A DNA stretch of 64,000 nt, from IMG/VR virus record IMGVR_UViG_3300033141_004862, positions 3,842 to 67,841 of that record; one strand, given 5' to 3'. Made by a program: the position numbers and the translations under genes. The notes beneath the pieces are model-generated. The model did not search any database and was not told the DNA's origin. It saw nothing but the letters and a program-made list of their open reading frames with translations. The stretch comes from a virus. Shown piece by piece: positions 1 through 64,000 of this stretch (positions within the stretch are counted from its first letter, which is position 1; each line of letters opens with the position of its first letter).

Positions 1-49
1 TACTCATACAAGCCGAAGATGGCGGAGTCGTGCGGAGTGAAGAGGACCG

Positions 50-74
50 TTGAAACATGACGGTCGGTGACAAT
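50..74 (+). promoter_or_regulatory. Phage-specific bipartite promoter motif copy 1 (TTGAA-N11-GGTGACAAT)
   Basis: TTGAA at 50-54 and GGTGACAAT at 66-74, followed by an A-rich tract and RBS AGGAGG before ATG 118. The same spacing recurs at 10 other sites. Confidence 0.75.
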
Positions 75-117
75 CCTTAAAAAGGGAAAATGAAAAAATC
101 AATTTTAGGAGGACGGA

Positions 118-534
118 ATGGGAAGTAAGAAATCGACAAGTCGGGTGATGTTAATTGAGAAAGCCAAAAGGCAGCGATACGACAGACCGGAGTATCGATG
201 GACGGACGTTGAAATCGCGGAGCACCGAGCAAGGTTTGCGACGGGAATCAAGATGAGCAGACTCAATCGGAGGTACGAAATCGGATTTGTCTTGAACGAC
301 ATATGGTTGGCATTGAGCACGGCCAAGCCCGAATCGAAGCCGGGGGATGGAGTGATGAGGATGAAAGAGGTACTCGAGAAAAGCTGGAAAGCCGGACGGA
401 TCGTGGAGCCGATTCAGAGAAATCGAAGAAACAAGGCAATCATGCAGGAGTTGGAACCCATCATTATCAGATTCAACGAGAAAACCGCTGAGATGACGAG
501 GCTTTATTTCGAGAAGAAGGGAGAATCAAGATGA
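118..534 (+). CDS. Hypothetical protein
   Basis: 138-aa ORF with AGGAGG RBS, downstream of the repeated promoter motif. Confidence 0.7.
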   Translation: MGSKKSTSRVMLIEKAKRQRYDRPEYRWTDVEIAEHRARFATGIKMSRLNRRYEIGFVLNDIWLALSTAKPESKPGDGVMRMKEVLEKSWKAGRIVEPIQRNRRNKAIMQELEPIIIRFNEKTAEMTRLYFEKKGESR

Positions 535-743
535 AAAAGTGGACGTGCTCCGAGTGCGGACATGAAGTAATCGCCAAGAACACTCCGAAGAAAATCGAGT
601 GGTCGGACGGGCATGTGTGCAAAGAATGGCATTGTGAACCCATCCGGTTCTTGGTGTTGCCGGAGGAAGGCGAGCCCCTGTTTTTCAAGGGCGAAAATCA
701 CAGCTACGAGGATTCTAAAAAACAGCAGAGGAGGGGGAGATGA
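531..743 (+). CDS. Small Zn-ribbon-like protein
   Basis: CSEC and HVC motifs; ATGA overlap with the previous gene. Confidence 0.6.
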   Translation: MKKWTCSECGHEVIAKNTPKKIEWSDGHVCKEWHCEPIRFLVLPEEGEPLFFKGENHSYEDSKKQQRRGR

Positions 744-1018
744 CGGTTTTCTTTGGAGGCATGTCTCTCGTCAATACGAAGCCGCCCAGCAGGAAGTTCT
801 ACATTGTCAAGCTGTGGAGGGAAGATTCCAGATGGTCGGTGGAAAGGAGATGGGGGCGTCTGCGATCCGGGCCGGGCGACTACGCCAACGGGCGCTCCGA
901 GAAACTGTACTTCGCCTCGAAGGAGGATGCAGTTAAATTCATTGCTCAGCTCATCAAGAGACGCATCACCCATGGATACAGACTTTTCGGGAAGCCGACG
1001 TTGAATCTGTCGGTGTGA
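740..1018 (+). CDS. WGR-domain nucleic-acid-binding protein
   Basis: KFYIVKL...WSVERRWGR...F.SKEDA...KRRITHGY matches the WGR domain signature. Confidence 0.8.
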   Translation: MTVFFGGMSLVNTKPPSRKFYIVKLWREDSRWSVERRWGRLRSGPGDYANGRSEKLYFASKEDAVKFIAQLIKRRITHGYRLFGKPTLNLSV

Positions 1019-1025
1019 TGACAAT
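1001..1025 (+). promoter_or_regulatory. Bipartite promoter motif copy 2 (TTGAA-N11-GATGACAAT)
   Basis: Same spacing as the other copies; lies upstream of the ligase. Confidence 0.7.
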
Positions 1026-1063
1026 ACTTATAGAGAAGAAGGAAAGGGAAGGAGAAACAGAAA

Positions 1064-2164
1064 ATGGCTCCTGCATGGGATGACTTGAAACGGAAGCTCG
1101 AGGAGCTTGAAGGGAAGCCTCTGGAGTTTACGAAGCAGGAGGTCAGCCTCGAAGCTCTTAAAAACATGGTGGCGGCCCACTTCATACGGCCAGATACGTT
1201 GCCTCAGATTCAGCCGATGCTTGCAACGGACGCAGGCATTTTCACGGACGAGGCAGCAGAACAGGTTAACGATGCGAAATACGCAATCGAGCCAAAGTTC
1301 AACGGGGTGCGAATGCTGTGTTTTCTCCTGAACGGGCGAGTCAGATTCCAGACTAGGGGACGTTCGCTACACACGCAGCTCTTCACAGAGAGGACGGACC
1401 ATTACCCCCAATTTCACAAGCCTTATCCCGAGGAGTATGACGGAACGGTTCTGGATGGGGAATTGGTGGCGTATCCGAACACGCCGAACAGAAAGAGCCG
1501 GCTCTGGTGCGACAACGACTTGCATCTTGCGATGTCGATAAATGGTGGAGGAGCCCTAAGCGGGATAGAGGTACAAGAGAAGCGGGGATGGGCAAGATAC
1601 ATAGTGTTTGATATTCTCAGTCTTGGCGGCATGAACGTCGAGAAAGAGCCTCTAAAAGTCAGGAGGAAGTTACTGAAGGAGCATCTATCGAAGCTCGGCC
1701 TGGGATTCGACCTAACTCCTCAATGGATCCCGGGCAAGCGGTTCAGCGTCAAGGAGCGGTACGATGCAGTAGTCAAACAGGGCGGAGAAGGATTGATAAT
1801 CAAAGACAGGGAATCAAGGTACGAACGGAGGCGAGCAAAGACGTGGTGGAAGTTCAAGCGATTCGAGGAAGAGGTGGGATACATCCATTCGATCCACAAG
1901 ATGGGCGACAGAGGCATTGCAGGAATGGTGGGGTCGGTGGTCGTCGCAGATAAGGACGGAAACAAAATCGCAATCGTTGGAAGCCTGTCGCATGAAGATA
2001 GAAGAAAGATGGTAGGAGAGAATGGGCAGCTCAGCCCCGAATACGTGGGAAAGAAGGTCCTGATTCGGTACCATGTCAAGCATAAGGAGACAGGCAATCC
2101 CCACCACGCTAGACTGGTAGCGTGGCTGGATGACGATGTTCACTACGAAAAGGAGGAACACTGA
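1064..2164 (+). CDS. ATP-dependent DNA ligase
   Basis: PMLA, motif I EPKFNGVR, motif III LDGEL, IIIa FDIL, IV EGLIIK, V WWKFK, and a C-terminal OB-like region. Confidence 0.9.
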   Translation: MAPAWDDLKRKLEELEGKPLEFTKQEVSLEALKNMVAAHFIRPDTLPQIQPMLATDAGIFTDEAAEQVNDAKYAIEPKFNGVRMLCFLLNGRVRFQTRGRSLHTQLFTERTDHYPQFHKPYPEEYDGTVLDGELVAYPNTPNRKSRLWCDNDLHLAMSINGGGALSGIEVQEKRGWARYIVFDILSLGGMNVEKEPLKVRRKLLKEHLSKLGLGFDLTPQWIPGKRFSVKERYDAVVKQGGEGLIIKDRESRYERRRAKTWWKFKRFEEEVGYIHSIHKMGDRGIAGMVGSVVVADKDGNKIAIVGSLSHEDRRKMVGENGQLSPEYVGKKVLIRYHVKHKETGNPHHARLVAWLDDDVHYEKEEH

Positions 2165-2520
2165 TGAAGTATGTGCTACTTGTATTTGCCGTTGTTTTGG
2201 TCTTCTTGCTCAGTCCGACGGGCGATCGCCTGATTCGACGACTCATCATTTGGAACATGCTGAGGAAGCTACGCAAAGATCCATACGTGAGAGCCTTGCG
2301 CAAGTTCGTGAAACGAGCTAATAAGGAGACTCGTCGTCGTCTTAAGCGTATGAGTGAAGAAGAGAGGCGCCGCAACGCTAATCCACTTGAACGCCGTATT
2401 GCAGAGCAACTTCATCGAAACCTTGAACGTTGGAACGGTGAAGAATTGCCTCCTGAGGAAGCCAGTCGCTTGTTCGGAGTCCCTATGGAAAGTGAGGAGG
2501 CAAAGAAAGCAAATGAGTAA
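2164..2520 (+). CDS. Hypothetical membrane-anchored protein
   Basis: N-terminal hydrophobic helix, Arg-rich body, AGGAGG RBS. Confidence 0.6.
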   Translation: MKYVLLVFAVVLVFLLSPTGDRLIRRLIIWNMLRKLRKDPYVRALRKFVKRANKETRRRLKRMSEEERRRNANPLERRIAEQLHRNLERWNGEELPPEEASRLFGVPMESEEAKKANE

Positions 2521-2553
2521 AACTTGTAGGGTTGGAGGGCACAAAGAAGTAGG

Positions 2554-2844
2554 ATGATAAAGCTAACGAAGAGAGAGCACGATGAACTGTGCCGACTTCT
2601 ATGGGCATCGTTGATGTCGCTCCATGAGGACGTTGGCATACCGAAAAGGATGTACCTGTTCGCACGTCGATTGGCAAAGATGGAGGACACAGAGGGAGGA
2701 AGGAGACTTGTCGAATGGCTGGATAGGCCGGAGACGAGAGACAGAGTGATCTGGGTTCTCTGTCCGGACGGCTCGTTTTCAAAACTCCCAAAACGCGGAA
2801 GCCTTGAAGGCGAATTAAAGGCGATAAAGGAAATCCTAAAATGA
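2554..2844 (+). CDS. Hypothetical protein
   Basis: 96-aa ORF in a tightly packed + strand array. Confidence 0.55.
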   Translation: MIKLTKREHDELCRLLWASLMSLHEDVGIPKRMYLFARRLAKMEDTEGGRRLVEWLDRPETRDRVIWVLCPDGSFSKLPKRGSLEGELKAIKEILK

Positions 2845-3101
2845 CGGCGCAACTTCCAGAAGGAGCGTTCGGACAAAGGAGGCGACAAATGGGAGGAAAA
2901 AGACGATACCATTACAGAGTGCGGAACCTCGAAGGAAAGATCTGGGACACTCAGCACTCTTCGGTAACTCCGTTGCTCATCGTGAACGAAGAGGTCAGAC
3001 CCGGAGCAACGCAGAAAATCTGTGGGATTCTGAACATCTTCGACTTCTCGATGAAACGGTACGAGAAAGTCAGAATGAGGACAAACGATGAGAGAAGCTA
3101 A
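2841..3101 (+). CDS. Hypothetical protein
   Basis: ATGA-coupled 86-aa ORF. Confidence 0.55.
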   Translation: MTAQLPEGAFGQRRRQMGGKRRYHYRVRNLEGKIWDTQHSSVTPLLIVNEEVRPGATQKICGILNIFDFSMKRYEKVRMRTNDERS

Positions 3102-3519
3102 GCTCCCCAAACGGGCAGAGCAGGGGTTCAGAGAGTACAAGGGAGAGATGCCCGACAAGTCGAGAGATGAACTTCCGTGGGTGACACTGAACTCTAACGG
3201 GACGCTCTACGTTGCGAAAGCGGCGCAACCGTTTCTCAAAGCCAAGTATGTCAAGTTACTGTACAATCCCGATCTGAACATTGTTGGGCTGAAGCCGTTG
3301 GATTCCAAGTCCGGTTCGTTGCAAGGAGCCAGGAAGGTTCGGTACACCCAACGAGGCGCAGCATACGTCGGACTCAAAGGATTCCTATGGTACTTTCGGA
3401 TCGAAAGAGCGGCCCAGGGCCGTCGCTACCACCTCTACAAAGCCAAAGACATGTACGTCATCTTCCTGGACAAGCCAATAGCGTTGGTTCGGGGCGGGCC
3501 GATCGGGGAGAGAACGTGA
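3088..3519 (+). CDS. Hypothetical basic beta-rich protein, paralog of 20256..20669
   Basis: VTLNSNGTLYVAKAA...LLYNPDLNIVGLKP...GRRY aligns by eye with LTVSRAGYLILNAPA...IAYNPSTSQLAIRP...GRRF. Confidence 0.65.
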   Translation: MREAKLPKRAEQGFREYKGEMPDKSRDELPWVTLNSNGTLYVAKAAQPFLKAKYVKLLYNPDLNIVGLKPLDSKSGSLQGARKVRYTQRGAAYVGLKGFLWYFRIERAAQGRRYHLYKAKDMYVIFLDKPIALVRGGPIGERT

Positions 3520-3860
3520 AGTTGGGCGAGGAAAAGTGGGCTGTCGTCGACAGGTACGACGCCGCAAAATGCACGAAAATCGTGCCTCGAGGTTGGTCTA
3601 TTGCCCGGATCGCAGAATGGAAAGCGGACATGCTGGTCGTTGGAGACTTCGAGTGCGAAGTTAGGGTGAAACTTGTCGGACTTGTGTCGGAGGATCAACA
3701 GGAGGCGCTTTTTCTGGTGGTGCACAAGCTCGTCCCAGACTCCGATGACGTCATCCAATGTGTGGTTAACATCCTAGAGTCCTCGATGGCAGACTTTGAA
3801 AACGTCGCTCGGGCGATCGAAGAAGGTCCCATCGTACCTGACTCAAGAGAGGATATGTAA
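3516..3860 (+). CDS. Hypothetical protein
   Basis: A GTG start overlapping the previous stop is the likely start within ORF 3387..3860. Confidence 0.55.
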   Translation: MKLGEEKWAVVDRYDAAKCTKIVPRGWSIARIAEWKADMLVVGDFECEVRVKLVGLVSEDQQEALFLVVHKLVPDSDDVIQCVVNILESSMADFENVARAIEEGPIVPDSREDM

Positions 3861-3895
3861 CCATTTCGGCCCGATCCTTTTCGGAGAAGGAGGTT

Positions 3896-4192
3896 GTGAC
3901 GATGAGATTCAAAAAGAGGCAAAGCCTCGAAACACTCAGGAGGAGGGTAGGTGAATTCTACGGTCTCGAAGCAAAAGTCGAGAAGCATCGGTTTTCCGAC
4001 GATGGCGAACACGCCACGATTGTTGTGAAGTCCCCCACAGGTAAATACCTTGTTGAAGTTGAAGCGTTCATCGATCCGATCGGCGGGCGTTGGTCTATCA
4101 ACAGCTTCCTGAACACGGTTAGGAATCGATATGCAAATGAACTTATGCTCTTAGACTTGGTTGAGCCGAAGAGAAAAAGGAGAGCAAAATGA
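3896..4192 (+). CDS. Hypothetical protein
   Basis: AGGAGG RBS, 98-aa ORF. Confidence 0.6.
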   Translation: MTMRFKKRQSLETLRRRVGEFYGLEAKVEKHRFSDDGEHATIVVKSPTGKYLVEVEAFIDPIGGRWSINSFLNTVRNRYANELMLLDLVEPKRKRRAK

Positions 4193-4586
4193 GGCACGTA
4201 CATAGAACTTTCAGGGTCGGCTTCGACTTTGCGAGGTTGGAGTGCCGTATCACCTGCACGGAGTGTGGCAGGAGCTTCTATCCCACTAAAACCGGAAGGG
4301 GAGTCTATGAAAAGTTCTGGAGAAAGAATGCGGGTGAGGACCTCCGACTCGGACAAGTTGCCAAAATTTGAGGGGACAAAACGTGGCATCGAGGCGGGAG
4401 GAAAAGATTTCAATGAGCAAGCCGAACGAGGAAGTCTTTCAGTGCTGCGGTCGAATCTTCGAGAAGTCCGGCGCGGTGAGCGACAAACGAGGAGTCGCAA
4501 GATGTCCGATCTGCGACTCCCCTCTCATCCTCGTGACGCGACAGGAGATTCAAGACGAGGACTGGATGCGAGTCCGCGACAGGTAG

Positions 4587-4970
4587 GTGAAGGGCCGCAA
4601 AAGAATGGGCACAGGAACGTACCACACAGTGAAGGGAGATAGGGTAGGCGTCATCCTTGGGATCTCGGACGGCGTAATCTACCTTCTAGGGTACGGAACT
4701 TTTGAAGGCTACGAGGTTCCTCCTCCCGGGGAACGAGGCGGCGGACTCCGGGACGTTTTCCATAGGGAAGGGCGATTAACACCAAAGATTGTCCTCGACA
4801 ACGGAAAAGTCGTTTGGGGATGCGAGTGCTGGTGGCAGGATGAGACGACAATAAAGGCAATGGTAGAGATAGCATTGAGCGAGGGCAAGAACGGGATCGT
4901 TGAAGTGGACATTGACGACGTGAGATTCGGAAAGACTCCCGGGAAGCCGTTGAAGGGTTCGCCTCGGTGA
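4587..4970 (+). CDS. Hypothetical phage protein (WGCECWW motif)
   Basis: 127-aa ORF with the pattern PKIVLDNGKVVWGCECWW. Confidence 0.65.
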   Translation: MKGRKRMGTGTYHTVKGDRVGVILGISDGVIYLLGYGTFEGYEVPPPGERGGGLRDVFHREGRLTPKIVLDNGKVVWGCECWWQDETTIKAMVEIALSEGKNGIVEVDIDDVRFGKTPGKPLKGSPR

Positions 4971-4974
4971 CAAT
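4950..4974 (+). promoter_or_regulatory. Bipartite promoter motif copy 3
   Basis: TTGAA-gggttcgcctc-GGTGACAAT, upstream of PolX. Confidence 0.75.
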
Positions 4975-5013
4975 CCTTAAAAAAAGAAGGAAAAAATTTT
5001 AGGCGGGAAGCAG

Positions 5014-5574
5014 ATGAGTAGTCGAAACGGAAGACATCAAGGACTCGAGAGAATCCTCCGAGCCGCAGCGACCCCGTATGTTGAGCTGGTCCAGGCAAAG
5101 CTGGGCGGGATAGCGACGGTCGTGGTGGCAGGAAGTTACAGGCGAAAACGAGAGACAGTGGGCGACCTCGATTTTGTGGTTGTGCCTACGGAAACGACAA
5201 TCGAGGGACTGTGGCAGGCGTGCCGAGAAGCGTTCGGCGAGCCTGTGCTCGGCGGAAAGGTGAAGGAGAGGCCGCGGGCGAATAGAGTGGACGTGGACAG
5301 AAAGGGACAATGGATTCTCGACGGGAAGGTGACGTTGGATATCTACGTGGCGGAGTTGGGGCATTTCGAGCCGATGCTCCTATACCTTACAGGCTCAGCC
5401 TCCTACAACAAGATGATGAGATGGACAGCGAGGAGGCAAGGTCTGATACTGAGCCAATACGGACTCAGGGACGCCGAGACAAAACAGTTGGTCGGAGAAC
5501 AGACGGAGGAAGGAATTCATCAAACACTCGGACTCGAATACAAACAGCCCGAGGAAAGGAACGGATTCGGATGA
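5014..5574 (+). CDS. polX: Minimal family X DNA polymerase (palm + thumb only)
   Basis: AGSYRR..TVGDLDF (GS + DxD), third Asp in LDIY, YLTGS..YN..MR..AR..GL.LSQYGL, EEGI...LGLEY..PEER. Only 186 aa. Confidence 0.9.
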   Translation: MSSRNGRHQGLERILRAAATPYVELVQAKLGGIATVVVAGSYRRKRETVGDLDFVVVPTETTIEGLWQACREAFGEPVLGGKVKERPRANRVDVDRKGQWILDGKVTLDIYVAELGHFEPMLLYLTGSASYNKMMRWTARRQGLILSQYGLRDAETKQLVGEQTEEGIHQTLGLEYKQPEERNGFG

Positions 5575-5756
5575 GCGACGAGATCTGCAACTACACTCTT
5601 ACGGTTCAGTTCAACTTCATCTCCGACAAGAAGATGAACGAAAAACTGAAACGCCAAATCTGCGAAGAGGCGCTGACGGCTTTCGACAGGGTGATCCAAC
5701 AATATAGGTTGGGCGGCGTCGTCTCCGGCTCGATAGTTGAGCGGCAGGAGCTATGA
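5571..5756 (+). CDS. Hypothetical small protein
   Basis: ATGA-coupled ORF beginning MSDEICNY. Confidence 0.5.
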   Translation: MSDEICNYTLTVQFNFISDKKMNEKLKRQICEEALTAFDRVIQQYRLGGVVSGSIVERQEL

Positions 5757-6016
5757 AACCTCCCACGACACCCCTTTCGGAAAACGAGGTTCGGATATCA
5801 CAAGGAACGGGCGATATTCGCTCTCAGCGTCCGATTTTGGGGCGTTTTTGTGCAGACAAGACCCTAGGTATGAAAAAGCCGCATTTTCGCCTCAGCGAGC
5901 CTCTGAGACGTTCTGGGCAGGTGCAGGAGGCGTCGGCTTCGTCCGATGAGTGACAAGAATCATGCCAAGTCGCGGAAATCGCCCAAAAATTTTTTTCAAA
6001 AAATTTTAGAAAACAC

Positions 6017-6045
6017 TTGACAAATAGAAAGAAAATGACTATATT
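6017..6045 (+). promoter_or_regulatory. Canonical sigma70/SigA promoter with UP element
   Basis: TTGACA (6017-6022), 17-nt spacer, TATATT (6040-6045), preceded by A/T tracts at about 5985-6016. Confidence 0.85.
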
Positions 6046-6082
6046 ATTAATAGGAAGAAAAAATCAAATGAAAGGGAGTGTC

Positions 6083-6646
6083 ATGGTAAGTCCAGAGAGG
6101 ATTCAAGAGATCGTTGAGAAAGTCGCTCGGAAGCAAGTGCGAGACGCGATCAGGCCGCAGTTCAGGGAAGAGCTGGTGAACGAGGCTTGGTTAGCGATTC
6201 TCGAAGCGAAGCAGAAGAAGAATCTCACAGAACGGGACGTATGGGCCATCGCAAGGTGGAGAATGATCAAGTGGAAGTTGAAGATGAATCAAGCATTGTC
6301 AATTCCGTTGGAGTCGGTCTGGTGGTGGTCGAGGCACAGAGGCAGGGCGAACAAGGAGGAGAACAGAACGAGTATCCCGATGGAGCTGAGGGACGACTTG
6401 GTAACCACACAGCAGGGCTGGAAGGACGAGGAGTCGCAGAAAATCTTGGAGATGATACGGAGAAAAATCGAGCGGAAGCTCGGCAGGGTGTCGAGGCGAG
6501 TGATGAGACAGATGCTCGAGGGCGGCAGGTTGAGCGAAGTTTGGCGGGAGTTGGAGAAAACCGATATAGGGTATGCAAAGAAACGGGTGTATGTGGACGC
6601 AATCAAGCGGATCAGGGAAGCTTGGAAACAAGAGCTGGGGGAATAG
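6083..6646 (+). CDS. Putative phage RNA polymerase sigma factor (ECF/sigma70-like)
   Basis: Region-2-like REELVNEAWLAILEA...WAIARWRMI and a region-4-like C-terminus with an HTH (GRLSEVWRELE...AIKRIRE). About 187 aa; RBS GGGAG before ATG 6083. Confidence 0.6.
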   Translation: MVSPERIQEIVEKVARKQVRDAIRPQFREELVNEAWLAILEAKQKKNLTERDVWAIARWRMIKWKLKMNQALSIPLESVWWWSRHRGRANKEENRTSIPMELRDDLVTTQQGWKDEESQKILEMIRRKIERKLGRVSRRVMRQMLEGGRLSEVWRELEKTDIGYAKKRVYVDAIKRIREAWKQELGE

Positions 6647-6825
6647 GAAGGGGCGTCGTCGTGGAGGTTGAGTTGAGTATCAAGGACGACAAAGAGCTAA
6701 GAAATGTCATCAAGGATATGATTCGGGCCGGGCGCACGATGCGAGCGGTGGGAGAGACGCACTTCGCGCCACCCATACGCTCCAAAGGAGAGATATACTA
6801 CCTTTGAGAAAGGAGGGGAAAAGCC

Positions 6826-7158
6826 ATGATCAACCTCGATGATCGATTCTCTGCTCTGAACAAAGATGTGGGCGCAAATCTCAACGAGTGCAGGCAAATC
6901 TTCGCCCGGAGGCGCGGCCAGATGGGCCTTTTGCTCCTCTTTGCTACAGGCATTATCGCTGCGATCATATTTTGGAGGCCATCTATCTTCATGAAGGCAT
7001 ATGTCCTCGTCTGTGGTGCAGGGTACCTATTTGCTCTTGTTTCCAACGTCGTTTCGATGCTACGAATTCGGAATTGTCTTCGCCACGCCCGGACAGGACT
7101 TGACCAGATGGAAGCGATACTCCTTGGCATGGAAGATGGGGATGAGCAAAGCCGCTGA
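6826..7158 (+). CDS. Two-TM membrane protein
   Basis: Two hydrophobic helices; AGGAGG RBS. Confidence 0.6.
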   Translation: MINLDDRFSALNKDVGANLNECRQIFARRRGQMGLLLLFATGIIAAIIFWRPSIFMKAYVLVCGAGYLFALVSNVVSMLRIRNCLRHARTGLDQMEAILLGMEDGDEQSR

Positions 7159-7337
7159 GAAACTTCGAGAGGAAATTCAGGACCTCGAGGAAAGATGCAA
7201 CAGAGCCCACACACGTCTGGTCTTTGCGTCGGCGGGCTTGCCGCGGAAACAAGCCTACAGAGAGTATGCAAGGCTTTCACGTATGCTTGAAAACAGAAGG
7301 CGAAAGCTCGAGGCGTTGACGAAGAAGGAGGCATGAC

Positions 7338-7517
7338 ATGGGACATCTAGTCATTGCCTTTGTTTTGGGTGTCTTTGTCGGGGCGTTTTTAGGGGGCGTG
7401 GGAATGGCCCTCGCAGCAGCCGCGAAGATTTCGGACCTGAGGATTTTGATAGACACTCTCCGAGAGAGCGACCGTCAGCTCACTGCTCTTCTCGGCGACT
7501 TCAAGAAGGAGATTTAG
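7338..7517 (+). CDS. Small membrane protein, paralog of 13739..13951
   Basis: Translated by hand as MGHLVIAFVLGVFVGAFLGGVGMALAAAAKISDLRILID; below the ORF track cutoff. Confidence 0.6.
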   Translation: MGHLVIAFVLGVFVGAFLGGVGMALAAAAKISDLRILIDTLRESDRQLTALLGDFKKEI

Positions 7518-7518
7518 G

Positions 7519-7749
7519 ATGACGAGGCTGTTCTTGGAGAACGGAATTCCGGCAGGATTGTTGGACGTGTGCGAGTGGCTAAAGGGGATGTATCCCGAAG
7601 ACATTTTCAGCGAGTCGGAGACAGCGAGGGCGGCGAAGGAGCGGTGCTTAGCTCTTGGGTCGTATGAATGTATCGTCCTCATGAGGGAGCTGGCAAAGGC
7701 CCTGCTAGCGAGGGTCGTCCCCAATGAGGGCGGAAAACGGAGGGAATAA
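7519..7749 (+). CDS. Hypothetical protein
   Basis: AAGGAG RBS, 76 aa. Confidence 0.55.
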   Translation: MTRLFLENGIPAGLLDVCEWLKGMYPEDIFSESETARAAKERCLALGSYECIVLMRELAKALLARVVPNEGGKRRE

Positions 7750-8624
7750 TGGCAAAGAGATACAGCTACAAAACCGATAAGCATGGCGGCGTCGGTTGCG
7801 TCTACGACGCAAAAGCATCGAAGCAATCCCCCGTTGCCTTTACCGATGAAGTCAGACGCCCGGGGTTTGCTCGACACATCGCCCGGGTTTTGAACCTAAA
7901 TGAGGCGGTGTGGTCAAGAGTGGAAGCAACAAGGAGGAAGGACGTGGGGTATAAAGGACAAATTTTCGACCCCCGGATGCCACACGGCGTCACGCAGATG
8001 AGTCTGGCGTTTGTCAGACAAAACCTCGAAGTCATTGCTCCGGTGAGTATGATTCAGTTTCGTCGGATGGAGGAAGAGGGAGCAAGGACGTACATCTATG
8101 GGCGTTATGGGTGTCTTGTGACAGATGGGTTTGAAGTGGGTTACGGCGGAGAAGGGCCGAGAGGACTTCAGGACATTCTCCACGAGGTCGGGTTTTGTTG
8201 GGACCCGCGCCGTGATATTGTTGATGTCGGGCGGTTCATTGAGTGGACGAAGTCTAGTTGTCACCGCGGAACCATTGAAGAGCTGAGCGGGGTGATATGT
8301 AAAGAATGTGGAGCGGAAATTCGTTTTGGGTTTGGGAAAGAAGTGGAAGACAGAATGAGAAGGTTGGGGGTGTGTGTTAGTTGCGAGTTCTGGTTGGGTT
8401 GGGTAGAGAGGCGTGACGATTCGAGGGTCGCTCGTGTTAACCATGTGCATTATTTCGTCGAGGACGAATTCGATACCTGCGGGGTTCGTGGGTTTGACGG
8501 ACGGAGGTTCGTCATTGAATGGAACGACGGACGACGTGCGACGACTACGAATCTGTGGTGTCAGGGAGACATTCCCGAGTATTTTTGGGATAGACTCCCT
8601 GACAATGCCAAATTTGTCAAATGA
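7749..8624 (+). CDS. Hypothetical multi-domain phage protein with Zn-finger
   Basis: GYGGEGPRGL segment; CKEC and CVSC pairs; C-terminal TTNLWCQGDIP. Confidence 0.7.
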   Translation: MAKRYSYKTDKHGGVGCVYDAKASKQSPVAFTDEVRRPGFARHIARVLNLNEAVWSRVEATRRKDVGYKGQIFDPRMPHGVTQMSLAFVRQNLEVIAPVSMIQFRRMEEEGARTYIYGRYGCLVTDGFEVGYGGEGPRGLQDILHEVGFCWDPRRDIVDVGRFIEWTKSSCHRGTIEELSGVICKECGAEIRFGFGKEVEDRMRRLGVCVSCEFWLGWVERRDDSRVARVNHVHYFVEDEFDTCGVRGFDGRRFVIEWNDGRRATTTNLWCQGDIPEYFWDRLPDNAKFVK

Positions 8625-8962
8625 AAGGAGGCGAGGTGAAGGAACAAAATGCTCGGTCAGGGAGGCCCGACGTGGAGTCGACACGAGACAAGATTTCCCG
8701 GATGAAGAACACCGCTCGTCAATGCAGTCTGTTAGCAAGCGAAGCGCAAGAACTTTTCGAAGAGCTACACGACCTTCTTTTCTCGGGATTCGCCGAACCG
8801 ACGGCACGTATCGGAGGCGAAGTGTCATCCGTTGTCCGGAAAGGAGAGACCGCAGGGTCTGTCTTTTCTGACCTGGAGGAGAGCATCAACGCCATATACT
8901 CCTCCCTGCTTCCGCTTGTGGGGAGATTGCGAGGCTGTCTTCGATTTGTTCGTGGCGAGTAG
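8621..8962 (+). CDS. Hypothetical helical protein
   Basis: Coupled ORF with GGAGG RBS. Confidence 0.55.
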   Translation: MKGGEVKEQNARSGRPDVESTRDKISRMKNTARQCSLLASEAQELFEELHDLLFSGFAEPTARIGGEVSSVVRKGETAGSVFSDLEESINAIYSSLLPLVGRLRGCLRFVRGE

Positions 8963-9216
8963 ATGTGCGAAGAAGGATCGACTCAGAAAGTTATCATCGA
9001 CGGAAAGGAAGTCGAAGTCGACAAGTGCCTTGCACCCTCATTCAGACATTGAATGATTTCGGCGTGCGAACTATCGCATCTTGTTGTGGGCACGGGAAGA
9101 CAAAGCATTCGTACATAAGGATTGATCCACGGAATGTTGGGATCTTGCCGCTTGATGACGCATTCACTGTTCACCTGAGGGTGAGGTATAGAGATGACGA
9201 GAGGAGGGTAAAATGA
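8963..9216 (+). pseudogene. Frameshifted SCCGHG-motif phage protein
   Basis: ATG 8963 gives MCEEGSTQKVIIDGKEVEVDKCLAP and then stops at 9052. The -1 frame continues LIQTLNDFGVRTIASCCGHG. The junction is at CCC 9035-9037. Confidence 0.6.
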
Positions 9217-9692
9217 TTAACTTAGTATGTCTCGGATGCCTCTGGTGGAAATTCGACTGTGAAGGCGAATCGCTTGAAGATGAATACTGGGCAGATTGCC
9301 CTTCGCTCCGAGCTGCAGAAGAAGAGCCGTACCCGGTTGAACCCTGGGAGTGCGTCTGATGAAAAATCCAAAAGTTGAATTGATTCGTATCGATGGTGGG
9401 GGATATCACTGGGAGGCGAAAGACGACGTAGGCGGACTCGTCCAGAGCGAAACCTACAAAACGGAAGAGGCCGCATGGAAGGCATTGTTCGCAAATAGAG
9501 TCAAATGGAAGCTGCGAGGCGGCGAGCTTGGGTGTTTCCACAAGCGCACTATCTCTCTTATGGTCTTTGGGGTCAACGGAGAGGGACGCACGGGGACATT
9601 TTGCGTAGAGTGTGGCAAAGAGATAATCGATAACCCGAAGGAGGAACAACGAGAGAAAAAGTCATCTAAGCAAGCTATGAAGGAGGGAGAGG

Positions 9693-9893
9693 ATGTCGAA
9701 TGATTTGAAAACGTGCAAGGATGCTTTTGCCAAAAGGATGTTCGGAATGACAGCTTCCGAGGCGAAGGCGCAAAGGGTTTGCATTTCATGCAAGAAGCCA
9801 GTTGACGAAAAAATCATGAAGCCAATCGAAGTAGCTGAGTATCGCATATCAGCTCTTTGTCCTTCGTGTTTCGAAGACTTTTGTGGAGTTTAG
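9693..9893 (+). CDS. Small Zn-finger protein
   Basis: CISC and CPSC pairs; EYRISALC. Confidence 0.65.
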   Translation: MSNDLKTCKDAFAKRMFGMTASEAKAQRVCISCKKPVDEKIMKPIEVAEYRISALCPSCFEDFCGV

Positions 9894-9958
9894 GAGGTGT
9901 TTCGAAGACTTTTGTGGAGTTTAGGAGGTGTTTCGAAGACTTTTGTGGAGTTTAGGAG
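9866..9958 (+). repeat. Perfect tandem repeat, 3 x 31 bp
   Basis: GTGTTTCGAAGACTTTTGTGGAGTTTAGGAG at 9866, 9897 and 9928, with no spacers. Confidence 0.95.
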
Positions 9959-10445
9959 TGAGAAGATGACGGAAAGGAGTAAGAAGACGCTTCCAAGACA
10001 CATGACAGTTGAACAATGAAACGGGTGGGTGGAGAAGAACAAATGTCGACTCTACGATGATCGGAAGCATAGCGTTTAATCAGAGGAGAGGAGTGACACC
10101 TTAGTCGGAACGGCAGTCGTTCGCTGCGAAGAATTCGATGAGAAAGATCGAGCATCAACGATGGGAGGAATGAGATGAGCCTAAAGTTGAGGAAACATAG
10201 GGACAAATATGTCCAGTTGTATGGCATCGAGAAGGAGGGACAAATAGTTTGCCAAATTCAAGAACTCCCTAATTTTATAGTCATCTATCCGTTTCATGAT
10301 AGTAAGACTGCGGTGTACGTAATAAATGAATCAGGGAACGGGCCGACCAAAGGGGGGTTGGATCCAGCGAACCCTCCACGGGGCGGTTCTGGAGTTCCAA
10401 AAACGTAGGGAGGCTTGCAAAACCCGGCAGGATTGTTTGGCAACG

Positions 10446-10850
10446 ATGAATAAGGTACATTTTTCAAGCCAGCGATTAGATTGGAAAACGCCAAAGGCAG
10501 TATTCCAGGTACTTGATGCCGAGTTCCATTTTAACTTCGACCCCTGCCCACCTAGTCCTTTCTTCGACGGATTGTCAATTGAATGGGGAGAAAGCAATTT
10601 CGTAAATCCTCCATATGGGCGGGAGTTGCCTAAATGGATTAAGAAAGGCTATGAGGAAAACCAGAAGGGGAAAACTGTTGTCTTTTTAATTCCAAGCCGG
10701 ACCGATACAAGATGGTGGCACGACTACGTAATGAAAGCTGATGAGATAAGGTTTATAAAGGGACGCTTAAAATTTGACGACGGGAAAGGTTCCGCACCTT
10801 TTCCAAGCTGCATAGTTATTTTCTATGGGGGCAGCAAAAGAACCAAATGA
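10446..10850 (+). CDS. Phage DNA N6-adenine methyltransferase (Dam-like)
   Basis: W.TP..VF..LD.EF.F.FDPC, GL..EW, FVNPPY, LIPSRTDT.WWH, IRFIKGRLKF, APFPS. Confidence 0.9.
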   Translation: MNKVHFSSQRLDWKTPKAVFQVLDAEFHFNFDPCPPSPFFDGLSIEWGESNFVNPPYGRELPKWIKKGYEENQKGKTVVFLIPSRTDTRWWHDYVMKADEIRFIKGRLKFDDGKGSAPFPSCIVIFYGGSKRTK

Positions 10851-10861
10851 AAGGAGGAAGC

Positions 10862-11275
10862 ATGAGGGAAATCAAATACAAGGGCGTCACGGCCTATATA
10901 ACCGAGGCCGATTGGCGCAATCTCTTGCGTCGACTTGATCCAGCGAGAGCCAAAAAGATTAAGGGCCGCTTTGTAATCTCTGTCCCTTCCAGCTTATGCA
11001 AGCGATTCCATCGTCCCATTGGTAGATACGAAGCATCGTGTACCAAGTGTCCTCTAAGAGTATTTGAAGCCATGGGCGAGGTTGGGTGCGATAGATTAGA
11101 GCATGGTCTCATTCCAGAAAAAATCTTTATAGCAACTACAACGGAGGTATTTTGGGCGATTGAAGATGATAAAGAAGCCCGTTACCAGCTTGCTAAGCTC
11201 AGAGATATTATAAAAACACTACCAAGGATAGAGCGAGGTGGCGAGGACACACATCGAGAGAGGGAGGAAGCATGA
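10862..11275 (+). CDS. Cys-rich hypothetical protein, tandem paralog A
   Basis: MREIKYKGVTAYITEADWRNLLRR, CTKCPL. Confidence 0.75.
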   Translation: MREIKYKGVTAYITEADWRNLLRRLDPARAKKIKGRFVISVPSSLCKRFHRPIGRYEASCTKCPLRVFEAMGEVGCDRLEHGLIPEKIFIATTTEVFWAIEDDKEARYQLAKLRDIIKTLPRIERGGEDTHREREEA

Positions 11276-11655
11276 GGGGAATAAAATACAAGGGCAAAAC
11301 GGCTTACATCTCTGAGGCCGATTGGCGTAACCTGCTAAAGCGGTTTGATGCGTCAAGGGCCGAACAAGGTCAGCTTGCAATATACTTCACTATCCCCATA
11401 CCTTGTAGCCTGTGCAAGAAGCACCTCCAACCCCGCTGGGCGCTACCAAAGGCATGTGCTGAGTGCCCTTTAGTTGTATTCGCAATCGAGGGACAACTTG
11501 GGTGCGTCCAACTGTTGCAGAGCATTGTTCCGGTGATGGCCTTTAGCCTGAATTCTAAGGGGATTAAATGGCTCACCAAGAAAGATAAAGAAGCTCGGCA
11601 TCAACTTGCCAAAATTCACAAGGCTATAAAAGCATTGCCGAGGAGGAAGAGATGA
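11272..11655 (+). CDS. Cys-rich hypothetical protein, tandem paralog B
   Basis: MRGIKYKGKTAYISEADWRNLLKR, CSLC, CAECPL. Confidence 0.75.
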   Translation: MRGIKYKGKTAYISEADWRNLLKRFDASRAEQGQLAIYFTIPIPCSLCKKHLQPRWALPKACAECPLVVFAIEGQLGCVQLLQSIVPVMAFSLNSKGIKWLTKKDKEARHQLAKIHKAIKALPRRKR

Positions 11656-12125
11656 AGTTTACTCGAGAGGAAATAAGGCTTTGTGAGGAAATTACCCGAC
11701 ATTATAGGAAGCAGATTAAATATGGGGATTGGTATCTGATGAAAACTTCTAAGCCAGAAGACATTACGGATGTTAACTACAGTTACGATAAGGATGGCAA
11801 GCGCAGTAGGCTTAACGTTAGAAGGCAGCTCAGATTGCTCAGTATTTGTTCTCCCAAAGCTCTTGATATTATTCCTCTTTGGACGTGGAAAGATGCAAGA
11901 GAATGGCTTTTTAGCAGAAGCGAGGTTGAGGTGTTGACTCTTCGTTACTATCAGATTTTGGGGATAAGCCATAAAGGGTACATTGCAAAAGTAGTGATTC
12001 TATATGCAAACGGGAGGTTCTATGAAGCCGAAGGCAAGACGGACACCGAAGCCATACTAAAAATAGTGCTGGCCGTATTAAAAGAGGAGGCAAAGAAAAG
12101 TGGAAGTGAATCAGCAGAGCTGTAG
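11652..12125 (+). CDS. Hypothetical protein
   Basis: 157-aa coupled ORF. Confidence 0.65.
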   Translation: MKFTREEIRLCEEITRHYRKQIKYGDWYLMKTSKPEDITDVNYSYDKDGKRSRLNVRRQLRLLSICSPKALDIIPLWTWKDAREWLFSRSEVEVLTLRYYQILGISHKGYIAKVVILYANGRFYEAEGKTDTEAILKIVLAVLKEEAKKSGSESAEL

Positions 12126-12130
12126 ACAAT
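12106..12130 (+). promoter_or_regulatory. Degenerate bipartite promoter motif (GTGAA-N11-GTAGACAAT)
   Basis: Same spacing, followed by AAGGAGG. Confidence 0.45.
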
Positions 12131-12321
12131 GTCACAAGGAGGCGCCGAAAAATGAAAACAGAAGAAAAACAAAAGACGAGTGTACCTTACGCGTTCATAT
12201 GTAAGTGGGCGGAAATATTCGGTCAGGAGACGGGGTTTGGATATCTCACTCCTCCACGCCGCCTCTTTATAGAGATGCTCAGGGAACTCGGCATCGAGGT
12301 AGAGCATGAAGGGAGGCACGG

Positions 12322-12570
12322 ATGATAAAGGAAAATCGCAAGTTTCTTTGTGCGCATTACGATTGCCAGGTGTGCAGGAAGGAACATTTGCTGAAAGTTC
12401 AATGGACACCTCCGTTTGCGACGCCTCAGGAAGACTTCAATATCAAACTCGAAGAGGAGTTGAAGCAGGCGTTGTTGACTCGCTCAAAAACCGCCTTTCA
12501 AAAATTACACCCCAGCGAGGAATTTGACCCGGGGCGTGTAGAGATACGGGAGAGTAGGAGGAAGAGATGA
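12322..12570 (+). CDS. Hypothetical small protein
   Basis: GGGAGG RBS; CAHYDCQVC. Confidence 0.55.
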   Translation: MIKENRKFLCAHYDCQVCRKEHLLKVQWTPPFATPQEDFNIKLEEELKQALLTRSKTAFQKLHPSEEFDPGRVEIRESRRKR

Positions 12571-12839
12571 GTATTAAATTGGCAGTGAGGATTACTGATG
12601 TCTGTATGCTTGCACATACGAAATCTTCCGACCCGGAAGTACACACCTATGTCGTTGAGGTGGAAAGCCCGGAGCTGGAGGAGCTTCTTGCGCCGTTTCT
12701 ACAGACATGGCAATCAGGCTGGAGAACCTACTCTATTAGCTTAGTGCGTGAGTTCAGAAAGGGCGAAGAACCTAAATTCCCACGGCCTAGACCCATTGAC
12801 GACAGGGAGTTAACGAAAAAATCAAGGAGGAAGAGATGA
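12567..12839 (+). CDS. Hypothetical protein, tandem paralog C
   Basis: MSIKLAVRITD...P.LE.L..PFL...TYSIS. Confidence 0.7.
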   Translation: MSIKLAVRITDVCMLAHTKSSDPEVHTYVVEVESPELEELLAPFLQTWQSGWRTYSISLVREFRKGEEPKFPRPRPIDDRELTKKSRRKR

Positions 12840-13060
12840 GCATTAAGCTGGCAGTCAGAATTACTGACCTAGGGGAAGCTGTCCACGGGGGCGAAGTGAT
12901 TGTACAGACCCACGTCTTCAAGATAGAACACCCAGCACTAGAAAGGCTGATAAAGCCCTTCCTGGACAAAAAAGCCCCGGATTATACAACATACTCCATC
13001 AGCGTGGTACATGAGAGCGAGGAGTTTGGCGCAAGGCACTTAAAGATACGAGAGGGATGA
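12836..13060 (+). CDS. Hypothetical protein, tandem paralog D
   Basis: MSIKLAVRITD...PALERLIKPFL...TYSIS. Confidence 0.7.
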   Translation: MSIKLAVRITDLGEAVHGGEVIVQTHVFKIEHPALERLIKPFLDKKAPDYTTYSISVVHESEEFGARHLKIREG

Positions 13061-13075
13061 CGGAAAGGAGGAAAG

Positions 13076-13270
13076 ATGTTTGAAGAGAAGCGGGGCTTGG
13101 AAATCAAGGTGAAGGAGCTCGGAGGCGGTCACTTTGGAATAAGGATAACGGAGGAGATCGCGGGGCCGTGGCGAATCCTACGCCAAGAGATTCTGCATTC
13201 GATCGAGGACGTGCAAAGAGAAGTCGACACAATGTTGTCAAAGTATTTCAAGGAAATTCCGAAGTCGTAG
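13076..13270 (+). CDS. Hypothetical small protein
   Basis: AGGAGG RBS, 64 aa. Confidence 0.6.
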   Translation: MFEEKRGLEIKVKELGGGHFGIRITEEIAGPWRILRQEILHSIEDVQREVDTMLSKYFKEIPKS

Positions 13271-13389
13271 CTCTGCCCCAAAGGATAGCGGACAATGAAA
13301 AAGAAGGTTTGGAGAGAGAGAGAGGACAGAAGGTTCAAATTTGGGATACGAGCGGCGAGAGTCCTGTCTTTCTCGGAGCAGGACGGTCG

Positions 13390-13414
13390 TTGAGATTGCT
13401 TGTCCGGTGACAAT
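13390..13414 (+). promoter_or_regulatory. Bipartite promoter motif (TTGAG-N11-GGTGACAAT)
   Basis: Same spacing, with an A-rich tail and RBS downstream. Confidence 0.7.
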
Positions 13415-13444
13415 AAATAATAGAGAAAAAGGAGACATGTCAGA

Positions 13445-13723
13445 GTGGAAATCAAGAAAGGTAAGGTTTACCGAATTAAAGGAAGGTCCGGATACTTCGC
13501 CAAGAGGCATGGAACCCCTAATCCGACAATCCTTATCGAAGGGAAAGACACAGACCTCTGGCCGACTGGGTGGAAGCACCAAAAGGGAAACCCCGCCTGT
13601 ATACTCTACAGCTTGCGTTCTATGTTTGAAGGCCTTCCGACCGAAGGCACAGTCTACTATGGTAAAGTGGGCAGACTCGAGGAGCTTGTCCACGAGTCTG
13701 AGCTTGAGGAAATCAAAGAATAA
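13445..13723 (+). CDS. Hypothetical protein
   Basis: 92-aa ORF after the promoter motif and AAGGAG. Confidence 0.65.
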   Translation: MEIKKGKVYRIKGRSGYFAKRHGTPNPTILIEGKDTDLWPTGWKHQKGNPACILYSLRSMFEGLPTEGTVYYGKVGRLEELVHESELEEIKE

Positions 13724-13738
13724 GAAAGGAGAAAGAGG

Positions 13739-13951
13739 ATGAGTCCATTCGTTTTGGGAGGCATTTGTGGTGCTTTCGTCGGCGTAGTCGTCGGCGTAGT
13801 CGTTACGAGTCTATCGGCAACCTCAAAGATCTCGGACATGAAGGCGATCATGGACCGCCTCATGGAGGAGAAGACGAACCTTCAGAAGGAAGTTCACAGA
13901 CTGCACATAAAGCTGAGAAGGGCCGAGTCCGAGACCGAGAGGAGAAAATGA
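13739..13951 (+). CDS. Small membrane protein with coiled-coil tail
   Basis: FVLG...GAF.G...KISD shared with 7338..7517. Confidence 0.65.
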   Translation: MSPFVLGGICGAFVGVVVGVVVTSLSATSKISDMKAIMDRLMEEKTNLQKEVHRLHIKLRRAESETERRK

Positions 13952-14262
13952 CGATGACGCCGCTCGATGTAGTCGAGATTGTTCTTTGGGTTTCTATCCT
14001 CGTTATTATATCTCTTCGGGAGATGAGGCAGCGGAAGAGACGAGGGGAGCAAACGACGAAGAGGCAGAAAATTGCGATAAGAGTTAAAAATGACTCGGTC
14101 AAGGTCGAGATCGACAAAAAGGACTTCGCCCATATCAATAGTATCATCCGCCGCCACGTGGGCGTTTCGCTCGAGGAGATATTGACAAGGGCCGTCATGA
14201 ATGAACTTAATAAGATGGAAAATTTCGTAGCCTTTGCTGAAAAGGAGGAGACGGAAGGATGA
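13948..14262 (+). CDS. Membrane-anchored hypothetical protein
   Basis: Starts MTMTPLDVVEIVLWVSILVII within ORF 13765..14262. Confidence 0.55.
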   Translation: MTMTPLDVVEIVLWVSILVIISLREMRQRKRRGEQTTKRQKIAIRVKNDSVKVEIDKKDFAHINSIIRRHVGVSLEEILTRAVMNELNKMENFVAFAEKEETEG

Positions 14263-14609
14263 CCTCGAAATCAGATTGGCAGAAAGCGACCTGCCCCATT
14301 TTGCGGGGAGGAATATGAGTACCTCCCCGATTACAAACCTAAAACATGCTCAAAATTTCTCTGCCTCAGAGCTGCTGCGAGACGTGATGTTTCGCTGTCT
14401 AAGCGCAAAGCGGGAGAGAAGAAGAGACCAGGGATTGCGATGATGCGAAAGAGCGGATGTGTGAAATCTCAAACGGCACAAGAGGCGCTCCAAAACCTAG
14501 GCAAGGAGTGTCCGCCTCCTTTCGTTGAGCAATCGGCGAGAAGTTCAGGCAAGAGGGTGCCGTTACTCCACATCCGCTCTTCTAAATCTAAACGAAAGGG
14601 GGTGAGGCG

Positions 14610-15374
14610 ATGAAAACAGGAACGATGCACTTCGAGGTTGGCAGGGGGTTCGCGGAGCTTGTACGAGACGCCTTCTGGTACGAACAGAAGTTTGACTGGG
14701 CACGTAACGTTTTGAGATGTTTCCATGGCCTTTCTTCTGAGGTGGAGAGAGACATCCTCCGTGGCGATGCATACTTTGAGTCTGCAAGCGACGGGAAACA
14801 CGTTAGGGTTGTGTTTGAGGAAAATGAGGAGTTCAAGAAGAATCTGGCAGAGTACGTGAAGTTTGTAAAGGGAAGGATCGAGGAGCTTCATAAGAAGGTC
14901 TACGAGCTAGAGGGGGCAAGGGACAAAATGCTGTTTGGCACCTTCTCGTCAATTCTCCCCGAGGATAAGCGGTCAGCCAGGTTGGCTTCGCTTGAGGCAA
15001 GCGTAGCTGAGTTGCGTGACAAGATCAATGTGCTGAACGAGCTTCTTCGTCATTACGACAAGCTGTTCGCCAAGAGAGTGGTTCCGAAGTTGACTACGAA
15101 TGTTGGAGGGTATGAAGTCCCGAGTTCTTTGCTAGATGAGTACGTCATGCATGTTGTACGCAGAATCAGGGCTTCTCTGAGGTCGGGCGCTATCATACAT
15201 GAGAACCCGATGAAGTTGCTTGAGTTGGAAGAGAGACGGAGACTGTTGCACGAAAGAATACTCCAGGCTGTTGGGTTTACGAAGTCAAAAAGGAAGAGCA
15301 AGAAGTTCAGAGAGTTTGCTGAGGCTCTCGAAGAATTTCTTGAGGATATGGGAGCAGGACTCTTGGAGGAGTAG
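14610..15374 (+). CDS. Hypothetical helical/coiled-coil protein
   Basis: 254-aa ORF with GGGGTGAGG RBS. Confidence 0.7.
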   Translation: MKTGTMHFEVGRGFAELVRDAFWYEQKFDWARNVLRCFHGLSSEVERDILRGDAYFESASDGKHVRVVFEENEEFKKNLAEYVKFVKGRIEELHKKVYELEGARDKMLFGTFSSILPEDKRSARLASLEASVAELRDKINVLNELLRHYDKLFAKRVVPKLTTNVGGYEVPSSLLDEYVMHVVRRIRASLRSGAIIHENPMKLLELEERRRLLHERILQAVGFTKSKRKSKKFREFAEALEEFLEDMGAGLLEE

Positions 15375-15387
15375 AGCGAGGAGAAAA

Positions 15388-16200
15388 ATGAGCGAAAACA
15401 AAAATCCCTTTTACGAGGTCCTTCCGGTTTGTAGAATGGAAGATCTCATCCTATCCGACGACGTCGTTGAAGAGTGCCTAGAGGTCATCGAAGAGCAACA
15501 CAGAATGGGCCTTCTCCGATCTAAAGGTCTCGAGCCGAGACACAAAATTCTTCTCGTTGGGCCGCCCGGAAACGGAAAGTCCCTTTTGGCAGATGCCATT
15601 GCGACTGAGCTGGCCGTTGGGATTCTTGTCGTCAGGTACGACTCTGTGATGGCTGGTTCGTTGGAGGGGGCATCCTCTAATCTGTCGCTTCTGTTTGAGC
15701 AAGCCAAAACGCGGCGATGCATGTTGTTCTTCGATGAATTTGACATCATCGCAAGAGAAAGGGACATTCACGAGAGAAGTATCGTGGGGTCTTTGTCACT
15801 TCACATCGACAACCTTCCAAGCCATGTGGTGGTCGTTGCCGCAACGAATCATCCAGAACTTCTGGATCGGGGAGTGTGGAGACGCTTCCAGGTGAAATTA
15901 ACGCTCTCTCCGCCCTCCCGAAAACAAATAAGGGATTTTCTTTGGCGGTTCGAAAAAAGGACAGGAGAGAAACTTGGCATCCCCATAGACGAGTTAGCGA
16001 AAGAACTAGAAGGAGCTAGCTTTTCGGACGTAGAACAATTCTGTCTGGACATCCGCCGTCGCTTCCTCATGTCGCGCGATTGGGACAAGCCGGAGGTCGC
16101 TAAGAAACGCTTAAAGCAGTGGAGGAAACGCTCCAACGATGATATGGATTTTTTTGAGTCGCTGAGAAGGACTCATGAACATTTTATGACAGAGCGGTGA
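15388..16200 (+). CDS. AAA+ ATPase (classical AAA clade)
   Basis: Walker A GPPGNGKS, Walker B FFDEFD, SRH AATNHPELLDRGVWRRF. Confidence 0.9.
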   Translation: MSENKNPFYEVLPVCRMEDLILSDDVVEECLEVIEEQHRMGLLRSKGLEPRHKILLVGPPGNGKSLLADAIATELAVGILVVRYDSVMAGSLEGASSNLSLLFEQAKTRRCMLFFDEFDIIARERDIHERSIVGSLSLHIDNLPSHVVVVAATNHPELLDRGVWRRFQVKLTLSPPSRKQIRDFLWRFEKRTGEKLGIPIDELAKELEGASFSDVEQFCLDIRRRFLMSRDWDKPEVAKKRLKQWRKRSNDDMDFFESLRRTHEHFMTER

Positions 16201-16484
16201 TAGAGGAGGAAATGCCGAGGTTTAGTAAGACCGTGTCAGTGAGTGGTTGCTCCTGGGTAGAGCATTCAGAGGTGTTCCTTGCCAGGAGAGAGGTTTTAGA
16301 GCTTGCCGAAGAGGTGAAAGGGATGCCCAAGAAGAAGCTGATAAGGATTGCCAAGACCATAACCGTTGAGGGCTGCGGCGTTGAGGAACATTCGGAAATC
16401 GATGTCCCGGTGGGGATGATTCTAGAGGCGGCTGACTCCCTTCGGAAACGAGATAGGTGGAACATCGAGGAAAGCAATTCATAG
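16197..16484 (+). CDS. Hypothetical protein with internal repeat
   Basis: SKTVSVSGCSWVEHSEV is repeated as AKTITVEGCGVEEHSEI. Confidence 0.6.
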   Translation: MIEEEMPRFSKTVSVSGCSWVEHSEVFLARREVLELAEEVKGMPKKKLIRIAKTITVEGCGVEEHSEIDVPVGMILEAADSLRKRDRWNIEESNS

Positions 16485-16492
16485 GCGACAAT
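16468..16492 (+). promoter_or_regulatory. Degenerate bipartite promoter motif (AGGAA-N11-GGCGACAAT)
   Basis: Same spacing; upstream of the primase. Confidence 0.5.
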
Positions 16493-16513
16493 GTATTCTA
16501 GGAGAATCTAAGG

Positions 16514-17335
16514 ATGGAAGACGAAGTCATCATCAAGTGTCCTGTATGTCACGACCATCCTACACACAACCACCTCTACATCAGCCTGACCAAAGGCGTA
16601 TACCACTGTTGGTTGTGCGAAGCGAAAGGCCGTCTTGACAATCTCATCAGACGGTACCCGTCGGTCAAGACCAAAATCAAGGCCGCAGACCTGGCGTTTG
16701 CCTTGAGCCGAATGAAAGAACGGAGATGGTCAAGGGAGATTCCGATATTCACGCCCCTAGCAAAAGCCAGGTTTCCGCACGCCGGAGCCTGTTTGCGATA
16801 CCTCAGACGGAGGGGATTGACAGATGAGGAAATCGTCAAATACAAGGTGATGATCTCCCCAAACACACCAAACAGAGCCATTTTCCCTCACCCACAGGGA
16901 CCGGACAGGTTTTGGGCGGGTCGGGCATTTTACAAAAACGTATCGCCGCCCTGGCTTTTTCCGAAGAGAGGGCAGACAAGACTTTCAAAAGGCGAGGTTG
17001 TTTGGGGAATCGAGGACGTCAGGAGGCGGGGAGAGAAGGACATCTGGATTTGCGAGGGGATCTTCGACGCGATAGCGTGCAACGGAGTTGCCGTATTCGG
17101 GAAATCGCCCTCTCCCAAACAACTCCGCACAATAATAGAGCTTGAGCCTCGAAGATTGATCGTTGCATTCGACGCAGACGCCGAGAAAGATGCAAGAGCC
17201 TTGCAAGAACTGACGAGAAGCGTCATCCCGACACAGGTAAGACTGCCGGAGAAGGCCGTCGACTACGGGGAATACATGAGGTTTGGATACAGACGCTTGC
17301 CGCATTCCGACCGATGGGAGAGAATCGATGATTAA
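16514..17335 (+). CDS. DNA primase (Zn finger + TOPRIM, DnaG-like)
   Basis: CPVC...HCWLC Zn ribbon, YLRRRGL, ICEGIFDAI, FDADA. Confidence 0.88.
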   Translation: MEDEVIIKCPVCHDHPTHNHLYISLTKGVYHCWLCEAKGRLDNLIRRYPSVKTKIKAADLAFALSRMKERRWSREIPIFTPLAKARFPHAGACLRYLRRRGLTDEEIVKYKVMISPNTPNRAIFPHPQGPDRFWAGRAFYKNVSPPWLFPKRGQTRLSKGEVVWGIEDVRRRGEKDIWICEGIFDAIACNGVAVFGKSPSPKQLRTIIELEPRRLIVAFDADAEKDARALQELTRSVIPTQVRLPEKAVDYGEYMRFGYRRLPHSDRWERIDD

Positions 17336-20201
17336 GATGGCGATGGGCAACATCCGCACGAAGGTCGTACACTTCGACCATCCCGTCGAGGAGGAGGCGA
17401 TAAAGAGGGCGTTGACCTTCGTCGTCCCGAACTTCTGGTTTATGAAGTCGTACAGGAATCGCGTCTGGGATGGCACCTACTCGTTCTACAACCGCTATTC
17501 CCGCACCTTTCCGACGGGACTGCTGAACGTGTTTCCGAGCAAGATCAAGGACCGCCTCAAGATAACCGACTGTAGGAAGAAGCCCGAGGGACTTGAACTC
17601 GGGGAGCCAACACTACGGGGAATCGTCCTCCGAGACTATCAGATCGAGGCCATCAACGAGGCAATCAGGAAAGAACGGTGCATCATCCAGTCCCCTACAA
17701 ACGCAGGGAAGGCTCTCCCTGTGGATGCTAAGGTTTACACCCCGCACGGACCTGTGCGGATGGGCGATGTTAGGGTGGGAGACATCGTATGCACGCCCTC
17801 TGGCGGCGTAGCTACCGTAGTCGGGGTCTTTCCGCAGGGAATGGTCCCCGTCTACAGGATAACATTCAGAAACGGGGACTCCGTTGAAAGCACGGCGGAC
17901 CATTTGTGGAAAATTGGAAGCAGGGTTAACGGGGTTCGCCCCAAGGTTGTTCGACTAGCAGATATTATGGGGAATTATCTGTCTCCTTCTGGGCGACCTG
18001 TTTATCAGATTTACCCTTCTGAGTGTGTGGCTTTTCGGTTTCGTCCTGTTGATATTCCTCCGTATCTGATGGGTGTTCTGCTCGGAAACGGAAAGTTGTC
18101 TGGATCAATCGTTATTTCTAATGCTGACGAAGAGTTGTTGGGTCGTGTGAAAGAGCTCCTCCTAGCCGATTATAGGCTCAGATACGATAGGGGCTGTGAT
18201 TATCTTCTAACTAGGTCCCACGCCTCCGTTGCTCATGATTCTAGGGGACATCTCTGTGAGAACTACTACGTTGAGGCCCTTAAGAGGTATGGACTTTGGG
18301 GGAAACGAGCCGAGGAGAAGTTTGTTCCTGACGACTACAAGTACAACGACGCCCCGCACCGCATTGCGCTCCTCCAGGGATTAATGGACACGGATGGCTA
18401 TGCTCAGGGCGGGAAGAGGGGCATTGAATTCTGCTCCTGCTCTAAACGTTTGGCTATGGATGTGAAGGAGTTGGTTGAATCTCTCGGAGGAGTAGCCCGG
18501 TTCAGGTCGAAGATTCCGTCTTATCTGTATGGCGGAGAAAAGCATCTCGGTCGTAGGGCTTTTACAGTCACCATCAGCGGCGACTTGGCGCACAATCTTT
18601 TTAGCATCTCACGCAAGCGCAATAAGGTCCTGGTTGGCAATAAGCATCAGTCGAGGGTTATTACGAAAATTGAGCCTGTTGGGGAGAAGGAATGTCAGTG
18701 TCTTTACGTAGACTCTCCGGAACATATGTACGTCACTGATCATTGCGTTCCTACCCATAATACGGAGATGGGAGCGGGGATAATGAAGGTTCTGCGCCAC
18801 CTTAGAATCCTCTGGCTTATCCACAGAGGCGATCTCATGTACCAAACAAAGGAACGCCTCGAGCACAGGCTTGGAGAACCCGTAGGCGTCATCCATCGAG
18901 ACAAATTGGACATCAGACGTGTCAACGTCGCCATGGTGCAAACCTTATACAAGAGGCTGAGGTCGAAGGGAAAGCAAAAGCAGACGAAAGTGTGGCTCAA
19001 GGACTTTCTGATGAATCACGTCGACGTAATGATCCTCGATGAATGTCTGGACGGACAAACCCAAGTGGCGACGCCGAAAGGAGAGGTCGCACTCCAAACT
19101 TTGAGAGCTGGCGATGAGGTGCTCACGCCAGACGGCAAAGTGGCAAGAGTGCGAAGGATATGGAAAACGAGAAAACCAGCCTTCCTCTTTCGGGTCAAAG
19201 GACAGCACAGATATCTCATCGCATCAAAAGACCACGTTGTCAAAACTCCCGATGGCCTGAAGGAAATCGGACAGGCGAAACGACTGACGCTCGGAATCAC
19301 TGGAGTCAAACGAAAGCGAGAGAAACTCTTCCAACGAACAGTGGAACTTCGACAACCCATCCCGCTGGGTGTGCGAGACCTATACGACATCGAAATCGAC
19401 AGCCACGAACATCTCTTCGTAGCCAACGGCTTCATAGTTTCCAACTGCCACCATACAAGCTCGACAAGCTGGAGGACAATCGCCAAGTCCTGCAATGCCT
19501 TCTACAGATACGGGCTTTCCGCCACTCCGTTGATGCGAGAGGAAATCCAAAACCTGTGGCTTATCGGCATGACGGGAGAGGAAATCAAAACTGTCACGAA
19601 TCGAGATCTCATCAGACGCGGCATCTCGGCCCGTCCCCGAATTGTCAGAATCAAGAACTGGGTTAACACTGCAGGTCGAGAATACAGAGGAGCCTACAAG
19701 GTAGGCGTCGAGTTGAACGAAAAGCGAAACCAAACCATCGCAGGCTTGATGAGGTTGCACAAACGACGAAATGAGCCTATACTCGTCCTCGTCAACACAA
19801 TACGACATGGAAACGCAATCAAGGCCATCGCACCCCCGGGGACGGTCTTCCTGTCGGGACTCGAAACGAGCGAATACAGGGTGGCCGCTTTGAGGAATCT
19901 CAAACGTGGAATCATCAAGACACTGATAGCAACGCCGATTTTTGACGAGGGAATCGACGCGCCGATCGTCAGAGCTATGGTGCTAGGAGGAGCAGGAAAG
20001 TCGCACATGCGCCTACTTCAAAGAATAGGACGCGGGATGCGTCGAAAGCCCTCGGGCGAAAACGTCGTCACCATCTACGACTTCGAGGACAAGGGAGACA
20101 AGTATCTCGAAGGGCACAGCATCTACAGACTGAAGCTCTACCAAAACGAAGGATTCGACGTGATCCCGACAACGATACAATTCGAAAGGGGAAATGAATG
20201 A
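17328..20201 (+). CDS. uvsW: SF2 helicase, UvsW-like, with two inteins
   Basis: WDG, Q motif LRDYQ, PTNAGK/T, DE/CHH, GLSATP, FDEGID, QRIGRGMR. Confidence 0.88.
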   Translation: MIKMAMGNIRTKVVHFDHPVEEEAIKRALTFVVPNFWFMKSYRNRVWDGTYSFYNRYSRTFPTGLLNVFPSKIKDRLKITDCRKKPEGLELGEPTLRGIVLRDYQIEAINEAIRKERCIIQSPTNAGKALPVDAKVYTPHGPVRMGDVRVGDIVCTPSGGVATVVGVFPQGMVPVYRITFRNGDSVESTADHLWKIGSRVNGVRPKVVRLADIMGNYLSPSGRPVYQIYPSECVAFRFRPVDIPPYLMGVLLGNGKLSGSIVISNADEELLGRVKELLLADYRLRYDRGCDYLLTRSHASVAHDSRGHLCENYYVEALKRYGLWGKRAEEKFVPDDYKYNDAPHRIALLQGLMDTDGYAQGGKRGIEFCSCSKRLAMDVKELVESLGGVARFRSKIPSYLYGGEKHLGRRAFTVTISGDLAHNLFSISRKRNKVLVGNKHQSRVITKIEPVGEKECQCLYVDSPEHMYVTDHCVPTHNTEMGAGIMKVLRHLRILWLIHRGDLMYQTKERLEHRLGEPVGVIHRDKLDIRRVNVAMVQTLYKRLRSKGKQKQTKVWLKDFLMNHVDVMILDECLDGQTQVATPKGEVALQTLRAGDEVLTPDGKVARVRRIWKTRKPAFLFRVKGQHRYLIASKDHVVKTPDGLKEIGQAKRLTLGITGVKRKREKLFQRTVELRQPIPLGVRDLYDIEIDSHEHLFVANGFIVSNCHHTSSTSWRTIAKSCNAFYRYGLSATPLMREEIQNLWLIGMTGEEIKTVTNRDLIRRGISARPRIVRIKNWVNTAGREYRGAYKVGVELNEKRNQTIAGLMRLHKRRNEPILVLVNTIRHGNAIKAIAPPGTVFLSGLETSEYRVAALRNLKRGIIKTLIATPIFDEGIDAPIVRAMVLGGAGKSHMRLLQRIGRGMRRKPSGENVVTIYDFEDKGDKYLEGHSIYRLKLYQNEGFDVIPTTIQFERGNE
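17712..18761 (+). mobile_element. Class 3 intein with LAGLIDADG homing endonuclease, in helicase Walker A
   Basis: Starts with Ala (ALPVD); block B DHLW, block F CQC, block G PTHN/T; LQGLMDTDG. Confidence 0.88.
19044..19445 (+). mobile_element. Mini-intein in helicase Walker B (DECH)
   Basis: CLDGQTQV...SKDH...LYDIEI...ANGFIVSN/C; 134 aa, no endonuclease. Confidence 0.85.
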
Positions 20202-20255
20202 ACGGTTTTACACCGAACAAGGCACTAAGATTTTCAACGAAAGGAGGTGCTCTGA

Positions 20256-20669
20256 ATGTCTAAGGCGCAAGGTTTTCCACCCGGCTTCCGGCCGTTCACC
20301 CGGAAAGACAAACAAAAACTCCCGGGGCAGCACGTGAAGATGCCAACGCTCACCGTCTCAAGGGCCGGATACCTCATCCTAAACGCTCCTGCAGCGGCAC
20401 TCGTTTGGGGGAAAGAGGGAAAGAACAGGGCGTGCGCAATCGCTTACAATCCATCCACTTCTCAGTTGGCCATCAGGCCCGAACGCAAACACCTGAAGCC
20501 GCCCGATACGTACAAAGTGGTACCCACAGGTCCGTACCGGAGACATGGGACGATCGGATTCAAGACGCTATCTCGGGTATGGAACATACCCCTGAGCGGA
20601 CGTCGGTTTTCGTGTGTGTGGGATGAAGAGCGGAAGCTATTGCTCGCCGACCTCTCTAAGCCGTTGTAA
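20256..20669 (+). CDS. Hypothetical basic protein, paralog of 3088..3519
   Basis: AGGAGG RBS; similarity to 3088..3519 as noted there. Confidence 0.7.
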   Translation: MSKAQGFPPGFRPFTRKDKQKLPGQHVKMPTLTVSRAGYLILNAPAAALVWGKEGKNRACAIAYNPSTSQLAIRPERKHLKPPDTYKVVPTGPYRRHGTIGFKTLSRVWNIPLSGRRFSCVWDEERKLLLADLSKPL

Positions 20670-20699
20670 GGCGGTAGACGTCGTGCGACTTGCGAAGCC

Positions 20700-20912
20700 T
20701 CTCAATACCAACACCCATGGGTATTCTGGACCAAAACGCCGAGGAGTTGGGGATTCGCTCCAGGAATCCCCTTACTCTTATAGAGTAAGGGGATTACCTT
20801 AAAGAAAGAAAGAAAGAAAAAGAGAAGAAAGAGAAGAAAGGGAGAAGTGTTCCTTTTTCTTGTTCTCTTACATGGGTCTTCTACTTCGTAGAAGGACGCC
20901 GCTGGCGTCCGG
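20700..20912. other. Palindrome-rich non-coding region, candidate replication origin
   Basis: 14-bp perfect inverted repeat 20765-20795, competing stem 20749-20771, purine tract 20801-20847, hairpins 20878-20894 and 20894-20910. Confidence 0.5.
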
Positions 20913-20916
20913 GGAG

Positions 20917-20941
20917 ATGAAATTCTCGGCTTGGTGACAAT
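20917..20941 (+). promoter_or_regulatory. Bipartite promoter motif (ATGAA-N11-GGTGACAAT)
   Basis: Upstream of the operon containing the DnaB-like helicase. Confidence 0.75.
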
Positions 20942-20966
20942 ACTTATGACGAAGCGGGAAGGAAGA

Positions 20967-21755
20967 ATGCCTTTGAAACGGCGAGAGATGATCGAGATTC
21001 TCAGAGTCAAATCGCTTTACGAAACCAAGGTGCGTGATCTCACCGGATGGGGCCGCACGTTTTCCATTTCGGAGAGCGAAAAGGTAGGAGCCCGGAATCT
21101 CCGGTACCTCCAGCGGATTAACAGTAAGTGCAAGGCGAGGGGAATAGACGTCAGAGACTTTCTGAGCGTCATCTTCCATCAGCTCAAGTGGCCTTACGTG
21201 ACGGTCGATGGGAGAAAGCTGGCGTATCCGTACCTCTCCTTTCTCCAGAGCGACAAGACCTTTGACATCTACAGACGCAAACGCCGGGCACTCCGAACCC
21301 TGTTCGGAAACCCAGAGGTCGCCAAAGACGTTATCAAGGCCCACCATCCATCGGTGTACGACACAAGGTTTGCAAATTGCTTCTACGAGGGATTCACAAT
21401 TCTTTGGAACTACAATGAGGAGGTAGGATGGAGATTCATCAACGACCCCCTCCGTCTTTTTGAAATCTTTTTGGCTTGGAGACAGACGTTCACACCCGAA
21501 TTCTTAGCAACCCATTCCAAGTTCGAGGCCGTCCTCGACTTGAAAGATGAGGAGATCAGCGAAAGCGACAGGGAACTGAAGATTTTCCTGGTCGAGTACA
21601 CCAAACGTATCTTCAAACGTATGAACGTCTCCTTCACATATCGAAGGGCGTTGAAGAGGGCGAGGAAGTCCGTAATGGAGAGGGAGCTAAGAATGGTTGA
21701 GCAGCTTAACAAACAGAAGAGGAATTGGAGGCGGGTATGGGACCTGTTGAGTTAG
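20967..21755 (+). CDS. Hypothetical replication protein (possible initiator or helicase loader)
   Basis: Basic helical ORF lying between the origin candidate and DnaB; function inferred from position only. Confidence 0.55.
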   Translation: MPLKRREMIEILRVKSLYETKVRDLTGWGRTFSISESEKVGARNLRYLQRINSKCKARGIDVRDFLSVIFHQLKWPYVTVDGRKLAYPYLSFLQSDKTFDIYRRKRRALRTLFGNPEVAKDVIKAHHPSVYDTRFANCFYEGFTILWNYNEEVGWRFINDPLRLFEIFLAWRQTFTPEFLATHSKFEAVLDLKDEEISESDRELKIFLVEYTKRIFKRMNVSFTYRRALKRARKSVMERELRMVEQLNKQKRNWRRVWDLLS

Positions 21756-24313
21756 ATTCGATGGTCATACCATCGGATTTTCAATTGGAAGTGCTCGGGT
21801 ATCTGGTCAGGGACAAGGAAGTGTTAGCAAGGTTTGTGGAGATAGTGACGGAGTCGAATTTTGAAAACCCCGTTCATCGGGCAATCTACTCCATAGTTCG
21901 CCGTCATTTCCTGGAGTACCTCGTGCCACCGACACGAAAAACGTTGGAGCGCGAACTTGATGCGTTCCTCCGGGAGGCGGGGGGCGAACAGATTGTTCCA
22001 ACGCAAACCTTCTGGGCGGAGGTTGACAAGGTTTACAGGGTACGGATCGAGGAACGGGGCTACGTTATAGACAAGGTGACGAAGTATCTCCTTCGTCACG
22101 CGTTGGGACGACTGGGGGAGCGGGCGATCGCCGCCGCCCGTTCCGAGGATGCAGATACGAGGGCGGTCACGACAGAGATAGACTCCTTCTACACCCTTCA
22201 GTCGGGAGGCGTGGCACAGAGGATGGAGTTTCTCTTTCAAGATCTTGCCCAGCGCGTGAGAGAAAGTCCCGCGACGCACAAAATTCCAACGGGACTCAGA
22301 AACTTCGACAGAGTCCTGGGAGGCGGCCTGGATAGAGGGGAGTTGGGCATCATGTTGGCACCTACGGGATGGGGAAAATGTATGCCCGCAGGGACGCTTG
22401 TTGCAATGGCCGACGGCACCTTCAAAAGGATAGAGAAGGTAGAGAGCGGAGACAGGATCGTCTCGATCGACCCAGAGACATTCCGACAGACAATAGACAC
22501 TGTGGTCGTGTCTAAGAGTAACGGACTGAAGGAGACTTTCAGAGTGACGCTTGAAGGAGGACACGAGGTGACAGCCACGGGCAACCACCCATTTCTGACA
22601 GGAAGCGGGTTCCGACCTCTCAGAGACCTGGGGAAGGGCGAAATGGTGGGCGTTGTTGCTCGTTACGATGTACTGGAACCGTCCTCGCAACCATTGACGG
22701 ACAACGAGGTGAAGTTCCTGGCCTATTACATGGCGGAAGGCGGCTCGACGGGTACAGTTCTCAACTTCTGGTCGTCCGACGAGCGGGTGTTGGATGAATA
22801 TTGTGAGTGTGCTGAAGCGTTTCCAGACACGGAGACGGTCAGAAGGGAGGAGAAACCAGGGCTCGTCAGAGTTGCAGTTAGAAAACCAGGAAGATGGGAG
22901 CCGAGATGGAAGAGGTGTGGCGCTGCAGAATTTCTCGCCTCGCTTGGGGCTCTGGGATGGCCGTCGAAGAAGGTGCCAGACGACATTTTCAGATGTGACA
23001 GCAGACAGGTGGGGCTGTTTCTAAGTAGAGTTTTTGGGTGCGACGGATGGGTGGACGAGTCGAAAGGGACGGTTGAGATAGCGTCGGCTTCTAAGGCGTT
23101 TGCCTATCAGCTTCGGAGGCTCCTTCTTAGACTTGGTATCTACAGCAGAATTCATTTTCATGAGTCCACGCTCGGCATCAAGAGTTTTGATGCGTGGCGA
23201 CTGTCCGTGAGTGGGCGTGGCAACATCCTACGGTTTGCGGAGCGAGTGGGAATGTTTGGAAAGGAAGAAAAGCTGGAAAAGGTGAGGAAGAAAGCGGAAC
23301 AAAGGAACGAAAAGGACCATAACGATAGGTTGCCGTTCACGTGGGATACGGACAGGAGTCGAGACAGGCGGGAGGGCCACATATCGAGGTATGCTGCTAA
23401 CAGGCTCGGCTATGTTGGGCCGCACCTCAGGCGAGCAGTTGGAGCGGGGCAGGTTCGATGGGAGAAGGTGAGATCAATTGAGACGAAGGGAATGACGGAA
23501 ACGTTCAATTTGCAGACGGAGAAGTATCACACGTTTGTAGCAGAGGACATCTACGTCCACAACTCATTTTTTCTTATAACGGTGGGGTCGCACGCCGTAC
23601 AACGCAGGCACAACGTCCTCCATTTCACGCTGGAGCTGTCTCGGTCAAAGGTGATCGCACGCTATGAGTCTTTCCACACCAAGATTCCCCGCTCGAGAGT
23701 GCTCGAGACGGACGATATGCTCAGGCGAGTGGAGAATAGGTTGCGAAGGACGCAGCGGCTCGTAAGGCCTGCCGACGTCCTTGTTATCGAATATCCAACA
23801 CGAAACCTGACCGTCGACGGGATAAGGGCCGCGATAACGCAGGTTTCCCTTGTCAAGGGATTCAATCCCGACCTAGTCATCGTGGATTATGCGGACATCA
23901 TACGACCGACAAAAGAGGACAGGTTTGACACCATGTACGAGATTCAGAAGTCGATTTTCGAACGGCTTCGGGGCATCGCACAGGAGTTTCAGGTGCCGAT
24001 TTGGACAGGTTCCCAAACGACGAGAAAGGCGTTGACGAAACGCACCATAACAATCGCCGACATAGCGGAATCGTTTGGAAAGGCGCAGGTTGCGGATGTA
24101 GTCGCCGCTATCTGCGAAACCGCAGATGAGCGGATGAGGAACGAGGGGCGATTCTACCTTGACAAAGTGCGGGAGGCTCCGGGACACGTGACGATACCCA
24201 TGCGAAAACGGTTTGACATAAGTAGGTTTGAGGAAATCGAGGACGCCCATCCGCAGGAGGTTAGACCATCCGAGGTTGAGTACGAGGAGGGAGACTCGGA
24301 GGTGCCTTTTTGA
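21737..24313 (+). CDS. dnaB: Replicative SF4 DnaB-like helicase with intein
   Basis: IPTG...D.VLGGG...GEL, APTGWGK/S, FTLELS, IVDYAD, SQ, AESFGK..VAD. Confidence 0.9.
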   Translation: MGPVELDSMVIPSDFQLEVLGYLVRDKEVLARFVEIVTESNFENPVHRAIYSIVRRHFLEYLVPPTRKTLERELDAFLREAGGEQIVPTQTFWAEVDKVYRVRIEERGYVIDKVTKYLLRHALGRLGERAIAAARSEDADTRAVTTEIDSFYTLQSGGVAQRMEFLFQDLAQRVRESPATHKIPTGLRNFDRVLGGGLDRGELGIMLAPTGWGKCMPAGTLVAMADGTFKRIEKVESGDRIVSIDPETFRQTIDTVVVSKSNGLKETFRVTLEGGHEVTATGNHPFLTGSGFRPLRDLGKGEMVGVVARYDVLEPSSQPLTDNEVKFLAYYMAEGGSTGTVLNFWSSDERVLDEYCECAEAFPDTETVRREEKPGLVRVAVRKPGRWEPRWKRCGAAEFLASLGALGWPSKKVPDDIFRCDSRQVGLFLSRVFGCDGWVDESKGTVEIASASKAFAYQLRRLLLRLGIYSRIHFHESTLGIKSFDAWRLSVSGRGNILRFAERVGMFGKEEKLEKVRKKAEQRNEKDHNDRLPFTWDTDRSRDRREGHISRYAANRLGYVGPHLRRAVGAGQVRWEKVRSIETKGMTETFNLQTEKYHTFVAEDIYVHNSFFLITVGSHAVQRRHNVLHFTLELSRSKVIARYESFHTKIPRSRVLETDDMLRRVENRLRRTQRLVRPADVLVIEYPTRNLTVDGIRAAITQVSLVKGFNPDLVIVDYADIIRPTKEDRFDTMYEIQKSIFERLRGIAQEFQVPIWTGSQTTRKALTKRTITIADIAESFGKAQVADVVAAICETADERMRNEGRFYLDKVREAPGHVTIPMRKRFDISRFEEIEDAHPQEVRPSEVEYEEGDSEVPF
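22379..23563 (+). mobile_element. Intein with LAGLIDADG endonuclease in DnaB P-loop
   Basis: CMPAGT...TGNHPF...LAYYMAEG...FGCDG...YVHN/S. Confidence 0.9.
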
Positions 24314-24337
24314 TGAAACTTCTGTTTTGGTGACAAT
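24313..24337 (+). promoter_or_regulatory. Bipartite promoter motif (ATGAA-N11-GGTGACAAT)
   Basis: Upstream of the polymerase operon. Confidence 0.75.
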
Positions 24338-24373
24338 ACATAGTAAGACCAGAGAGAGATAAGGAGATTAACG

Positions 24374-24766
24374 ATGGACGAGAAGCAAGAGGAAAAAATC
24401 AAACTCTTGGCAAAGGCAGCGGGATTCATGGCGATCCCTGACGCCGATCAATTGGCATCGTTCGCTGCAGGCGTTGAGGCGGCCGTCATCGCCGTTCTCA
24501 AAATACTCGGATTCGACCTGTCGAATTGGGGGTGCGGTGAGGAAATCGAGGAGGTGCTGACAAAAGGTGCAGTCGATGTGCTGTGTCTGCTCAGACAGGC
24601 CGAGGAGATTAGGGATGCGCGGGTTAAGAGGACGTCCGCGAGGTTCCTGGCGTTTCGACACGACAGGTTGAAGGCGTTTCTGGCGGCCTACAAAGCGACA
24701 CGGGCCAAGGTTGATTTCGACCTCGACGCACTGCTCATAAAGCCGGAGAAGGGAAGAGAAAATTGA
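24374..24766 (+). CDS. Hypothetical protein
   Basis: AAGGAG RBS, 130 aa. Confidence 0.65.
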   Translation: MDEKQEEKIKLLAKAAGFMAIPDADQLASFAAGVEAAVIAVLKILGFDLSNWGCGEEIEEVLTKGAVDVLCLLRQAEEIRDARVKRTSARFLAFRHDRLKAFLAAYKATRAKVDFDLDALLIKPEKGREN

Positions 24767-27168
24767 CGGAGAGATCTGGACCCCGGCTCTTTCCGTTGGA
24801 GTCTCCTGTCGAAGGAGACTCCCCGAGAAAGAACGTCAAAGTTGGGAAGGCTAAGGGAGGCTGTGATGTCTGTCCGCTTCTTGGGAGGAGCATCGTTCGC
24901 CCAACGGGGAATCTCAAGGAGGCGAAACTTGTCATCGTTGGGCAGGCTCCCGGCTCAAGGGAAGTGCAGGAGGGCAAGCCTTTCGTCGGTCCCGCTGGCC
25001 GGAAGTTGTGGCAGGAACTCCGGGCGTTCGGCATATACCGTGAAGACTGTTACGTGACGAACATTGTCAAATGCTGGCCCGGACGTACCGGGGACGGAAC
25101 GGGCGATAAGGTTCCGGATGCAAAAACCAGAAAAAGCTGTACGAAGCAGTGGGAGTTCGAATGGGAAAGTATGGAGGGCAAGGTGATCCTGGTCCTCGGA
25201 GGTCCCGCTACGAAGCATTGCACGGGGAGGGCGCTGACGACGGTTCGGGGACAGCCCAGGGCAGACGAGAAAGGCAACAAATGGCTGGCAACGTGGCATC
25301 CGGCGTTCATCATAAGACCTCAAGGAGCCGTACATACTGGCGTATGGAGGAAAGACCTGTCGATACTCCCCGACCTCGTTCACAGAACGAGACGGAGGCA
25401 TCAGACGATAAGCTACACGCTGATAACGACGCCGGGGGGTTTGGCGGAACTCGATTACCTTTTGTCGGACGAGTGCGTCTGGTTTTCGGTGGATTTGGAG
25501 ACAACGTCGAAGCGACCGTCAGATGATGGAAGCAAAATCCTGTCGGTTGCCCTATCTAGCGGAGTCCGGACGTTCGTCGTGGACTGGGATGCGTTGGGGG
25601 CAGTTGCGGACGGGGCGTTGAAAAGGGTTCTGGAGTCGGACAAGCCGAAGGTGGCGCAGAACGCCAAGTTCGAGGTCGTTTGGCTCAGGGCGATAAAAGA
25701 TATCTGCATGAGGAACATCGTTTTCGACCCATCCATAGCGCAGTACCTCCTCGATGAAGGTACGGGGACGAGCGTTAGGTTGAAGCAGTTGGTTTGGAAA
25801 TATCTCCCTGAATTTGGAGGCTACGAGGAAGAGATCGACGTCGAGAACATGGAGGAAATGCCGAAGGACAAGCTCTACGAGTACAATGCCCTCGACGCTT
25901 ACGTAACGACGAAGATTTCCGAGATTCTCCTCCCGAAGGTTCTTGACGAGGGATTCGGACCTCTGCTGTCTGACGTTTACCTGCCAGCCATCTATCCGAT
26001 TGCCGAAATGGAGGCCGAAGGTTTCCAAATCGACATTGATGAACTCCACGCCCGAAAGCGCCAGCTCGAACGCCGCCTGACCGATCTGCATGACGAGATC
26101 ATGGGCTTGCCGAGCGTACGACGCGTGCCGGACTTTCGGCTAACGTCCACGCCCAGCCTTCGCAAGTTGTTTTACGGTGTGCTGGGCATGAGGCCGACTA
26201 TCAGATCGAAAACGGGCGTTGCGTCGTTGACGAAGGACATGCTCGAAACGTGGGCGCAACGTGGGGTGCGGGAGGCACAGAAAATTCTGGACTACAAGCG
26301 GACTCGGAAAGTCCTCAAGACGTACTACGAGAACTACGAGAAGCTGGTTGACAGCAATTTCAGGTTGCACCCGGTTTACAACATGATGATTGCCAAGGGC
26401 GGGAGAATCGCAGCGGGCAGCCCGAACATTATGAATGTTCCAAAGCCGGAGAGGGCGATATTCGTGTCGCGGTTTGCCGACGGATGCCTTGTGCAGATGG
26501 ATTTCAAGCAGATAGAGATGCGCGTCATGGCGTTCGAATCGCGCGACCCCGGGCTTCTCAAAATCTTTCGTGAAGGAGGCGACCCTCACGCCGAAGTTGC
26601 GGCAGAGATTTTGGGCAAACGGGTTGAGGACGTGACGCCGCTGGAGAGACAGCACGCCAAAGCTATCAATTTCGGACTGTTCTACGGGATGCAGGCGAAG
26701 ACATTGGCGGACCGAGAGAAGATGCCTTTGGATCAGGCGACAAGGTTTTGGGACGGCTTTTTCGCTAGATTCCCGAAGGTGAGAGAGTGGCAGGAACGTC
26801 AACGAGAGAAGATGATGACGGACCAGAAGGTCGTCTCCCTGTTTGGTTTTCGGCGGGATTTGTCAACGTACATGGGCGAGGACAAGGTGAAGCGAGCCTA
26901 CAATACCCCGATTCAGAGCGCAGCCGCCCATATCAATCTGTTCTCCCTCGGCTCGATTTGGGAGATGATGAAGAGGGAGAAGTTGAAGGCTGTGATGGTG
27001 GCGACAATTCACGATTCGTTGGTTGTCGACTGTCCCGAGAGCGAACTTTTGGCGGTGCAACGGATAATGAACACCGTAGTGGATTCGTTGCCGGAACATT
27101 TTCGTTGGATGATTGCTCCGATGGCAATAGATATAACGGTCGGCGCAAATTGGAGGGACGCAAGTTGA
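24763..27168 (+). CDS. polA: Family A DNA polymerase with N-terminal uracil-DNA glycosylase (family 4-like) domain and 3'-5' exonuclease
   Basis: UDG: CDVCPL, GQAPG, GKPFVGPAG, TNIVKC, TWHPA. Exo: DLETT, NAKFE, YNALD. Pol: DFKQIEMR, RQHAKAINFGLFYG, IHDS. Confidence 0.92.
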   Translation: MTERSGPRLFPLESPVEGDSPRKNVKVGKAKGGCDVCPLLGRSIVRPTGNLKEAKLVIVGQAPGSREVQEGKPFVGPAGRKLWQELRAFGIYREDCYVTNIVKCWPGRTGDGTGDKVPDAKTRKSCTKQWEFEWESMEGKVILVLGGPATKHCTGRALTTVRGQPRADEKGNKWLATWHPAFIIRPQGAVHTGVWRKDLSILPDLVHRTRRRHQTISYTLITTPGGLAELDYLLSDECVWFSVDLETTSKRPSDDGSKILSVALSSGVRTFVVDWDALGAVADGALKRVLESDKPKVAQNAKFEVVWLRAIKDICMRNIVFDPSIAQYLLDEGTGTSVRLKQLVWKYLPEFGGYEEEIDVENMEEMPKDKLYEYNALDAYVTTKISEILLPKVLDEGFGPLLSDVYLPAIYPIAEMEAEGFQIDIDELHARKRQLERRLTDLHDEIMGLPSVRRVPDFRLTSTPSLRKLFYGVLGMRPTIRSKTGVASLTKDMLETWAQRGVREAQKILDYKRTRKVLKTYYENYEKLVDSNFRLHPVYNMMIAKGGRIAAGSPNIMNVPKPERAIFVSRFADGCLVQMDFKQIEMRVMAFESRDPGLLKIFREGGDPHAEVAAEILGKRVEDVTPLERQHAKAINFGLFYGMQAKTLADREKMPLDQATRFWDGFFARFPKVREWQERQREKMMTDQKVVSLFGFRRDLSTYMGEDKVKRAYNTPIQSAAAHINLFSLGSIWEMMKREKLKAVMVATIHDSLVVDCPESELLAVQRIMNTVVDSLPEHFRWMIAPMAIDITVGANWRDAS

Positions 27169-27188
27169 GCGACGCCGGGGAGAGGGAG

Positions 27189-27467
27189 ATGCGGGATTTA
27201 GTGGGAAGTCCCGTTTTTCTGATGACCGCAGACAAAGTTTTTAAGGCCGTAGTCACCTCAGTTAATGTCGAGCTCCATCCGTACATGTACGTCTCAGCCA
27301 CTTCTACATCGATTCCGGAAATAACTGGCCGAGTGAGGCCCGTTTATCATTTGGAGGTGGACGCTGAAAGTCTTGCACCGCTGACCGTTAACGACGGTGA
27401 CGCCATCGAGTCCATCATCGACACGTTGAGTGCAATCATAGAAGGAGGTGAGGATGCCAGCGAATGA
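27189..27467 (+). CDS. Hypothetical protein
   Basis: GGGAG RBS before ATG 27189. Confidence 0.55.
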   Translation: MRDLVGSPVFLMTADKVFKAVVTSVNVELHPYMYVSATSTSIPEITGRVRPVYHLEVDAESLAPLTVNDGDAIESIIDTLSAIIEGGEDASE

Positions 27468-28005
27468 GGGCGAAATAGTAATCAGGTTTGGGAACGAGGT
27501 TTACCGGGGCAACTACCTCGAAGACTTGAGGATCAACGAGGCGACAATCAACGACATGCTTGCGGCTCAGCCGTCTTTGTTCGTGTTTTGGGCGAAAATG
27601 TGCGCCCTGCAACGTGCCATTCTGGAGAAGAAGAAAATGGAGTTGGACAGGTACGAGGCACAACTCGACTCGTACATCAGGGCAGAGAAGGAAAGACGAG
27701 GCGAGAAGGTGACGGAGAAAATCGTGGAGAACGCAATAAAACGAGACTCACGACGGGACGATCTGGCAAATCAGCTCCTTGCCGAGAAGTTGAAGTACGA
27801 CCAGTTGGTGGCTATCAAAGAAGCCTTCTCACAGCGTGCGAGTATGCTGATGTCGATCGGGGCAAACCTGAGGGAGGAGCTTTCGGAAACGCAGCTAAGC
27901 GTCCGTGAGAAGGAGGTTATTAACGAACGCCTTCAGTACAGTGCCGCCCACCGCAACGCCGTCGAGGAAGAATTCAGAAAAAGGAGGAGGAGAGGAAAGA
28001 CGTGA
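27454..28005 (+). CDS. uvsY: UvsY-like recombination mediator
   Basis: DLRINE...QPSL...W...coiled coil...K.TE..VEN...AF.QR..ML; located next to the SSB and RecA genes. Confidence 0.7.
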   Translation: MPANEGEIVIRFGNEVYRGNYLEDLRINEATINDMLAAQPSLFVFWAKMCALQRAILEKKKMELDRYEAQLDSYIRAEKERRGEKVTEKIVENAIKRDSRRDDLANQLLAEKLKYDQLVAIKEAFSQRASMLMSIGANLREELSETQLSVREKEVINERLQYSAAHRNAVEEEFRKRRRRGKT

Positions 28006-28025
28006 GGGACGGCAAGCATGGTGTG

Positions 28026-28050
28026 ATGAAACTATCGCCTCGGTGACAAT
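28026..28050 (+). promoter_or_regulatory. Bipartite promoter motif (ATGAA-N11-GGTGACAAT)
   Basis: Upstream of the SSB/RecA operon. Confidence 0.75.
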
Positions 28051-28082
28051 ACTAATGGTGAGGCGAGACCATACGAAAGGAG

Positions 28083-28328
28083 GTGAAGGACGTGGAGGAC
28101 GAGACGGTAAAAGTCGAGGACAGTAAGAAGTTGTCGGGACAGCACAGAAGGAAGATCTCCGAGGGCGTCAGAAAATCCTGGGCACGTCGGAAAAACCACG
28201 AGTTGGACAGGGCGAAAGCCGAGGTGATGAGGGAAATAGCCAGCATCGACAAAGAGTTGGTGCGGCTCAAAGCTCTGAAAGCCCATCTCAATTCCGTGCT
28301 CAAAGGCATGAACGCCTACAAACGCTGA
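28083..28328 (+). CDS. Small NUMOD3-like DNA-binding protein
   Basis: KLSGQHRRKISEGVRKSW motif plus a coiled coil. Confidence 0.55.
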   Translation: MKDVEDETVKVEDSKKLSGQHRRKISEGVRKSWARRKNHELDRAKAEVMREIASIDKELVRLKALKAHLNSVLKGMNAYKR

Positions 28329-28493
28329 AGGGAATCTGAAAGGAGGTGCAAAGCTGGAGTTTAGAGTTTTTAAACAGGACAGCAGTGCGGTGTGGTATTC
28401 GTTGGTCCGATCCGACTGGTGCAACGATGATTCACACACACACCGTAAGGTGCACAGGGTAAAGGAACAAAAGAAACAATAAGGAGGTATTGT

Positions 28494-29369
28494 ATGAGTC
28501 GAAGAGAAGTTTTGGAAAGGGAAGCCAGCAGGCTCCGCGACCAGCAATCGCGGATCGGCCTGAACTTTTGGCGTCCGAAGGTTGGGAAGAACACCGTCAG
28601 GATTCTCCCCCATTGGAGCGGAGACGTGGAGGAGCTGTTCTACCACAAGTTCAAACGCCATTTTGGGGTTGGGCCGAGCAAGGCCCAGGTCATCTGCCGT
28701 AAGTCCTACTCGGATAGCGAGGACTGCCCCATCTGCGACCACGTGGCAGAACTCAAAGCAACGGGACGGCGTGATGACGCCTACGCGGCTCGAGACATCA
28801 GCGCGAAGGAGCGGTTCATGGTGAACATGATTGACGTCAACGACCCCCAGGCAGGCGTCCAGCAATGGGAGATGGGCGCGGGGTTGTTCAACGACATCCT
28901 GATGCTCTTCCTCGACCCCGACTTCGGGGACATGGACAACCTGGAGACTGGCAGGCATATCAAAGTCGACAGGGTCGGTGAGGGAAAGTTCGATACGAAG
29001 TACACGGTCATTCCGGCGGGGACGGCGACACGAATCGACCCGAGGGTGATGTCGAAGGCAAAGAATTTGGAGGAGCTGTGTGCCATCCCGTCTCTGGACG
29101 AGGTTGTTGCGGCGTTGGAGGGCGAGGAATACTACGAGGGCGATAACGAGGAAGACGTCTCCGAGTTCTTGGGGGATGACGGCGAGGAGGAAGCAGAGCC
29201 TGCGTCCCCACCCTCCGGTTCGGAGGAGAAGGAGGAGGAGGTTCTGTCAATTCCACTTGACGATACGACCGAACCCGCAGCAGAGAAGTCCGAGGAGCCG
29301 AAACCCCGAACGACCTCAACCCGTGCGGAGAGGCTTGCGGAGATGAGGGGAAAGCTGAAGGATAAATGA
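28494..29369 (+). CDS. Single-stranded DNA-binding protein, T4 gp32-like
   Basis: FWRPK.G.NTVRILP, H...C...CPIC Zn site, G....V.R.G.G..DTKY, acidic C-terminal region. Confidence 0.85.
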   Translation: MSRREVLEREASRLRDQQSRIGLNFWRPKVGKNTVRILPHWSGDVEELFYHKFKRHFGVGPSKAQVICRKSYSDSEDCPICDHVAELKATGRRDDAYAARDISAKERFMVNMIDVNDPQAGVQQWEMGAGLFNDILMLFLDPDFGDMDNLETGRHIKVDRVGEGKFDTKYTVIPAGTATRIDPRVMSKAKNLEELCAIPSLDEVVAALEGEEYYEGDNEEDVSEFLGDDGEEEAEPASPPSGSEEKEEEVLSIPLDDTTEPAAEKSEEPKPRTTSTRAERLAEMRGKLKDK

Positions 29370-30355
29370 CAAGTAGAAACTCGGAATTTGAGGAACTTAG
29401 GAAACAGCTCTCCTCGATAGACCTGCGGGAGGTTGACGAGGACGTCAGGTGTATACCCACAGGTGTCACGGCGTTTGACCTGGCGATGGGCGGGGGTTGG
29501 CCTGAGTCTCGATTCTCGGAGTGCTACGGAACTTGGCAGTCGGGCAAGAGCCTTCTGATGTACCAAAGCATCCGAGCCTGTCAGAGACTTGGCGGGCTGG
29601 CTTTCCTCGATGATGCCGAGAGGGCTTTCGACAAAAGGTGGGCGAGGACGCTCGGGATAAACGTTGATGACTTGTTCTATTTCATCTCGGAAAGTCTCGA
29701 GCACGGATTCGCCCACCTTGAGAAGGTCGCACGGATAGTAAGGGAGAGCCCGTCGTTCCGCAACGTCCCCATACTCTACGTTAAAGACAGCCTGGAGGCG
29801 AGCATCGCCAAGGAAGAGGAGGAGATGGAGTTTTCAAAGACGGGCGTTGCGCTCAGGGCCAGAGCCATCTCCACGGGACTGAGACGCCTGACGAACTTGA
29901 TAGCCGACCAGAGGATCGCCGTCGTCTTTGTCAATCAGCTTAGGACGAAGATCGGAGTGATGTTCGGTACGCCCGAGGAGACGGCGGGAGGCAAGGCTCC
30001 GAAGTACTATGCAGGACTGCGCGTTCTGATGAAGAAGGGAAAAAGGATAAAGATGGGGACAAGGACGGTCGGCATGGCAGGAACGTTGGAGGTTATCAAG
30101 TCGAAGATAGGCGTTCCGTTCCGCCATGTCAACTTCCAGATGATGTTCAATCGCGGCATTCCCGAACTGAGCGGACTGCTCGATTACCTTGTCGAGCAGG
30201 AGGTCATCAAACAACCCACATCTCGAGCCTTCGAGTTCGAAGGCGAAAGGTTCTCACGTCGAAAATTCCCCGAGGTATGGGAAGAGAAGAAGGAAGCGAT
30301 CCTCGAATCCTACAGGAAAATGGAGGAGGACTATGGGCAAGGTGTCGAGGGATAA
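29366..30355 (+). CDS. recA: RecA/UvsX recombinase
   Basis: IPTG..AFD.AMGGG, E.YG..QSGKS, DAERA, DS, VFVNQLR.KIGVMFG.PE..AGGKA.KYYA..R. Confidence 0.92.
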   Translation: MTSRNSEFEELRKQLSSIDLREVDEDVRCIPTGVTAFDLAMGGGWPESRFSECYGTWQSGKSLLMYQSIRACQRLGGLAFLDDAERAFDKRWARTLGINVDDLFYFISESLEHGFAHLEKVARIVRESPSFRNVPILYVKDSLEASIAKEEEEMEFSKTGVALRARAISTGLRRLTNLIADQRIAVVFVNQLRTKIGVMFGTPEETAGGKAPKYYAGLRVLMKKGKRIKMGTRTVGMAGTLEVIKSKIGVPFRHVNFQMMFNRGIPELSGLLDYLVEQEVIKQPTSRAFEFEGERFSRRKFPEVWEEKKEAILESYRKMEEDYGQGVEG

Positions 30356-30896
30356 AGGAAGGAGGGGAGAGACGGGGGCGAAGGCGATCATCAATCCCGT
30401 ATTCTATCCGAATCCCGATGAAGGGCGGATTGTAAAGACGCCGAGGTCGGGAGGTTGGAGGGGGGAAACGATCCTGTCGGGAGACCTGGTGTGCGTCCGA
30501 AAGCTGAAGGACGAGGAACAGATCGACAGGCGATTTCCATTCTTCTTCGAGGTGAAGAACGTTAGGAGGTCCACCGTACCAGCGTTTGGGATCTTAGGAG
30601 GCCACGTCAGACTCCTCGCCGACGGATGGTGGGCAAAGGCGAAGGAGAAGTCGCCTCCTAACTACTACACGCTCGTCCTATGGAAAGTAGACTTCTCCGA
30701 ATGGTTCGTTTTTCTGTCGCTTTGGGATTTTCGGCAGTTGGAAGAGGGGTTTGGCCCGTTGCCTGCCGACTATGCGATCACGGAGATTCGTGAACGCTCC
30801 GTAGAGGAGGACGGGCCGGAAGTCGGATGGGTGAACATGCCCTGGGCCACGTTCGCCCGTTGGTTCAAGAGGAGCGTGTTTACAGGCGGGGAGTGA
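30333..30896 (+). CDS. PD-(D/E)XK Holliday junction resolvase
   Basis: SRDKG.RGE...PRSGG...GDL...FFFEVKN. Confidence 0.75.
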   Translation: MGKVSRDKGRRGETGAKAIINPVFYPNPDEGRIVKTPRSGGWRGETILSGDLVCVRKLKDEEQIDRRFPFFFEVKNVRRSTVPAFGILGGHVRLLADGWWAKAKEKSPPNYYTLVLWKVDFSEWFVFLSLWDFRQLEEGFGPLPADYAITEIRERSVEEDGPEVGWVNMPWATFARWFKRSVFTGGE

Positions 30897-30900
30897 TGAA

Positions 30901-32091
30901 TTGAGGTTCATAGCGTTTTCGGACCTGCATCTCCATCCGTTTAGGGCGTTTGCCTCTTACGGAGAACGGGGGAACTCTCGGCGGCTGGAGATTGCGGAGC
31001 GTCTCCGAAACATTGTGGACATTGCCAACATGGACAAGTACGATGCCGTTGTCTTTGCGGGAGACTTCTTCCACGAACGGGGGAAGGTGAACGTGACCTC
31101 GATGACGATGGCGAAGGACATCCTCGGCAAGTTGAAGAAGCCGTTTATCGCCTGCTCGGGTACGCACGATTTGACGCCGGGAGGCCATTCTTCAATGACG
31201 GCGTTCAAGGAGCTTGCGGCTACCCTGAAAACGATGCAGGGAAGGAACCGGGTTGCGACGTTCCACCTCGACGAGACGGTCACGCTGTTTGACAGTGCGA
31301 TGACGCAGTGGACTTTCGTTTGCGTGCCTGATCCTTTGGACTACTCGGAGCATTACCGACGCATCGTGGGGGCGCACCTTCTTGCGACGTCGAACCATCG
31401 CACGAACCTAATCCTGGTGACACACGGATTCGTGAGCGGCGAGCCGTGGGGAGGAGCGAGTTGGATGCCGACGGCACTGGATCCCACCGAGTTGAATCGC
31501 CTCTTCGCATTCTCCGTGGTAGGCCATTACCACAAACCTGCCTACGAGAACAGAATCCTCGTTCCGGGAGCCGCCATTCCTCACCATTTTGGGGACGAGG
31601 AGGCGGGAGGAGGAGCCGTGTGGGACGTTTCCATCGAGCACGATTCAAAAGAGGACATCTATCGGGCGAGTTGCACCCCAATATCCTTCACGCACCCGCA
31701 GTTTCGGACGGTTAGGTTGGCAAGCGGAGAGGAGTTCGACGGCACGTCAAGCGACTACTATCGGATATTCACCAACGACCCCGATTTCGTGCTCCCCGAA
31801 GGAATCAAAGGAATCGTCATCTACGAACCCCCAGCGGAGAGAGTTGCGACCTCTGACAGGTCGGAAATCAGGCCCGCTGACTCACGAAGAGATCTCGTTT
31901 CCAAATGGGTGGACAGGAAGCTCGGAGACACGAGGGCGGCTGAGGACGGGGAGAAGGTATCGAGGGCGAGAGAATTGGTTGATCGATTGAAGGAGAAGTA
32001 CAAACGGGTGGGCGAGATCTTGGCAAGCGATTCCCCGACCCTCACCCCAGAGGAAATGGAGGAAATCGAACGAGTGATGGAGGAACGATGA
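30901..32091 (+). CDS. sbcD: Mre11/SbcD/gp47-like metallophosphoesterase nuclease
   Basis: SDLH, AGDFFH, GTHD, TH, GHYH; adjacent to the Rad50-like gene. Confidence 0.85.
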   Translation: MRFIAFSDLHLHPFRAFASYGERGNSRRLEIAERLRNIVDIANMDKYDAVVFAGDFFHERGKVNVTSMTMAKDILGKLKKPFIACSGTHDLTPGGHSSMTAFKELAATLKTMQGRNRVATFHLDETVTLFDSAMTQWTFVCVPDPLDYSEHYRRIVGAHLLATSNHRTNLILVTHGFVSGEPWGGASWMPTALDPTELNRLFAFSVVGHYHKPAYENRILVPGAAIPHHFGDEEAGGGAVWDVSIEHDSKEDIYRASCTPISFTHPQFRTVRLASGEEFDGTSSDYYRIFTNDPDFVLPEGIKGIVIYEPPAERVATSDRSEIRPADSRRDLVSKWVDRKLGDTRAAEDGEKVSRARELVDRLKEKYKRVGEILASDSPTLTPEEMEEIERVMEER

Positions 32092-35021
32092 GGGTCGAGT
32101 TCAAAAAGCTCGAAATTCAGAACTTCATGTGTTTCGAGTCCGCAACGTTCGAGTTCCATGATAGCGGCCTGCACTTGATATGCGGGAAGGTTGAACGTGC
32201 GGACGCACCCTCAGCAAATAGTAATGGTGCTGGGAAGTGTTTACCGGAAGATTCCCCGGTGTTGATGTCAGACGGCTCGTGGCGAAAGTTGAAAGAGGTT
32301 CGAGTTGGTGATTGGGTAATGTGTGCTGATTTCGGAAAGGGCTGTTGCGTGCCGTCTCCGGTAGTTGCAGTGAGGGATTCTGGGGAGAAGGAGGTTTATG
32401 AGATTACGTTTTCGGATGGCGGGAAGGTTTGCGCTTCTGGAGAACATATATTTCCAATGAAGTTTTTTGCGGGCGGGCCATTCAAGATGCGGAGCGTGTT
32501 TGAGTTAGTTAAGAAGTATCAGTCTTCTGACATTAAACCTTCGCGCAGAGCTAGGTTTTTGACTTTGCCCATTGAGTATCCGGAGAGGGCTTTGCCACTA
32601 GACCCGTATTTAATTGGACTTTTGTTAGGTGATGGAATTTGTGATTTGGACAGTCGCCCTGGGTATTGGGTGACCACGACGGATTCTGAGATAGTTGAGT
32701 ATTGCCGAGGGCAGTCTGAGATGTTTGGGTTTGAGCAGAGGAATGATGGGATGACCTATCGAGTTTTTCCTCGAAGATATGGCAGTTCCGCCCCTAGTGA
32801 CATTTTGGCCTCTTTGGGCATGAAGGGGAAGCGAGCAGAATCCAAGGAGATACCCCAAAGTTATCTAAGGTCTTCAGTGGAACAACGAAAGCATCTATTG
32901 GCTGGTTTAGTTGATACCGATGGGTATGTTGGAAGTGGTAGTATGATAGAGTTGTCCACGAAGTCAGAGAAGTTGAAAGATGGAATCGTGGAGTTATTTT
33001 ATTCGTTGGGCGGTAGGGCAAAGGCTGTGTTGCGAGAGGATGGCAAGAATTGGCGTGTTTATGGGCATTTACCGAGAGGTTGCGTTTTGCCCTTGAAGGT
33101 TAAAAGGAAGTTAGAAGTTCACAAGGAGAAGTCTAGGTGTATGTTGGATTATTCGTTGAGGATTGTTCGGGATGTGAAGCTGGTTGGGCGGAAACGGTGT
33201 GGAGATATTCAAGTGGCCCACAAAGACCATTGTTTTGTTTCTCATAGTTATGTAGTAACTGGAAATAGTGCGATTTTTGAGGCGCTCACCTGGTGCCTGT
33301 TCGGAAAGACGCTACGTGGCATGAGGGCGAACGACGTTGTTCGCATCGGTTCCGAGGGAGGTTGCGTCGTCAAAGTGGAGTTCGTCAAGGGGGACAGGAA
33401 CTACGCAGTTCGCCGATACCGACTTCACCCCATCCTCGGAAATAGAGTCGAGACCTATGTGTGGCGGACGGGATCTGCGCCGGAGGAGACGACGAAGAGC
33501 ATCATTGCGGAAACGGACAGACACATCGTCGACAATCTCGGATTCTCGTTCGACCTCTTCCGAAACTCCGTATGCTACGGACAGGGCCTCCCCTACAGAT
33601 TCGCACAAGCGACTGATGCGGAGAAAAAGGGAATCCTCGAGGAAATCTTGTCGATGGGGTGGGTTCGGAGGGGGCGGCTCAAAGCGTCGCAAGCCCTTCG
33701 GGACTATCAGGAGGCTCGGCGAGCGGTTGGGGCGGAAACCGACTCGTTGTGGGCGAGGCTCCACGACCACAGGGACAGAATTCGGGAGCTGTCATCCTTG
33801 CAACAACCGGACCCGGAGGAAGGAGAGCACGATGAGATCGCCAGCCTGGAGAGCGAGTTGAGGTCGTTGCAGAGTGAACGTAAGAGGATAGACGAGGAGG
33901 TTGCGACAATGGTGGCGGAGGTGAAAAAGGAAGAGGAACATCTCAAAAAACTGAGGGACGAGATCGCCGATAGGAACAATGAGCTTACTCGTATCCGCAC
34001 CGAGACAAACTTATTCACCATGAAGATGGAGGCGTGCGAAAAAAGAATAGAAGAGGCGAAGTCCCGAAAACTTCTCGGCAAGGACTGCCCAACATGCAAG
34101 AGAAAGATAACGGCTTCGGCGTTGAAGGGCATTGAGGCGACGGCAAAAAGCGAAATTCAGAGCATCAAACGGAAGTTGCAAAGGCGGAGGAACAGGGAGA
34201 ACGCCATTTCGTATGAGGTGGTAGAGCTGCTGTCCTGGAGGCACCAAGTTGAGGAAAGGTTGTCGGAGAAGATAGCAGTACGGGACGGGCTGACGAACCA
34301 ACGACCAAGCCTGCTGGCTCGAATCGCCTCCTGTCGAGAGAGGATTGATGCAAAGCGGCGGGAGGTGGCGAAGCCGGACAACATCAGCAGGCTCATCCAG
34401 GAGGAGCGACAACGGGCCGAGGCGTTGGAAGAGTCGATTCAGAAAAACCGTGAGTTAGAAGAGTACATCTCGAGTCTCATACGCGTCATGGAGTTTTGGG
34501 AGGAGGGGTTCGGGAATCAAGGTTTGAAATCGCTGATAATCGACAATCTCGTTCCGTTCCTGAACCACGCAGCCCGGAGGTACTCAACAATGCTGACGGA
34601 CGGGGAAGTGGAGGTGGAGTTTCGGACCCAGACCGAGACTCTGAGGGGGGAGGTGCGGGAACGATTCGAGGTCGACGTGACACATCGTTCCGGCACCGAC
34701 TACGCAGGTGGCTCGGGAGGAGAGAAGAGGAGAGTCGACGTGATTGTCCTCCTTGCACTTCACGACCTTATCGCTTGGCAGAACGGTGTCGACACGAACA
34801 TCCTGATTTTCGACGAGGTGTTTGAGAACCTAGACGAGGTGGGCACCGAAAGGCTGGTGCTGATGCTGCGTGACAAGGCCGCAGGATCGGCGGAAAGGGG
34901 CGAACGTCCCCGGGCCGTCTACATCATATCCCATACGGACGAACTCGTGGAAGAGTGTGACGACACCCTTTGGGTGCGCAAGGACAGTCGGGGAATCTCG
35001 TTGTTGGAGAGAAGACAATGA
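32088..35021 (+). CDS. sbcC: Rad50/SbcC/gp46-like ATPase with intein
   Basis: IQNFMCF, NGAGK/S, coiled coil with CPTC hook, SGGEKRR, FDEVFENLD, IISH. Confidence 0.9.
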   Translation: MRVEFKKLEIQNFMCFESATFEFHDSGLHLICGKVERADAPSANSNGAGKCLPEDSPVLMSDGSWRKLKEVRVGDWVMCADFGKGCCVPSPVVAVRDSGEKEVYEITFSDGGKVCASGEHIFPMKFFAGGPFKMRSVFELVKKYQSSDIKPSRRARFLTLPIEYPERALPLDPYLIGLLLGDGICDLDSRPGYWVTTTDSEIVEYCRGQSEMFGFEQRNDGMTYRVFPRRYGSSAPSDILASLGMKGKRAESKEIPQSYLRSSVEQRKHLLAGLVDTDGYVGSGSMIELSTKSEKLKDGIVELFYSLGGRAKAVLREDGKNWRVYGHLPRGCVLPLKVKRKLEVHKEKSRCMLDYSLRIVRDVKLVGRKRCGDIQVAHKDHCFVSHSYVVTGNSAIFEALTWCLFGKTLRGMRANDVVRIGSEGGCVVKVEFVKGDRNYAVRRYRLHPILGNRVETYVWRTGSAPEETTKSIIAETDRHIVDNLGFSFDLFRNSVCYGQGLPYRFAQATDAEKKGILEEILSMGWVRRGRLKASQALRDYQEARRAVGAETDSLWARLHDHRDRIRELSSLQQPDPEEGEHDEIASLESELRSLQSERKRIDEEVATMVAEVKKEEEHLKKLRDEIADRNNELTRIRTETNLFTMKMEACEKRIEEAKSRKLLGKDCPTCKRKITASALKGIEATAKSEIQSIKRKLQRRRNRENAISYEVVELLSWRHQVEERLSEKIAVRDGLTNQRPSLLARIASCRERIDAKRREVAKPDNISRLIQEERQRAEALEESIQKNRELEEYISSLIRVMEFWEEGFGNQGLKSLIIDNLVPFLNHAARRYSTMLTDGEVEVEFRTQTETLRGEVRERFEVDVTHRSGTDYAGGSGGEKRRVDVIVLLALHDLIAWQNGVDTNILIFDEVFENLDEVGTERLVLMLRDKAAGSAERGERPRAVYIISHTDELVEECDDTLWVRKDSRGISLLERRQ
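32238..33266 (+). mobile_element. Intein with LAGLIDADG endonuclease in Rad50 Walker A
   Basis: CLPEDS...SGEH...IGLLLGDG...LAGLVDTDG...VVTGN/S; visibly T-richer than its flanks. Confidence 0.88.
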
Positions 35022-35074
35022 CGACGCGACAGAGAGAAACCTCGAGGTCTGGCAACAAGAGAAGGAGGAGAACT

Positions 35075-35707
35075 ATGCCTAAAGGATTGAGACCCCACGG
35101 CGGGGAGATAGTGATGGTCCCCATCGATGAGATAACGCTTCTCGCCAATCCAAAAATTCACAGTGAGGAACAAATCACGGACATGATGGATTCCATCAAG
35201 AAATTCGGATTTGTTGACCCCTGCCTCATTGGGCCAGCGAACACCCTACTTGCAGGCTATTGCAGGCTCGAAGCGATGAAGCGGCTCGGCCACACAGAGA
35301 TTCCATGTCGAATCGTTCGACTCAAGGAGGACGAATTTTTTGCGTACATCATGTCGGAAGGGAGGATTGCGGAGAAGACAAGTTGGGACTACGAGGTCTT
35401 CATTAAGAAGTACCTGGAAATGCCCGAGGTGGAGAGGGCAAACATAGTGGCGTGGAGAGAGGAGGAGATACAAGATCTGATTCGTTGGCAAGAGGAGCAG
35501 GCTCAACCCGTGGAGATTGAAGAGCCGACGGAGCTTCCTCCCCCTCCCGAACTCGATACGTCGAGGGTGCAGGTGAACCTCTCGTTCCCGAGACGCTATT
35601 GGGACCTCCATCACGAGGAGATCGAGAACGAACTGATGGACTTTTGTAGGAGGCACGAGGGGGCGGAGTTTCAGGCTCGGTTGGAGTTCGGAAGGAGACG
35701 CCGTTGA
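35075..35707 (+). CDS. ParB/Srx-like N-terminal domain protein
   Basis: VPIDEI...NPKIH...I..SIKKFGF..P..I...LLAG..RLEA...LG..EIP. Confidence 0.8.
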   Translation: MPKGLRPHGGEIVMVPIDEITLLANPKIHSEEQITDMMDSIKKFGFVDPCLIGPANTLLAGYCRLEAMKRLGHTEIPCRIVRLKEDEFFAYIMSEGRIAEKTSWDYEVFIKKYLEMPEVERANIVAWREEEIQDLIRWQEEQAQPVEIEEPTELPPPPELDTSRVQVNLSFPRRYWDLHHEEIENELMDFCRRHEGAEFQARLEFGRRRR

Positions 35708-35728
35708 ATCGAACGAGATGGTGACAAT
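35704..35728 (+). promoter_or_regulatory. Bipartite promoter motif (TTGAA-N11-GGTGACAAT)
   Basis: Exact consensus match. Confidence 0.75.
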
Positions 35729-35975
35729 TCTAATTAGAGAGGAAATTTTAGGATGCGGAAGAAACGACGGAGGTGAGAATGGAAAGAAGATTCACAGACG
35801 AGAAAGAGTGTGCTGCCTACGATGCGGAAAATGGTACGTGGCTCATGTGGTCAGCCACGGGCGCTCCGGATAAAGACGGACGGCTCTGCACACGAGAAGC
35901 GTGCAAGCACCATGAGGTATGCAAGAATTATCAGACATGGTACGGAGGGAGCAAGCCACTCTTGAGGTGACGAAC

Positions 35976-36554
35976 ATGGCGAAGACAGTATGGTCAGAGT
36001 CCCTGACTGACGTATTTGAAGCCGCAGAAACGTTCTGCAAGCGTGTCGATGAGCAGAAGTCGCTGAAGCTGTTCATATCTTTCTACGACTCGGCGCTTAG
36101 AGAGATGTTCCTGCGTCCCGAAGATGAGATGACGGAGCTTACACGCACCGTTTGGCTCGACATCATTCGCTGGCTCGTGGCGTACAGAATTGCAAAGCTC
36201 AGGACGATGCGTGATCATTTGTGGATCGTCGTCGACTTGTTTCTACATACAGAACTCGATCCGTGGTGTACATTCACGATGACGTTCGGAAAGACATGTG
36301 CCGACTGCCCGCTCGTCAAGCATAACGCGGTCAAGTTTGAGAGGATAAGCAATGCCGTGATGTCGGTGGACAGCTTCTTGCGTTGCAAGCTGGCAAATCC
36401 TGCATTCCGCGAGATGGTGAAGGTTTTTCAGAAAAAGGATTTCGCCGCCTACAAGAAGCTCGTCCAAAGACAGGTTTTCGACAACCAAGCGGTGAAAGTT
36501 TGGAACGCCGTAAGAGGGAGGAGCAAAGATGGAAAGCGGAGGGACGATCCTTGA
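35976..36554 (+). CDS. Hypothetical protein with Cys cluster
   Basis: GAGGTG RBS; PWC...CADCPL. Confidence 0.65.
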   Translation: MAKTVWSESLTDVFEAAETFCKRVDEQKSLKLFISFYDSALREMFLRPEDEMTELTRTVWLDIIRWLVAYRIAKLRTMRDHLWIVVDLFLHTELDPWCTFTMTFGKTCADCPLVKHNAVKFERISNAVMSVDSFLRCKLANPAFREMVKVFQKKDFAAYKKLVQRQVFDNQAVKVWNAVRGRSKDGKRRDDP

Positions 36555-36882
36555 CGGGAGGACCGGAATGGATTTGACGAGCTACGAGAAGGCCTGTTAT
36601 CTTCTCGCCCTCTATCGTGGTGCTATGGTGACGCTGGAGAGCAAGAAAGAGGCAGAAGAAGACAACAAGGAATTGCATGACATCCTCGAAAAGCTAATGA
36701 TAGGCCAGGAGATGATTCTCAAGTTGTGGCAGGAGGAGGAGACAAGATCTTTCGACGACGTGGTGGACGAACTTGTGGGCCGTGTGGGCGTGGAGGGGTT
36801 TCTTCGCGACGTCACCAAGCTCTTGCAGCTTACGAGAACCGAAAGCCGAGCGGCCGATGACGTCAATGACAAGCCTCATTGA
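36529..36882 (+). CDS. Hypothetical helical protein
   Basis: GGAGGAG RBS, 117 aa. Confidence 0.6.
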   Translation: MESGGTILDGRTGMDLTSYEKACYLLALYRGAMVTLESKKEAEEDNKELHDILEKLMIGQEMILKLWQEEETRSFDDVVDELVGRVGVEGFLRDVTKLLQLTRTESRAADDVNDKPH

Positions 36883-36885
36883 ACG

Positions 36886-36910
36886 TTGAATCATGACTGT
36901 CGGTGACAAT
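36886..36910 (+). promoter_or_regulatory. Bipartite promoter motif driving the Ubl operon
   Basis: TTGAA-tcatgactgtc-GGTGACAAT, nearly identical to copy 1 at 50-74. Confidence 0.78.
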
Positions 36911-36952
36911 TCTAATAGAGAAAGAAGGAAAAAATTTTAGACGGAGGCAAAG

Positions 36953-37276
36953 ATGAACGAAAGAGATGGAATCGAAAGGCGTGCGCAGGACGAACCCTCC
37001 AACACCGAGAACGTATTTAGGCGATCTTCGGAGCGAGAGGGCGAGCGGGGAAGTTCTGATGGCGTGAGGATTGCCGAGTTGGGACGCCCGCCCCACATCG
37101 TGCATTTGGGGCCGGACGAGCACATGACCATCGCAGACCTTATCGCCGAAGGACACGTGACGGGAGCGCCCGACGTTCAGTATTTCGTCAATTCCCGTCA
37201 GGTTCACGATCTGTCGACGAGAGTCGAGAACGGAGACTCGGTCGTTGCCGTGAAGCGCATAACGGCGGGTTGTTGA
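36953..37276 (+). CDS. Ubiquitin-like (beta-grasp, ThiS/MoaD/SAMP-like) protein
   Basis: Disordered N-terminus, then VRIAELG...MTIADLI...YFVNSRQV..LSTRVENGDSVVAV.RITAG-C; first gene of the E2/E1/JAB operon. Confidence 0.78.
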   Translation: MNERDGIERRAQDEPSNTENVFRRSSEREGERGSSDGVRIAELGRPPHIVHLGPDEHMTIADLIAEGHVTGAPDVQYFVNSRQVHDLSTRVENGDSVVAVKRITAGC

Positions 37277-37336
37277 TTCTAACATCTCAGCGATGAGAAC
37301 CGAAGAGCCGGGGAGTCGAGACAAGGAGAACATTCA

Positions 37337-38800
37337 ATGACGCACGAACTTTGGCCGACAGTCACCGTCTTCCGAAGGGGCGTTGCGCAGTCCGCCGCCT
37401 CGGTTCTTTTGGGCCTAGGTGCGTCGGCACCTCGTGGGCTGATGGCAGTACCCGGAGCGAACGAGCAGCAAATCTGCGTATTCGGAGAACAACTCGACGA
37501 GTTTATACGGTTGTGCAGAACCCACGGCTACGAAGTTAGAGTCGGATCGGGAGCGCCGCCCCAACCAGCGACTCCCCAGGAACGAGTTACTCCGTCAGAA
37601 CCGGTACCTCCTTCCGAGGAGAAATGGGTGAGGCACAGGGAGCTGGGGAGAGCCAGGGGGGCAAGAACGAGAGAGCAGTTACGAGAGGAGCTATCCAGGG
37701 TAAGAACGCGACTAAGGCGAAGAAGGACACCCACGACCAGCATTCCCGAAGGCGATATCGTAATGGACGAGTCCGGCAACCTGCGGGTGGACAGAGCGGA
37801 AGCCGAGACGTTCAGGCGTCTCGTATCGACGAAAACGGAGCCTTTGAGGAATGCCGAGGACGAAGCGAGAAAGCGACTTAGCACGACGCGGGTTCAGAAG
37901 GACATTGCCGATAGGATGGCGGACATATTGATAACGCAGTCGAGTTCGCAGATGGAGAAAATGCGGACGCAGCTGAGCGAGATGACGAATCAGTACTTCC
38001 AGATGATAGACACCGCTCAATCCATAGTCGGACTCTATCAAGCCGAAAAGCATCTCAAAAAGGCGTTTGACCAGGTGAAATCACAACTCACCGAGGACGG
38101 CGAGGAGACGCGGAAACGAAAAGGCACGTTCAGATCGTACGCCAGATTGTTCGGGAAGGATACGAAGTTCTACGAGGACCTTTTCCGGAAGGGCTGCGAG
38201 TCGGTCCTGGATACGTTGGCGGGCCAGGACGGAATGGCAAAGAAGGTTGAAGAGGTGATCGAATCAACGGTAAGGCAGGCGGCGAAAATAGACGCGCTCC
38301 GAAGGCTCCTGAACGCTTCATCTTTAGAAAGACGGGCGCATTTGCGAAAAGAGTGCGAAGAACAGGTGCGGCAGATAGCGAACTACGACTTCGTCACCGC
38401 AGTAAGCGTCGAGAACCAGACGCTCCTGGTTGATGTCAAAGAGGTCATCATCATACATAACAGCCAGCGGTGGAACCTGGGCAGGTACAGAATGAAAATA
38501 GCATTGGGACCGAGAGAAGCACGTAGCCCCCGAATCGTCCTGTTCAACCTGGATTGGGGAAGCAACTACGGTCCCCAGGGGCCTCATATCACTAATAAGG
38601 GAACCGTCATCTGCTGGGGGAACATCGGAGCGGGCGTGAAAAAGCTCCATGCGGATTGGAACTGGCCCTTGCTCGTTCATATCCTGTGGAACTACCTCCA
38701 CAGCTACACGCCGGGCGATTGTTTCAACAGGATTGAGACCCTGTTCGAGCAGTTAGGACGTAGCCCCGAGCCTTTGGTCGGGCCTGCGGAAAATAAATAA
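37337..38800 (+). CDS. Coiled-coil protein with C-terminal prokaryotic E2/UBC-like domain
   Basis: Long helical middle; C-terminal LGRYRMKI...GPHITNKGTVICWGN...W..LVHILWNYL resembles the UBC HPNI..G.IC active site (Cys426). Confidence 0.7.
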   Translation: MTHELWPTVTVFRRGVAQSAASVLLGLGASAPRGLMAVPGANEQQICVFGEQLDEFIRLCRTHGYEVRVGSGAPPQPATPQERVTPSEPVPPSEEKWVRHRELGRARGARTREQLREELSRVRTRLRRRRTPTTSIPEGDIVMDESGNLRVDRAEAETFRRLVSTKTEPLRNAEDEARKRLSTTRVQKDIADRMADILITQSSSQMEKMRTQLSEMTNQYFQMIDTAQSIVGLYQAEKHLKKAFDQVKSQLTEDGEETRKRKGTFRSYARLFGKDTKFYEDLFRKGCESVLDTLAGQDGMAKKVEEVIESTVRQAAKIDALRRLLNASSLERRAHLRKECEEQVRQIANYDFVTAVSVENQTLLVDVKEVIIIHNSQRWNLGRYRMKIALGPREARSPRIVLFNLDWGSNYGPQGPHITNKGTVICWGNIGAGVKKLHADWNWPLLVHILWNYLHSYTPGDCFNRIETLFEQLGRSPEPLVGPAENK

Positions 38801-38812
38801 AAGGAGGAGTCG

Positions 38813-39538
38813 GTGGCGGAAGAAAGAGAACAAAACCAACCCGAAAACCAGACCGTGGACTACCAGAGACAGCTCGACATCTTCGACCCGGAGATACACA
38901 ATGGTAGGACCGTCGAAATTATCGGCGCAGGAGGCATAGGTTCGTTCGTGGCTTTGGCTTTGGCAAAGCTCGGCCTGAAGCATCTCAGGGTGTGGGATGG
39001 GGATGATTTGGAGGCCCACAACGTTCCGAACCAGTTCCACCTCGTTAAGGCGCTCGGAAAGAAGAAGGTCGTCTCGACGAAGACGTTGTGCAAGGAGATG
39101 GCGGATACGGAGATTGAAGTCGTTCCTGAATTTTGGGAGCCGGGGAAAGAGCTGAATGGGCTAGTCATCTCAGCGGTGGACAGCATGGGCATCACGGAAG
39201 ATGACCCGAGGCCGGGACGGAAGGAGCTGTGGGAAGCAGTCAGAGTGAGTCCGAGTGTCGAACTGCTGATCGACGCAAGGCTGGGAGGCGAGACGATTCG
39301 CGTCCTGTCGATCAGGCCCATCAACGATGCCTTGAAGCATGGTTGGTATGAGTCAAACCTGTTTACCGACAAGGAAGGTGCAGACTTGCCTTGTACGGGA
39401 CGGTCAATTATCGACGTTGGTTTCGCTGTGGCAGCCATCATCACTCGGTTGGTGAGGGGATATCTGAAGGACGGCGAGGTCATTCACGATATCGTGCTGA
39501 GTATGCGAGATCTAACGCTTATCAAAGTGGAGGTTTAG
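38813..39538 (+). CDS. E1-like ThiF/MoeB-family adenylyltransferase
   Basis: YQRQ, IIGAGGIGS, WDGD.LE.HN.PNQ, K, SAVDS, R, DARLG, putative catalytic Cys194 (LPCT). Confidence 0.92.
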   Translation: MAEEREQNQPENQTVDYQRQLDIFDPEIHNGRTVEIIGAGGIGSFVALALAKLGLKHLRVWDGDDLEAHNVPNQFHLVKALGKKKVVSTKTLCKEMADTEIEVVPEFWEPGKELNGLVISAVDSMGITEDDPRPGRKELWEAVRVSPSVELLIDARLGGETIRVLSIRPINDALKHGWYESNLFTDKEGADLPCTGRSIIDVGFAVAAIITRLVRGYLKDGEVIHDIVLSMRDLTLIKVEV

Positions 39539-39541
39539 CCA

Positions 39542-40567
39542 ATGAGTAAGAAGAAAAGTAGCAAGGAGAAAAAAGCCGCCGTAGTTGAGGTGTCGGAGCG
39601 AAAAAAGCCCGAAGAGGTCAAGTGGTCGATCCGCATGTCGCGGAAAATCCACGAAAAGATGCTGTACATCGCCAAGCTGAGCGAGCCGCGCGAGGTACAG
39701 ATGCTGGCGGCGGTGACGCAAAACGACAGGGAGTTCGAAATCGAGGACCTCTTTTTACTGAAACAGGGGGTGACCTTCGGTTCGGCGGACTTCGACATTC
39801 AGGATGTCGCGGAACTCGTGGCAAGGTATCCGCACCCGGAAAAGCTACGGGGGTGGGTGCACAGTCATGTTCGGATGGGAACCTTCTGGAGCGGCACAGA
39901 CATTGCGACGATCCAGCGACTCATGACGGACCTAGGGTGGCTCGTCAGTATTGTGATGTGCACGGACGGCTCGATGAGAGGCAGGATCGACGTGAGCCTG
40001 GCCGATATGCAGAAAAAGGTGAGAGAAGCTCCTGAACGGTACCAGGAGTTTCGCAACCTCCTGATGGTGCCTGAGATAGTGACCTGGGACGAGCTTCCGG
40101 TCAAGGTTGAGGAGGCGTTGACCGAGGAGGAGAAGTCAGCCATCAGAGCGGAGTTCGAGGAGAAAGTTGGCGGTAGTGAGTGGGAGGAGCCGACCTTCCT
40201 TCATCATGGTGAACGGGTGCTGAGAAAGTATGCGGAAGAAAGGCCGCGCTACCAGCGAACGCTCGACTTCAGTACCACAGCGACTCGTGAGATGTGCAGG
40301 ACTTGCCGCTTTTGGAATCTGTCCGATTCCGGAGGATACATGAAAAGGTGCAAAAAGAGCGGCAGGCTGATGCAAGGAGACGAAGGATGTTCCGAGTGGG
40401 AGGAGCGGGAAGAATTTGATGAAGGTACCGACTCGGAGCAGCTGTCCTGCACTTCGTGCCGATACGAAACGCACGGGCTGACGTGTCTGAAGGGCGTGGA
40501 CCGTGGCGGCAGCTTCTACCAAGACAGGGCGGATTTGCACTGTCCGTTCTACGTTCCTCGGGACTAG
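39542..40567 (+). CDS. JAB/MPN+ (JAMM) metalloprotease with C-terminal Cys-rich domains
   Basis: Catalytic E (REVQ), WVHSH.....FWS.TD JAMM motif; C-terminal CRTC..C..C and CTSC..C..C clusters. Confidence 0.88.
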   Translation: MSKKKSSKEKKAAVVEVSERKKPEEVKWSIRMSRKIHEKMLYIAKLSEPREVQMLAAVTQNDREFEIEDLFLLKQGVTFGSADFDIQDVAELVARYPHPEKLRGWVHSHVRMGTFWSGTDIATIQRLMTDLGWLVSIVMCTDGSMRGRIDVSLADMQKKVREAPERYQEFRNLLMVPEIVTWDELPVKVEEALTEEEKSAIRAEFEEKVGGSEWEEPTFLHHGERVLRKYAEERPRYQRTLDFSTTATREMCRTCRFWNLSDSGGYMKRCKKSGRLMQGDEGCSEWEEREEFDEGTDSEQLSCTSCRYETHGLTCLKGVDRGGSFYQDRADLHCPFYVPRD

Positions 40568-40996
40568 ACAAAGAAAACGGAATATGGGATGATGAATAAA
40601 ATGAGAGGCGGAGCAAAACGAGAATCTCGGCGCAACGCCGAGATAAGCCTGGTCCCGCCAGGCGCGCCAATAAGACTCCATCATCAACACCCCCTTTCCC
40701 CCTTTTTCCCAACCCACCGAGGTTCGGCGTTAATGCCGACTCGGTCCGAAAATCGCACCGATCCCCCAGTGTGGTGCGTGTGGGCAGGTTTGTTTTTCCC
40801 CAGACTCCCTCTGGGTTTTTGTTCCTGTCCACGCTCCGCCTCTCTAACATAAGCAGATTGCCATGATAGAGATAACGCTTGCGGCCGTAGCCGGATTCGT
40901 CTTTGGGTTCGTCGTCGGTTTTGGTGTCCAAACGACGAATAGACGGCGCAGGGAAAGACGACGGAAACTGGCGGAACGGCTGAGACGGGACTACAA

Positions 40997-41191
40997 ATGA
41001 GAAACAACCCGACGATTCAAAAGGTGCAGAAGGCAATCCGCACTCTCAAAGGTGCGATAGGAGCGCCTGGCGAAGGAGGAGCCATCGTGATAGTGGAGAA
41101 GATGGACAAGCTGGGATTCGCACTCTTGATGCTGGCTCTAGGTTTTCTCATCGGCTTGGTCGTTGGGTTTTTGGGAGGGTACCATTTTTGA
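40997..41191 (+). CDS. Small membrane protein
   Basis: C-terminal hydrophobic helix. Confidence 0.45.
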   Translation: MRNNPTIQKVQKAIRTLKGAIGAPGEGGAIVIVEKMDKLGFALLMLALGFLIGLVVGFLGGYHF

Positions 41192-41303
41192 AGGAGCGGC
41201 GCAGACAGCCGCAAATCTCACCCTTGACCCAGGGACCATGCGGATTGTCCCCTTTCTTCTACGTCCATGTGAGGCGGGGTGTCGGCTTGATTCTACAAGC
41301 GCC

Positions 41304-41325
41304 TTGACAAAGGAATCGAATTTTG
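41304..41325 (+). promoter_or_regulatory. Late-region motif TTGACAAAGGA-N3-GAATTTTG copy 1
   Basis: Shared with 42018-42039. Confidence 0.55.
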
Positions 41326-41340
41326 GGACCTTTCGAAGCG

Positions 41341-41580
41341 ATGGAGAAACCGAAAGCAAGAGGGGCGGGGGTGGCTGAATCCATACTCCGCGAAATCCAA
41401 AAGCGCCTCGACAGGGAACAGGAGGCGTTGCGCCTTTCCAACGCCATCCTGGCTCGAGGTGACGTACCTCGATGGAAGAGGATTGCGCATGAAGATCGGA
41501 TTCGGCTGGCTAGAGAACTCATTGATTTCATGACGCAGCTGGAACGCTCCGTCAGAGGACTCGAAAGGGGGAGGCGATGA
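41341..41580 (+). CDS. Hypothetical helical protein
   Basis: ATG 41341 after the TTGACA motif. Confidence 0.5.
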   Translation: MEKPKARGAGVAESILREIQKRLDREQEALRLSNAILARGDVPRWKRIAHEDRIRLARELIDFMTQLERSVRGLERGRR

Positions 41581-41822
41581 GGACAAGGACAAAATTCTTC
41601 CTGCTTAACATAGCGGGGCTGATTCTGATTTTTGCCGCTTCTCTCACCCTCCAGATGTGCCGGATAAGCGCCCTGGAACGCGAAAGTCGGGAGATTAGTG
41701 CGCAGCTGGAGGAACTCGGACCCCGGCTTGACAGGATCAGCGAGCAGGTCGAAGGAATCACCGAGGAGCTTGGCGTTTTCTTTCGGTCTCAATTCCCCGA
41801 ACCTCCTGCACCAATCGAATAG
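41577..41822 (+). CDS. Membrane-anchored coiled-coil protein
   Basis: N-terminal TM helix followed by a coiled coil. Confidence 0.6.
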   Translation: MRTRTKFFLLNIAGLILIFAASLTLQMCRISALERESREISAQLEELGPRLDRISEQVEGITEELGVFFRSQFPEPPAPIE

Positions 41823-42017
41823 ACGAAGGGTGCATGGATCCCACCACGAAAGGGCATTTCACCTGTCCCCTTTTGTTCCTTTTCCATAAAATCGTGTACC
41901 CTTGCGGATGGAGGCGGTGTGCCCCATTGTCCCAGGACATGATCCCAGACCCATACGAACTGTCCTCTTTCGCCAGAATCCATGTGAGGCTCGGTATCAT
42001 ATAACCCACAAAAGGGC

Positions 42018-42039
42018 TTGACAAAGGAGAGGAATTTTG
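42018..42039 (+). promoter_or_regulatory. Late-region motif TTGACAAAGGA-N3-GAATTTTG copy 2
   Basis: Upstream of the TerS-like gene. Confidence 0.55.
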
Positions 42040-42054
42040 AAAAGATTCCTTTTG

Positions 42055-42873
42055 ATGGCAAAGCGGAAAGATCAAGACGCTATGTCAACGCCCCCACCCC
42101 AGGCGGACATCTCCGACTACCCCGATCACGTTGAATCGTTCGAGACGTACTACTGGCTCGGCGAGAACCGGACGCTGAAGGAAACCGCCCTGTTGCGGTT
42201 CCAGGAGCTTGTTCCGGATTGTCCCCCAACTGACCCGAGATTCCCTTCCAAGTTCGAATCTTTCTACACCAAAATCAAGCGGTGGGCGGCGAAGGAGAAT
42301 TGGAAGGAGTGGGTGAAGCGCAAGGAGCTGGAGGAGCGGACGAAACGAGAGGGGGAGATGCGGGAGAAGATCATCCAGAGCCAGCGAAATATCGTTGGGT
42401 ACCGCGGCATCCTCCAGCAAGGACTCGTTGGTTTTTCTCGGAAAGTTTCTCGATCTACCCGTATTCTGAACCGCATCTTGCAAATCGAGGAAGTGCTTGC
42501 ACGAGGCGAACTCCCCGATGCGGCCAGAAAGGAGGCCGAGGTGGAGCTTGCAGACCTTCGTGAGGATTTGCGGCGGAACGGAATTGAAATCCGTAGCTAC
42601 AAGGAGGCGAAGGAATGCATTGAACTCGACCTCCATCTCGGAAGGTATTTGGAGGAGCTTCCTGACGTAACGGAACACGGGAAATCGAGACTGTCCGAGG
42701 GGACAGCAGAAACCATTGACAAGATCATGGAAATCCTCCGCAAACGTGCGGCGGACAGTGTAAGGAGGAGCATTGGCGACGACAACCGCGAATTTGAGGA
42801 AGCATACCAGGAGCGTCTTGGGAAACGGCGCGATCGTTCGAAGAAAGCCCCGCCCTCTGATTTTTCTTCGTAA
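42055..42873 (+). CDS. Putative terminase small subunit (HTH)
   Basis: FETYYWLGENRTLKETA...IKRWAAKENWKE pattern, a helical body, and a position upstream of TerL. Confidence 0.6.
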   Translation: MAKRKDQDAMSTPPPQADISDYPDHVESFETYYWLGENRTLKETALLRFQELVPDCPPTDPRFPSKFESFYTKIKRWAAKENWKEWVKRKELEERTKREGEMREKIIQSQRNIVGYRGILQQGLVGFSRKVSRSTRILNRILQIEEVLARGELPDAARKEAEVELADLREDLRRNGIEIRSYKEAKECIELDLHLGRYLEELPDVTEHGKSRLSEGTAETIDKIMEILRKRAADSVRRSIGDDNREFEEAYQERLGKRRDRSKKAPPSDFSS

Positions 42874-42937
42874 GACTTCCAAGCCGAACCGACGTTCATC
42901 GGGTCGTAAATAATCAAACCAGGCAAAGGAGGATACG

Positions 42938-43795
42938 ATGCCAAAGAAACCCCCCGAGTTCAAAGATGTGCCATTCGGGCAGATAAAACTATGGGGAAAG
43001 AATCCGCGCCAAATCGAACCAGACAAGCTCCAAGCCCTGGCTCGTAGCATCGAAAAGTACAGCCTCTTTCAGAATCTAACCTGCTGGATCGAGGACGGCG
43101 AGTACGTTACTGGCGGCGGGAACATGCGTTGGAGGGCGATGAAAGAGATCTTGGGATGGCCGCCCGACAAACTGGTTCACATCTCGGTAAACTACCCCGA
43201 GAGCGAAGCCGAGAAGCTCGAGTTGTCTTTCCTGGACAACCAGAGCTTCGGATTCTACAACGAACTGGAGGTCGCAAGTCTCATCCGTCCCCACGCAGAA
43301 GAGATGGATTTGGACTTTCTGTCCATCGAGTCGAGAAGCCCAGTCGCCCTTCGTACCATTCTCGACGACTGGGAGGAGGATGAGGGGATGGTTCCTGTCC
43401 TTGATATCTACGACGGGTCTGCGCCGATGGGAAATCGAGTGCCCATCTCAGGCGACTGGACTGTCGTGGGAGTGGGGAACTACTGCGGCATTGTGCCGAG
43501 GACCATGGCTGAGCCTGTCGTTGAATTACTCCGACGGAAGTTCGGAGAGGCGAGGCAGGGTCGGACGAAAGCTGGCGAGATGATATGTGACATGGTGCGG
43601 CGGGCATTAGAACCCGAGGTGGGACCTGCTCCTCCTGCAGGCGGCAAGGAGGACATGACTGAGCGAAGACGTGCGGAGAAGCAGGCCCGACGTGAGGCAG
43701 AGGCGAAGGAGCTTGAGAGGATAAAGGCCAAACGAGCTGCAAAGAAAGATGCGAAGAATCGTGAGAAGGGCAAACGATCTTCGGGACGCGCTTGA
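42938..43795 (+). CDS. ParB/Srx-like domain protein
   Basis: KNPRQI...L..LARSIEKY...GGNMRWRAM. Confidence 0.78.
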   Translation: MPKKPPEFKDVPFGQIKLWGKNPRQIEPDKLQALARSIEKYSLFQNLTCWIEDGEYVTGGGNMRWRAMKEILGWPPDKLVHISVNYPESEAEKLELSFLDNQSFGFYNELEVASLIRPHAEEMDLDFLSIESRSPVALRTILDDWEEDEGMVPVLDIYDGSAPMGNRVPISGDWTVVGVGNYCGIVPRTMAEPVVELLRRKFGEARQGRTKAGEMICDMVRRALEPEVGPAPPAGGKEDMTERRRAEKQARREAEAKELERIKAKRAAKKDAKNREKGKRSSGRA

Positions 43796-44049
43796 AAAGG
43801 TAGTCGAAGCCGTCTCGACATTCGGAGTCACGGCAGAGGAAGCTGCCGGGGCGTTGAGAAGGATGTCGAGGATCGGGCGGATGGAGACGACCTCACGCAC
43901 TAACGTACCCGAGTCGGGTATCGAACATGCGGATGGGGTCTTGCGCCCCTCGAAGGTGCCGCCCGAAGTGTCTGACGTTTCCGAGGCTGTGGAAAATTTC
44001 AAGAAACAGATGCTTACGAGCAGTCTGATTGAGTAGGAAAAGGAACGCC

Positions 44050-45354
44050 ATGAGCAAGAGCCTTTTGAAAATCTGGCACACCGCCGCAACCCCGAACATG
44101 ATGGCTGGATACGTTGCGGGCCTGTTCAGACACTTCTGCGCAAAACGAGGCATCACCGTCGACAACAAGAAGGACTTTGACGTCATCTTCTACTCGGTGT
44201 ATGATCCCCAAGACGTCTTTCACCTCAAACGTCTGAGGGAGAAGTTCCCGGACAAGCTCATCATCGTAGGAGGAATCGAAGCCTTCTCCCCTGCCTACCT
44301 CCTTCGGTACGCCGACTATGCGAACGTTGGCGAAGGATTCGAGTTTCTGAAGAACTTCCCCGTCGATAAAGGAGTGCCGGGACTTGCGGACTGGTGCGAG
44401 GAGCAGCCCTACATAGCGTCAAGAGCGAAAGTTGGGCAAACGATCAAGCCGAGCTACTACATTCCGTGGGAGGAGCTTCCCGTCATCAAGGTCGGGCGCA
44501 AGCAGTACTACTACCTGTGTGCCAAAGGGTGTTCGAGAAAGTGCTTGTTCTGCATGACGTCCTGGTGCTATCCATACATGCAAAATCCCATCCATCAGCG
44601 AAAGTTCTTTAACAAACTGGCAGAGGGAGGAAACTCCATCTATTTCGTCGGGAACGATACGGGAGATTTTGAGCCGCCCGAGAAGAGCACTGCGGCTGCA
44701 TCTCTGTCTGTCAAGCGGTTTTTACAAAACCCGTCGAAGTACCGCCACAAGCGGATGCTCCATATCGGCGTGGAGGGATGGTCCGAGGCGCGTCGTAAGT
44801 TCTACGGTAAGCCAATATCGAATCAGGAGATACGGGACCTCCTCACGGTGACCAAGAATCAAAACACGCTGTGGGAGATGTTCTTGATAATCCAATACCC
44901 CTTCGATCCAACAGAGCTGGTGGATGCCATTCCGCCCGATACCGACAACTACCCGCGCATTTACCTCAAGTTCACGCACCTCGATCCGTCTCCGCATACT
45001 CCGTTCGAGGATTGGAGCATGGAGCATGAGGAGAACATTCACCACGACGATATCTACGACATGTTCTGCGGGAAGAACCGCAGATTCCGTTCCTTTCCGG
45101 TTCTCCGGGTTCAGGCTGAGCATACGAAGGCCATGCTTCGACGTTCGACGATGGAGCAGGCCGACCTGGTGGTGATGGGGAGACGCTATTGGAAGGCGGG
45201 ACTGGAGGCGTGGAGGGAGTGGATTCAGAAGTGCGGTCTATGGGAAGTCTACCGGGGGAAGTGGACGCGTCAATTTCCGATTGAGCATCCGAACCCGCAA
45301 TATCTCAAGGCCAAAGAGAAAGTGAAGAAGAAGGCTCACCTAATACCAGGGTAG
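44050..45354 (+). CDS. Radical SAM protein with N-terminal B12-binding-like domain
   Basis: IIVGG, VGEG, CxxxCxxC (GCSRKCLFC), GVEG.SE..R, P.PHTPF. Confidence 0.85.
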   Translation: MSKSLLKIWHTAATPNMMAGYVAGLFRHFCAKRGITVDNKKDFDVIFYSVYDPQDVFHLKRLREKFPDKLIIVGGIEAFSPAYLLRYADYANVGEGFEFLKNFPVDKGVPGLADWCEEQPYIASRAKVGQTIKPSYYIPWEELPVIKVGRKQYYYLCAKGCSRKCLFCMTSWCYPYMQNPIHQRKFFNKLAEGGNSIYFVGNDTGDFEPPEKSTAAASLSVKRFLQNPSKYRHKRMLHIGVEGWSEARRKFYGKPISNQEIRDLLTVTKNQNTLWEMFLIIQYPFDPTELVDAIPPDTDNYPRIYLKFTHLDPSPHTPFEDWSMEHEENIHHDDIYDMFCGKNRRFRSFPVLRVQAEHTKAMLRRSTMEQADLVVMGRRYWKAGLEAWREWIQKCGLWEVYRGKWTRQFPIEHPNPQYLKAKEKVKKKAHLIPG

Positions 45355-48300
45355 ATGAGAAACCTTTTAGAGTCGCTGAACAGCAATACCACGGACGACG
45401 AGCTTATTCAAGATCTCGTCAACGATTTTCGTGTACAGCTCGGGATGGAACCCGAGGACGTGGTCAGAACTCTCATCACCGCAACCGTTCTCACAGGCAA
45501 TCCGAGATACCAAAGCCCGTCGAAGTACATCCAGGAGAAATACGCTTTTGAACCCGTGAATGCCGCCAAGTGGCTGAACGACTACGAGTACTTCGGCCAC
45601 GTGGGAGAGCACACGTGGGAGGTCGTCAAACGAGACTTCCTGAGAGTCATCGAGGCGAACCCCAGGCCGCTGAGGCTCGTTTTGAAAGGGTCGATTGGCT
45701 GGGGGAAATGCGTGGGGGGAGACACAGAGTTTTATGATAATGTTTCGGGGCGCATGATGGCGATAAAGGATGCCGTCGGCAAGCGGTTGGAAGTGGTTTC
45801 TGAGAAAGAAGGAAAACTGGGGTTGTCCTCTGCGGTGGCGACGTATTCGGGAAGAAAGGAATGTATGAGGGTTGAGTTATCGGGCGGATATAAGATAACA
45901 GTCTCAACCGACCATCCTTTCAGGGTTAGAGAGGGGTGGGAAAGAGCGGGAGAGTTACGTGTTGGCGACAGAGTGGCGGTTGTGAGAAAATATGTGGATT
46001 CGGATTTAGCGTGGGAGAGGGTTGAGAGGTTGGAATATGCAGGAGTTAAAGATGTTTATGATTTGTCTGTTCCTGAGACGGGAAGCTGGGTAGGGAACGG
46101 GATAGTATTACATAATACGTTCCTGAGTGCCCTCATCTGTGCAAGGCTCCTCTACGAGATCGGGTGCCTGCGGAACCCTCAAGCCCATTACGGTCTCGCC
46201 CCAGGCACCCACATCTCCTTTATGAATCTTGCCGTCTCCGCCACGCACGCACGCCGCGTTTTCTTCACCACGCTGCGTGACATGATAGACGGCTCCCCGT
46301 GGTTCAACAATCAGTTTAGAAGAAGGGCCGACTTGCTGTCGACACTCTATTGGCCGCAACGCCGCCTCAGCTTTGTGCCCGGCTCATCCTCTGAGCTTGC
46401 GCCGCTCGGTGAAAATCTGTTCGGTGGCGTTATCGAGGAGGCAAACTTCTTCCTCGTTTCGACGACATCCAAGCGCATCCGCTCGCCAGCAGAGCGGGAG
46501 TGGGACCAGGCGAAGAAACTGCATGACAGCATATGGCGGCGAATGAAGTCTCGTTATCAACGCCACGGCAGGGTGCCTGGGATGCTCATCCTCAACTCGT
46601 CGGCGAAGTACCCTGACGACTTTCTCGAGCGAGTGGCCCGGGAGAACGACAAGGATACAATGGTAATCGAGCACGCGGAATGGGAGACAAAACCTGCCCA
46701 TAGGTTCTCGGGCAGAAAGATGTACGTCTTCGTGGGAGACGCCTCCCATCCGCCACGCATCTGCAAGACAAAGAAGGACGTTGAGAAGTGGAAGAGGATA
46801 GGGCGAGTTGTTGCGGTGCCTGTCGAGTACGAGTCGGACTTCAAACGAGATTTGGAGGGGGCAGTAAGGGACGTGATAGGCGAAAACGTGAGGTCGTCTA
46901 ACAGATTCATGACGAACGACGATGCGATCCTCGAGGCGTTTTCTGACAAGACAATTCCGTTGCTTCACGACGACAAGTACGCCGATGGTGTCGAGGCGAC
47001 GGAGTTAACGCGACCGGATTTTCTCAACTGGTGGCGTCTTTTTAACCCTCCAACGGAGAAGGAACGCAAGGCTGGCAAGCGCCTCAGGCCTCCAAGGCTC
47101 AAGCTCCATCACAGAGCGCCGAGGTACGCACACGTGGACCTAGGGACTAGTCAGGACGCGACGGGGGTCTGCGTCGTTCATATCGGCGAAATGAAGGAAG
47201 TACAGCGACGCCACGAAGACGACCGTAGCGTCTACGTCACAAAAGAGATAGTGCCCATAGTGTACGTCGACCTCATCCTCAGAATTCTCCCACCGATGGA
47301 TGGCGAGATTCAGATTGAGGATGTGCGGAACCTCATCTACGATCTGAGGGACAGGGCGAGGTTCAGGTTTCACAAAATCACCTACGACCAGTACCAGAGC
47401 AAGCAGTCGCAACAGACGCTTCAAAAGCGATTCGGGGAGGGAATCGTCGGCCACCTGTCCGTTGATAGGACAGCGGATCAGTACCATCTGCTGAAGGAGG
47501 TCATCTACGAAGGAAGGCTCAAGTGCTACGAGTACAAGCCCGTGATCCGTGAGCTACAGCAGTTGATGTACGATCCAAAAACAGGGAAAGTCGACCATCC
47601 TCCTAACGGGTGCTTCACGGGGGATACGAGAATATCGCTGCTGGATGGGACAGAGCCGATGATAAAAGAGCTGGCCGAAAGAGAATCGTTTTGGGTCTAT
47701 TCGGTCGATGATGACGGGATGATAGTTATTGGAAAGGGGAAGAATGCTCGGGTGACGGGACGAAGGCAAGTCATGGAGTTGGTGCTGGACAACTACAGCG
47801 TCGTGCGGTGTACGCCTGATCATCTCTTCATGACTGCTGATGGTACCTACATAAAGGCGATGGACATTGTACCTAATGAGACTTCTCTCTTTCCCCTTTA
47901 TCGCAGCATCTCTCACAAGGGAGGCTGGTTTGACTACGAGAGAGTTTGGCAGCTGAAGACTCGGGAGAGAAAGCTTGTTCACCACCTTGTAGCAGAGCAA
48001 TTTGGGATAAGAAAGAAGGGCTGTGTGGTTCATCACATTGACGGAAACAAACGGAACAACACACCTGAAAATCTTGATAGCTTGGCGAGACAGGCTCACA
48101 CCTCGATAGAGCCGAAGCGACGGTGGGCCATAGATGGTCACTATGCAGACAGAACGTCGAGACAGCAGAATCACCGTATCATAGCAAAACGGTATATGGG
48201 GGTGGAGGAGGTTTGGGATATTGAAGTTGAAAAGTATCACAATTTTGCCCTCAACGCAGGTGTTTTTGTGCACAACTCGAAAGACGTAGCCGACGCCCTC

Positions 48301-48528
48301 GCCGGGGCAGTATGGAACGCCATAACGAACCAGGAGGAGTCTCTCGTTGACGAGGTAACCGAGGGAATCGTCGTGGAACCCATGACAGATGAGGAAAGGC
48401 TCGCTAGAGAGTCGGAGAGGTGGCTCCTCGGCCTGCCCCCCACTAAAGAGGACGAGGAAGATGCAGAGTTTTGGGACGATGAAACGCTTGGAGCCGAAAT
48501 GGAGGATGACGATGAGTTTGAAGAATAG
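45355..48528 (+). CDS. terL: Terminase large subunit with two inteins
   Basis: Walker A GSIGWGK/T, Walker B IEEA, RNase H-like HVDLG..QD.TG, YDQYQS, K.DHP..G/SKDVADA.AG. Confidence 0.9.
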   Translation: MRNLLESLNSNTTDDELIQDLVNDFRVQLGMEPEDVVRTLITATVLTGNPRYQSPSKYIQEKYAFEPVNAAKWLNDYEYFGHVGEHTWEVVKRDFLRVIEANPRPLRLVLKGSIGWGKCVGGDTEFYDNVSGRMMAIKDAVGKRLEVVSEKEGKLGLSSAVATYSGRKECMRVELSGGYKITVSTDHPFRVREGWERAGELRVGDRVAVVRKYVDSDLAWERVERLEYAGVKDVYDLSVPETGSWVGNGIVLHNTFLSALICARLLYEIGCLRNPQAHYGLAPGTHISFMNLAVSATHARRVFFTTLRDMIDGSPWFNNQFRRRADLLSTLYWPQRRLSFVPGSSSELAPLGENLFGGVIEEANFFLVSTTSKRIRSPAEREWDQAKKLHDSIWRRMKSRYQRHGRVPGMLILNSSAKYPDDFLERVARENDKDTMVIEHAEWETKPAHRFSGRKMYVFVGDASHPPRICKTKKDVEKWKRIGRVVAVPVEYESDFKRDLEGAVRDVIGENVRSSNRFMTNDDAILEAFSDKTIPLLHDDKYADGVEATELTRPDFLNWWRLFNPPTEKERKAGKRLRPPRLKLHHRAPRYAHVDLGTSQDATGVCVVHIGEMKEVQRRHEDDRSVYVTKEIVPIVYVDLILRILPPMDGEIQIEDVRNLIYDLRDRARFRFHKITYDQYQSKQSQQTLQKRFGEGIVGHLSVDRTADQYHLLKEVIYEGRLKCYEYKPVIRELQQLMYDPKTGKVDHPPNGCFTGDTRISLLDGTEPMIKELAERESFWVYSVDDDGMIVIGKGKNARVTGRRQVMELVLDNYSVVRCTPDHLFMTADGTYIKAMDIVPNETSLFPLYRSISHKGGWFDYERVWQLKTRERKLVHHLVAEQFGIRKKGCVVHHIDGNKRNNTPENLDSLARQAHTSIEPKRRWAIDGHYADRTSRQQNHRIIAKRYMGVEEVWDIEVEKYHNFALNAGVFVHNSKDVADALAGAVWNAITNQEESLVDEVTEGIVVEPMTDEERLARESERWLLGLPPTKEDEEDAEFWDDETLGAEMEDDDEFEE
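45709..46116 (+). mobile_element. Mini-intein in TerL Walker A
   Basis: CVGGDT...STDHPF...VYDLSV...GIVLHN/T; 136 aa. Confidence 0.9.
47611..48276 (+). mobile_element. Intein with HNH endonuclease in TerL nuclease domain
   Basis: CFTGDT...TPDH...HHIDGNKRNN.PENL...VFVHN/S. Confidence 0.9.
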
Positions 48529-48537
48529 GAGGTTAAG

Positions 48538-48786
48538 GTGAGTAAGTACAAGGACCTTCCTAGCGTCATTAAAAAGGCGCAGGAAGCGTTTCGAAAGAAG
48601 GGTGTCATCTACTCAGGTGAGGGTTTGAGCCGACGGGAGCTGCGGATGTTATGGCGAAAAAAGCTCGTTATCAGACTACGCTCCTTGTCGACCAGTAAAT
48701 TCATCTACGCCTGGAAGGCAACGGAGAGGCTATGGAAACAGCATGGGTCAGAATCCAACTCAACGATGACGGAACCTTCTCGCTGA
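48538..48786 (+). CDS. Small basic hypothetical protein
   Basis: AGGAGG RBS with GTG start. Confidence 0.5.
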   Translation: MSKYKDLPSVIKKAQEAFRKKGVIYSGEGLSRRELRMLWRKKLVIRLRSLSTSKFIYAWKATERLWKQHGSESNSTMTEPSR

Positions 48787-48929
48787 CTCTTGGTGGGAAG
48801 GGGCGGACGCGGACTGCAACGGCACGCTCCCTCAAGGAGTCGCTCTCAGTAGCAAAGGCTCATCTCGAAACGCGCGACTTCAGAGAGATTGCGCCGTCGG
48901 CAGGTGGGAGAATGAAGGAGGGGGAATGA

Positions 48930-49169
48930 ATGGGGGAGGATGGTTCTGGTACTTCCGAGAAAGGAGAAGAAATGAGGAGTGAGGTGTCGTTTCGAGAAGT
49001 CGTGACCAGCACAATTGCGGCTGGGTTGGTGATAGCTATCACCGTGGTTTTTGTCGGAGCACTTCTGAAGGTTGCGACAATGGTAGCGGCGCGAATGCCG
49101 CTTTGGGCCGCCTACATGGCGCTCGGTCTTGGCGCCCTGCTGTTGGGATACCTAGTGTGGGAGAAGTGA
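48930..49169 (+). CDS. Two-TM small membrane protein
   Basis: Two hydrophobic helices. Confidence 0.55.
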   Translation: MGEDGSGTSEKGEEMRSEVSFREVVTSTIAAGLVIAITVVFVGALLKVATMVAARMPLWAAYMALGLGALLLGYLVWEK

Positions 49170-49234
49170 GGCGGAATGGTGTGGGTGAAGCGAACTTCAG
49201 AGAGGTTCGGATTCCTTTCGGAGGAGAATCATCC

Positions 49235-49432
49235 ATGGCAAAACTCAACACGATGCCTCATAGATTGAGTGAGGAAGACAGAGCCGCCCTGGGAAGGGAG
49301 TGTCTTCGATTGAAAGAGCAATACGGACTCAATTGGGCGCAGATAGCTCGTCGCAAGGGAGTCTCGTATAACACGGTTCGTCGGTGGGTGGAGGTCGCCG
49401 AGGCCTCCTTGCCAAGACATGCGGGGAATTGA
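49235..49432 (+). CDS. HTH DNA-binding protein
   Basis: LNWAQIARRKGVSYNTVRRWV. Confidence 0.75.
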   Translation: MAKLNTMPHRLSEEDRAALGRECLRLKEQYGLNWAQIARRKGVSYNTVRRWVEVAEASLPRHAGN

Positions 49433-49641
49433 TGGCGAGAATACACCAGATGACGGACAAAGAACATGAGTGGTACGCACGACGCTCCGAGGAGTTGCTT
49501 CAAAAGTTTCCGGAGCTACGAATTTCAGACGTTGCGAAACGGTTTGGAATGAGTACGGAGCGGCTGCGCACCATCAGGCGAAAGTTTGGCCTGAGCTGGA
49601 GGGACAGAGATGTACGTAGCAAGGGTGACGGCAGCCTTTGA
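49432..49641 (+). CDS. HTH DNA-binding protein
   Basis: LRISDVAKRFGMSTERLRTIRRKFG. Confidence 0.7.
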   Translation: MARIHQMTDKEHEWYARRSEELLQKFPELRISDVAKRFGMSTERLRTIRRKFGLSWRDRDVRSKGDGSL

Positions 49642-50002
49642 CTCGGCCCATTTTTGCCGGGGCATCAAGGGAGCCGAGGCCCAGCTCCACGGGCATACGT
49701 GGCACGTCGAAGTGACATTTACGAGGGACGATGTTGACGAACTGGGCATGATCGCCCATCCGCGCGATCTGCAACGGGCCATCGTGCGGATAATTGCACC
49801 GTTTGAGCACGACACCATCAACAAGTACGAGCCGTTCGATGAGGTCAGCCCAACTCCATGGACGGTCGCTCGATACATTTTCGAAGGCGTCGAGGAGACT
49901 CTGAAGCAGGGAGCGCCGGATGGCCTGGAAGTCCGTGCGGTGAAGGTGAGTGCAGGTGGGGACGAGGCGGTTTATGTTCCTGACCAAGATGATATGAACT
50001 GA
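49610..50002 (+). CDS. queD: QueD/6-pyruvoyl-tetrahydropterin synthase-like T-fold protein
   Basis: FDSAH...LHGHTWHVEV...G.I...H..IN...PT...ARYIF. Confidence 0.8.
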   Translation: MYVARVTAAFDSAHFCRGIKGAEAQLHGHTWHVEVTFTRDDVDELGMIAHPRDLQRAIVRIIAPFEHDTINKYEPFDEVSPTPWTVARYIFEGVEETLKQGAPDGLEVRAVKVSAGGDEAVYVPDQDDMN

Positions 50003-50046
50003 GAACGGCCCTTCGAGTCTTTGGGATTTGGGCGCGGAAAAAGTCG

Positions 50047-50060
50047 TTGACAATGGAAAT
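50047..50060 (+). promoter_or_regulatory. Late-region motif TTGACAATGGAAAT upstream of portal
   Basis: Identical 14-mer at 57253-57266. Confidence 0.6.
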
Positions 50061-50130
50061 TGTAGCTAGTAGGCTTTGTTGAGAGGGCTTGCTTCGGGTG
50101 CAGGTGTGGACTCTCGTTTAGGAGGAATTG

Positions 50131-51744
50131 ATGGAGAACGTGACTCAGAAGCTAAGCCTGATCCAGAAGGTCACGCGCCTTTTCAAAAAGGTCACGCCTG
50201 AGCATCTGAGAAGTCTCATCACGACCGAGCGGGAAACATATCGCTGGGAGGACGCAAAACTTTTCGATCCGCGTCCCGATAGACTCTCCAAATACGACGA
50301 CTACGACTCCATGGACAATGACATTGTGGAGATCTCTTCTGCCCTCGACCTCCACGCAGACTTCATCACGTCAGTTGGAGACGAGGTTTATGACATCGAG
50401 TTTGGCGAGGAGAGGCGCGAACGCGAAGCTGAGATCGTTGAGGAGCTGGAGAACCGGCTCGAGCTGAAGCCCCGTACATGGTTCATTGCGCGGAACATCA
50501 TCAAGTACGGAGACGCCTTCTACGAGGTGGTCGCCGCGCCGATGATGATTGTCAAGCTGAAGTTCCTGCCGCAGGACGAGATCTTCCTGAATTACACCAA
50601 GGAAGGAAGAATCGACAATGACATCCCGTGGGTTCAGCGAGACAGGGAGATGATGCAGATAGTCGCAGAGTTCGCCCCCTGGGAAATCGTGCATTTCAAG
50701 GTCGGCGAGGAAGATTACGGCGTCAACTATTCGCTGTTAGCCAAGATGCGCAGGACGTTTCGAATCTTGCGGATGCTGGAGGACACTCTAATCGTCACCA
50801 GGGTAACAAGGGCGAATCAACGGGGCGTTCACAAGGTTGATGTCACGGGCATGGGGGAACTGGAAGCGGCACGGTTCATACGTCGTTTGAAAATCATCAA
50901 TCGTCGCAAAAAGTATTTCGACTCGTCTGGTAAACTCAAGACGGAACTCGATCCGCTCAACCAGCAGGAGGACATCTTCATACCGGTACGGAAAGGAGGC
51001 GCAAACTCCGACTACACGGTCGTTGGTGGCGAGCGTCACCTGGGGAAAATCGAGGATGTGGAACATTTCCACAACAAGCTCTTCGCTGGTACGAAGGTGC
51101 CGAAAGCGTATCTTGGGTTTGAGCGGGATGTCAATGCAAAGGCGACGTTGATGCAGCAGAACGTCGCCTTTACCCGGGCCGTCAAGCGCAGTCGTCAAGC
51201 CCTGTCGCGGGGATTGAAGAAAATCTACAAGACGGAGTTTCTCCTCCGGGGCGTCGATCCCAACTCGTTCTCGTGGAAGATAAAGTTTCCCGCACTCGGC
51301 GAGGCGGACGAGGAGGCACGGTGGCAAATTGAAAAGCTCAAGGCTGAGTGTGTCAAGATCTACGGCGAGGTTGGCATGTTACTCCCGGTGGAGTGGATCG
51401 TCAAGAAGCTGTTTATGAATCTGTCTGCGCAGGAGGCCGAGACCTTACTTGACATGATGGGAGCGGAGGACCAGCCCACGACGAAGCCAGCTCCGAAGGC
51501 CACCCCCGCCCCGAAGCCCCAACCTACTGGCGGAGAGCCGGAGCCGAAGAAGCCCGACGTTGACCCGCAGAAATCGAGAGGTAGAGGAAGGGAAGGTGGA
51601 GAGGTTCGAGGTGCGCTCACCGATTCGGAACTCGATGACGTTTTGAGGCGGATCGAGGCAGACGACCACCTTCAAAATCTCATTCGAGAGGGCGAAAAAG
51701 CGATAAAGGCCAGGTTGCAAGGTAGGCGATACGAGTATTACTAA
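50131..51744 (+). CDS. Portal protein, T4 gp20-like
   Basis: Y..MD...EISSALD..AD, R...KYGD.FY, L..LED.L...R.TRA..R..K.DV, EDIFIP.R, L..IEDV..F..KL.....VPK. Confidence 0.88.
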   Translation: MENVTQKLSLIQKVTRLFKKVTPEHLRSLITTERETYRWEDAKLFDPRPDRLSKYDDYDSMDNDIVEISSALDLHADFITSVGDEVYDIEFGEERREREAEIVEELENRLELKPRTWFIARNIIKYGDAFYEVVAAPMMIVKLKFLPQDEIFLNYTKEGRIDNDIPWVQRDREMMQIVAEFAPWEIVHFKVGEEDYGVNYSLLAKMRRTFRILRMLEDTLIVTRVTRANQRGVHKVDVTGMGELEAARFIRRLKIINRRKKYFDSSGKLKTELDPLNQQEDIFIPVRKGGANSDYTVVGGERHLGKIEDVEHFHNKLFAGTKVPKAYLGFERDVNAKATLMQQNVAFTRAVKRSRQALSRGLKKIYKTEFLLRGVDPNSFSWKIKFPALGEADEEARWQIEKLKAECVKIYGEVGMLLPVEWIVKKLFMNLSAQEAETLLDMMGAEDQPTTKPAPKATPAPKPQPTGGEPEPKKPDVDPQKSRGRGREGGEVRGALTDSELDDVLRRIEADDHLQNLIREGEKAIKARLQGRRYEYY

Positions 51745-51757
51745 AGGGAGGCGCGTT

Positions 51758-51979
51758 TTGAGCAAGATCAGAAAGAAGATCGCATCTGCTGGAGGACGCC
51801 GTTATCTCGCAACCGCAATCTGGGCCGTGTTGGTGAATACGGTGTTCTACATCACTCTGTTCCAAGGCAAGGATTTGTCGTGGTGGGCCGAATACGTGAA
51901 GTGGCACACCTACGCTCTCGGTTTCGTCACAGGTGCACTGACAGTCACAGATGTCGTTTTGAAGAAGAAGGAGAGTTAA
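51758..51979 (+). CDS. Holin-like two-TM protein
   Basis: Two TM helices with basic ends. Confidence 0.5.
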   Translation: MSKIRKKIASAGGRRYLATAIWAVLVNTVFYITLFQGKDLSWWAEYVKWHTYALGFVTGALTVTDVVLKKKES

Positions 51980-51980
51980 G

Positions 51981-52406
51981 GTGCCGATATCCAAGGAGCT
52001 ATCGTACATCATGGCTGGAGGGATCGGATTCCTTTTGCTCAAGGAGGCGATCGCATTCATCAGATGGGCCGTGGAGAAGTTGGGAACAAAAAACAATCCG
52101 GGGCCTTCGCCCGTTCCCAGAGGCATGTCGGAGAGGGAGATGCTGTCATCGATTCTTGCGAAGCTTGATAAGGTGGACAGGTGCGTGGGACAGCTAAAGG
52201 TGGAGTTTGCGGCGCATAAGACCACACTCTCCTTTTTGTCTGAACAGGCGAAGAACAACTCCTTGGGCATTCGAGATACGGCGAACAGGCTGAGCGAGAT
52301 TGGAAAGGAATGCGCTACAAGATTAGCCACTTGCTCGGCTAGGTTCGACAGCATGGAGAGGGAGGTACGTAAAACGAGGCGAAGGAAATCGAAGGCGGAG
52401 ACGTAG
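51981..52406 (+). CDS. Membrane-anchored coiled-coil protein
   Basis: N-terminal TM helix followed by a coiled coil. Confidence 0.55.
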   Translation: MPISKELSYIMAGGIGFLLLKEAIAFIRWAVEKLGTKNNPGPSPVPRGMSEREMLSSILAKLDKVDRCVGQLKVEFAAHKTTLSFLSEQAKNNSLGIRDTANRLSEIGKECATRLATCSARFDSMEREVRKTRRRKSKAET

Positions 52407-52422
52407 GAGTGGACATTGGCAA

Positions 52423-52506
52423 TCATAACCTGGTGGAAAATCATGGTCGTAACCTACGCTATTTTAGAAGTTATGAATCCAAAAAATTTCATTCATAACC
52501 TGGTGG
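52423..52506. repeat. ~90-bp dispersed intergenic element, copy 1
   Basis: TCATAACCTGGTGGAAAATCATGGTCGTAACCTACG...AGAAGTTATGAATCCAAAAAATTTCATTCATAACCTGG. Confidence 0.9.
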
Positions 52507-52641
52507 TCGTTGACGACACATATCGATCGTTGCGTATAAGCAGGGTGTTCAGGAATCGATTTGCCGGATTCAGAAAGGAACAGAGGAAAATACTCGACCA
52601 CCTTCACTGGCATATTATCCTGAGGTCGTGAACGGAGGTAA

Positions 52642-52932
52642 TTGATGGCTAACTTAAAGGCGACTGACTTTGAGGAGCAGGGAACGATGACGTATACGGG
52701 CGGCTGGACCTGTCCGTACTGTGCGCAGTGGGTGCCTGCGGGTACGTTGCACGATTGTCATTGGTTTCCACCGACGACCACGTGGCTATATGAGGGGTCT
52801 AGTTCGGAAAGTGCCGCGCCGAAGGCGCTTCGCCTGCTTATGCGTCTCTTTGAGGAAGGAATTATCCCCTTTCCTGAGTCTTTTGAGGAGTTCAAACGGA
52901 TTCTGGAAATCCTAGAGTCGGAGATGACTTGA
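52642..52932 (+). CDS. Hypothetical Zn-finger protein
   Basis: WTCPYC...HDC. Confidence 0.55.
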   Translation: MMANLKATDFEEQGTMTYTGGWTCPYCAQWVPAGTLHDCHWFPPTTTWLYEGSSSESAAPKALRLLMRLFEEGIIPFPESFEEFKRILEILESEMT

Positions 52933-53144
52933 TGCCTAAAGATACGGAAATACAGAAGTCGCTCGTCAACTTAAAGAGGAAGTATGAGGTGGTGGAGGAG
53001 AGGATTGCAAGGATTCAAGAACGTTACGATCGCATAGTCGCGCATATGAAGAATCTCCATGCGCAGAAACGCAATCTTGAGAATGCCATTGAAGCACTCG
53101 AGAAAACGCTTTGCGAACAGGACAAGGAGCGCGACGTTGAGTGA
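52929..53144 (+). CDS. Small coiled-coil protein
   Basis: Heptad pattern. Confidence 0.55.
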   Translation: MMPKDTEIQKSLVNLKRKYEVVEERIARIQERYDRIVAHMKNLHAQKRNLENAIEALEKTLCEQDKERDVE

Positions 53145-53164
53145 CGGTTGGCGGGAAGGAGGCC

Positions 53165-53260
53165 GAAATTTTTCACTCATAACCTGGCGGAAAATCATGG
53201 CCGTAACCTACGTTATGTTAGAAGTTATGAATCCAAAAATTTCACTCATAACCTGACGGG
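53165..53260. repeat. ~90-bp dispersed intergenic element, copy 2
   Basis: Near-identical to copies 1 and 3. Confidence 0.9.
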
Positions 53261-53293
53261 TGATGGTGAGAAAATTCAAGATCGGAGGAAAGA

Positions 53294-54280
53294 ATGGGAA
53301 TGGAGCAAAAAGTTAGATGCGAATGTATCAAATGCGGGTGGCAGGTGAGCGTTGAAGGACACTGTGCTGATATCAAGTGCGATAAATGCGGAGGGACGAT
53401 GAGGAGAGTTGAGAGGCCCGGACCTGGGCGGGAGCAGCGACAACGGGTAACCTCGGTGGGCGGTATTCCCGTCTCTTACAAACCTTGGGGAAAGGTCATC
53501 AAGAGCAGGCTCCCCGCCGCTTGCTTTCTGGTGGTTGGCGATCCGCAGAAGAAGACAACATGGAAGTTGCCGTACCGCGAGGGAGCTGGAGGCATCGATC
53601 CCAAAACGAAAATGTACCGGAAGGCCGGACCGATAAACTACCACGGCGTAAGGGCTGCCATCGCTGCGATCGCAGGGGCGAGGACAGGCAAGCCGATGAG
53701 GATACCCGCTGCGGCGAGGAAGAAGATTGACAGAATTGCGAAGGCCCTGGGCTTGGGAGAGGAATTCATCGAGGAGATGACGCCCTATGAATTCTTGTAC
53801 GAGGTTGGATGGGAAAACCCTGGGGATTTCTTCGAGCCAGGAATCGACCCAGGCTCGAAAACTGCGAAGTACTATCGCGTGCGACAGAGACCTCCAGGGC
53901 AGTTCTCCAGATTCAGGATGAAGCCTTTCGGAAAGCCAGGCTCTGGCATCATGGTCGTCTACGGATTTCACAAGAAGCAGAAGAAGATGCTGGTTCAGTC
54001 TATTCTCTTCGACAAGCGGAAGTGGACGCCCGACAAAATTCGAGCCTGGATCAAAAAGCACGGATTCAGGGTGATGGGCGAGGTCAAAACGTTGGCTCAG
54101 GTGTCGTCTGCGATTCGTAAGCTCTTCAATTACCGTGTGTCTTTGATAGAGGAATGGCGAAACTACTATCTCAAGGCGTTGGAACTCGACAAGCCTGATC
54201 CAACAGTCTGGGCGTGGTTTCAATTCGAGAAACGATGGATGAAGCTGTCAACGGGACGCTGGGTGCGGCGCCTGGGCTAA
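53294..54280 (+). CDS. Multi-domain head-region protein (Zn ribbon + basic domains)
   Basis: CIKC..C..KCDKC N-terminus; LP..CF...WKLPY...GVRAA; YYRVRQR...QSILFDK..WT...I.AWIK.H. Confidence 0.7.
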   Translation: MGMEQKVRCECIKCGWQVSVEGHCADIKCDKCGGTMRRVERPGPGREQRQRVTSVGGIPVSYKPWGKVIKSRLPAACFLVVGDPQKKTTWKLPYREGAGGIDPKTKMYRKAGPINYHGVRAAIAAIAGARTGKPMRIPAAARKKIDRIAKALGLGEEFIEEMTPYEFLYEVGWENPGDFFEPGIDPGSKTAKYYRVRQRPPGQFSRFRMKPFGKPGSGIMVVYGFHKKQKKMLVQSILFDKRKWTPDKIRAWIKKHGFRVMGEVKTLAQVSSAIRKLFNYRVSLIEEWRNYYLKALELDKPDPTVWAWFQFEKRWMKLSTGRWVRRLG

Positions 54281-55317
54281 GCACCCTCGACCTACTAGTC
54301 CTCAACGAGTCGGCGAAGTCTATCACGACGAAGGTTAAAGATCTCGACCCAGAACGTGACATATTCACAACGGCTCATGGTAGCGTCGGTGGGTTCGACT
54401 TGGGGGCACACCGTTCCTCGATAGCTCAGTACAGCTCCCTACGGCGGCGATTTGACAGGGAGTTGAAGGGGATCCTTGCCGACTTCCAGGCAGGAAAGAT
54501 AGACCACCGTCAGGCGCTCCTCAAATTCCGCAACACCGCGACAACTACCTACAGGTCGGCGTTCAGACTCGGAGCCATGCGTGCGGGCAACCCTTACTAT
54601 AAAGACATCGGACTCACAGCAGTCGATGCCAAATTTGCTGTGGCGGCAAGGCGGGCCGAGGAGAGGTTTTTCAATAGGTTCCTTACCCAGACTGCCAGGG
54701 GCACGAGCCGTCTCGACCCAATGACCAGGGTCAGTAACTACGCAAAGTCCCTCGACGCCCAGTTCTGGAATGGCTACGTTGCAGGCTCGCCCGAGACTGT
54801 GCAAATCCATTGGGAGCTGGGCTTGCCTTCAGGTGACCATTGCGGAGATTGCGAGGAAATCGCAGCCCACTCCCCTTACAACAGAAACACCCTGCCCACC
54901 GTTCCGAGGGCCGGAGACACCCAATGTCTGCACCAGTGTTACTGCCAGCTTGTAACATATGTGCCGGGGACGGGACAGGTGGGCAGGAGAATCTCTCGCA
55001 CGGGCCTCGAGAAGTCGACGGTGATAGTGCGAACCGTTGACGGCCTGGAGGTTGACCAGGCGATTGCAAACCTCTTTGACGACTTGTACGACCAGCTCTA
55101 TGTGTTGCGTGCGAAGATTGCTCTTACGAGGGGAGCCGAACAAGCGAAATTCATCGCTCAACGTCGTGTGCTCAATGCCGAGATTATCAAGCTGGCTAAG
55201 GCGTACAACGTGAGGGTCGTGCCGCGATTCTCTGTTGAGGACGTTATCAAGATAGCAGAATCTTTGAAATCGAAAGGCTACGACATCGTTAAAGGAGTTT
55301 GGTTGTGCCCATCATAA
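54235..55317 (+). CDS. Head morphogenesis protein, MuF/SPP1 gp7-like
   Basis: W.LG...HC.DC...A...PY...P.AG.TQC...C.C.L motif; head-module position. Confidence 0.7.
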   Translation: MDEAVNGTLGAAPGLSTLDLLVLNESAKSITTKVKDLDPERDIFTTAHGSVGGFDLGAHRSSIAQYSSLRRRFDRELKGILADFQAGKIDHRQALLKFRNTATTTYRSAFRLGAMRAGNPYYKDIGLTAVDAKFAVAARRAEERFFNRFLTQTARGTSRLDPMTRVSNYAKSLDAQFWNGYVAGSPETVQIHWELGLPSGDHCGDCEEIAAHSPYNRNTLPTVPRAGDTQCLHQCYCQLVTYVPGTGQVGRRISRTGLEKSTVIVRTVDGLEVDQAIANLFDDLYDQLYVLRAKIALTRGAEQAKFIAQRRVLNAEIIKLAKAYNVRVVPRFSVEDVIKIAESLKSKGYDIVKGVWLCPS

Positions 55318-56126
55318 GAGAGGTAAAGCGCCCATCCCTGAGCCGTATTCAGCAGTACAAGGTGTTGGGCCCTTGCCTTAAACCGGGCGCGGAAATCTGG
55401 ACGGTTGAAGGGAAACGGCTTTTCGTGGGCACCGTCGAGAAGGTTGAGAAAGGAAAAGGCGTCTATATAAGGCGTGCTGATGGGACGGTTTTCCGAACTC
55501 CCTCGCGAACTATAATGATGGCAGAGCCCGATGAGTTGATGAAGGCTGCAATGCGGAGCGTTGAGGAGTTTGACTTGGATATCATGCCGGGAATTGAATC
55601 TTGGATGGCAGAAGACCCGAAGTTTCGGCAACAACTTGCGGATCGCATTTATGACACATACCAACGGCATTTGAAACGCCTCCCCAAAGAGCACACGGGC
55701 CTGATTAGGGAGTGGAAGCTCTGCACCCAATCCGACTTTCGAAAGCTAGCTAACGTGCCTCCCGGCAGGGAAATAGCCGGTCTCTATGACCCATTTACTC
55801 GGACGCTCGCTCTGCTCGGAGTTGAGGAGGACACTTCGGGATTCGTTGTCTTCCACGAGGTGGGACACGCTGTGTGGCACGAAATTTTGACGGATGTCGA
55901 TCGGAAGAAAATTGAGAAATGGTGGAAGCGTAGCAAGGCGTTTTCCAAAGGGGAAGGGCCGAGCTTTCCTTATCCCACATTTTACTCGTTAAACAGCCCC
56001 AACGAGTACTTTGCCGAATGTTATTCCATGTGGTGGTCTGGGCGAACGGATAGGGTGGCTCCGGAGGTGCGTAGCTGGTTCGACCGTAAGTTCGGACGGT
56101 ATAAAAAGGCGGGAGGTCGCTCATGA
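55305..56126 (+). CDS. Zincin-like metallopeptidase (HExxH)
   Basis: AGLY, VFHEVGHAVW, YS...PNEYFAE.Y; AAGGAG RBS before GTG 55305. Confidence 0.75.
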   Translation: MPIIREVKRPSLSRIQQYKVLGPCLKPGAEIWTVEGKRLFVGTVEKVEKGKGVYIRRADGTVFRTPSRTIMMAEPDELMKAAMRSVEEFDLDIMPGIESWMAEDPKFRQQLADRIYDTYQRHLKRLPKEHTGLIREWKLCTQSDFRKLANVPPGREIAGLYDPFTRTLALLGVEEDTSGFVVFHEVGHAVWHEILTDVDRKKIEKWWKRSKAFSKGEGPSFPYPTFYSLNSPNEYFAECYSMWWSGRTDRVAPEVRSWFDRKFGRYKKAGGRS

Positions 56127-56386
56127 CGATACTTTCAAAATCGGGCAAGGTTCTGTACGGGAGTGGCGACCCCCAGTTTACGGTCTCACTCACTTTTTGG
56201 AACGCCCTGCGTAGGAAGAGGGTCAGGTATCGAACTGGGCGGTATAGGTCGGGTGTGTGGATGACCGAAGTCCGTGTCTTAGACATAGATGCTGACGGCT
56301 TCGAAACAGTTTTCAAGCAACTAGCTTCTTCCGAGATGGGTCGGGACCTCCTTTCGGGGAGACGTTCTGTGCCGAAAATTCTGTAG
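56123..56386 (+). CDS. Hypothetical protein
   Basis: GGGAGG RBS; coupled to the previous gene. Confidence 0.55.
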   Translation: MTILSKSGKVLYGSGDPQFTVSLTFWNALRRKRVRYRTGRYRSGVWMTEVRVLDIDADGFETVFKQLASSEMGRDLLSGRRSVPKIL

Positions 56387-56390
56387 GAGG

Positions 56391-56490
56391 CGAAAGTTTC
56401 ACTCATAACCAGACGGAAAATCGCGGTCGTAACTTACGTTATGTTAGAAGTTATGAATCCAAAAAATTTCACTCATAACCTGGCGGGTGA
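56391..56490. repeat. ~90-bp dispersed intergenic element, copy 3
   Basis: Near-identical to copy 2. Confidence 0.9.
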
Positions 56491-56510
56491 AAATCGAAGG
56501 GAGGTGCCGA

Positions 56511-57242
56511 GTGAAGATAGGAATTAAGACGATCCTTACTTACACGGCGTTGGTCGTGTTGGTAGTGGTGGTGGTACTTTGGTGGTTCGAACGAGGAAAA
56601 GCCAACAAGTGGTACAGCCTCTATCAGGAGCGAGACAAGGAGGCGGTGGAAGCTAAGAAGGCTCTGGACGACCTGGAGGATTCAGCGACGAGGCAGATAT
56701 TCGACTTGGAAGCCGAGATTGAAAAGGAGAAGGCGAAAAGAGTCGAAGCCGAGGGAAGGATTGAGATTTTGGAGGCCGAGAAGGTCACACTTAAAACGCG
56801 ACTCATTCAGGCACAGAAGGCCATCAAAGCCGCCCCCGCCAACTACATTGTCGTCGAGATAGGCAAGCGAATCGGCGAGGACGAGATTACGTTTACACTC
56901 TCTGGTCATTTCCGCCTGACACGCGTTGGTGCAAACAACACGTTGTTTAGATTCAAGACAGGCGAGTACTTTGAGACCGCGTTCCGGAAGCAAGAGGAGA
57001 TATCGAAGGAGCAGGCAAAGGTCATTGCCGGGTTTGAAAAAGTGGAGTTCAACTTGCGCAAGGAGTTGAGGATAAAGGACGAGACGCTGAACGCCTGTAA
57101 AGAGGCATTGGTTAAGAGAGAGGAGGCTGAGGCTACACTTCATCGAGCTTTCAAAGCAAAAGAATGGCAGAGGCGAGGTGAAGGTTTCCTAGCTGGCGGT
57201 TTGGTCGTAGCGGTGCTGGGGAAACTGTTAGGCGTTTTTTAG
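56511..57242 (+). CDS. Membrane-anchored coiled-coil protein (spanin-like)
   Basis: N-terminal TM helix, long coiled coils, hydrophobic C-terminus; GGGAGG RBS before GTG 56511. Confidence 0.55.
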   Translation: MKIGIKTILTYTALVVLVVVVVLWWFERGKANKWYSLYQERDKEAVEAKKALDDLEDSATRQIFDLEAEIEKEKAKRVEAEGRIEILEAEKVTLKTRLIQAQKAIKAAPANYIVVEIGKRIGEDEITFTLSGHFRLTRVGANNTLFRFKTGEYFETAFRKQEEISKEQAKVIAGFEKVEFNLRKELRIKDETLNACKEALVKREEAEATLHRAFKAKEWQRRGEGFLAGGLVVAVLGKLLGVF

Positions 57243-57252
57243 GAGAAAGGGG

Positions 57253-57266
57253 TTGACAATGGAAAT
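57253..57266 (+). promoter_or_regulatory. Late-region promoter motif upstream of protease/capsid operon
   Basis: TTGACA-17 nt-TGCAAT; the 14-mer is identical to the one before the portal gene. Confidence 0.6.
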
Positions 57267-57302
57267 GAGATAGGTTGCAATTCTAATCGAAGGAGGCTCT
57301 GT

Positions 57303-58580
57303 ATGGCAGATAGGGAGCTAAAAGAGGTCCTGTGGTCAGACCTGACCTACACCGAACAGGAAGACAAAGCCACAGGCACAAAGAGGATGCGAATACAGGG
57401 TGTGGTGCAGGAAGCTGACACGGTAAATCGTAACAAGCGCATCTATCCAAAGGCCGTCCTTGAGGCCGCCGTCAAAAAGCTCGAGAAGAAAATGCCACAT
57501 CGGGCTTTTGGAGAGGTCGACCATCCCGAATGGCGTGGTCACCTCAAGGACACGTCTCATCTCATCACCAAGTTATGGTGGAATCCGAAGAACGACAAAC
57601 AGCTAATGGGCGAGATGCTTGTTATGAACACCCCTGCGGGCCAAGTCCTTCAGGAGATTGTTAGGGCGGGAGGCCGCCCGGGTTTTTCCTCACGTGGCAG
57701 AGGTCGGTCAAAAATGGTGAAGAAGCGAGGGTACGGTGAGGTCGAAGTCGTCGAGCCGGGCTTTCAGTTCGACGCGTTCGACTTCGTCATCGATCCCAGC
57801 GTCCGGCCTGCTCGCATTACGAAGATAATGGAGCAATTCAAGGACGATCTGGGAGGCACATCTGAAGGAGGAAATGGCATGAGCAAGCAAACGCCTACTT
57901 CTGTTCAAGAACTGCGGGAACTCTATCCCGACCTCGTCGATGAGCTTATCGCCGAGGAGAAGTCGGGGATGCTGGAGGAGCTGAAGGAGGAGGTTCTGAA
58001 GGAGAACAAAGGAAAGGAAAAGAAGGAAAAAGAGGAGCTGGAGAGCAGAGTGGCCGAACTCGAGGCCGAAATCGCTGAGAAAGACGCGGAAATCGAAAAG
58101 CACCTCGGTGTTATCGAGATCTTCGTGAGCACCCTCAAAGACAACGGCTACCTCCCGAAGGCGACTTCCGAGGAAGAAGATGCCGAAATCGCAGCCTTGA
58201 AAGACAGGGTTGCGGAGCTGGAGAAAGAGAAAAGCACGTTGGAGAAGGCGGTGAAGGAGAAGGAAGACCAGCTCGCCGAAATCGAGGAAGAGAAGGCAAA
58301 GGCTGAGGTGCAGGCCCACCTGGAGAAGGAGACCGAAGGTATGCCTGAGGGGCTGAGGACACTGATTCGTAGCAGACTCGAGGACGCCAAGACCGTCGAT
58401 GAGGTCGACGTAGGACTCAAGAACTACAAGGAACTCATCGAGGCGGTCCAGAAAGGCGAAATCGATGTCGAAGGTAAAGGTAGGGGCAAACGCGAAAAAG
58501 AGACAGACAAAGACGGTGAACGCAAGCTGAGAGAACGGATGCAAGCCAGAGCTGGCATCAAAAAAGGAGGACAACAATGA
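57303..58580 (+). CDS. Prohead protease (T4 gp21-like) fused to coiled-coil scaffold
   Basis: NRNKRIYP, GEVDHP, SHLI, TPAG, GFSSRG.G, FDFV.DPS, then an acidic coiled coil. Confidence 0.88.
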   Translation: MADRELKEVLWSDLTYTEQEDKATGTKRMRIQGVVQEADTVNRNKRIYPKAVLEAAVKKLEKKMPHRAFGEVDHPEWRGHLKDTSHLITKLWWNPKNDKQLMGEMLVMNTPAGQVLQEIVRAGGRPGFSSRGRGRSKMVKKRGYGEVEVVEPGFQFDAFDFVIDPSVRPARITKIMEQFKDDLGGTSEGGNGMSKQTPTSVQELRELYPDLVDELIAEEKSGMLEELKEEVLKENKGKEKKEKEELESRVAELEAEIAEKDAEIEKHLGVIEIFVSTLKDNGYLPKATSEEEDAEIAALKDRVAELEKEKSTLEKAVKEKEDQLAEIEEEKAKAEVQAHLEKETEGMPEGLRTLIRSRLEDAKTVDEVDVGLKNYKELIEAVQKGEIDVEGKGRGKREKETDKDGERKLRERMQARAGIKKGGQQ

Positions 58581-59800
58581 GCAAGTCTATCCACGAATCG
58601 CTCAAAGAACGGTTCGAGTCGCACGTTGAAACACCCGAAGCTCGGCTCCTCAAGGAAGACCCCGTAAAGTTCTTTAGCGAGAGCTACGAGGCACTCATCG
58701 AGGACCTCGACCAAGAAAAACTCGAGTACGAGCCGTTCTCCCGTGACTGGGTGATTGCGAAGGCTCTCGAAAACGAAGCAAACCATCTCATCGAGACAAC
58801 CACGACCACACTCCCCACCGGGCAGGACTTCTCTTTCACCACGATCGCCATGCCCCTCGTTCGGAAGGTCTTCAACCGCCTCATCGCCATGGACTTGGTG
58901 TCCGTGCAGCCCATCTCCCAACCCACGTCCAAAATCTTCTATCTCGACTTCCAGTACGGCACCGACTATGCGGCAGGCGGAATCTCCGCGGGTGACTCTG
59001 TGTACGACAGCAAGGGCGGCACGACCCACGGCTACGCGACCTCGACCGAAGGTAGCGAAAGCGTCAAAGAAATCGATATGAAGGTGACTCAGGAGACCGT
59101 CACCGCTATCGAAAAGAAGCTGAAAGCTATCTGGACGGTGGAGGTGGAGCAAGATCTCCAGGCCTACCACAGGCTCGCCGCCGAGACCGAGCTTATGCGC
59201 ATTCTGCAGGATGAGATCGTCAGGGAAATCGACGGTCTTATCATCAGCGCGCTGTTGGCCGGAGCCGGAGGCACAGGCACGGGTTCGGGGACCGGAGCCG
59301 GAAACGTCAATTGGAACACCACGGGGTTCCTGGCTGACGACAAGTCGACTCTCGAGAGAAAAGAGTACAAGAAGACCTTGTACGAGGCCATCATCGACGC
59401 CTCAAACCTCATCTTCAAAAAGAGGTATCGCTACGCCAACTGGATCATCGGCCATCCCGACGCCATAGTCAGGCTCGAAAAGCTGGAAGAGTTCAAGATC
59501 TCTTCCACCGCCTCTCCCTACGAGTTCGGGGTCGGACGCCATCTTGTTGGCACGCTGAACGACAGGTTCAAGGTCTACAAAGACCCCTTCTTCCCCAACG
59601 CGAACAAGCTCCTGCTCGGATACAAGGGAGACAACTGGTCGGATGCCGTCGGGTTCTACGCTCCCTACATCCCGCTCTACATGACGCCGAAAATCATCGA
59701 CGCCAACGACTTCAAGCCTCGTAGAGGTTTGATGAGCAGGTTTGCATACGGAACCCTCATCAAGGACGGACTGGCGACAGTTACTCTCGTGACCTCGTAA
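58577..59800 (+). CDS. Major capsid protein, T4 gp23-like
   Basis: PLVRKVF..LIA.DLVSVQP...PT..IFYL, VTA..KKLKA.WT.E.EQDL, EI.REID, FYAPYIPL, F.P..GLMSRF. Confidence 0.92.
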   Translation: MSKSIHESLKERFESHVETPEARLLKEDPVKFFSESYEALIEDLDQEKLEYEPFSRDWVIAKALENEANHLIETTTTTLPTGQDFSFTTIAMPLVRKVFNRLIAMDLVSVQPISQPTSKIFYLDFQYGTDYAAGGISAGDSVYDSKGGTTHGYATSTEGSESVKEIDMKVTQETVTAIEKKLKAIWTVEVEQDLQAYHRLAAETELMRILQDEIVREIDGLIISALLAGAGGTGTGSGTGAGNVNWNTTGFLADDKSTLERKEYKKTLYEAIIDASNLIFKKRYRYANWIIGHPDAIVRLEKLEEFKISSTASPYEFGVGRHLVGTLNDRFKVYKDPFFPNANKLLLGYKGDNWSDAVGFYAPYIPLYMTPKIIDANDFKPRRGLMSRFAYGTLIKDGLATVTLVTS

Positions 59801-59864
59801 AGAGGCGCAGACAGATTTTTTAGCGGCAAGGTTTGAGTTAACGGGTGCCATGCGGACTTAGGGC

Positions 59865-60875
59865 ATGGCGCCCGGGGCAGGTGACATGGCAGTGTTTTAC
59901 AACGGTGGGGGTCTGCAAGTCTTCTACGATTGGAAGCGCGACCCAGTCGAAGTCCCAACTCGGTTTGTGGCCGACATCGAGGGTGTTTCGAAAGCCTCCC
60001 TCGATAGGCTGAACTGTTCCCTTGTCGACTCTGTCGAGGACTGCCTCGCCGACGCATCGAGCGTTCTTCTTGTAAGAAACTTCGCTCTTGGCGACGTCCT
60101 CATGCTAATTCCTGTTGTGCGCGAGCTACGGGAGAGATACCCAGACAAGATTTTCTCCCTCGCAACCCGCCCCGAGATTACCGAAAGCTCGATTTTCCTG
60201 GAGCTTGTCGACGGCGCTTTCGACGCTGTCGGAAACTACCACGGGCTAGTGCAGTCGAAGTACGATTTGGGAATACTCCTCGACGGCATTTTGGAACGGG
60301 ATCACAGGATACGAGAGTACTCTCGGAAGCACAGGGTCGATATCTACAGGGAGTTTCTCGGACTCCCAACGAGGAGACAGCCAGTTTGGTCGCTCCAAAC
60401 GAATTGGATCGGAAGGTCGGGAGGTGTTTTCTGCTCGGGAGGGAGGAATCGTGTGAAGCAACTCCCCAAACCAACGGCAGAGTACATAACTAAGAAGCTG
60501 AGGGGTCGAGGGTTTAGGAAAGTGCTGCACGTCTGCGATGACCTGCGCGTCCCCGACGCCGACCTCCTTAAAGCCATGAGAGATGCCCGTGTCCTTGTCA
60601 CGATGGACACAGCCCCGCTATGGATTGCGCATTTTCTTGCGACTCCCACCGTTCTCATAACTGGGCCGACGAGAGGGTCAGAACGACTTTCCTACCATCC
60701 TCTCTATCCGGACGGGGTTTATGAAATCTCGCTGAGCCGGGCCATTGGATGCGAGCCGTGTTTTGAGTCTCGCTCCAACTGCGACGGTGAGGTGAGGTGC
60801 ATGAAGGCTGACCATGCCTACATCTGGGAGGAGATAGAGAAGGGGATCGACAAAGTTATGTGGAAGGAAAGATGA
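59865..60875 (+). CDS. Glycosyltransferase, GT9 (heptosyltransferase-like)
   Basis: R..ALGDVLM..P..REL...YP, VTMDTAPLWIA...TPT..ITGPT, CEPC. Confidence 0.8.
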   Translation: MAPGAGDMAVFYNGGGLQVFYDWKRDPVEVPTRFVADIEGVSKASLDRLNCSLVDSVEDCLADASSVLLVRNFALGDVLMLIPVVRELRERYPDKIFSLATRPEITESSIFLELVDGAFDAVGNYHGLVQSKYDLGILLDGILERDHRIREYSRKHRVDIYREFLGLPTRRQPVWSLQTNWIGRSGGVFCSGGRNRVKQLPKPTAEYITKKLRGRGFRKVLHVCDDLRVPDADLLKAMRDARVLVTMDTAPLWIAHFLATPTVLITGPTRGSERLSYHPLYPDGVYEISLSRAIGCEPCFESRSNCDGEVRCMKADHAYIWEEIEKGIDKVMWKER

Positions 60876-63604
60876 AAAAAGGAGGAGTATTCAAGTTGCC
60901 GCACGGGAGGCTGTACGTAAACAAGGGAAAAGCGCCCGAGATTTACTACGACTCGAACCAGGAACCCGTTATCCTCCAACCGGGCGAGGCCAAGTTTGAG
61001 CAGATAATCGGCGACATGGACATCGGCAAATACTTCCTCAGCCCCGAACTTTGGAACGCACAGAAGGATATGGAGGAGATTATCGCAACAAAGGGCCACC
61101 TAAGCGTCCTCGTCGAGCGAACGATTCACGGAATCGGTGATCAGCTCCTCATCACCACGATTCCCAGAGCCTATCACGAAGCTCTTGGGGACAAGGTGAC
61201 TGTCGATGTCCTCACGGCTCCTGAATACGTGTGCGTCTGGGAGAACAACCCGCACGTGCGAAAGGTTTACACGGAGCGGCCTGCGCAGGAGTACGACGTC
61301 AATCTCGACGTGAACAATGTCGACTTGAAGTGTGAGCCAAAGGACTGGGAGGAGCGGAACAGAAGGAACAGGACGCTCATCTTCCTAGAACAGCTAGGGC
61401 TGCATTTGATTGACAGAGCCCCAGTGTACGTCGTTTCCAAATCGGAAGAATCATGGGCTGTACGGCAGATGAAAGGCGTACAGCGGCCCTGTGCGGGGCT
61501 TCAACGCCATTCCAGCGTCAAGTCTAGGACGTATCCTCACATGGAGAAGGTCAGGAAGATTTTGAAGGAGCGGGGGTGGGGGACGATCGTTTTGGACGAG
61601 AAGATTGGGGCGTCCGGAAAATACAAGTATTCGTTCAGGGAGATGGCCGCCCTCGTCCAGCAATGCGACGTTATCGTCTCCCCGGACTCGTCCGTTCTCC
61701 ATCTTGCAGGCGCATTGCGTAAGCGGGTAGTCGGTGTCTTCGGATACACCGAGGGGTCTATATTCACCGAAGACTACGAGAAGGCTACCTACGTCCAGGC
61801 ACCTTGTCCTCATGGGAAATCTCCGTGTTGGTGGACGATTGATTGTCTCCCGGGTTCAACTACGCAGGAGAAGGAGGACGTTGACTACGTGGACTGCCTG
61901 AAGAAACTCAAGCCGTCTCTCGTCGCGGATGCCGTGCTCAACTCAGGTACGAAGGTCAAGAAAGTTCTTGTTGCCATGTTGACGTACAATCTTTTGGAAT
62001 GGACGGCGAAAGCCATGGACTCCATTCGTAGCTTCCATGACTACGACATCTTTGTTGTCGATAACGAGTCGACGGACGGGACCGCGGAATGGCTGAAGAC
62101 TCGAGGAGTGGAGTTCGTCTCAAAGAAATCGAGTGTTGCCGAGGCGCAGAACATCGCAATCGCGAAATTCTTGCAGGGAGATTGGGATTACCTTATCTTG
62201 CTGAATAACGATTTGGTTCTTCGATTCGACACGATTGACAAGCTCGTCGAGTGTGCCGAGAAGACAAAGGGATGGGGAATCATGGCGACACCGCTCGACT
62301 CTTGCGCCCCGTGGCTTGTTGACGAGGCAAAGACGGAGGTTGGTTACGAAGAGATTAGGGACATCCCCGCAGGATCGTACTCGTGCACCATCTTTAGTCG
62401 GGAATGCCTTGAGAAAGTCGGCTTCTTCGACGAACGGTTTGCGCCGCGATACATCGAGGACAACGATTACACTCTCAGGATAAGACTTGCGGGAGGGAAG
62501 TTCCTCCGGAGCCGTGATGCTGTCTACTATCACGCTCTTGGGGGCGTTGTGAAAACAAACGAGGAGGAGAGAAGGAACAAGGACAAGAATTGGCACAAAA
62601 ACATCAGGCTCTATACGGAGAAGTGGGGCATCCATCCGCACGAACCTCAGAGTTTGGAGAAGCTCGGACTTGAGCACACGCGAAGTGTCACGCTTAGCTC
62701 AATCAGAAGCTTTGTGAAGTCGAATGGGAGGGCTAGAGTACTCGTGGAGCGACGCATGGGCGGTTACGGGGACATCTTGTTCATCACCGTCGTCGCTCGT
62801 GAACTGAAGAAGGCTGTCGGTCGCAAAAAAGTGCATGTCACCTATGCTGTACCTTCCGACTTCACGAACTTGCTCAAAACGTATCCTTACATAGATACGG
62901 TCAAGGACTTTAACCAGAAAGTGGGCAAATACGACTTCAAGATAGACCTCACCGACCTCGAGTTTCGGGTTGAGCTTCAAGAAATAAGTAAGCATGGGGA
63001 GGTGAAAACGCCACGTTCCAAGATTTACCTCGATGTCTTGGGAATCAAGGGCAACATCAAGCCTGAGTATTTTCCCACCAAGGAAGAGCTTCGGTGGGCG
63101 GAAGCCGAGTGGGGAAAGAGTGGCGGGGACCATCGCATAGTTGTCGTTCTGAAAGGCAGTAACAAGCTGAAGGAGTGGTCGGGGATGGCGAAAGTCGCAG
63201 AGCTGCTCAGACGTTCCGGTCAGAACGTGAAAGTCCTCGATAAGGGCGGAGCATATGCCTACACGTTCAGAGAGGCCTGCGCCCTTGTAGCCAAGGCAGA
63301 TGCGGTCGTGTCCCCGGATAGCGGCATCTCCAACGTGGCGGCGGCTCTGGACGTTCCGACTGTCACTATCTTCAGTAACAGGAACGGCAAGATCTTTGCC
63401 GAGATGTTCAAAAGCATGATACCCCTCCAAGGCAACTGCCCGTACCTGAAGGAGGGTTATTGCGATTTTAAGGTGCCGTGTTTCGGAACCGGACCGCACA
63501 GGGCCAAAGAGAATATTGATATTCCTGCGTGTTTGAAGGGATTGTCCGTGGATAGAGTTTACGGAGAAGTGCAAAAAGTGATTCGTGGCGAGGTGAACAA
63601 ATGA
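60872..63604 (+). CDS. Three-domain glycosyltransferase GT9-GT2-GT9
   Basis: GIGD...SPDSS.LHLAGA; TYN...VVDNESTDGT...LNND...GFFDERF...ED.DY..R; GGYGDILF...SPDSG.SNVAAALDVP. Confidence 0.85.
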   Translation: MKKGGVFKLPHGRLYVNKGKAPEIYYDSNQEPVILQPGEAKFEQIIGDMDIGKYFLSPELWNAQKDMEEIIATKGHLSVLVERTIHGIGDQLLITTIPRAYHEALGDKVTVDVLTAPEYVCVWENNPHVRKVYTERPAQEYDVNLDVNNVDLKCEPKDWEERNRRNRTLIFLEQLGLHLIDRAPVYVVSKSEESWAVRQMKGVQRPCAGLQRHSSVKSRTYPHMEKVRKILKERGWGTIVLDEKIGASGKYKYSFREMAALVQQCDVIVSPDSSVLHLAGALRKRVVGVFGYTEGSIFTEDYEKATYVQAPCPHGKSPCWWTIDCLPGSTTQEKEDVDYVDCLKKLKPSLVADAVLNSGTKVKKVLVAMLTYNLLEWTAKAMDSIRSFHDYDIFVVDNESTDGTAEWLKTRGVEFVSKKSSVAEAQNIAIAKFLQGDWDYLILLNNDLVLRFDTIDKLVECAEKTKGWGIMATPLDSCAPWLVDEAKTEVGYEEIRDIPAGSYSCTIFSRECLEKVGFFDERFAPRYIEDNDYTLRIRLAGGKFLRSRDAVYYHALGGVVKTNEEERRNKDKNWHKNIRLYTEKWGIHPHEPQSLEKLGLEHTRSVTLSSIRSFVKSNGRARVLVERRMGGYGDILFITVVARELKKAVGRKKVHVTYAVPSDFTNLLKTYPYIDTVKDFNQKVGKYDFKIDLTDLEFRVELQEISKHGEVKTPRSKIYLDVLGIKGNIKPEYFPTKEELRWAEAEWGKSGGDHRIVVVLKGSNKLKEWSGMAKVAELLRRSGQNVKVLDKGGAYAYTFREACALVAKADAVVSPDSGISNVAAALDVPTVTIFSNRNGKIFAEMFKSMIPLQGNCPYLKEGYCDFKVPCFGTGPHRAKENIDIPACLKGLSVDRVYGEVQKVIRGEVNK

Positions 63605-64000
63605 CGAAGAAGAAGATACCTCCCCCACCCACCTTTTCGGAAATGGGGATGGACAGAGTGGAGAGTGAGTTCTTCAAATTCAAGGACTTTATGGACGAGG
63701 TGGGCGAGGAGTTCTTCTTGGTGGCGGGTGTTTGTCTGGGGCTTGTGAGGGACGGCGCACTGATTGAGTATGACAAGGATTTCGATATCGGAGTGATGGA
63801 CGAGAGGAGCTTGTACACGATAGCTGAGGCGGCACGATCGGCTGCTTACTACGACGCGGTTGATATAACGAAGTGGGAGAAAGGGCAGATTTGCTGGCTG
63901 AAGAAGCGTCTCGGTGAGTATGTTTTGCCGATCGAAATAATAGCGCATTACGAGAGAGGCGAGTACATTTACTACAATCGAGACCTCGGACCGACGTGGA
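63601..64000 (+). CDS. licD: LicD-family nucleotidyltransferase (truncated by window end)
   Basis: Translated by hand from ATG 63601 as FFLVAGVCLGLVRDGALIEYDKDFDIG, matching the LicD G.LLG.VR.G..I.WD.D.DI motif; not in the ORF track. Confidence 0.75.
   Translation, partial: MTKKKIPPPPTFSEMGMDRVESEFFKFKDFMDEVGEEFFLVAGVCLGLVRDGALIEYDKDFDIGVMDERSLYTIAEAARSAAYYDAVDITKWEKGQICWLKKRLGEYVLPIEIIAHYERGEYIYYNRDLGPTW

What the first reader, a model, noticed from the sequence alone, without database searches (positions are those of the whole stretch)
36953..37276. Ubl ends in AG-C: a masked C-terminal glycine needing JAB maturation
Seen: the C-terminus is KRITAGC-stop, one residue beyond the Gly, and there is a ~35-aa charged, disordered N-terminal extension. 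Known: E1 enzymes adenylate a free C-terminal Gly, and JAMM proteases trim Ubl precursors. Inference: the operon's JAB removes the terminal Cys to license conjugation, giving a built-in switch. Alternatively the terminal Cys is itself functional.
Basis: partly seen in the sequence, partly recalled or inferred. Interest (0 to 1): 0.7.

Follow-up and report, generated by a model that had tools for sequence, protein, structure and literature searches.

The report
Phage ubiquitin-like tag with one-residue cap
A phage gene encodes a small ubiquitin-like tag whose working glycine is followed by one extra cysteine, a throw-away cap of a kind already known from bacterial and eukaryotic ubiquitin-like precursors, so the feature is real but ordinary.

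Summary
ORF 36953-37276 (+) encodes 107 aa ending ...KRITAGC-stop, behind a GGAGG ribosome site, with a 37-residue charged N-terminal extension that models as disordered. It is the first gene of a Ubl / E2-like / E1 (ThiF) / JAB (JAMM) cassette in an uncultured tailed phage.

An exhaustive HMMER search gave 22 family representatives. All 22 keep a near-terminal Gly: 19 at the aligned column and 3 one column earlier. What follows the Gly varies: nothing in 10 of 22, one residue in 8, and 2-8 residues in 4. Cys occurs only in the window.

All 4 phage operons with the Ubl in view carry the JAB, including one whose Ubl ends in free Gly. The JAMM motif is invariant. A complex model puts the Ubl tail in the JAB active site.

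This matches Type II BilA/BilC, where the JAB removes a single residue after the Gly. So Cys107 is most likely a dispensable propeptide trimmed by the JAB. A functional Cys is disfavoured, and a conserved "built-in switch" is not supported. Nothing is shown biochemically.

The parts
36943..36947 (+). GGAGG ribosome-binding site, 5 nt upstream of the Ubl start codon
   Evidence: read directly from the sequence
36953..37276 (+). pro-Ubl gene, 107 aa, ends ...KRITAGC-stop
   Evidence: 21 homologues at E<=1e-3; beta-grasp model whose best PDB matches are ThiS, MoaD, SAMP1 and CysO
36953..37063 (+). N-terminal extension, residues 1-37: 17 charged residues, predicted disordered; its length varies from 3 to 57 aa across the family
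37064..37270 (+). beta-grasp core, residues 38-106, ending in the conserved Ala-Gly
   Evidence: pLDDT at least 90 in the complex model
37268..37270 (+). Gly106 codon (GGT), the predicted reactive C-terminus after trimming
   Evidence: Gly at this alignment column in 19 of 22 representatives
37271..37273 (+). Cys107 codon (TGT), a one-residue cap; it is a one-codon insertion relative to L003
   Evidence: Cys in 1 of 22 representatives
37337..38800 (+). 487-aa protein with a C-terminal E2/UBC-like domain (about residues 330-487). P416-H417 and C426 are invariant in six relatives, and residue 418 is Ile or Val
38813..39538 (+). E1-like adenylating enzyme, 241 aa, single ThiF domain. GxGxxG, D62, D123, R136 and C194 are invariant in six sequences
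39542..40567 (+). JAB/JAMM metallopeptidase, 341 aa. E51, H107, H109, S117 and D120 are invariant, and there is a C-terminal Cys cluster (C303, C306, C315)
34970..36882 (+). conserved upstream genes of the cassette: a ParB-like gene (34970-35707), a 211-aa protein (35919-36554) and a 117-aa protein (36529-36882). The same order is seen in L003 and L013. In L012 the 187-aa and 97-aa genes are there, directly preceded by the SbcC-like gene, with no ParB-like gene listed

Best explanation
The ORF is the precursor of a ubiquitin-like modifier (a ThiS/MoaD-type beta-grasp protein). It belongs to a phage-borne four-enzyme cassette: Ubl, a large protein with a C-terminal E2/UBC-like domain, a single-domain ThiF-type E1, and a JAMM peptidase.

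Gly106 is the reactive end. Cys107 is a dispensable one-residue propeptide that must be removed before the E1 can adenylate the Ubl. The operon's JAMM peptidase most likely removes it by cutting the Gly106-Cys107 peptide bond. The same enzyme probably also cleaves Ubl-target isopeptide bonds.

The cap is not a conserved regulatory device. In this family the residues after the Gly come and go, presumably because a resident trimming peptidase makes them harmless.

Shown here: the sequence, the family pattern, the intact catalytic motifs and the synteny. Inferred: the trimming itself, the enzyme that does it, adenylation, and conjugation.
For: 1. The Gly is conserved and the tail is not. Of 22 representatives, Gly is at the aligned column in 19 and one column earlier in 3. 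Ten end in Gly. Eight have one extra residue (C, I, Q, V, A, A, A, S), one has two, and three have 4, 5-6 and 8.
2. The tail state needs at least 8 changes on a tree of the 22. Four sister pairs with SH-aLRT 81-91 differ in tail state.
3. At the DNA level the cap is a one-codon difference: window GGT TGT TGA, L013 GGT ATC TAA, L012 GGG GTC TGA, L003 GGA TGA.
4. A JAB is present in all 4 phage operons with the Ubl in view (tails C, I, V and none). The JAMM residues E..HxHx7Sx2D are invariant in 5 JABs. The best solved relatives by sequence are Rpn11 (1.3e-4) and AMSH-LP.
5. Complex model of JAB 20-215 + Zn + Ubl 36-107: score 0.82, best of 3 controls 0.00. That mark was reached by 58 of 80 solved complexes and 2 of 110 mismatched pairs. 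The runs agree in at least 95% of contacts and the partner pLDDT is at least 90. The interface includes JAB residues 51, 107, 109 and 117-120 and Ubl residues 100-107.
6. Precedent: E. aridi BilC cuts BilA between Gly97 and Ala98, one residue from the end, and Type II BilA homologues carry up to nine residues after the Gly (section 7 read). BubCD cuts after the conserved Gly (passages). QbsD/QbsE and CxnF/CxnE are described the same way (passages).
7. E1: Pfam ThiF 4.3e-13, with an invariant nucleotide-binding loop and Cys.
8. E2-like domain: a six-sequence profile hits UBE2L3 in 9 of 10 PDB rows (E 0.12-0.17), and its invariant Cys aligns on the Cys after UBE2L3's HPNI. Of the 49 Foldseek rows listed, 48 are E2 entries (E 0.03-0.17). 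VIA gives Z 5.8-6.8.
Against: There is no biochemical evidence of any kind. The complex model may pass from memory, because JAMM-Ubl complexes (BilC-BilA, Rpn11, AMSH-LP) are already solved.

Ubl fold matches are weak: no Foldseek row reaches E<=0.001, and the best is ThiS at 0.037. No Pfam model hits the window's Ubl, and ThiS hits only 4 of 22 members. The E2 assignment rests on three individually weak lines, and Z below 8 can be a common arrangement.

Genomic context is known for only 4 of the 22 Ubl representatives. A cellular relative (L010) has a Ubl-like gene ending QG-S but no JAB among the six ORFs I scanned, so another peptidase can apparently do the job there, or trimming is not needed. 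The tree is poorly supported: 1 of 19 inner branches is starred. I could not confirm the Cys codon in reads.
Confidence: 0.65

Rival explanations
1. Regulated licence: the cap keeps the Ubl inert until the JAB is made or activated, timing conjugation during infection.
For: The JAB is the last gene of the cassette. Twelve of 22 representatives are capped. Trimming before adenylation is established for BilA.
Against: Ten of 22 representatives have a free Gly, and the state flips at least 8 times on the tree. The free-Gly operon L003 keeps its JAB and the same gene order. All four genes lie head to tail on one strand, with no sign of separate control. BilA caps are described simply as pre-processing.
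Confidence: 0.12
2. The cap is removed by some other peptidase, or need not be removed at all because the E1 tolerates one extra residue. The JAB then serves only to take conjugates apart.
For: The Binatia-MAG relative L010 has a Ubl-like gene ending QG-S with no JAB among the six ORFs scanned. The E1's best solved relatives by sequence include PaaA and MccB. From recall, those enzymes act on non-Gly peptide C-termini.
Against: The complex model puts the tail in the JAMM site. Operon JABs do the trimming in Bil and Bub. The residue after the Gly has no constant chemistry (C, I, Q, V, A, S or longer), which speaks against an E1 that uses it.
Confidence: 0.13
3. The terminal Cys is itself functional. 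It could be a thiol that ligates the JAMM zinc, forms a disulfide or takes part in sulfur chemistry, or it could mimic the CysO-cysteine adduct that the JAMM enzyme Mec+ hydrolyses (that system is recalled, not from a call).
For: The window's tail is a Cys. QbsE's two-residue tail also begins with Cys. CysO is among the fold matches.
Against: Cys is present in 1 of 22 representatives, and the three other phage operons in view have I, V or nothing. There is no rhodanese or sulfurtransferase in the cassette.
Confidence: 0.04
4. The Ubl is a sulfur carrier (ThiS/MoaD/QbsE-like) matured by the JAMM enzyme, not a protein modifier.
For: The best fold matches are ThiS, MoaD and CysO. ThiS is the only Pfam family hit by several members, 4 of 22. 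JAMM maturation of sulfur carriers is known.
Against: An E2/UBC-like protein with an invariant His and Cys sits between the Ubl and the E1 in all operons seen. The E1 is 241 aa with no rhodanese domain. There are no cofactor or siderophore biosynthesis genes nearby; the neighbours are ParB-like, recombination and packaging genes.
Confidence: 0.05

Closest known systems
Type II Bil (BilABCD) of Ensifer aridi and relatives; operon class 6d of Iyer, Burroughs and Aravind 2006 (PMC1779556)
   Same: A stand-alone Ubl with a conserved Gly followed by 0-9 variable residues. A separate E2, E1 and JAMM peptidase. BilC removes exactly one residue (Ala98) after Gly97 and also cleaves conjugates (section read; passages). 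Here the tails are 0-8 residues.
   Different: This cassette is carried by a phage rather than a bacterial defence locus. The E1 is a 241-aa single ThiF domain, not the tandem IAD-AAD-CYS BilD. The E2-like domain is the C-terminal third of a 476-590-aa protein and keeps a His in the E2 motif. The JAB has a Cys-rich C-terminal extension. The gene order is Ubl-E2-E1-JAB. No PADLOC, Pfam or NCBIfam model links the Ubl or the E2 to any named family.
Sulfur-carrier precursors matured by JAMM peptidases: QbsE/QbsD (thioquinolobactin) and CxnE/CxnF (chuangxinmycin)
   Same: A beta-grasp carrier whose Gly end is masked (CF in QbsE, ten residues in CxnE) and is described as exposed by a cluster-encoded JAMM enzyme (passages).
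   Different: Those clusters have no E2 and lead to thiocarboxylate chemistry through a MoeZ/rhodanese step. Here an E2-like protein is present and no sulfurtransferase was found.
Type I Bub (6E/DUF6527) operons
   Same: The JAMM domain cuts immediately after a conserved Gly to free the Ubl (passages).
   Different: In Bub the Ubl is fused to its E2, the JAB is fused to the E1, and there is an extra serine protease, BubE. Here all four are separate genes.
PRTRC cassette (ParB-related, ThiF-related; NCBIfam TIGR03734/TIGR03736) of plasmids and ICEs
   Same: A ParB-like gene and a ThiF-like gene together on a mobile element. This lead came from earlier scan notes.
   Different: Scores fall far below the cut-offs: PRTRC_ThiF 19.8 bits against 144.75, and PRTRC_parB 17.4 against 278.6. 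No other PRTRC model hits at E<=0.1.
Eukaryotic ubiquitin and Ubl precursors
   Same: One or a few residues after the terminal Gly are removed by deubiquitinases before E1 activation (general statement). From recall only, human polyubiquitin-B ends in one extra Cys.
   Different: Trimming there is done mostly by cysteine-protease DUBs, and the E1 is a large multi-domain enzyme.

Membership tests
Ubiquitin-like beta-grasp modifiers (ThiS/MoaD/Ub superfamily) | beta-grasp fold | tested here: met
   The AF2 model has pLDDT of about 80-85 over residues 51-100. The top Foldseek rows are ThiS 3cwi (E 0.037, prob 1.00, TM by target 0.63), MoaD, SAMP1 and CysO, but none reaches E<=0.001. Pfam ThiF's partner family ThiS hits 4 of 22 members, best E 4.2e-4. 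Support is moderate, not strong.
Ubiquitin-like beta-grasp modifiers (ThiS/MoaD/Ub superfamily) | conserved Gly at or near the C-terminus | tested here: met
   Gly is at the aligned column in 19 of 22 representatives and one column earlier in 3 of 22.
Ubiquitin-like beta-grasp modifiers (ThiS/MoaD/Ub superfamily) | C-terminus adenylated by a cognate E1 | not testable with these tools
   An adjacent ThiF-type E1 is present; activity is unknown.
Type II Bil (BilABCD) | Ubl with a conserved Gly followed by a short variable tail removed by the operon's JAB | tested here: inconclusive
   The sequence pattern is met: 0-8 residues after the Gly, against up to nine in BilA. Cleavage itself was not tested. 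The complex model passes at 0.82 against a best control of 0.00, a mark reached by 58 of 80 solved complexes and 2 of 110 mismatched pairs; the runs agree in at least 95% of contacts and partner pLDDT is at least 90.
Type II Bil (BilABCD) | [quoted passage not shown] | tested here: not met
   The E1 is 241 aa with one ThiF domain. The definition is (passage of PMC11601596).
Type II Bil (BilABCD) | bacterial anti-phage defence locus | tested here: not met
   The window is a virus record with portal, capsid protease, major head protein and replication genes. No defence function was tested.
JAMM/MPN+ metallopeptidases | catalytic motif E...HxHx7Sx2D | tested here: met
   E51, H107, H109, S117 and D120 are invariant in 5 sequences. 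Prok-JAB scores 25.2 bits against a cut-off of 25. Rpn11 scores 1.3e-4.
E2/UBC ubiquitin-conjugating enzymes | UBC fold | tested here: inconclusive
   The model has pLDDT 69 and pTM 0.68. Of the 49 listed Foldseek rows, 48 are E2 entries, but at E 0.03-0.17. VIA gives Z 5.8-6.8, rmsd about 4 and about 120 aligned residues, below the Z of 8 the tool calls safe. No Pfam hit.
E2/UBC ubiquitin-conjugating enzymes | catalytic Cys a fixed distance after an HPN-type motif | tested here: met
   P, H and C are invariant in 6 sequences. The HMMER alignment to UBE2L3 lays the family's [H/G]-P-H-I...C on HPNI...C (E 0.12). That this is UBE2L3's catalytic Cys is recalled, not from a call.
PRTRC cassette (NCBIfam) | ThiF and ParB proteins reaching the PRTRC model cut-offs; PRTRC proteins A-F present | tested here: not met
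   19.8 bits against 144.75 and 17.4 against 278.6. No other PRTRC model hits at E<=0.1 for nine proteins of the region.
Sulfur-carrier/JAMM maturation systems (QbsE/QbsD type) | sulfurtransferase (rhodanese/MoeZ) partner and no E2 | tested here: not met
   No such domain was found in the cassette proteins. An E2-like protein is present.

The most novel reading that the evidence does not exclude
In the capped lineages, such as this one, the one-residue cap acts as a real licence. Tagging of host or phage proteins would then start only once the last gene product, the JAB, has accumulated. The Cys thiol of this particular cap could transiently ligate the JAMM zinc and slow its own removal.
Probability: 0.08. 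Interest if true: 0.65.

Novelty: new variant of a known kind. Interest (0 to 1): 0.33.

Why it matters
The focal feature, a Gly masked by one residue, is what bacterial BilA, sulfur carriers such as QbsE, and eukaryotic ubiquitin precursors already show. On its own it teaches little.

Two things are mildly useful. First, the family gives a clean natural experiment. About half of the representatives are capped and half are not, and the state flips repeatedly. That argues that such caps drift neutrally wherever a trimming JAMM peptidase is resident.

Second, the cassette is carried by a lineage of uncultured tailed phages, and its Ubl and E2-like proteins match no family model. I found no description of phage-run Ubl-E2-E1-JAB conjugation in three full-text searches. 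Earlier notes of this scan list other phage kits. What a phage tags with such a kit is an open and testable question.

Tried and rejected
**Searches that found only the query or nothing**
- Word-indexed homologue searches found only the query itself, both for the Ubl and for the E2-like C-terminal part.
- The search for related loci found nothing with the E2-like protein alone or with P0004.
- The search for related loci could not use the Ubl alignments A3 and A4, because no stretch was conserved enough.
- The single metagenome scan added only a 2.4-kb contig without the Ubl, L007.
- The single genome scan gave L010, plus a weak hit L011 (38% over 57 residues) that I did not examine.
- Pfam, PHROGs, PADLOC and NCBIfam give nothing for the window's Ubl or the E2-like protein.
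- The protein atlas returned only unnamed, mostly viral clusters scoring under 0.9.
- The E2-like protein has no tblastn match in 50,697 deposited phage records.
- No sequencing run was listed, so read laying was not used and neither expression nor the Cys codon could be checked.
- Earlier-findings look-ups by place and by sequence were empty.

**Readings considered and set aside**
- Cys107 as a conserved working residue: rejected, since Cys occurs in 1 of 22 representatives.
- The minus-strand ORF 36863..37333 as the real gene: set aside. The plus-strand ORF has homologues and synteny, and all genes identified in the window lie on the plus strand. I did not search the minus-strand ORF itself.
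- Read-through of TGA: not pursued. The frame would stop two codons later at TAA, and I made no test of another genetic code.

**Dropped row**
- P0017, a 1163-aa repeat protein (E 1.3e-5 over 56 residues), was dropped from the family.

Full report
**1. Observation**

ORF 36953..37276 on the + strand encodes 107 residues ending ...VAVKRITAGC. Read in the ORF's frame, the last codons are GCG GGT TGT TGA, with Gly106 at 37268-37270, Cys107 at 37271-37273 and the stop at 37274-37276. A GGAGG lies 5 nt before the ATG.

The first 37 residues precede the first beta-strand, and 17 of them are charged. A single-sequence AlphaFold2 model gives them pLDDT below 50, against about 80-85 for residues 51-100. 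The confident part forms strands at 38-42, 75-79, 82-84 and 96-104 and a helix at 60-66.

**2. Setting**

The window is part of an IMG/VR virus record of 67.8 kb, estimated 40% complete. It is a tailed phage:
- portal protein, 6.9e-44
- head maturation protease, 2.6e-40
- major head protein, 2.6e-56
- DNA polymerase, 1.7e-111
- DnaB-like helicase, 2.6e-68 (all)
- RecA, plus SbcD- and SbcC-like genes

The Ubl gene opens a head-to-tail run of four genes:
- Ubl, 36953-37276
- a 487-aa protein, 37337-38800
- a 241-aa ThiF-family E1, 38813-39538 (Pfam 4.3e-13; PHROG 15670, 4e-16)
- a 341-aa JAB, 39542-40567 (Prok-JAB, 25.2 bits against a cut-off of 25)

Upstream lie a ParB-like gene and two small conserved genes.

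**3. The Ubl is real and belongs to a small family**

The window's Ubl hits no Pfam, PHROG, PADLOC or NCBIfam model. The word-indexed search found only the query itself.

HMMER against 1.84 billion cluster representatives found 23 proteins at E<=1e-3. I dropped one, P0017, a 1163-aa repeat protein. That leaves 22 rows including the window's.

Foldseek of the model against the PDB gives no row at E<=0.001. Its best rows are ThiS (3cwi, E 0.037, prob 1.00), MoaD, ThiS again, SAMP1 and CysO. Pfam ThiS hits 4 of the 22 members. This is a ThiS/MoaD-type beta-grasp protein, with moderate support.

**4. The C-terminus across the family**

- Gly occupies the column of Gly106 in 19 of 22 rows. In the other three the Gly is one column earlier (endings GA, GAA, GA).
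- Ten of 22 end in that Gly.
- Eight carry one extra residue: C in the window, then I, Q, V, A, A, A, S.
- One carries two (AA).
- Three carry longer tails of 4, 5-6 and 8 residues.
- Cys occurs once, in the window.

On a quick maximum-likelihood tree of the beta-grasp columns, with the tail columns left out, the capped/uncapped state needs at least 8 changes. Four sister pairs with SH-aLRT 81-91 differ in state. The tree is otherwise weak, with 1 of 19 inner branches starred.

At the DNA level the cap is a one-codon difference between relatives.

**5. Operon context of relatives**

I recovered three further distinct phage operons with the same gene order:

| Locus | Contig | Ubl ending | JAB |
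|---|---|---|---|
| L003 (L002 is near-identical) | IMG/VR, 63.8 kb (L002: 70.9 kb) | AG-stop | 404 aa |
| L013 | IMG/VR, 100.8 kb | AGI | 426 aa |
| L012 | IMG/VR, 25.8 kb | AGV | 289 aa |

So all 4 operons with the Ubl in view have the JAB, including the one that needs no trimming.

A 2.4-kb metagenome contig (L007) shows the E2-like gene, E1 and JAB, but it starts inside the E2 gene.

A Binatia MAG (L010) has the E2-like gene, an E1 and a 97-aa Ubl-like gene ending QGS. There is no JAB among the six ORFs I scanned.

**6. The enzymes look active**

*JAB.* E51, H107, H109, S117 and D120, the JAMM motif, are invariant in five sequences, as are three C-terminal cysteines. The best solved relatives by sequence are Rpn11 and AMSH-LP.

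*E1.* The GxGxxG loop, D62, D123, R136 and C194 are invariant in six sequences. Its solved relatives are PaaA, TcdA, UBA5, Uba4, MccB and MoeB.

*The 487-aa protein.* Its last 160 or so residues carry an invariant P-H and an invariant C-x-G in six sequences. Three lines point to an E2:
- A profile of these six hits UBE2L3 or an engineered variant in 9 of 10 PDB rows (E 0.12-0.17). The alignment runs from the first helix to the Cys and lays the family's motif on HPNI...C.
- The AF2 model (pLDDT 69, pTM 0.68) retrieves E2 entries in 48 of the 49 listed Foldseek rows (E 0.03-0.17).
- VIA gives Z of 5.8-6.8.

Each line is weak, but together they make an E2-like enzyme likely.

**7. JAB-Ubl model**

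I modelled JAB 20-215 with zinc and Ubl 36-107, each with its own alignment. The score was 0.82 in three runs (0.81-0.82), against a best of 3 controls of 0.00. That mark was reached by 58 of 80 solved complexes and 2 of 110 mismatched pairs. The runs agree in at least 95% of contacts, and the partner pLDDT is at least 90.

The confident interface includes all five JAMM residues and Ubl residues 100-107. Comparable complexes have been solved (BilC-BilA), so this shows likeness to them, not binding.

**8. What is known**

Chambers et al. (bioRxiv 10.1101/2023.09.26.559546; section 7 and passages read) showed that E. aridi BilC cuts BilA between Gly97 and Ala98, one residue from the end. They also report that Type II BilA homologues carry up to nine residues after the Gly.

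The Bub preprint (PMC11601596; passages) shows a JAB cutting right after the conserved Gly. It also defines BilD as a tandem-domain E1.

PMC5925218 (passages) describes QbsE (GG-CF) and CxnE (GG plus ten residues) as JAMM-matured sulfur carriers.

Iyer et al. 2006 (PMC1779556; section 14 and passages) predicted that JABs both process and remove such Ubls.

The 0-8-residue pattern found here mirrors BilA.

**9. Verdict**

Cys107 is most likely a dispensable one-residue propeptide. The cassette's JAMM peptidase probably removes it to expose Gly106 for the E1 (confidence about 0.65).

A conserved switch is not supported, because caps come and go and the uncapped operon keeps its JAB. A functional Cys is unlikely.

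The cassette is not a Bil member. Its E1 is a single domain, it lies on a phage, and no family model hits. It is not a PRTRC member either, with scores far below the cut-offs. It works like Bil as far as sequence can tell.

I found no paper on phage-run cassettes of this kind in three searches. Everything about activity is inference, and the mass-spectrometry and E1 assays listed under next steps would settle it.

Noticed in passing
window 17283-20201, 21725-24313, 32088-35021, 45355-48528: Four large genes carry intein or homing-endonuclease signatures. They are an SF2 helicase (Hint_2, LAGLIDADG_3), a DnaB-like helicase (Intein_splicing 6.1e-18, LAGLIDADG_3), an SbcC-like ATPase (Hint, LAGLIDADG_3, Hom_end) and a 1057-aa protein with a weak terminase-large-subunit hit (Intein_splicing 1.3e-28, HNH_3). 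That is an unusual density for 64 kb.
   Followed up: partly
L010 2562-5261 (Candidatus Binatia MAG contig): A cellular relative of the cassette: a 590-aa E2-like protein with the same P-H...C motif, a 263-aa ThiF E1, then a 97-aa Ubl-like gene ending QGS. There is no JAB among the six ORFs scanned. The neighbours are two Exo_endo_phos proteins and an AAA_28 protein.
   Followed up: partly
L014 (Flavobacterium phage FpV4, NC_041872.1) 1610-6712: Cultured F. psychrophilum phages (29 records) encode a ThiF-like protein 29.5% identical to the window's E1. Directly before it lies a 423-aa protein with a visible HxHx7Sx2D motif (Prok-JAB, 0.0076). Upstream, a 289-aa protein has an N-terminal part that by eye looks Ubl-like and ends in SGG before a long tail; I did not verify this. 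It may be a culturable model for a related kit.
   Followed up: partly
window 34970-36882 and 42938-43795: ParB-like genes lie on both sides of the cassette: one directly upstream, the other about 2.4 kb downstream of the JAB. Two small genes (211 and 117 aa) lie between the upstream ParB and the Ubl. The upstream ParB and both small genes are syntenic in L003 and L013; in L012 only the two small genes are, preceded by the SbcC-like gene. Their function is unknown. The gene content recalls the PRTRC cassette, but its models score far below their cut-offs.
   Followed up: partly
window 40448-40567 (JAB residues 303-341); L003 6695-6990; L013 9718-10150: The JAB carries a C-terminal cluster of cysteines (C303, C306 and C315 invariant in five sequences). 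In two relatives it also has an N-terminal Cys-rich extension. These may be zinc-ribbon modules of unknown role.
   Followed up: no
window 37268-37276: The end reads GGT TGT TGA. This contains a tandem GTT GTT, so a 3-nt duplication of an ancestral GGT TGA (Gly-stop, as in L003's GGA TGA) would create the Cys cap in one step. This is speculative.
   Followed up: no
window 36863-37333, minus strand: A 156-aa ORF overlaps the whole Ubl gene on the opposite strand. It is probably spurious, because the plus-strand ORF has homologues and synteny, but I did not search it.
   Followed up: no
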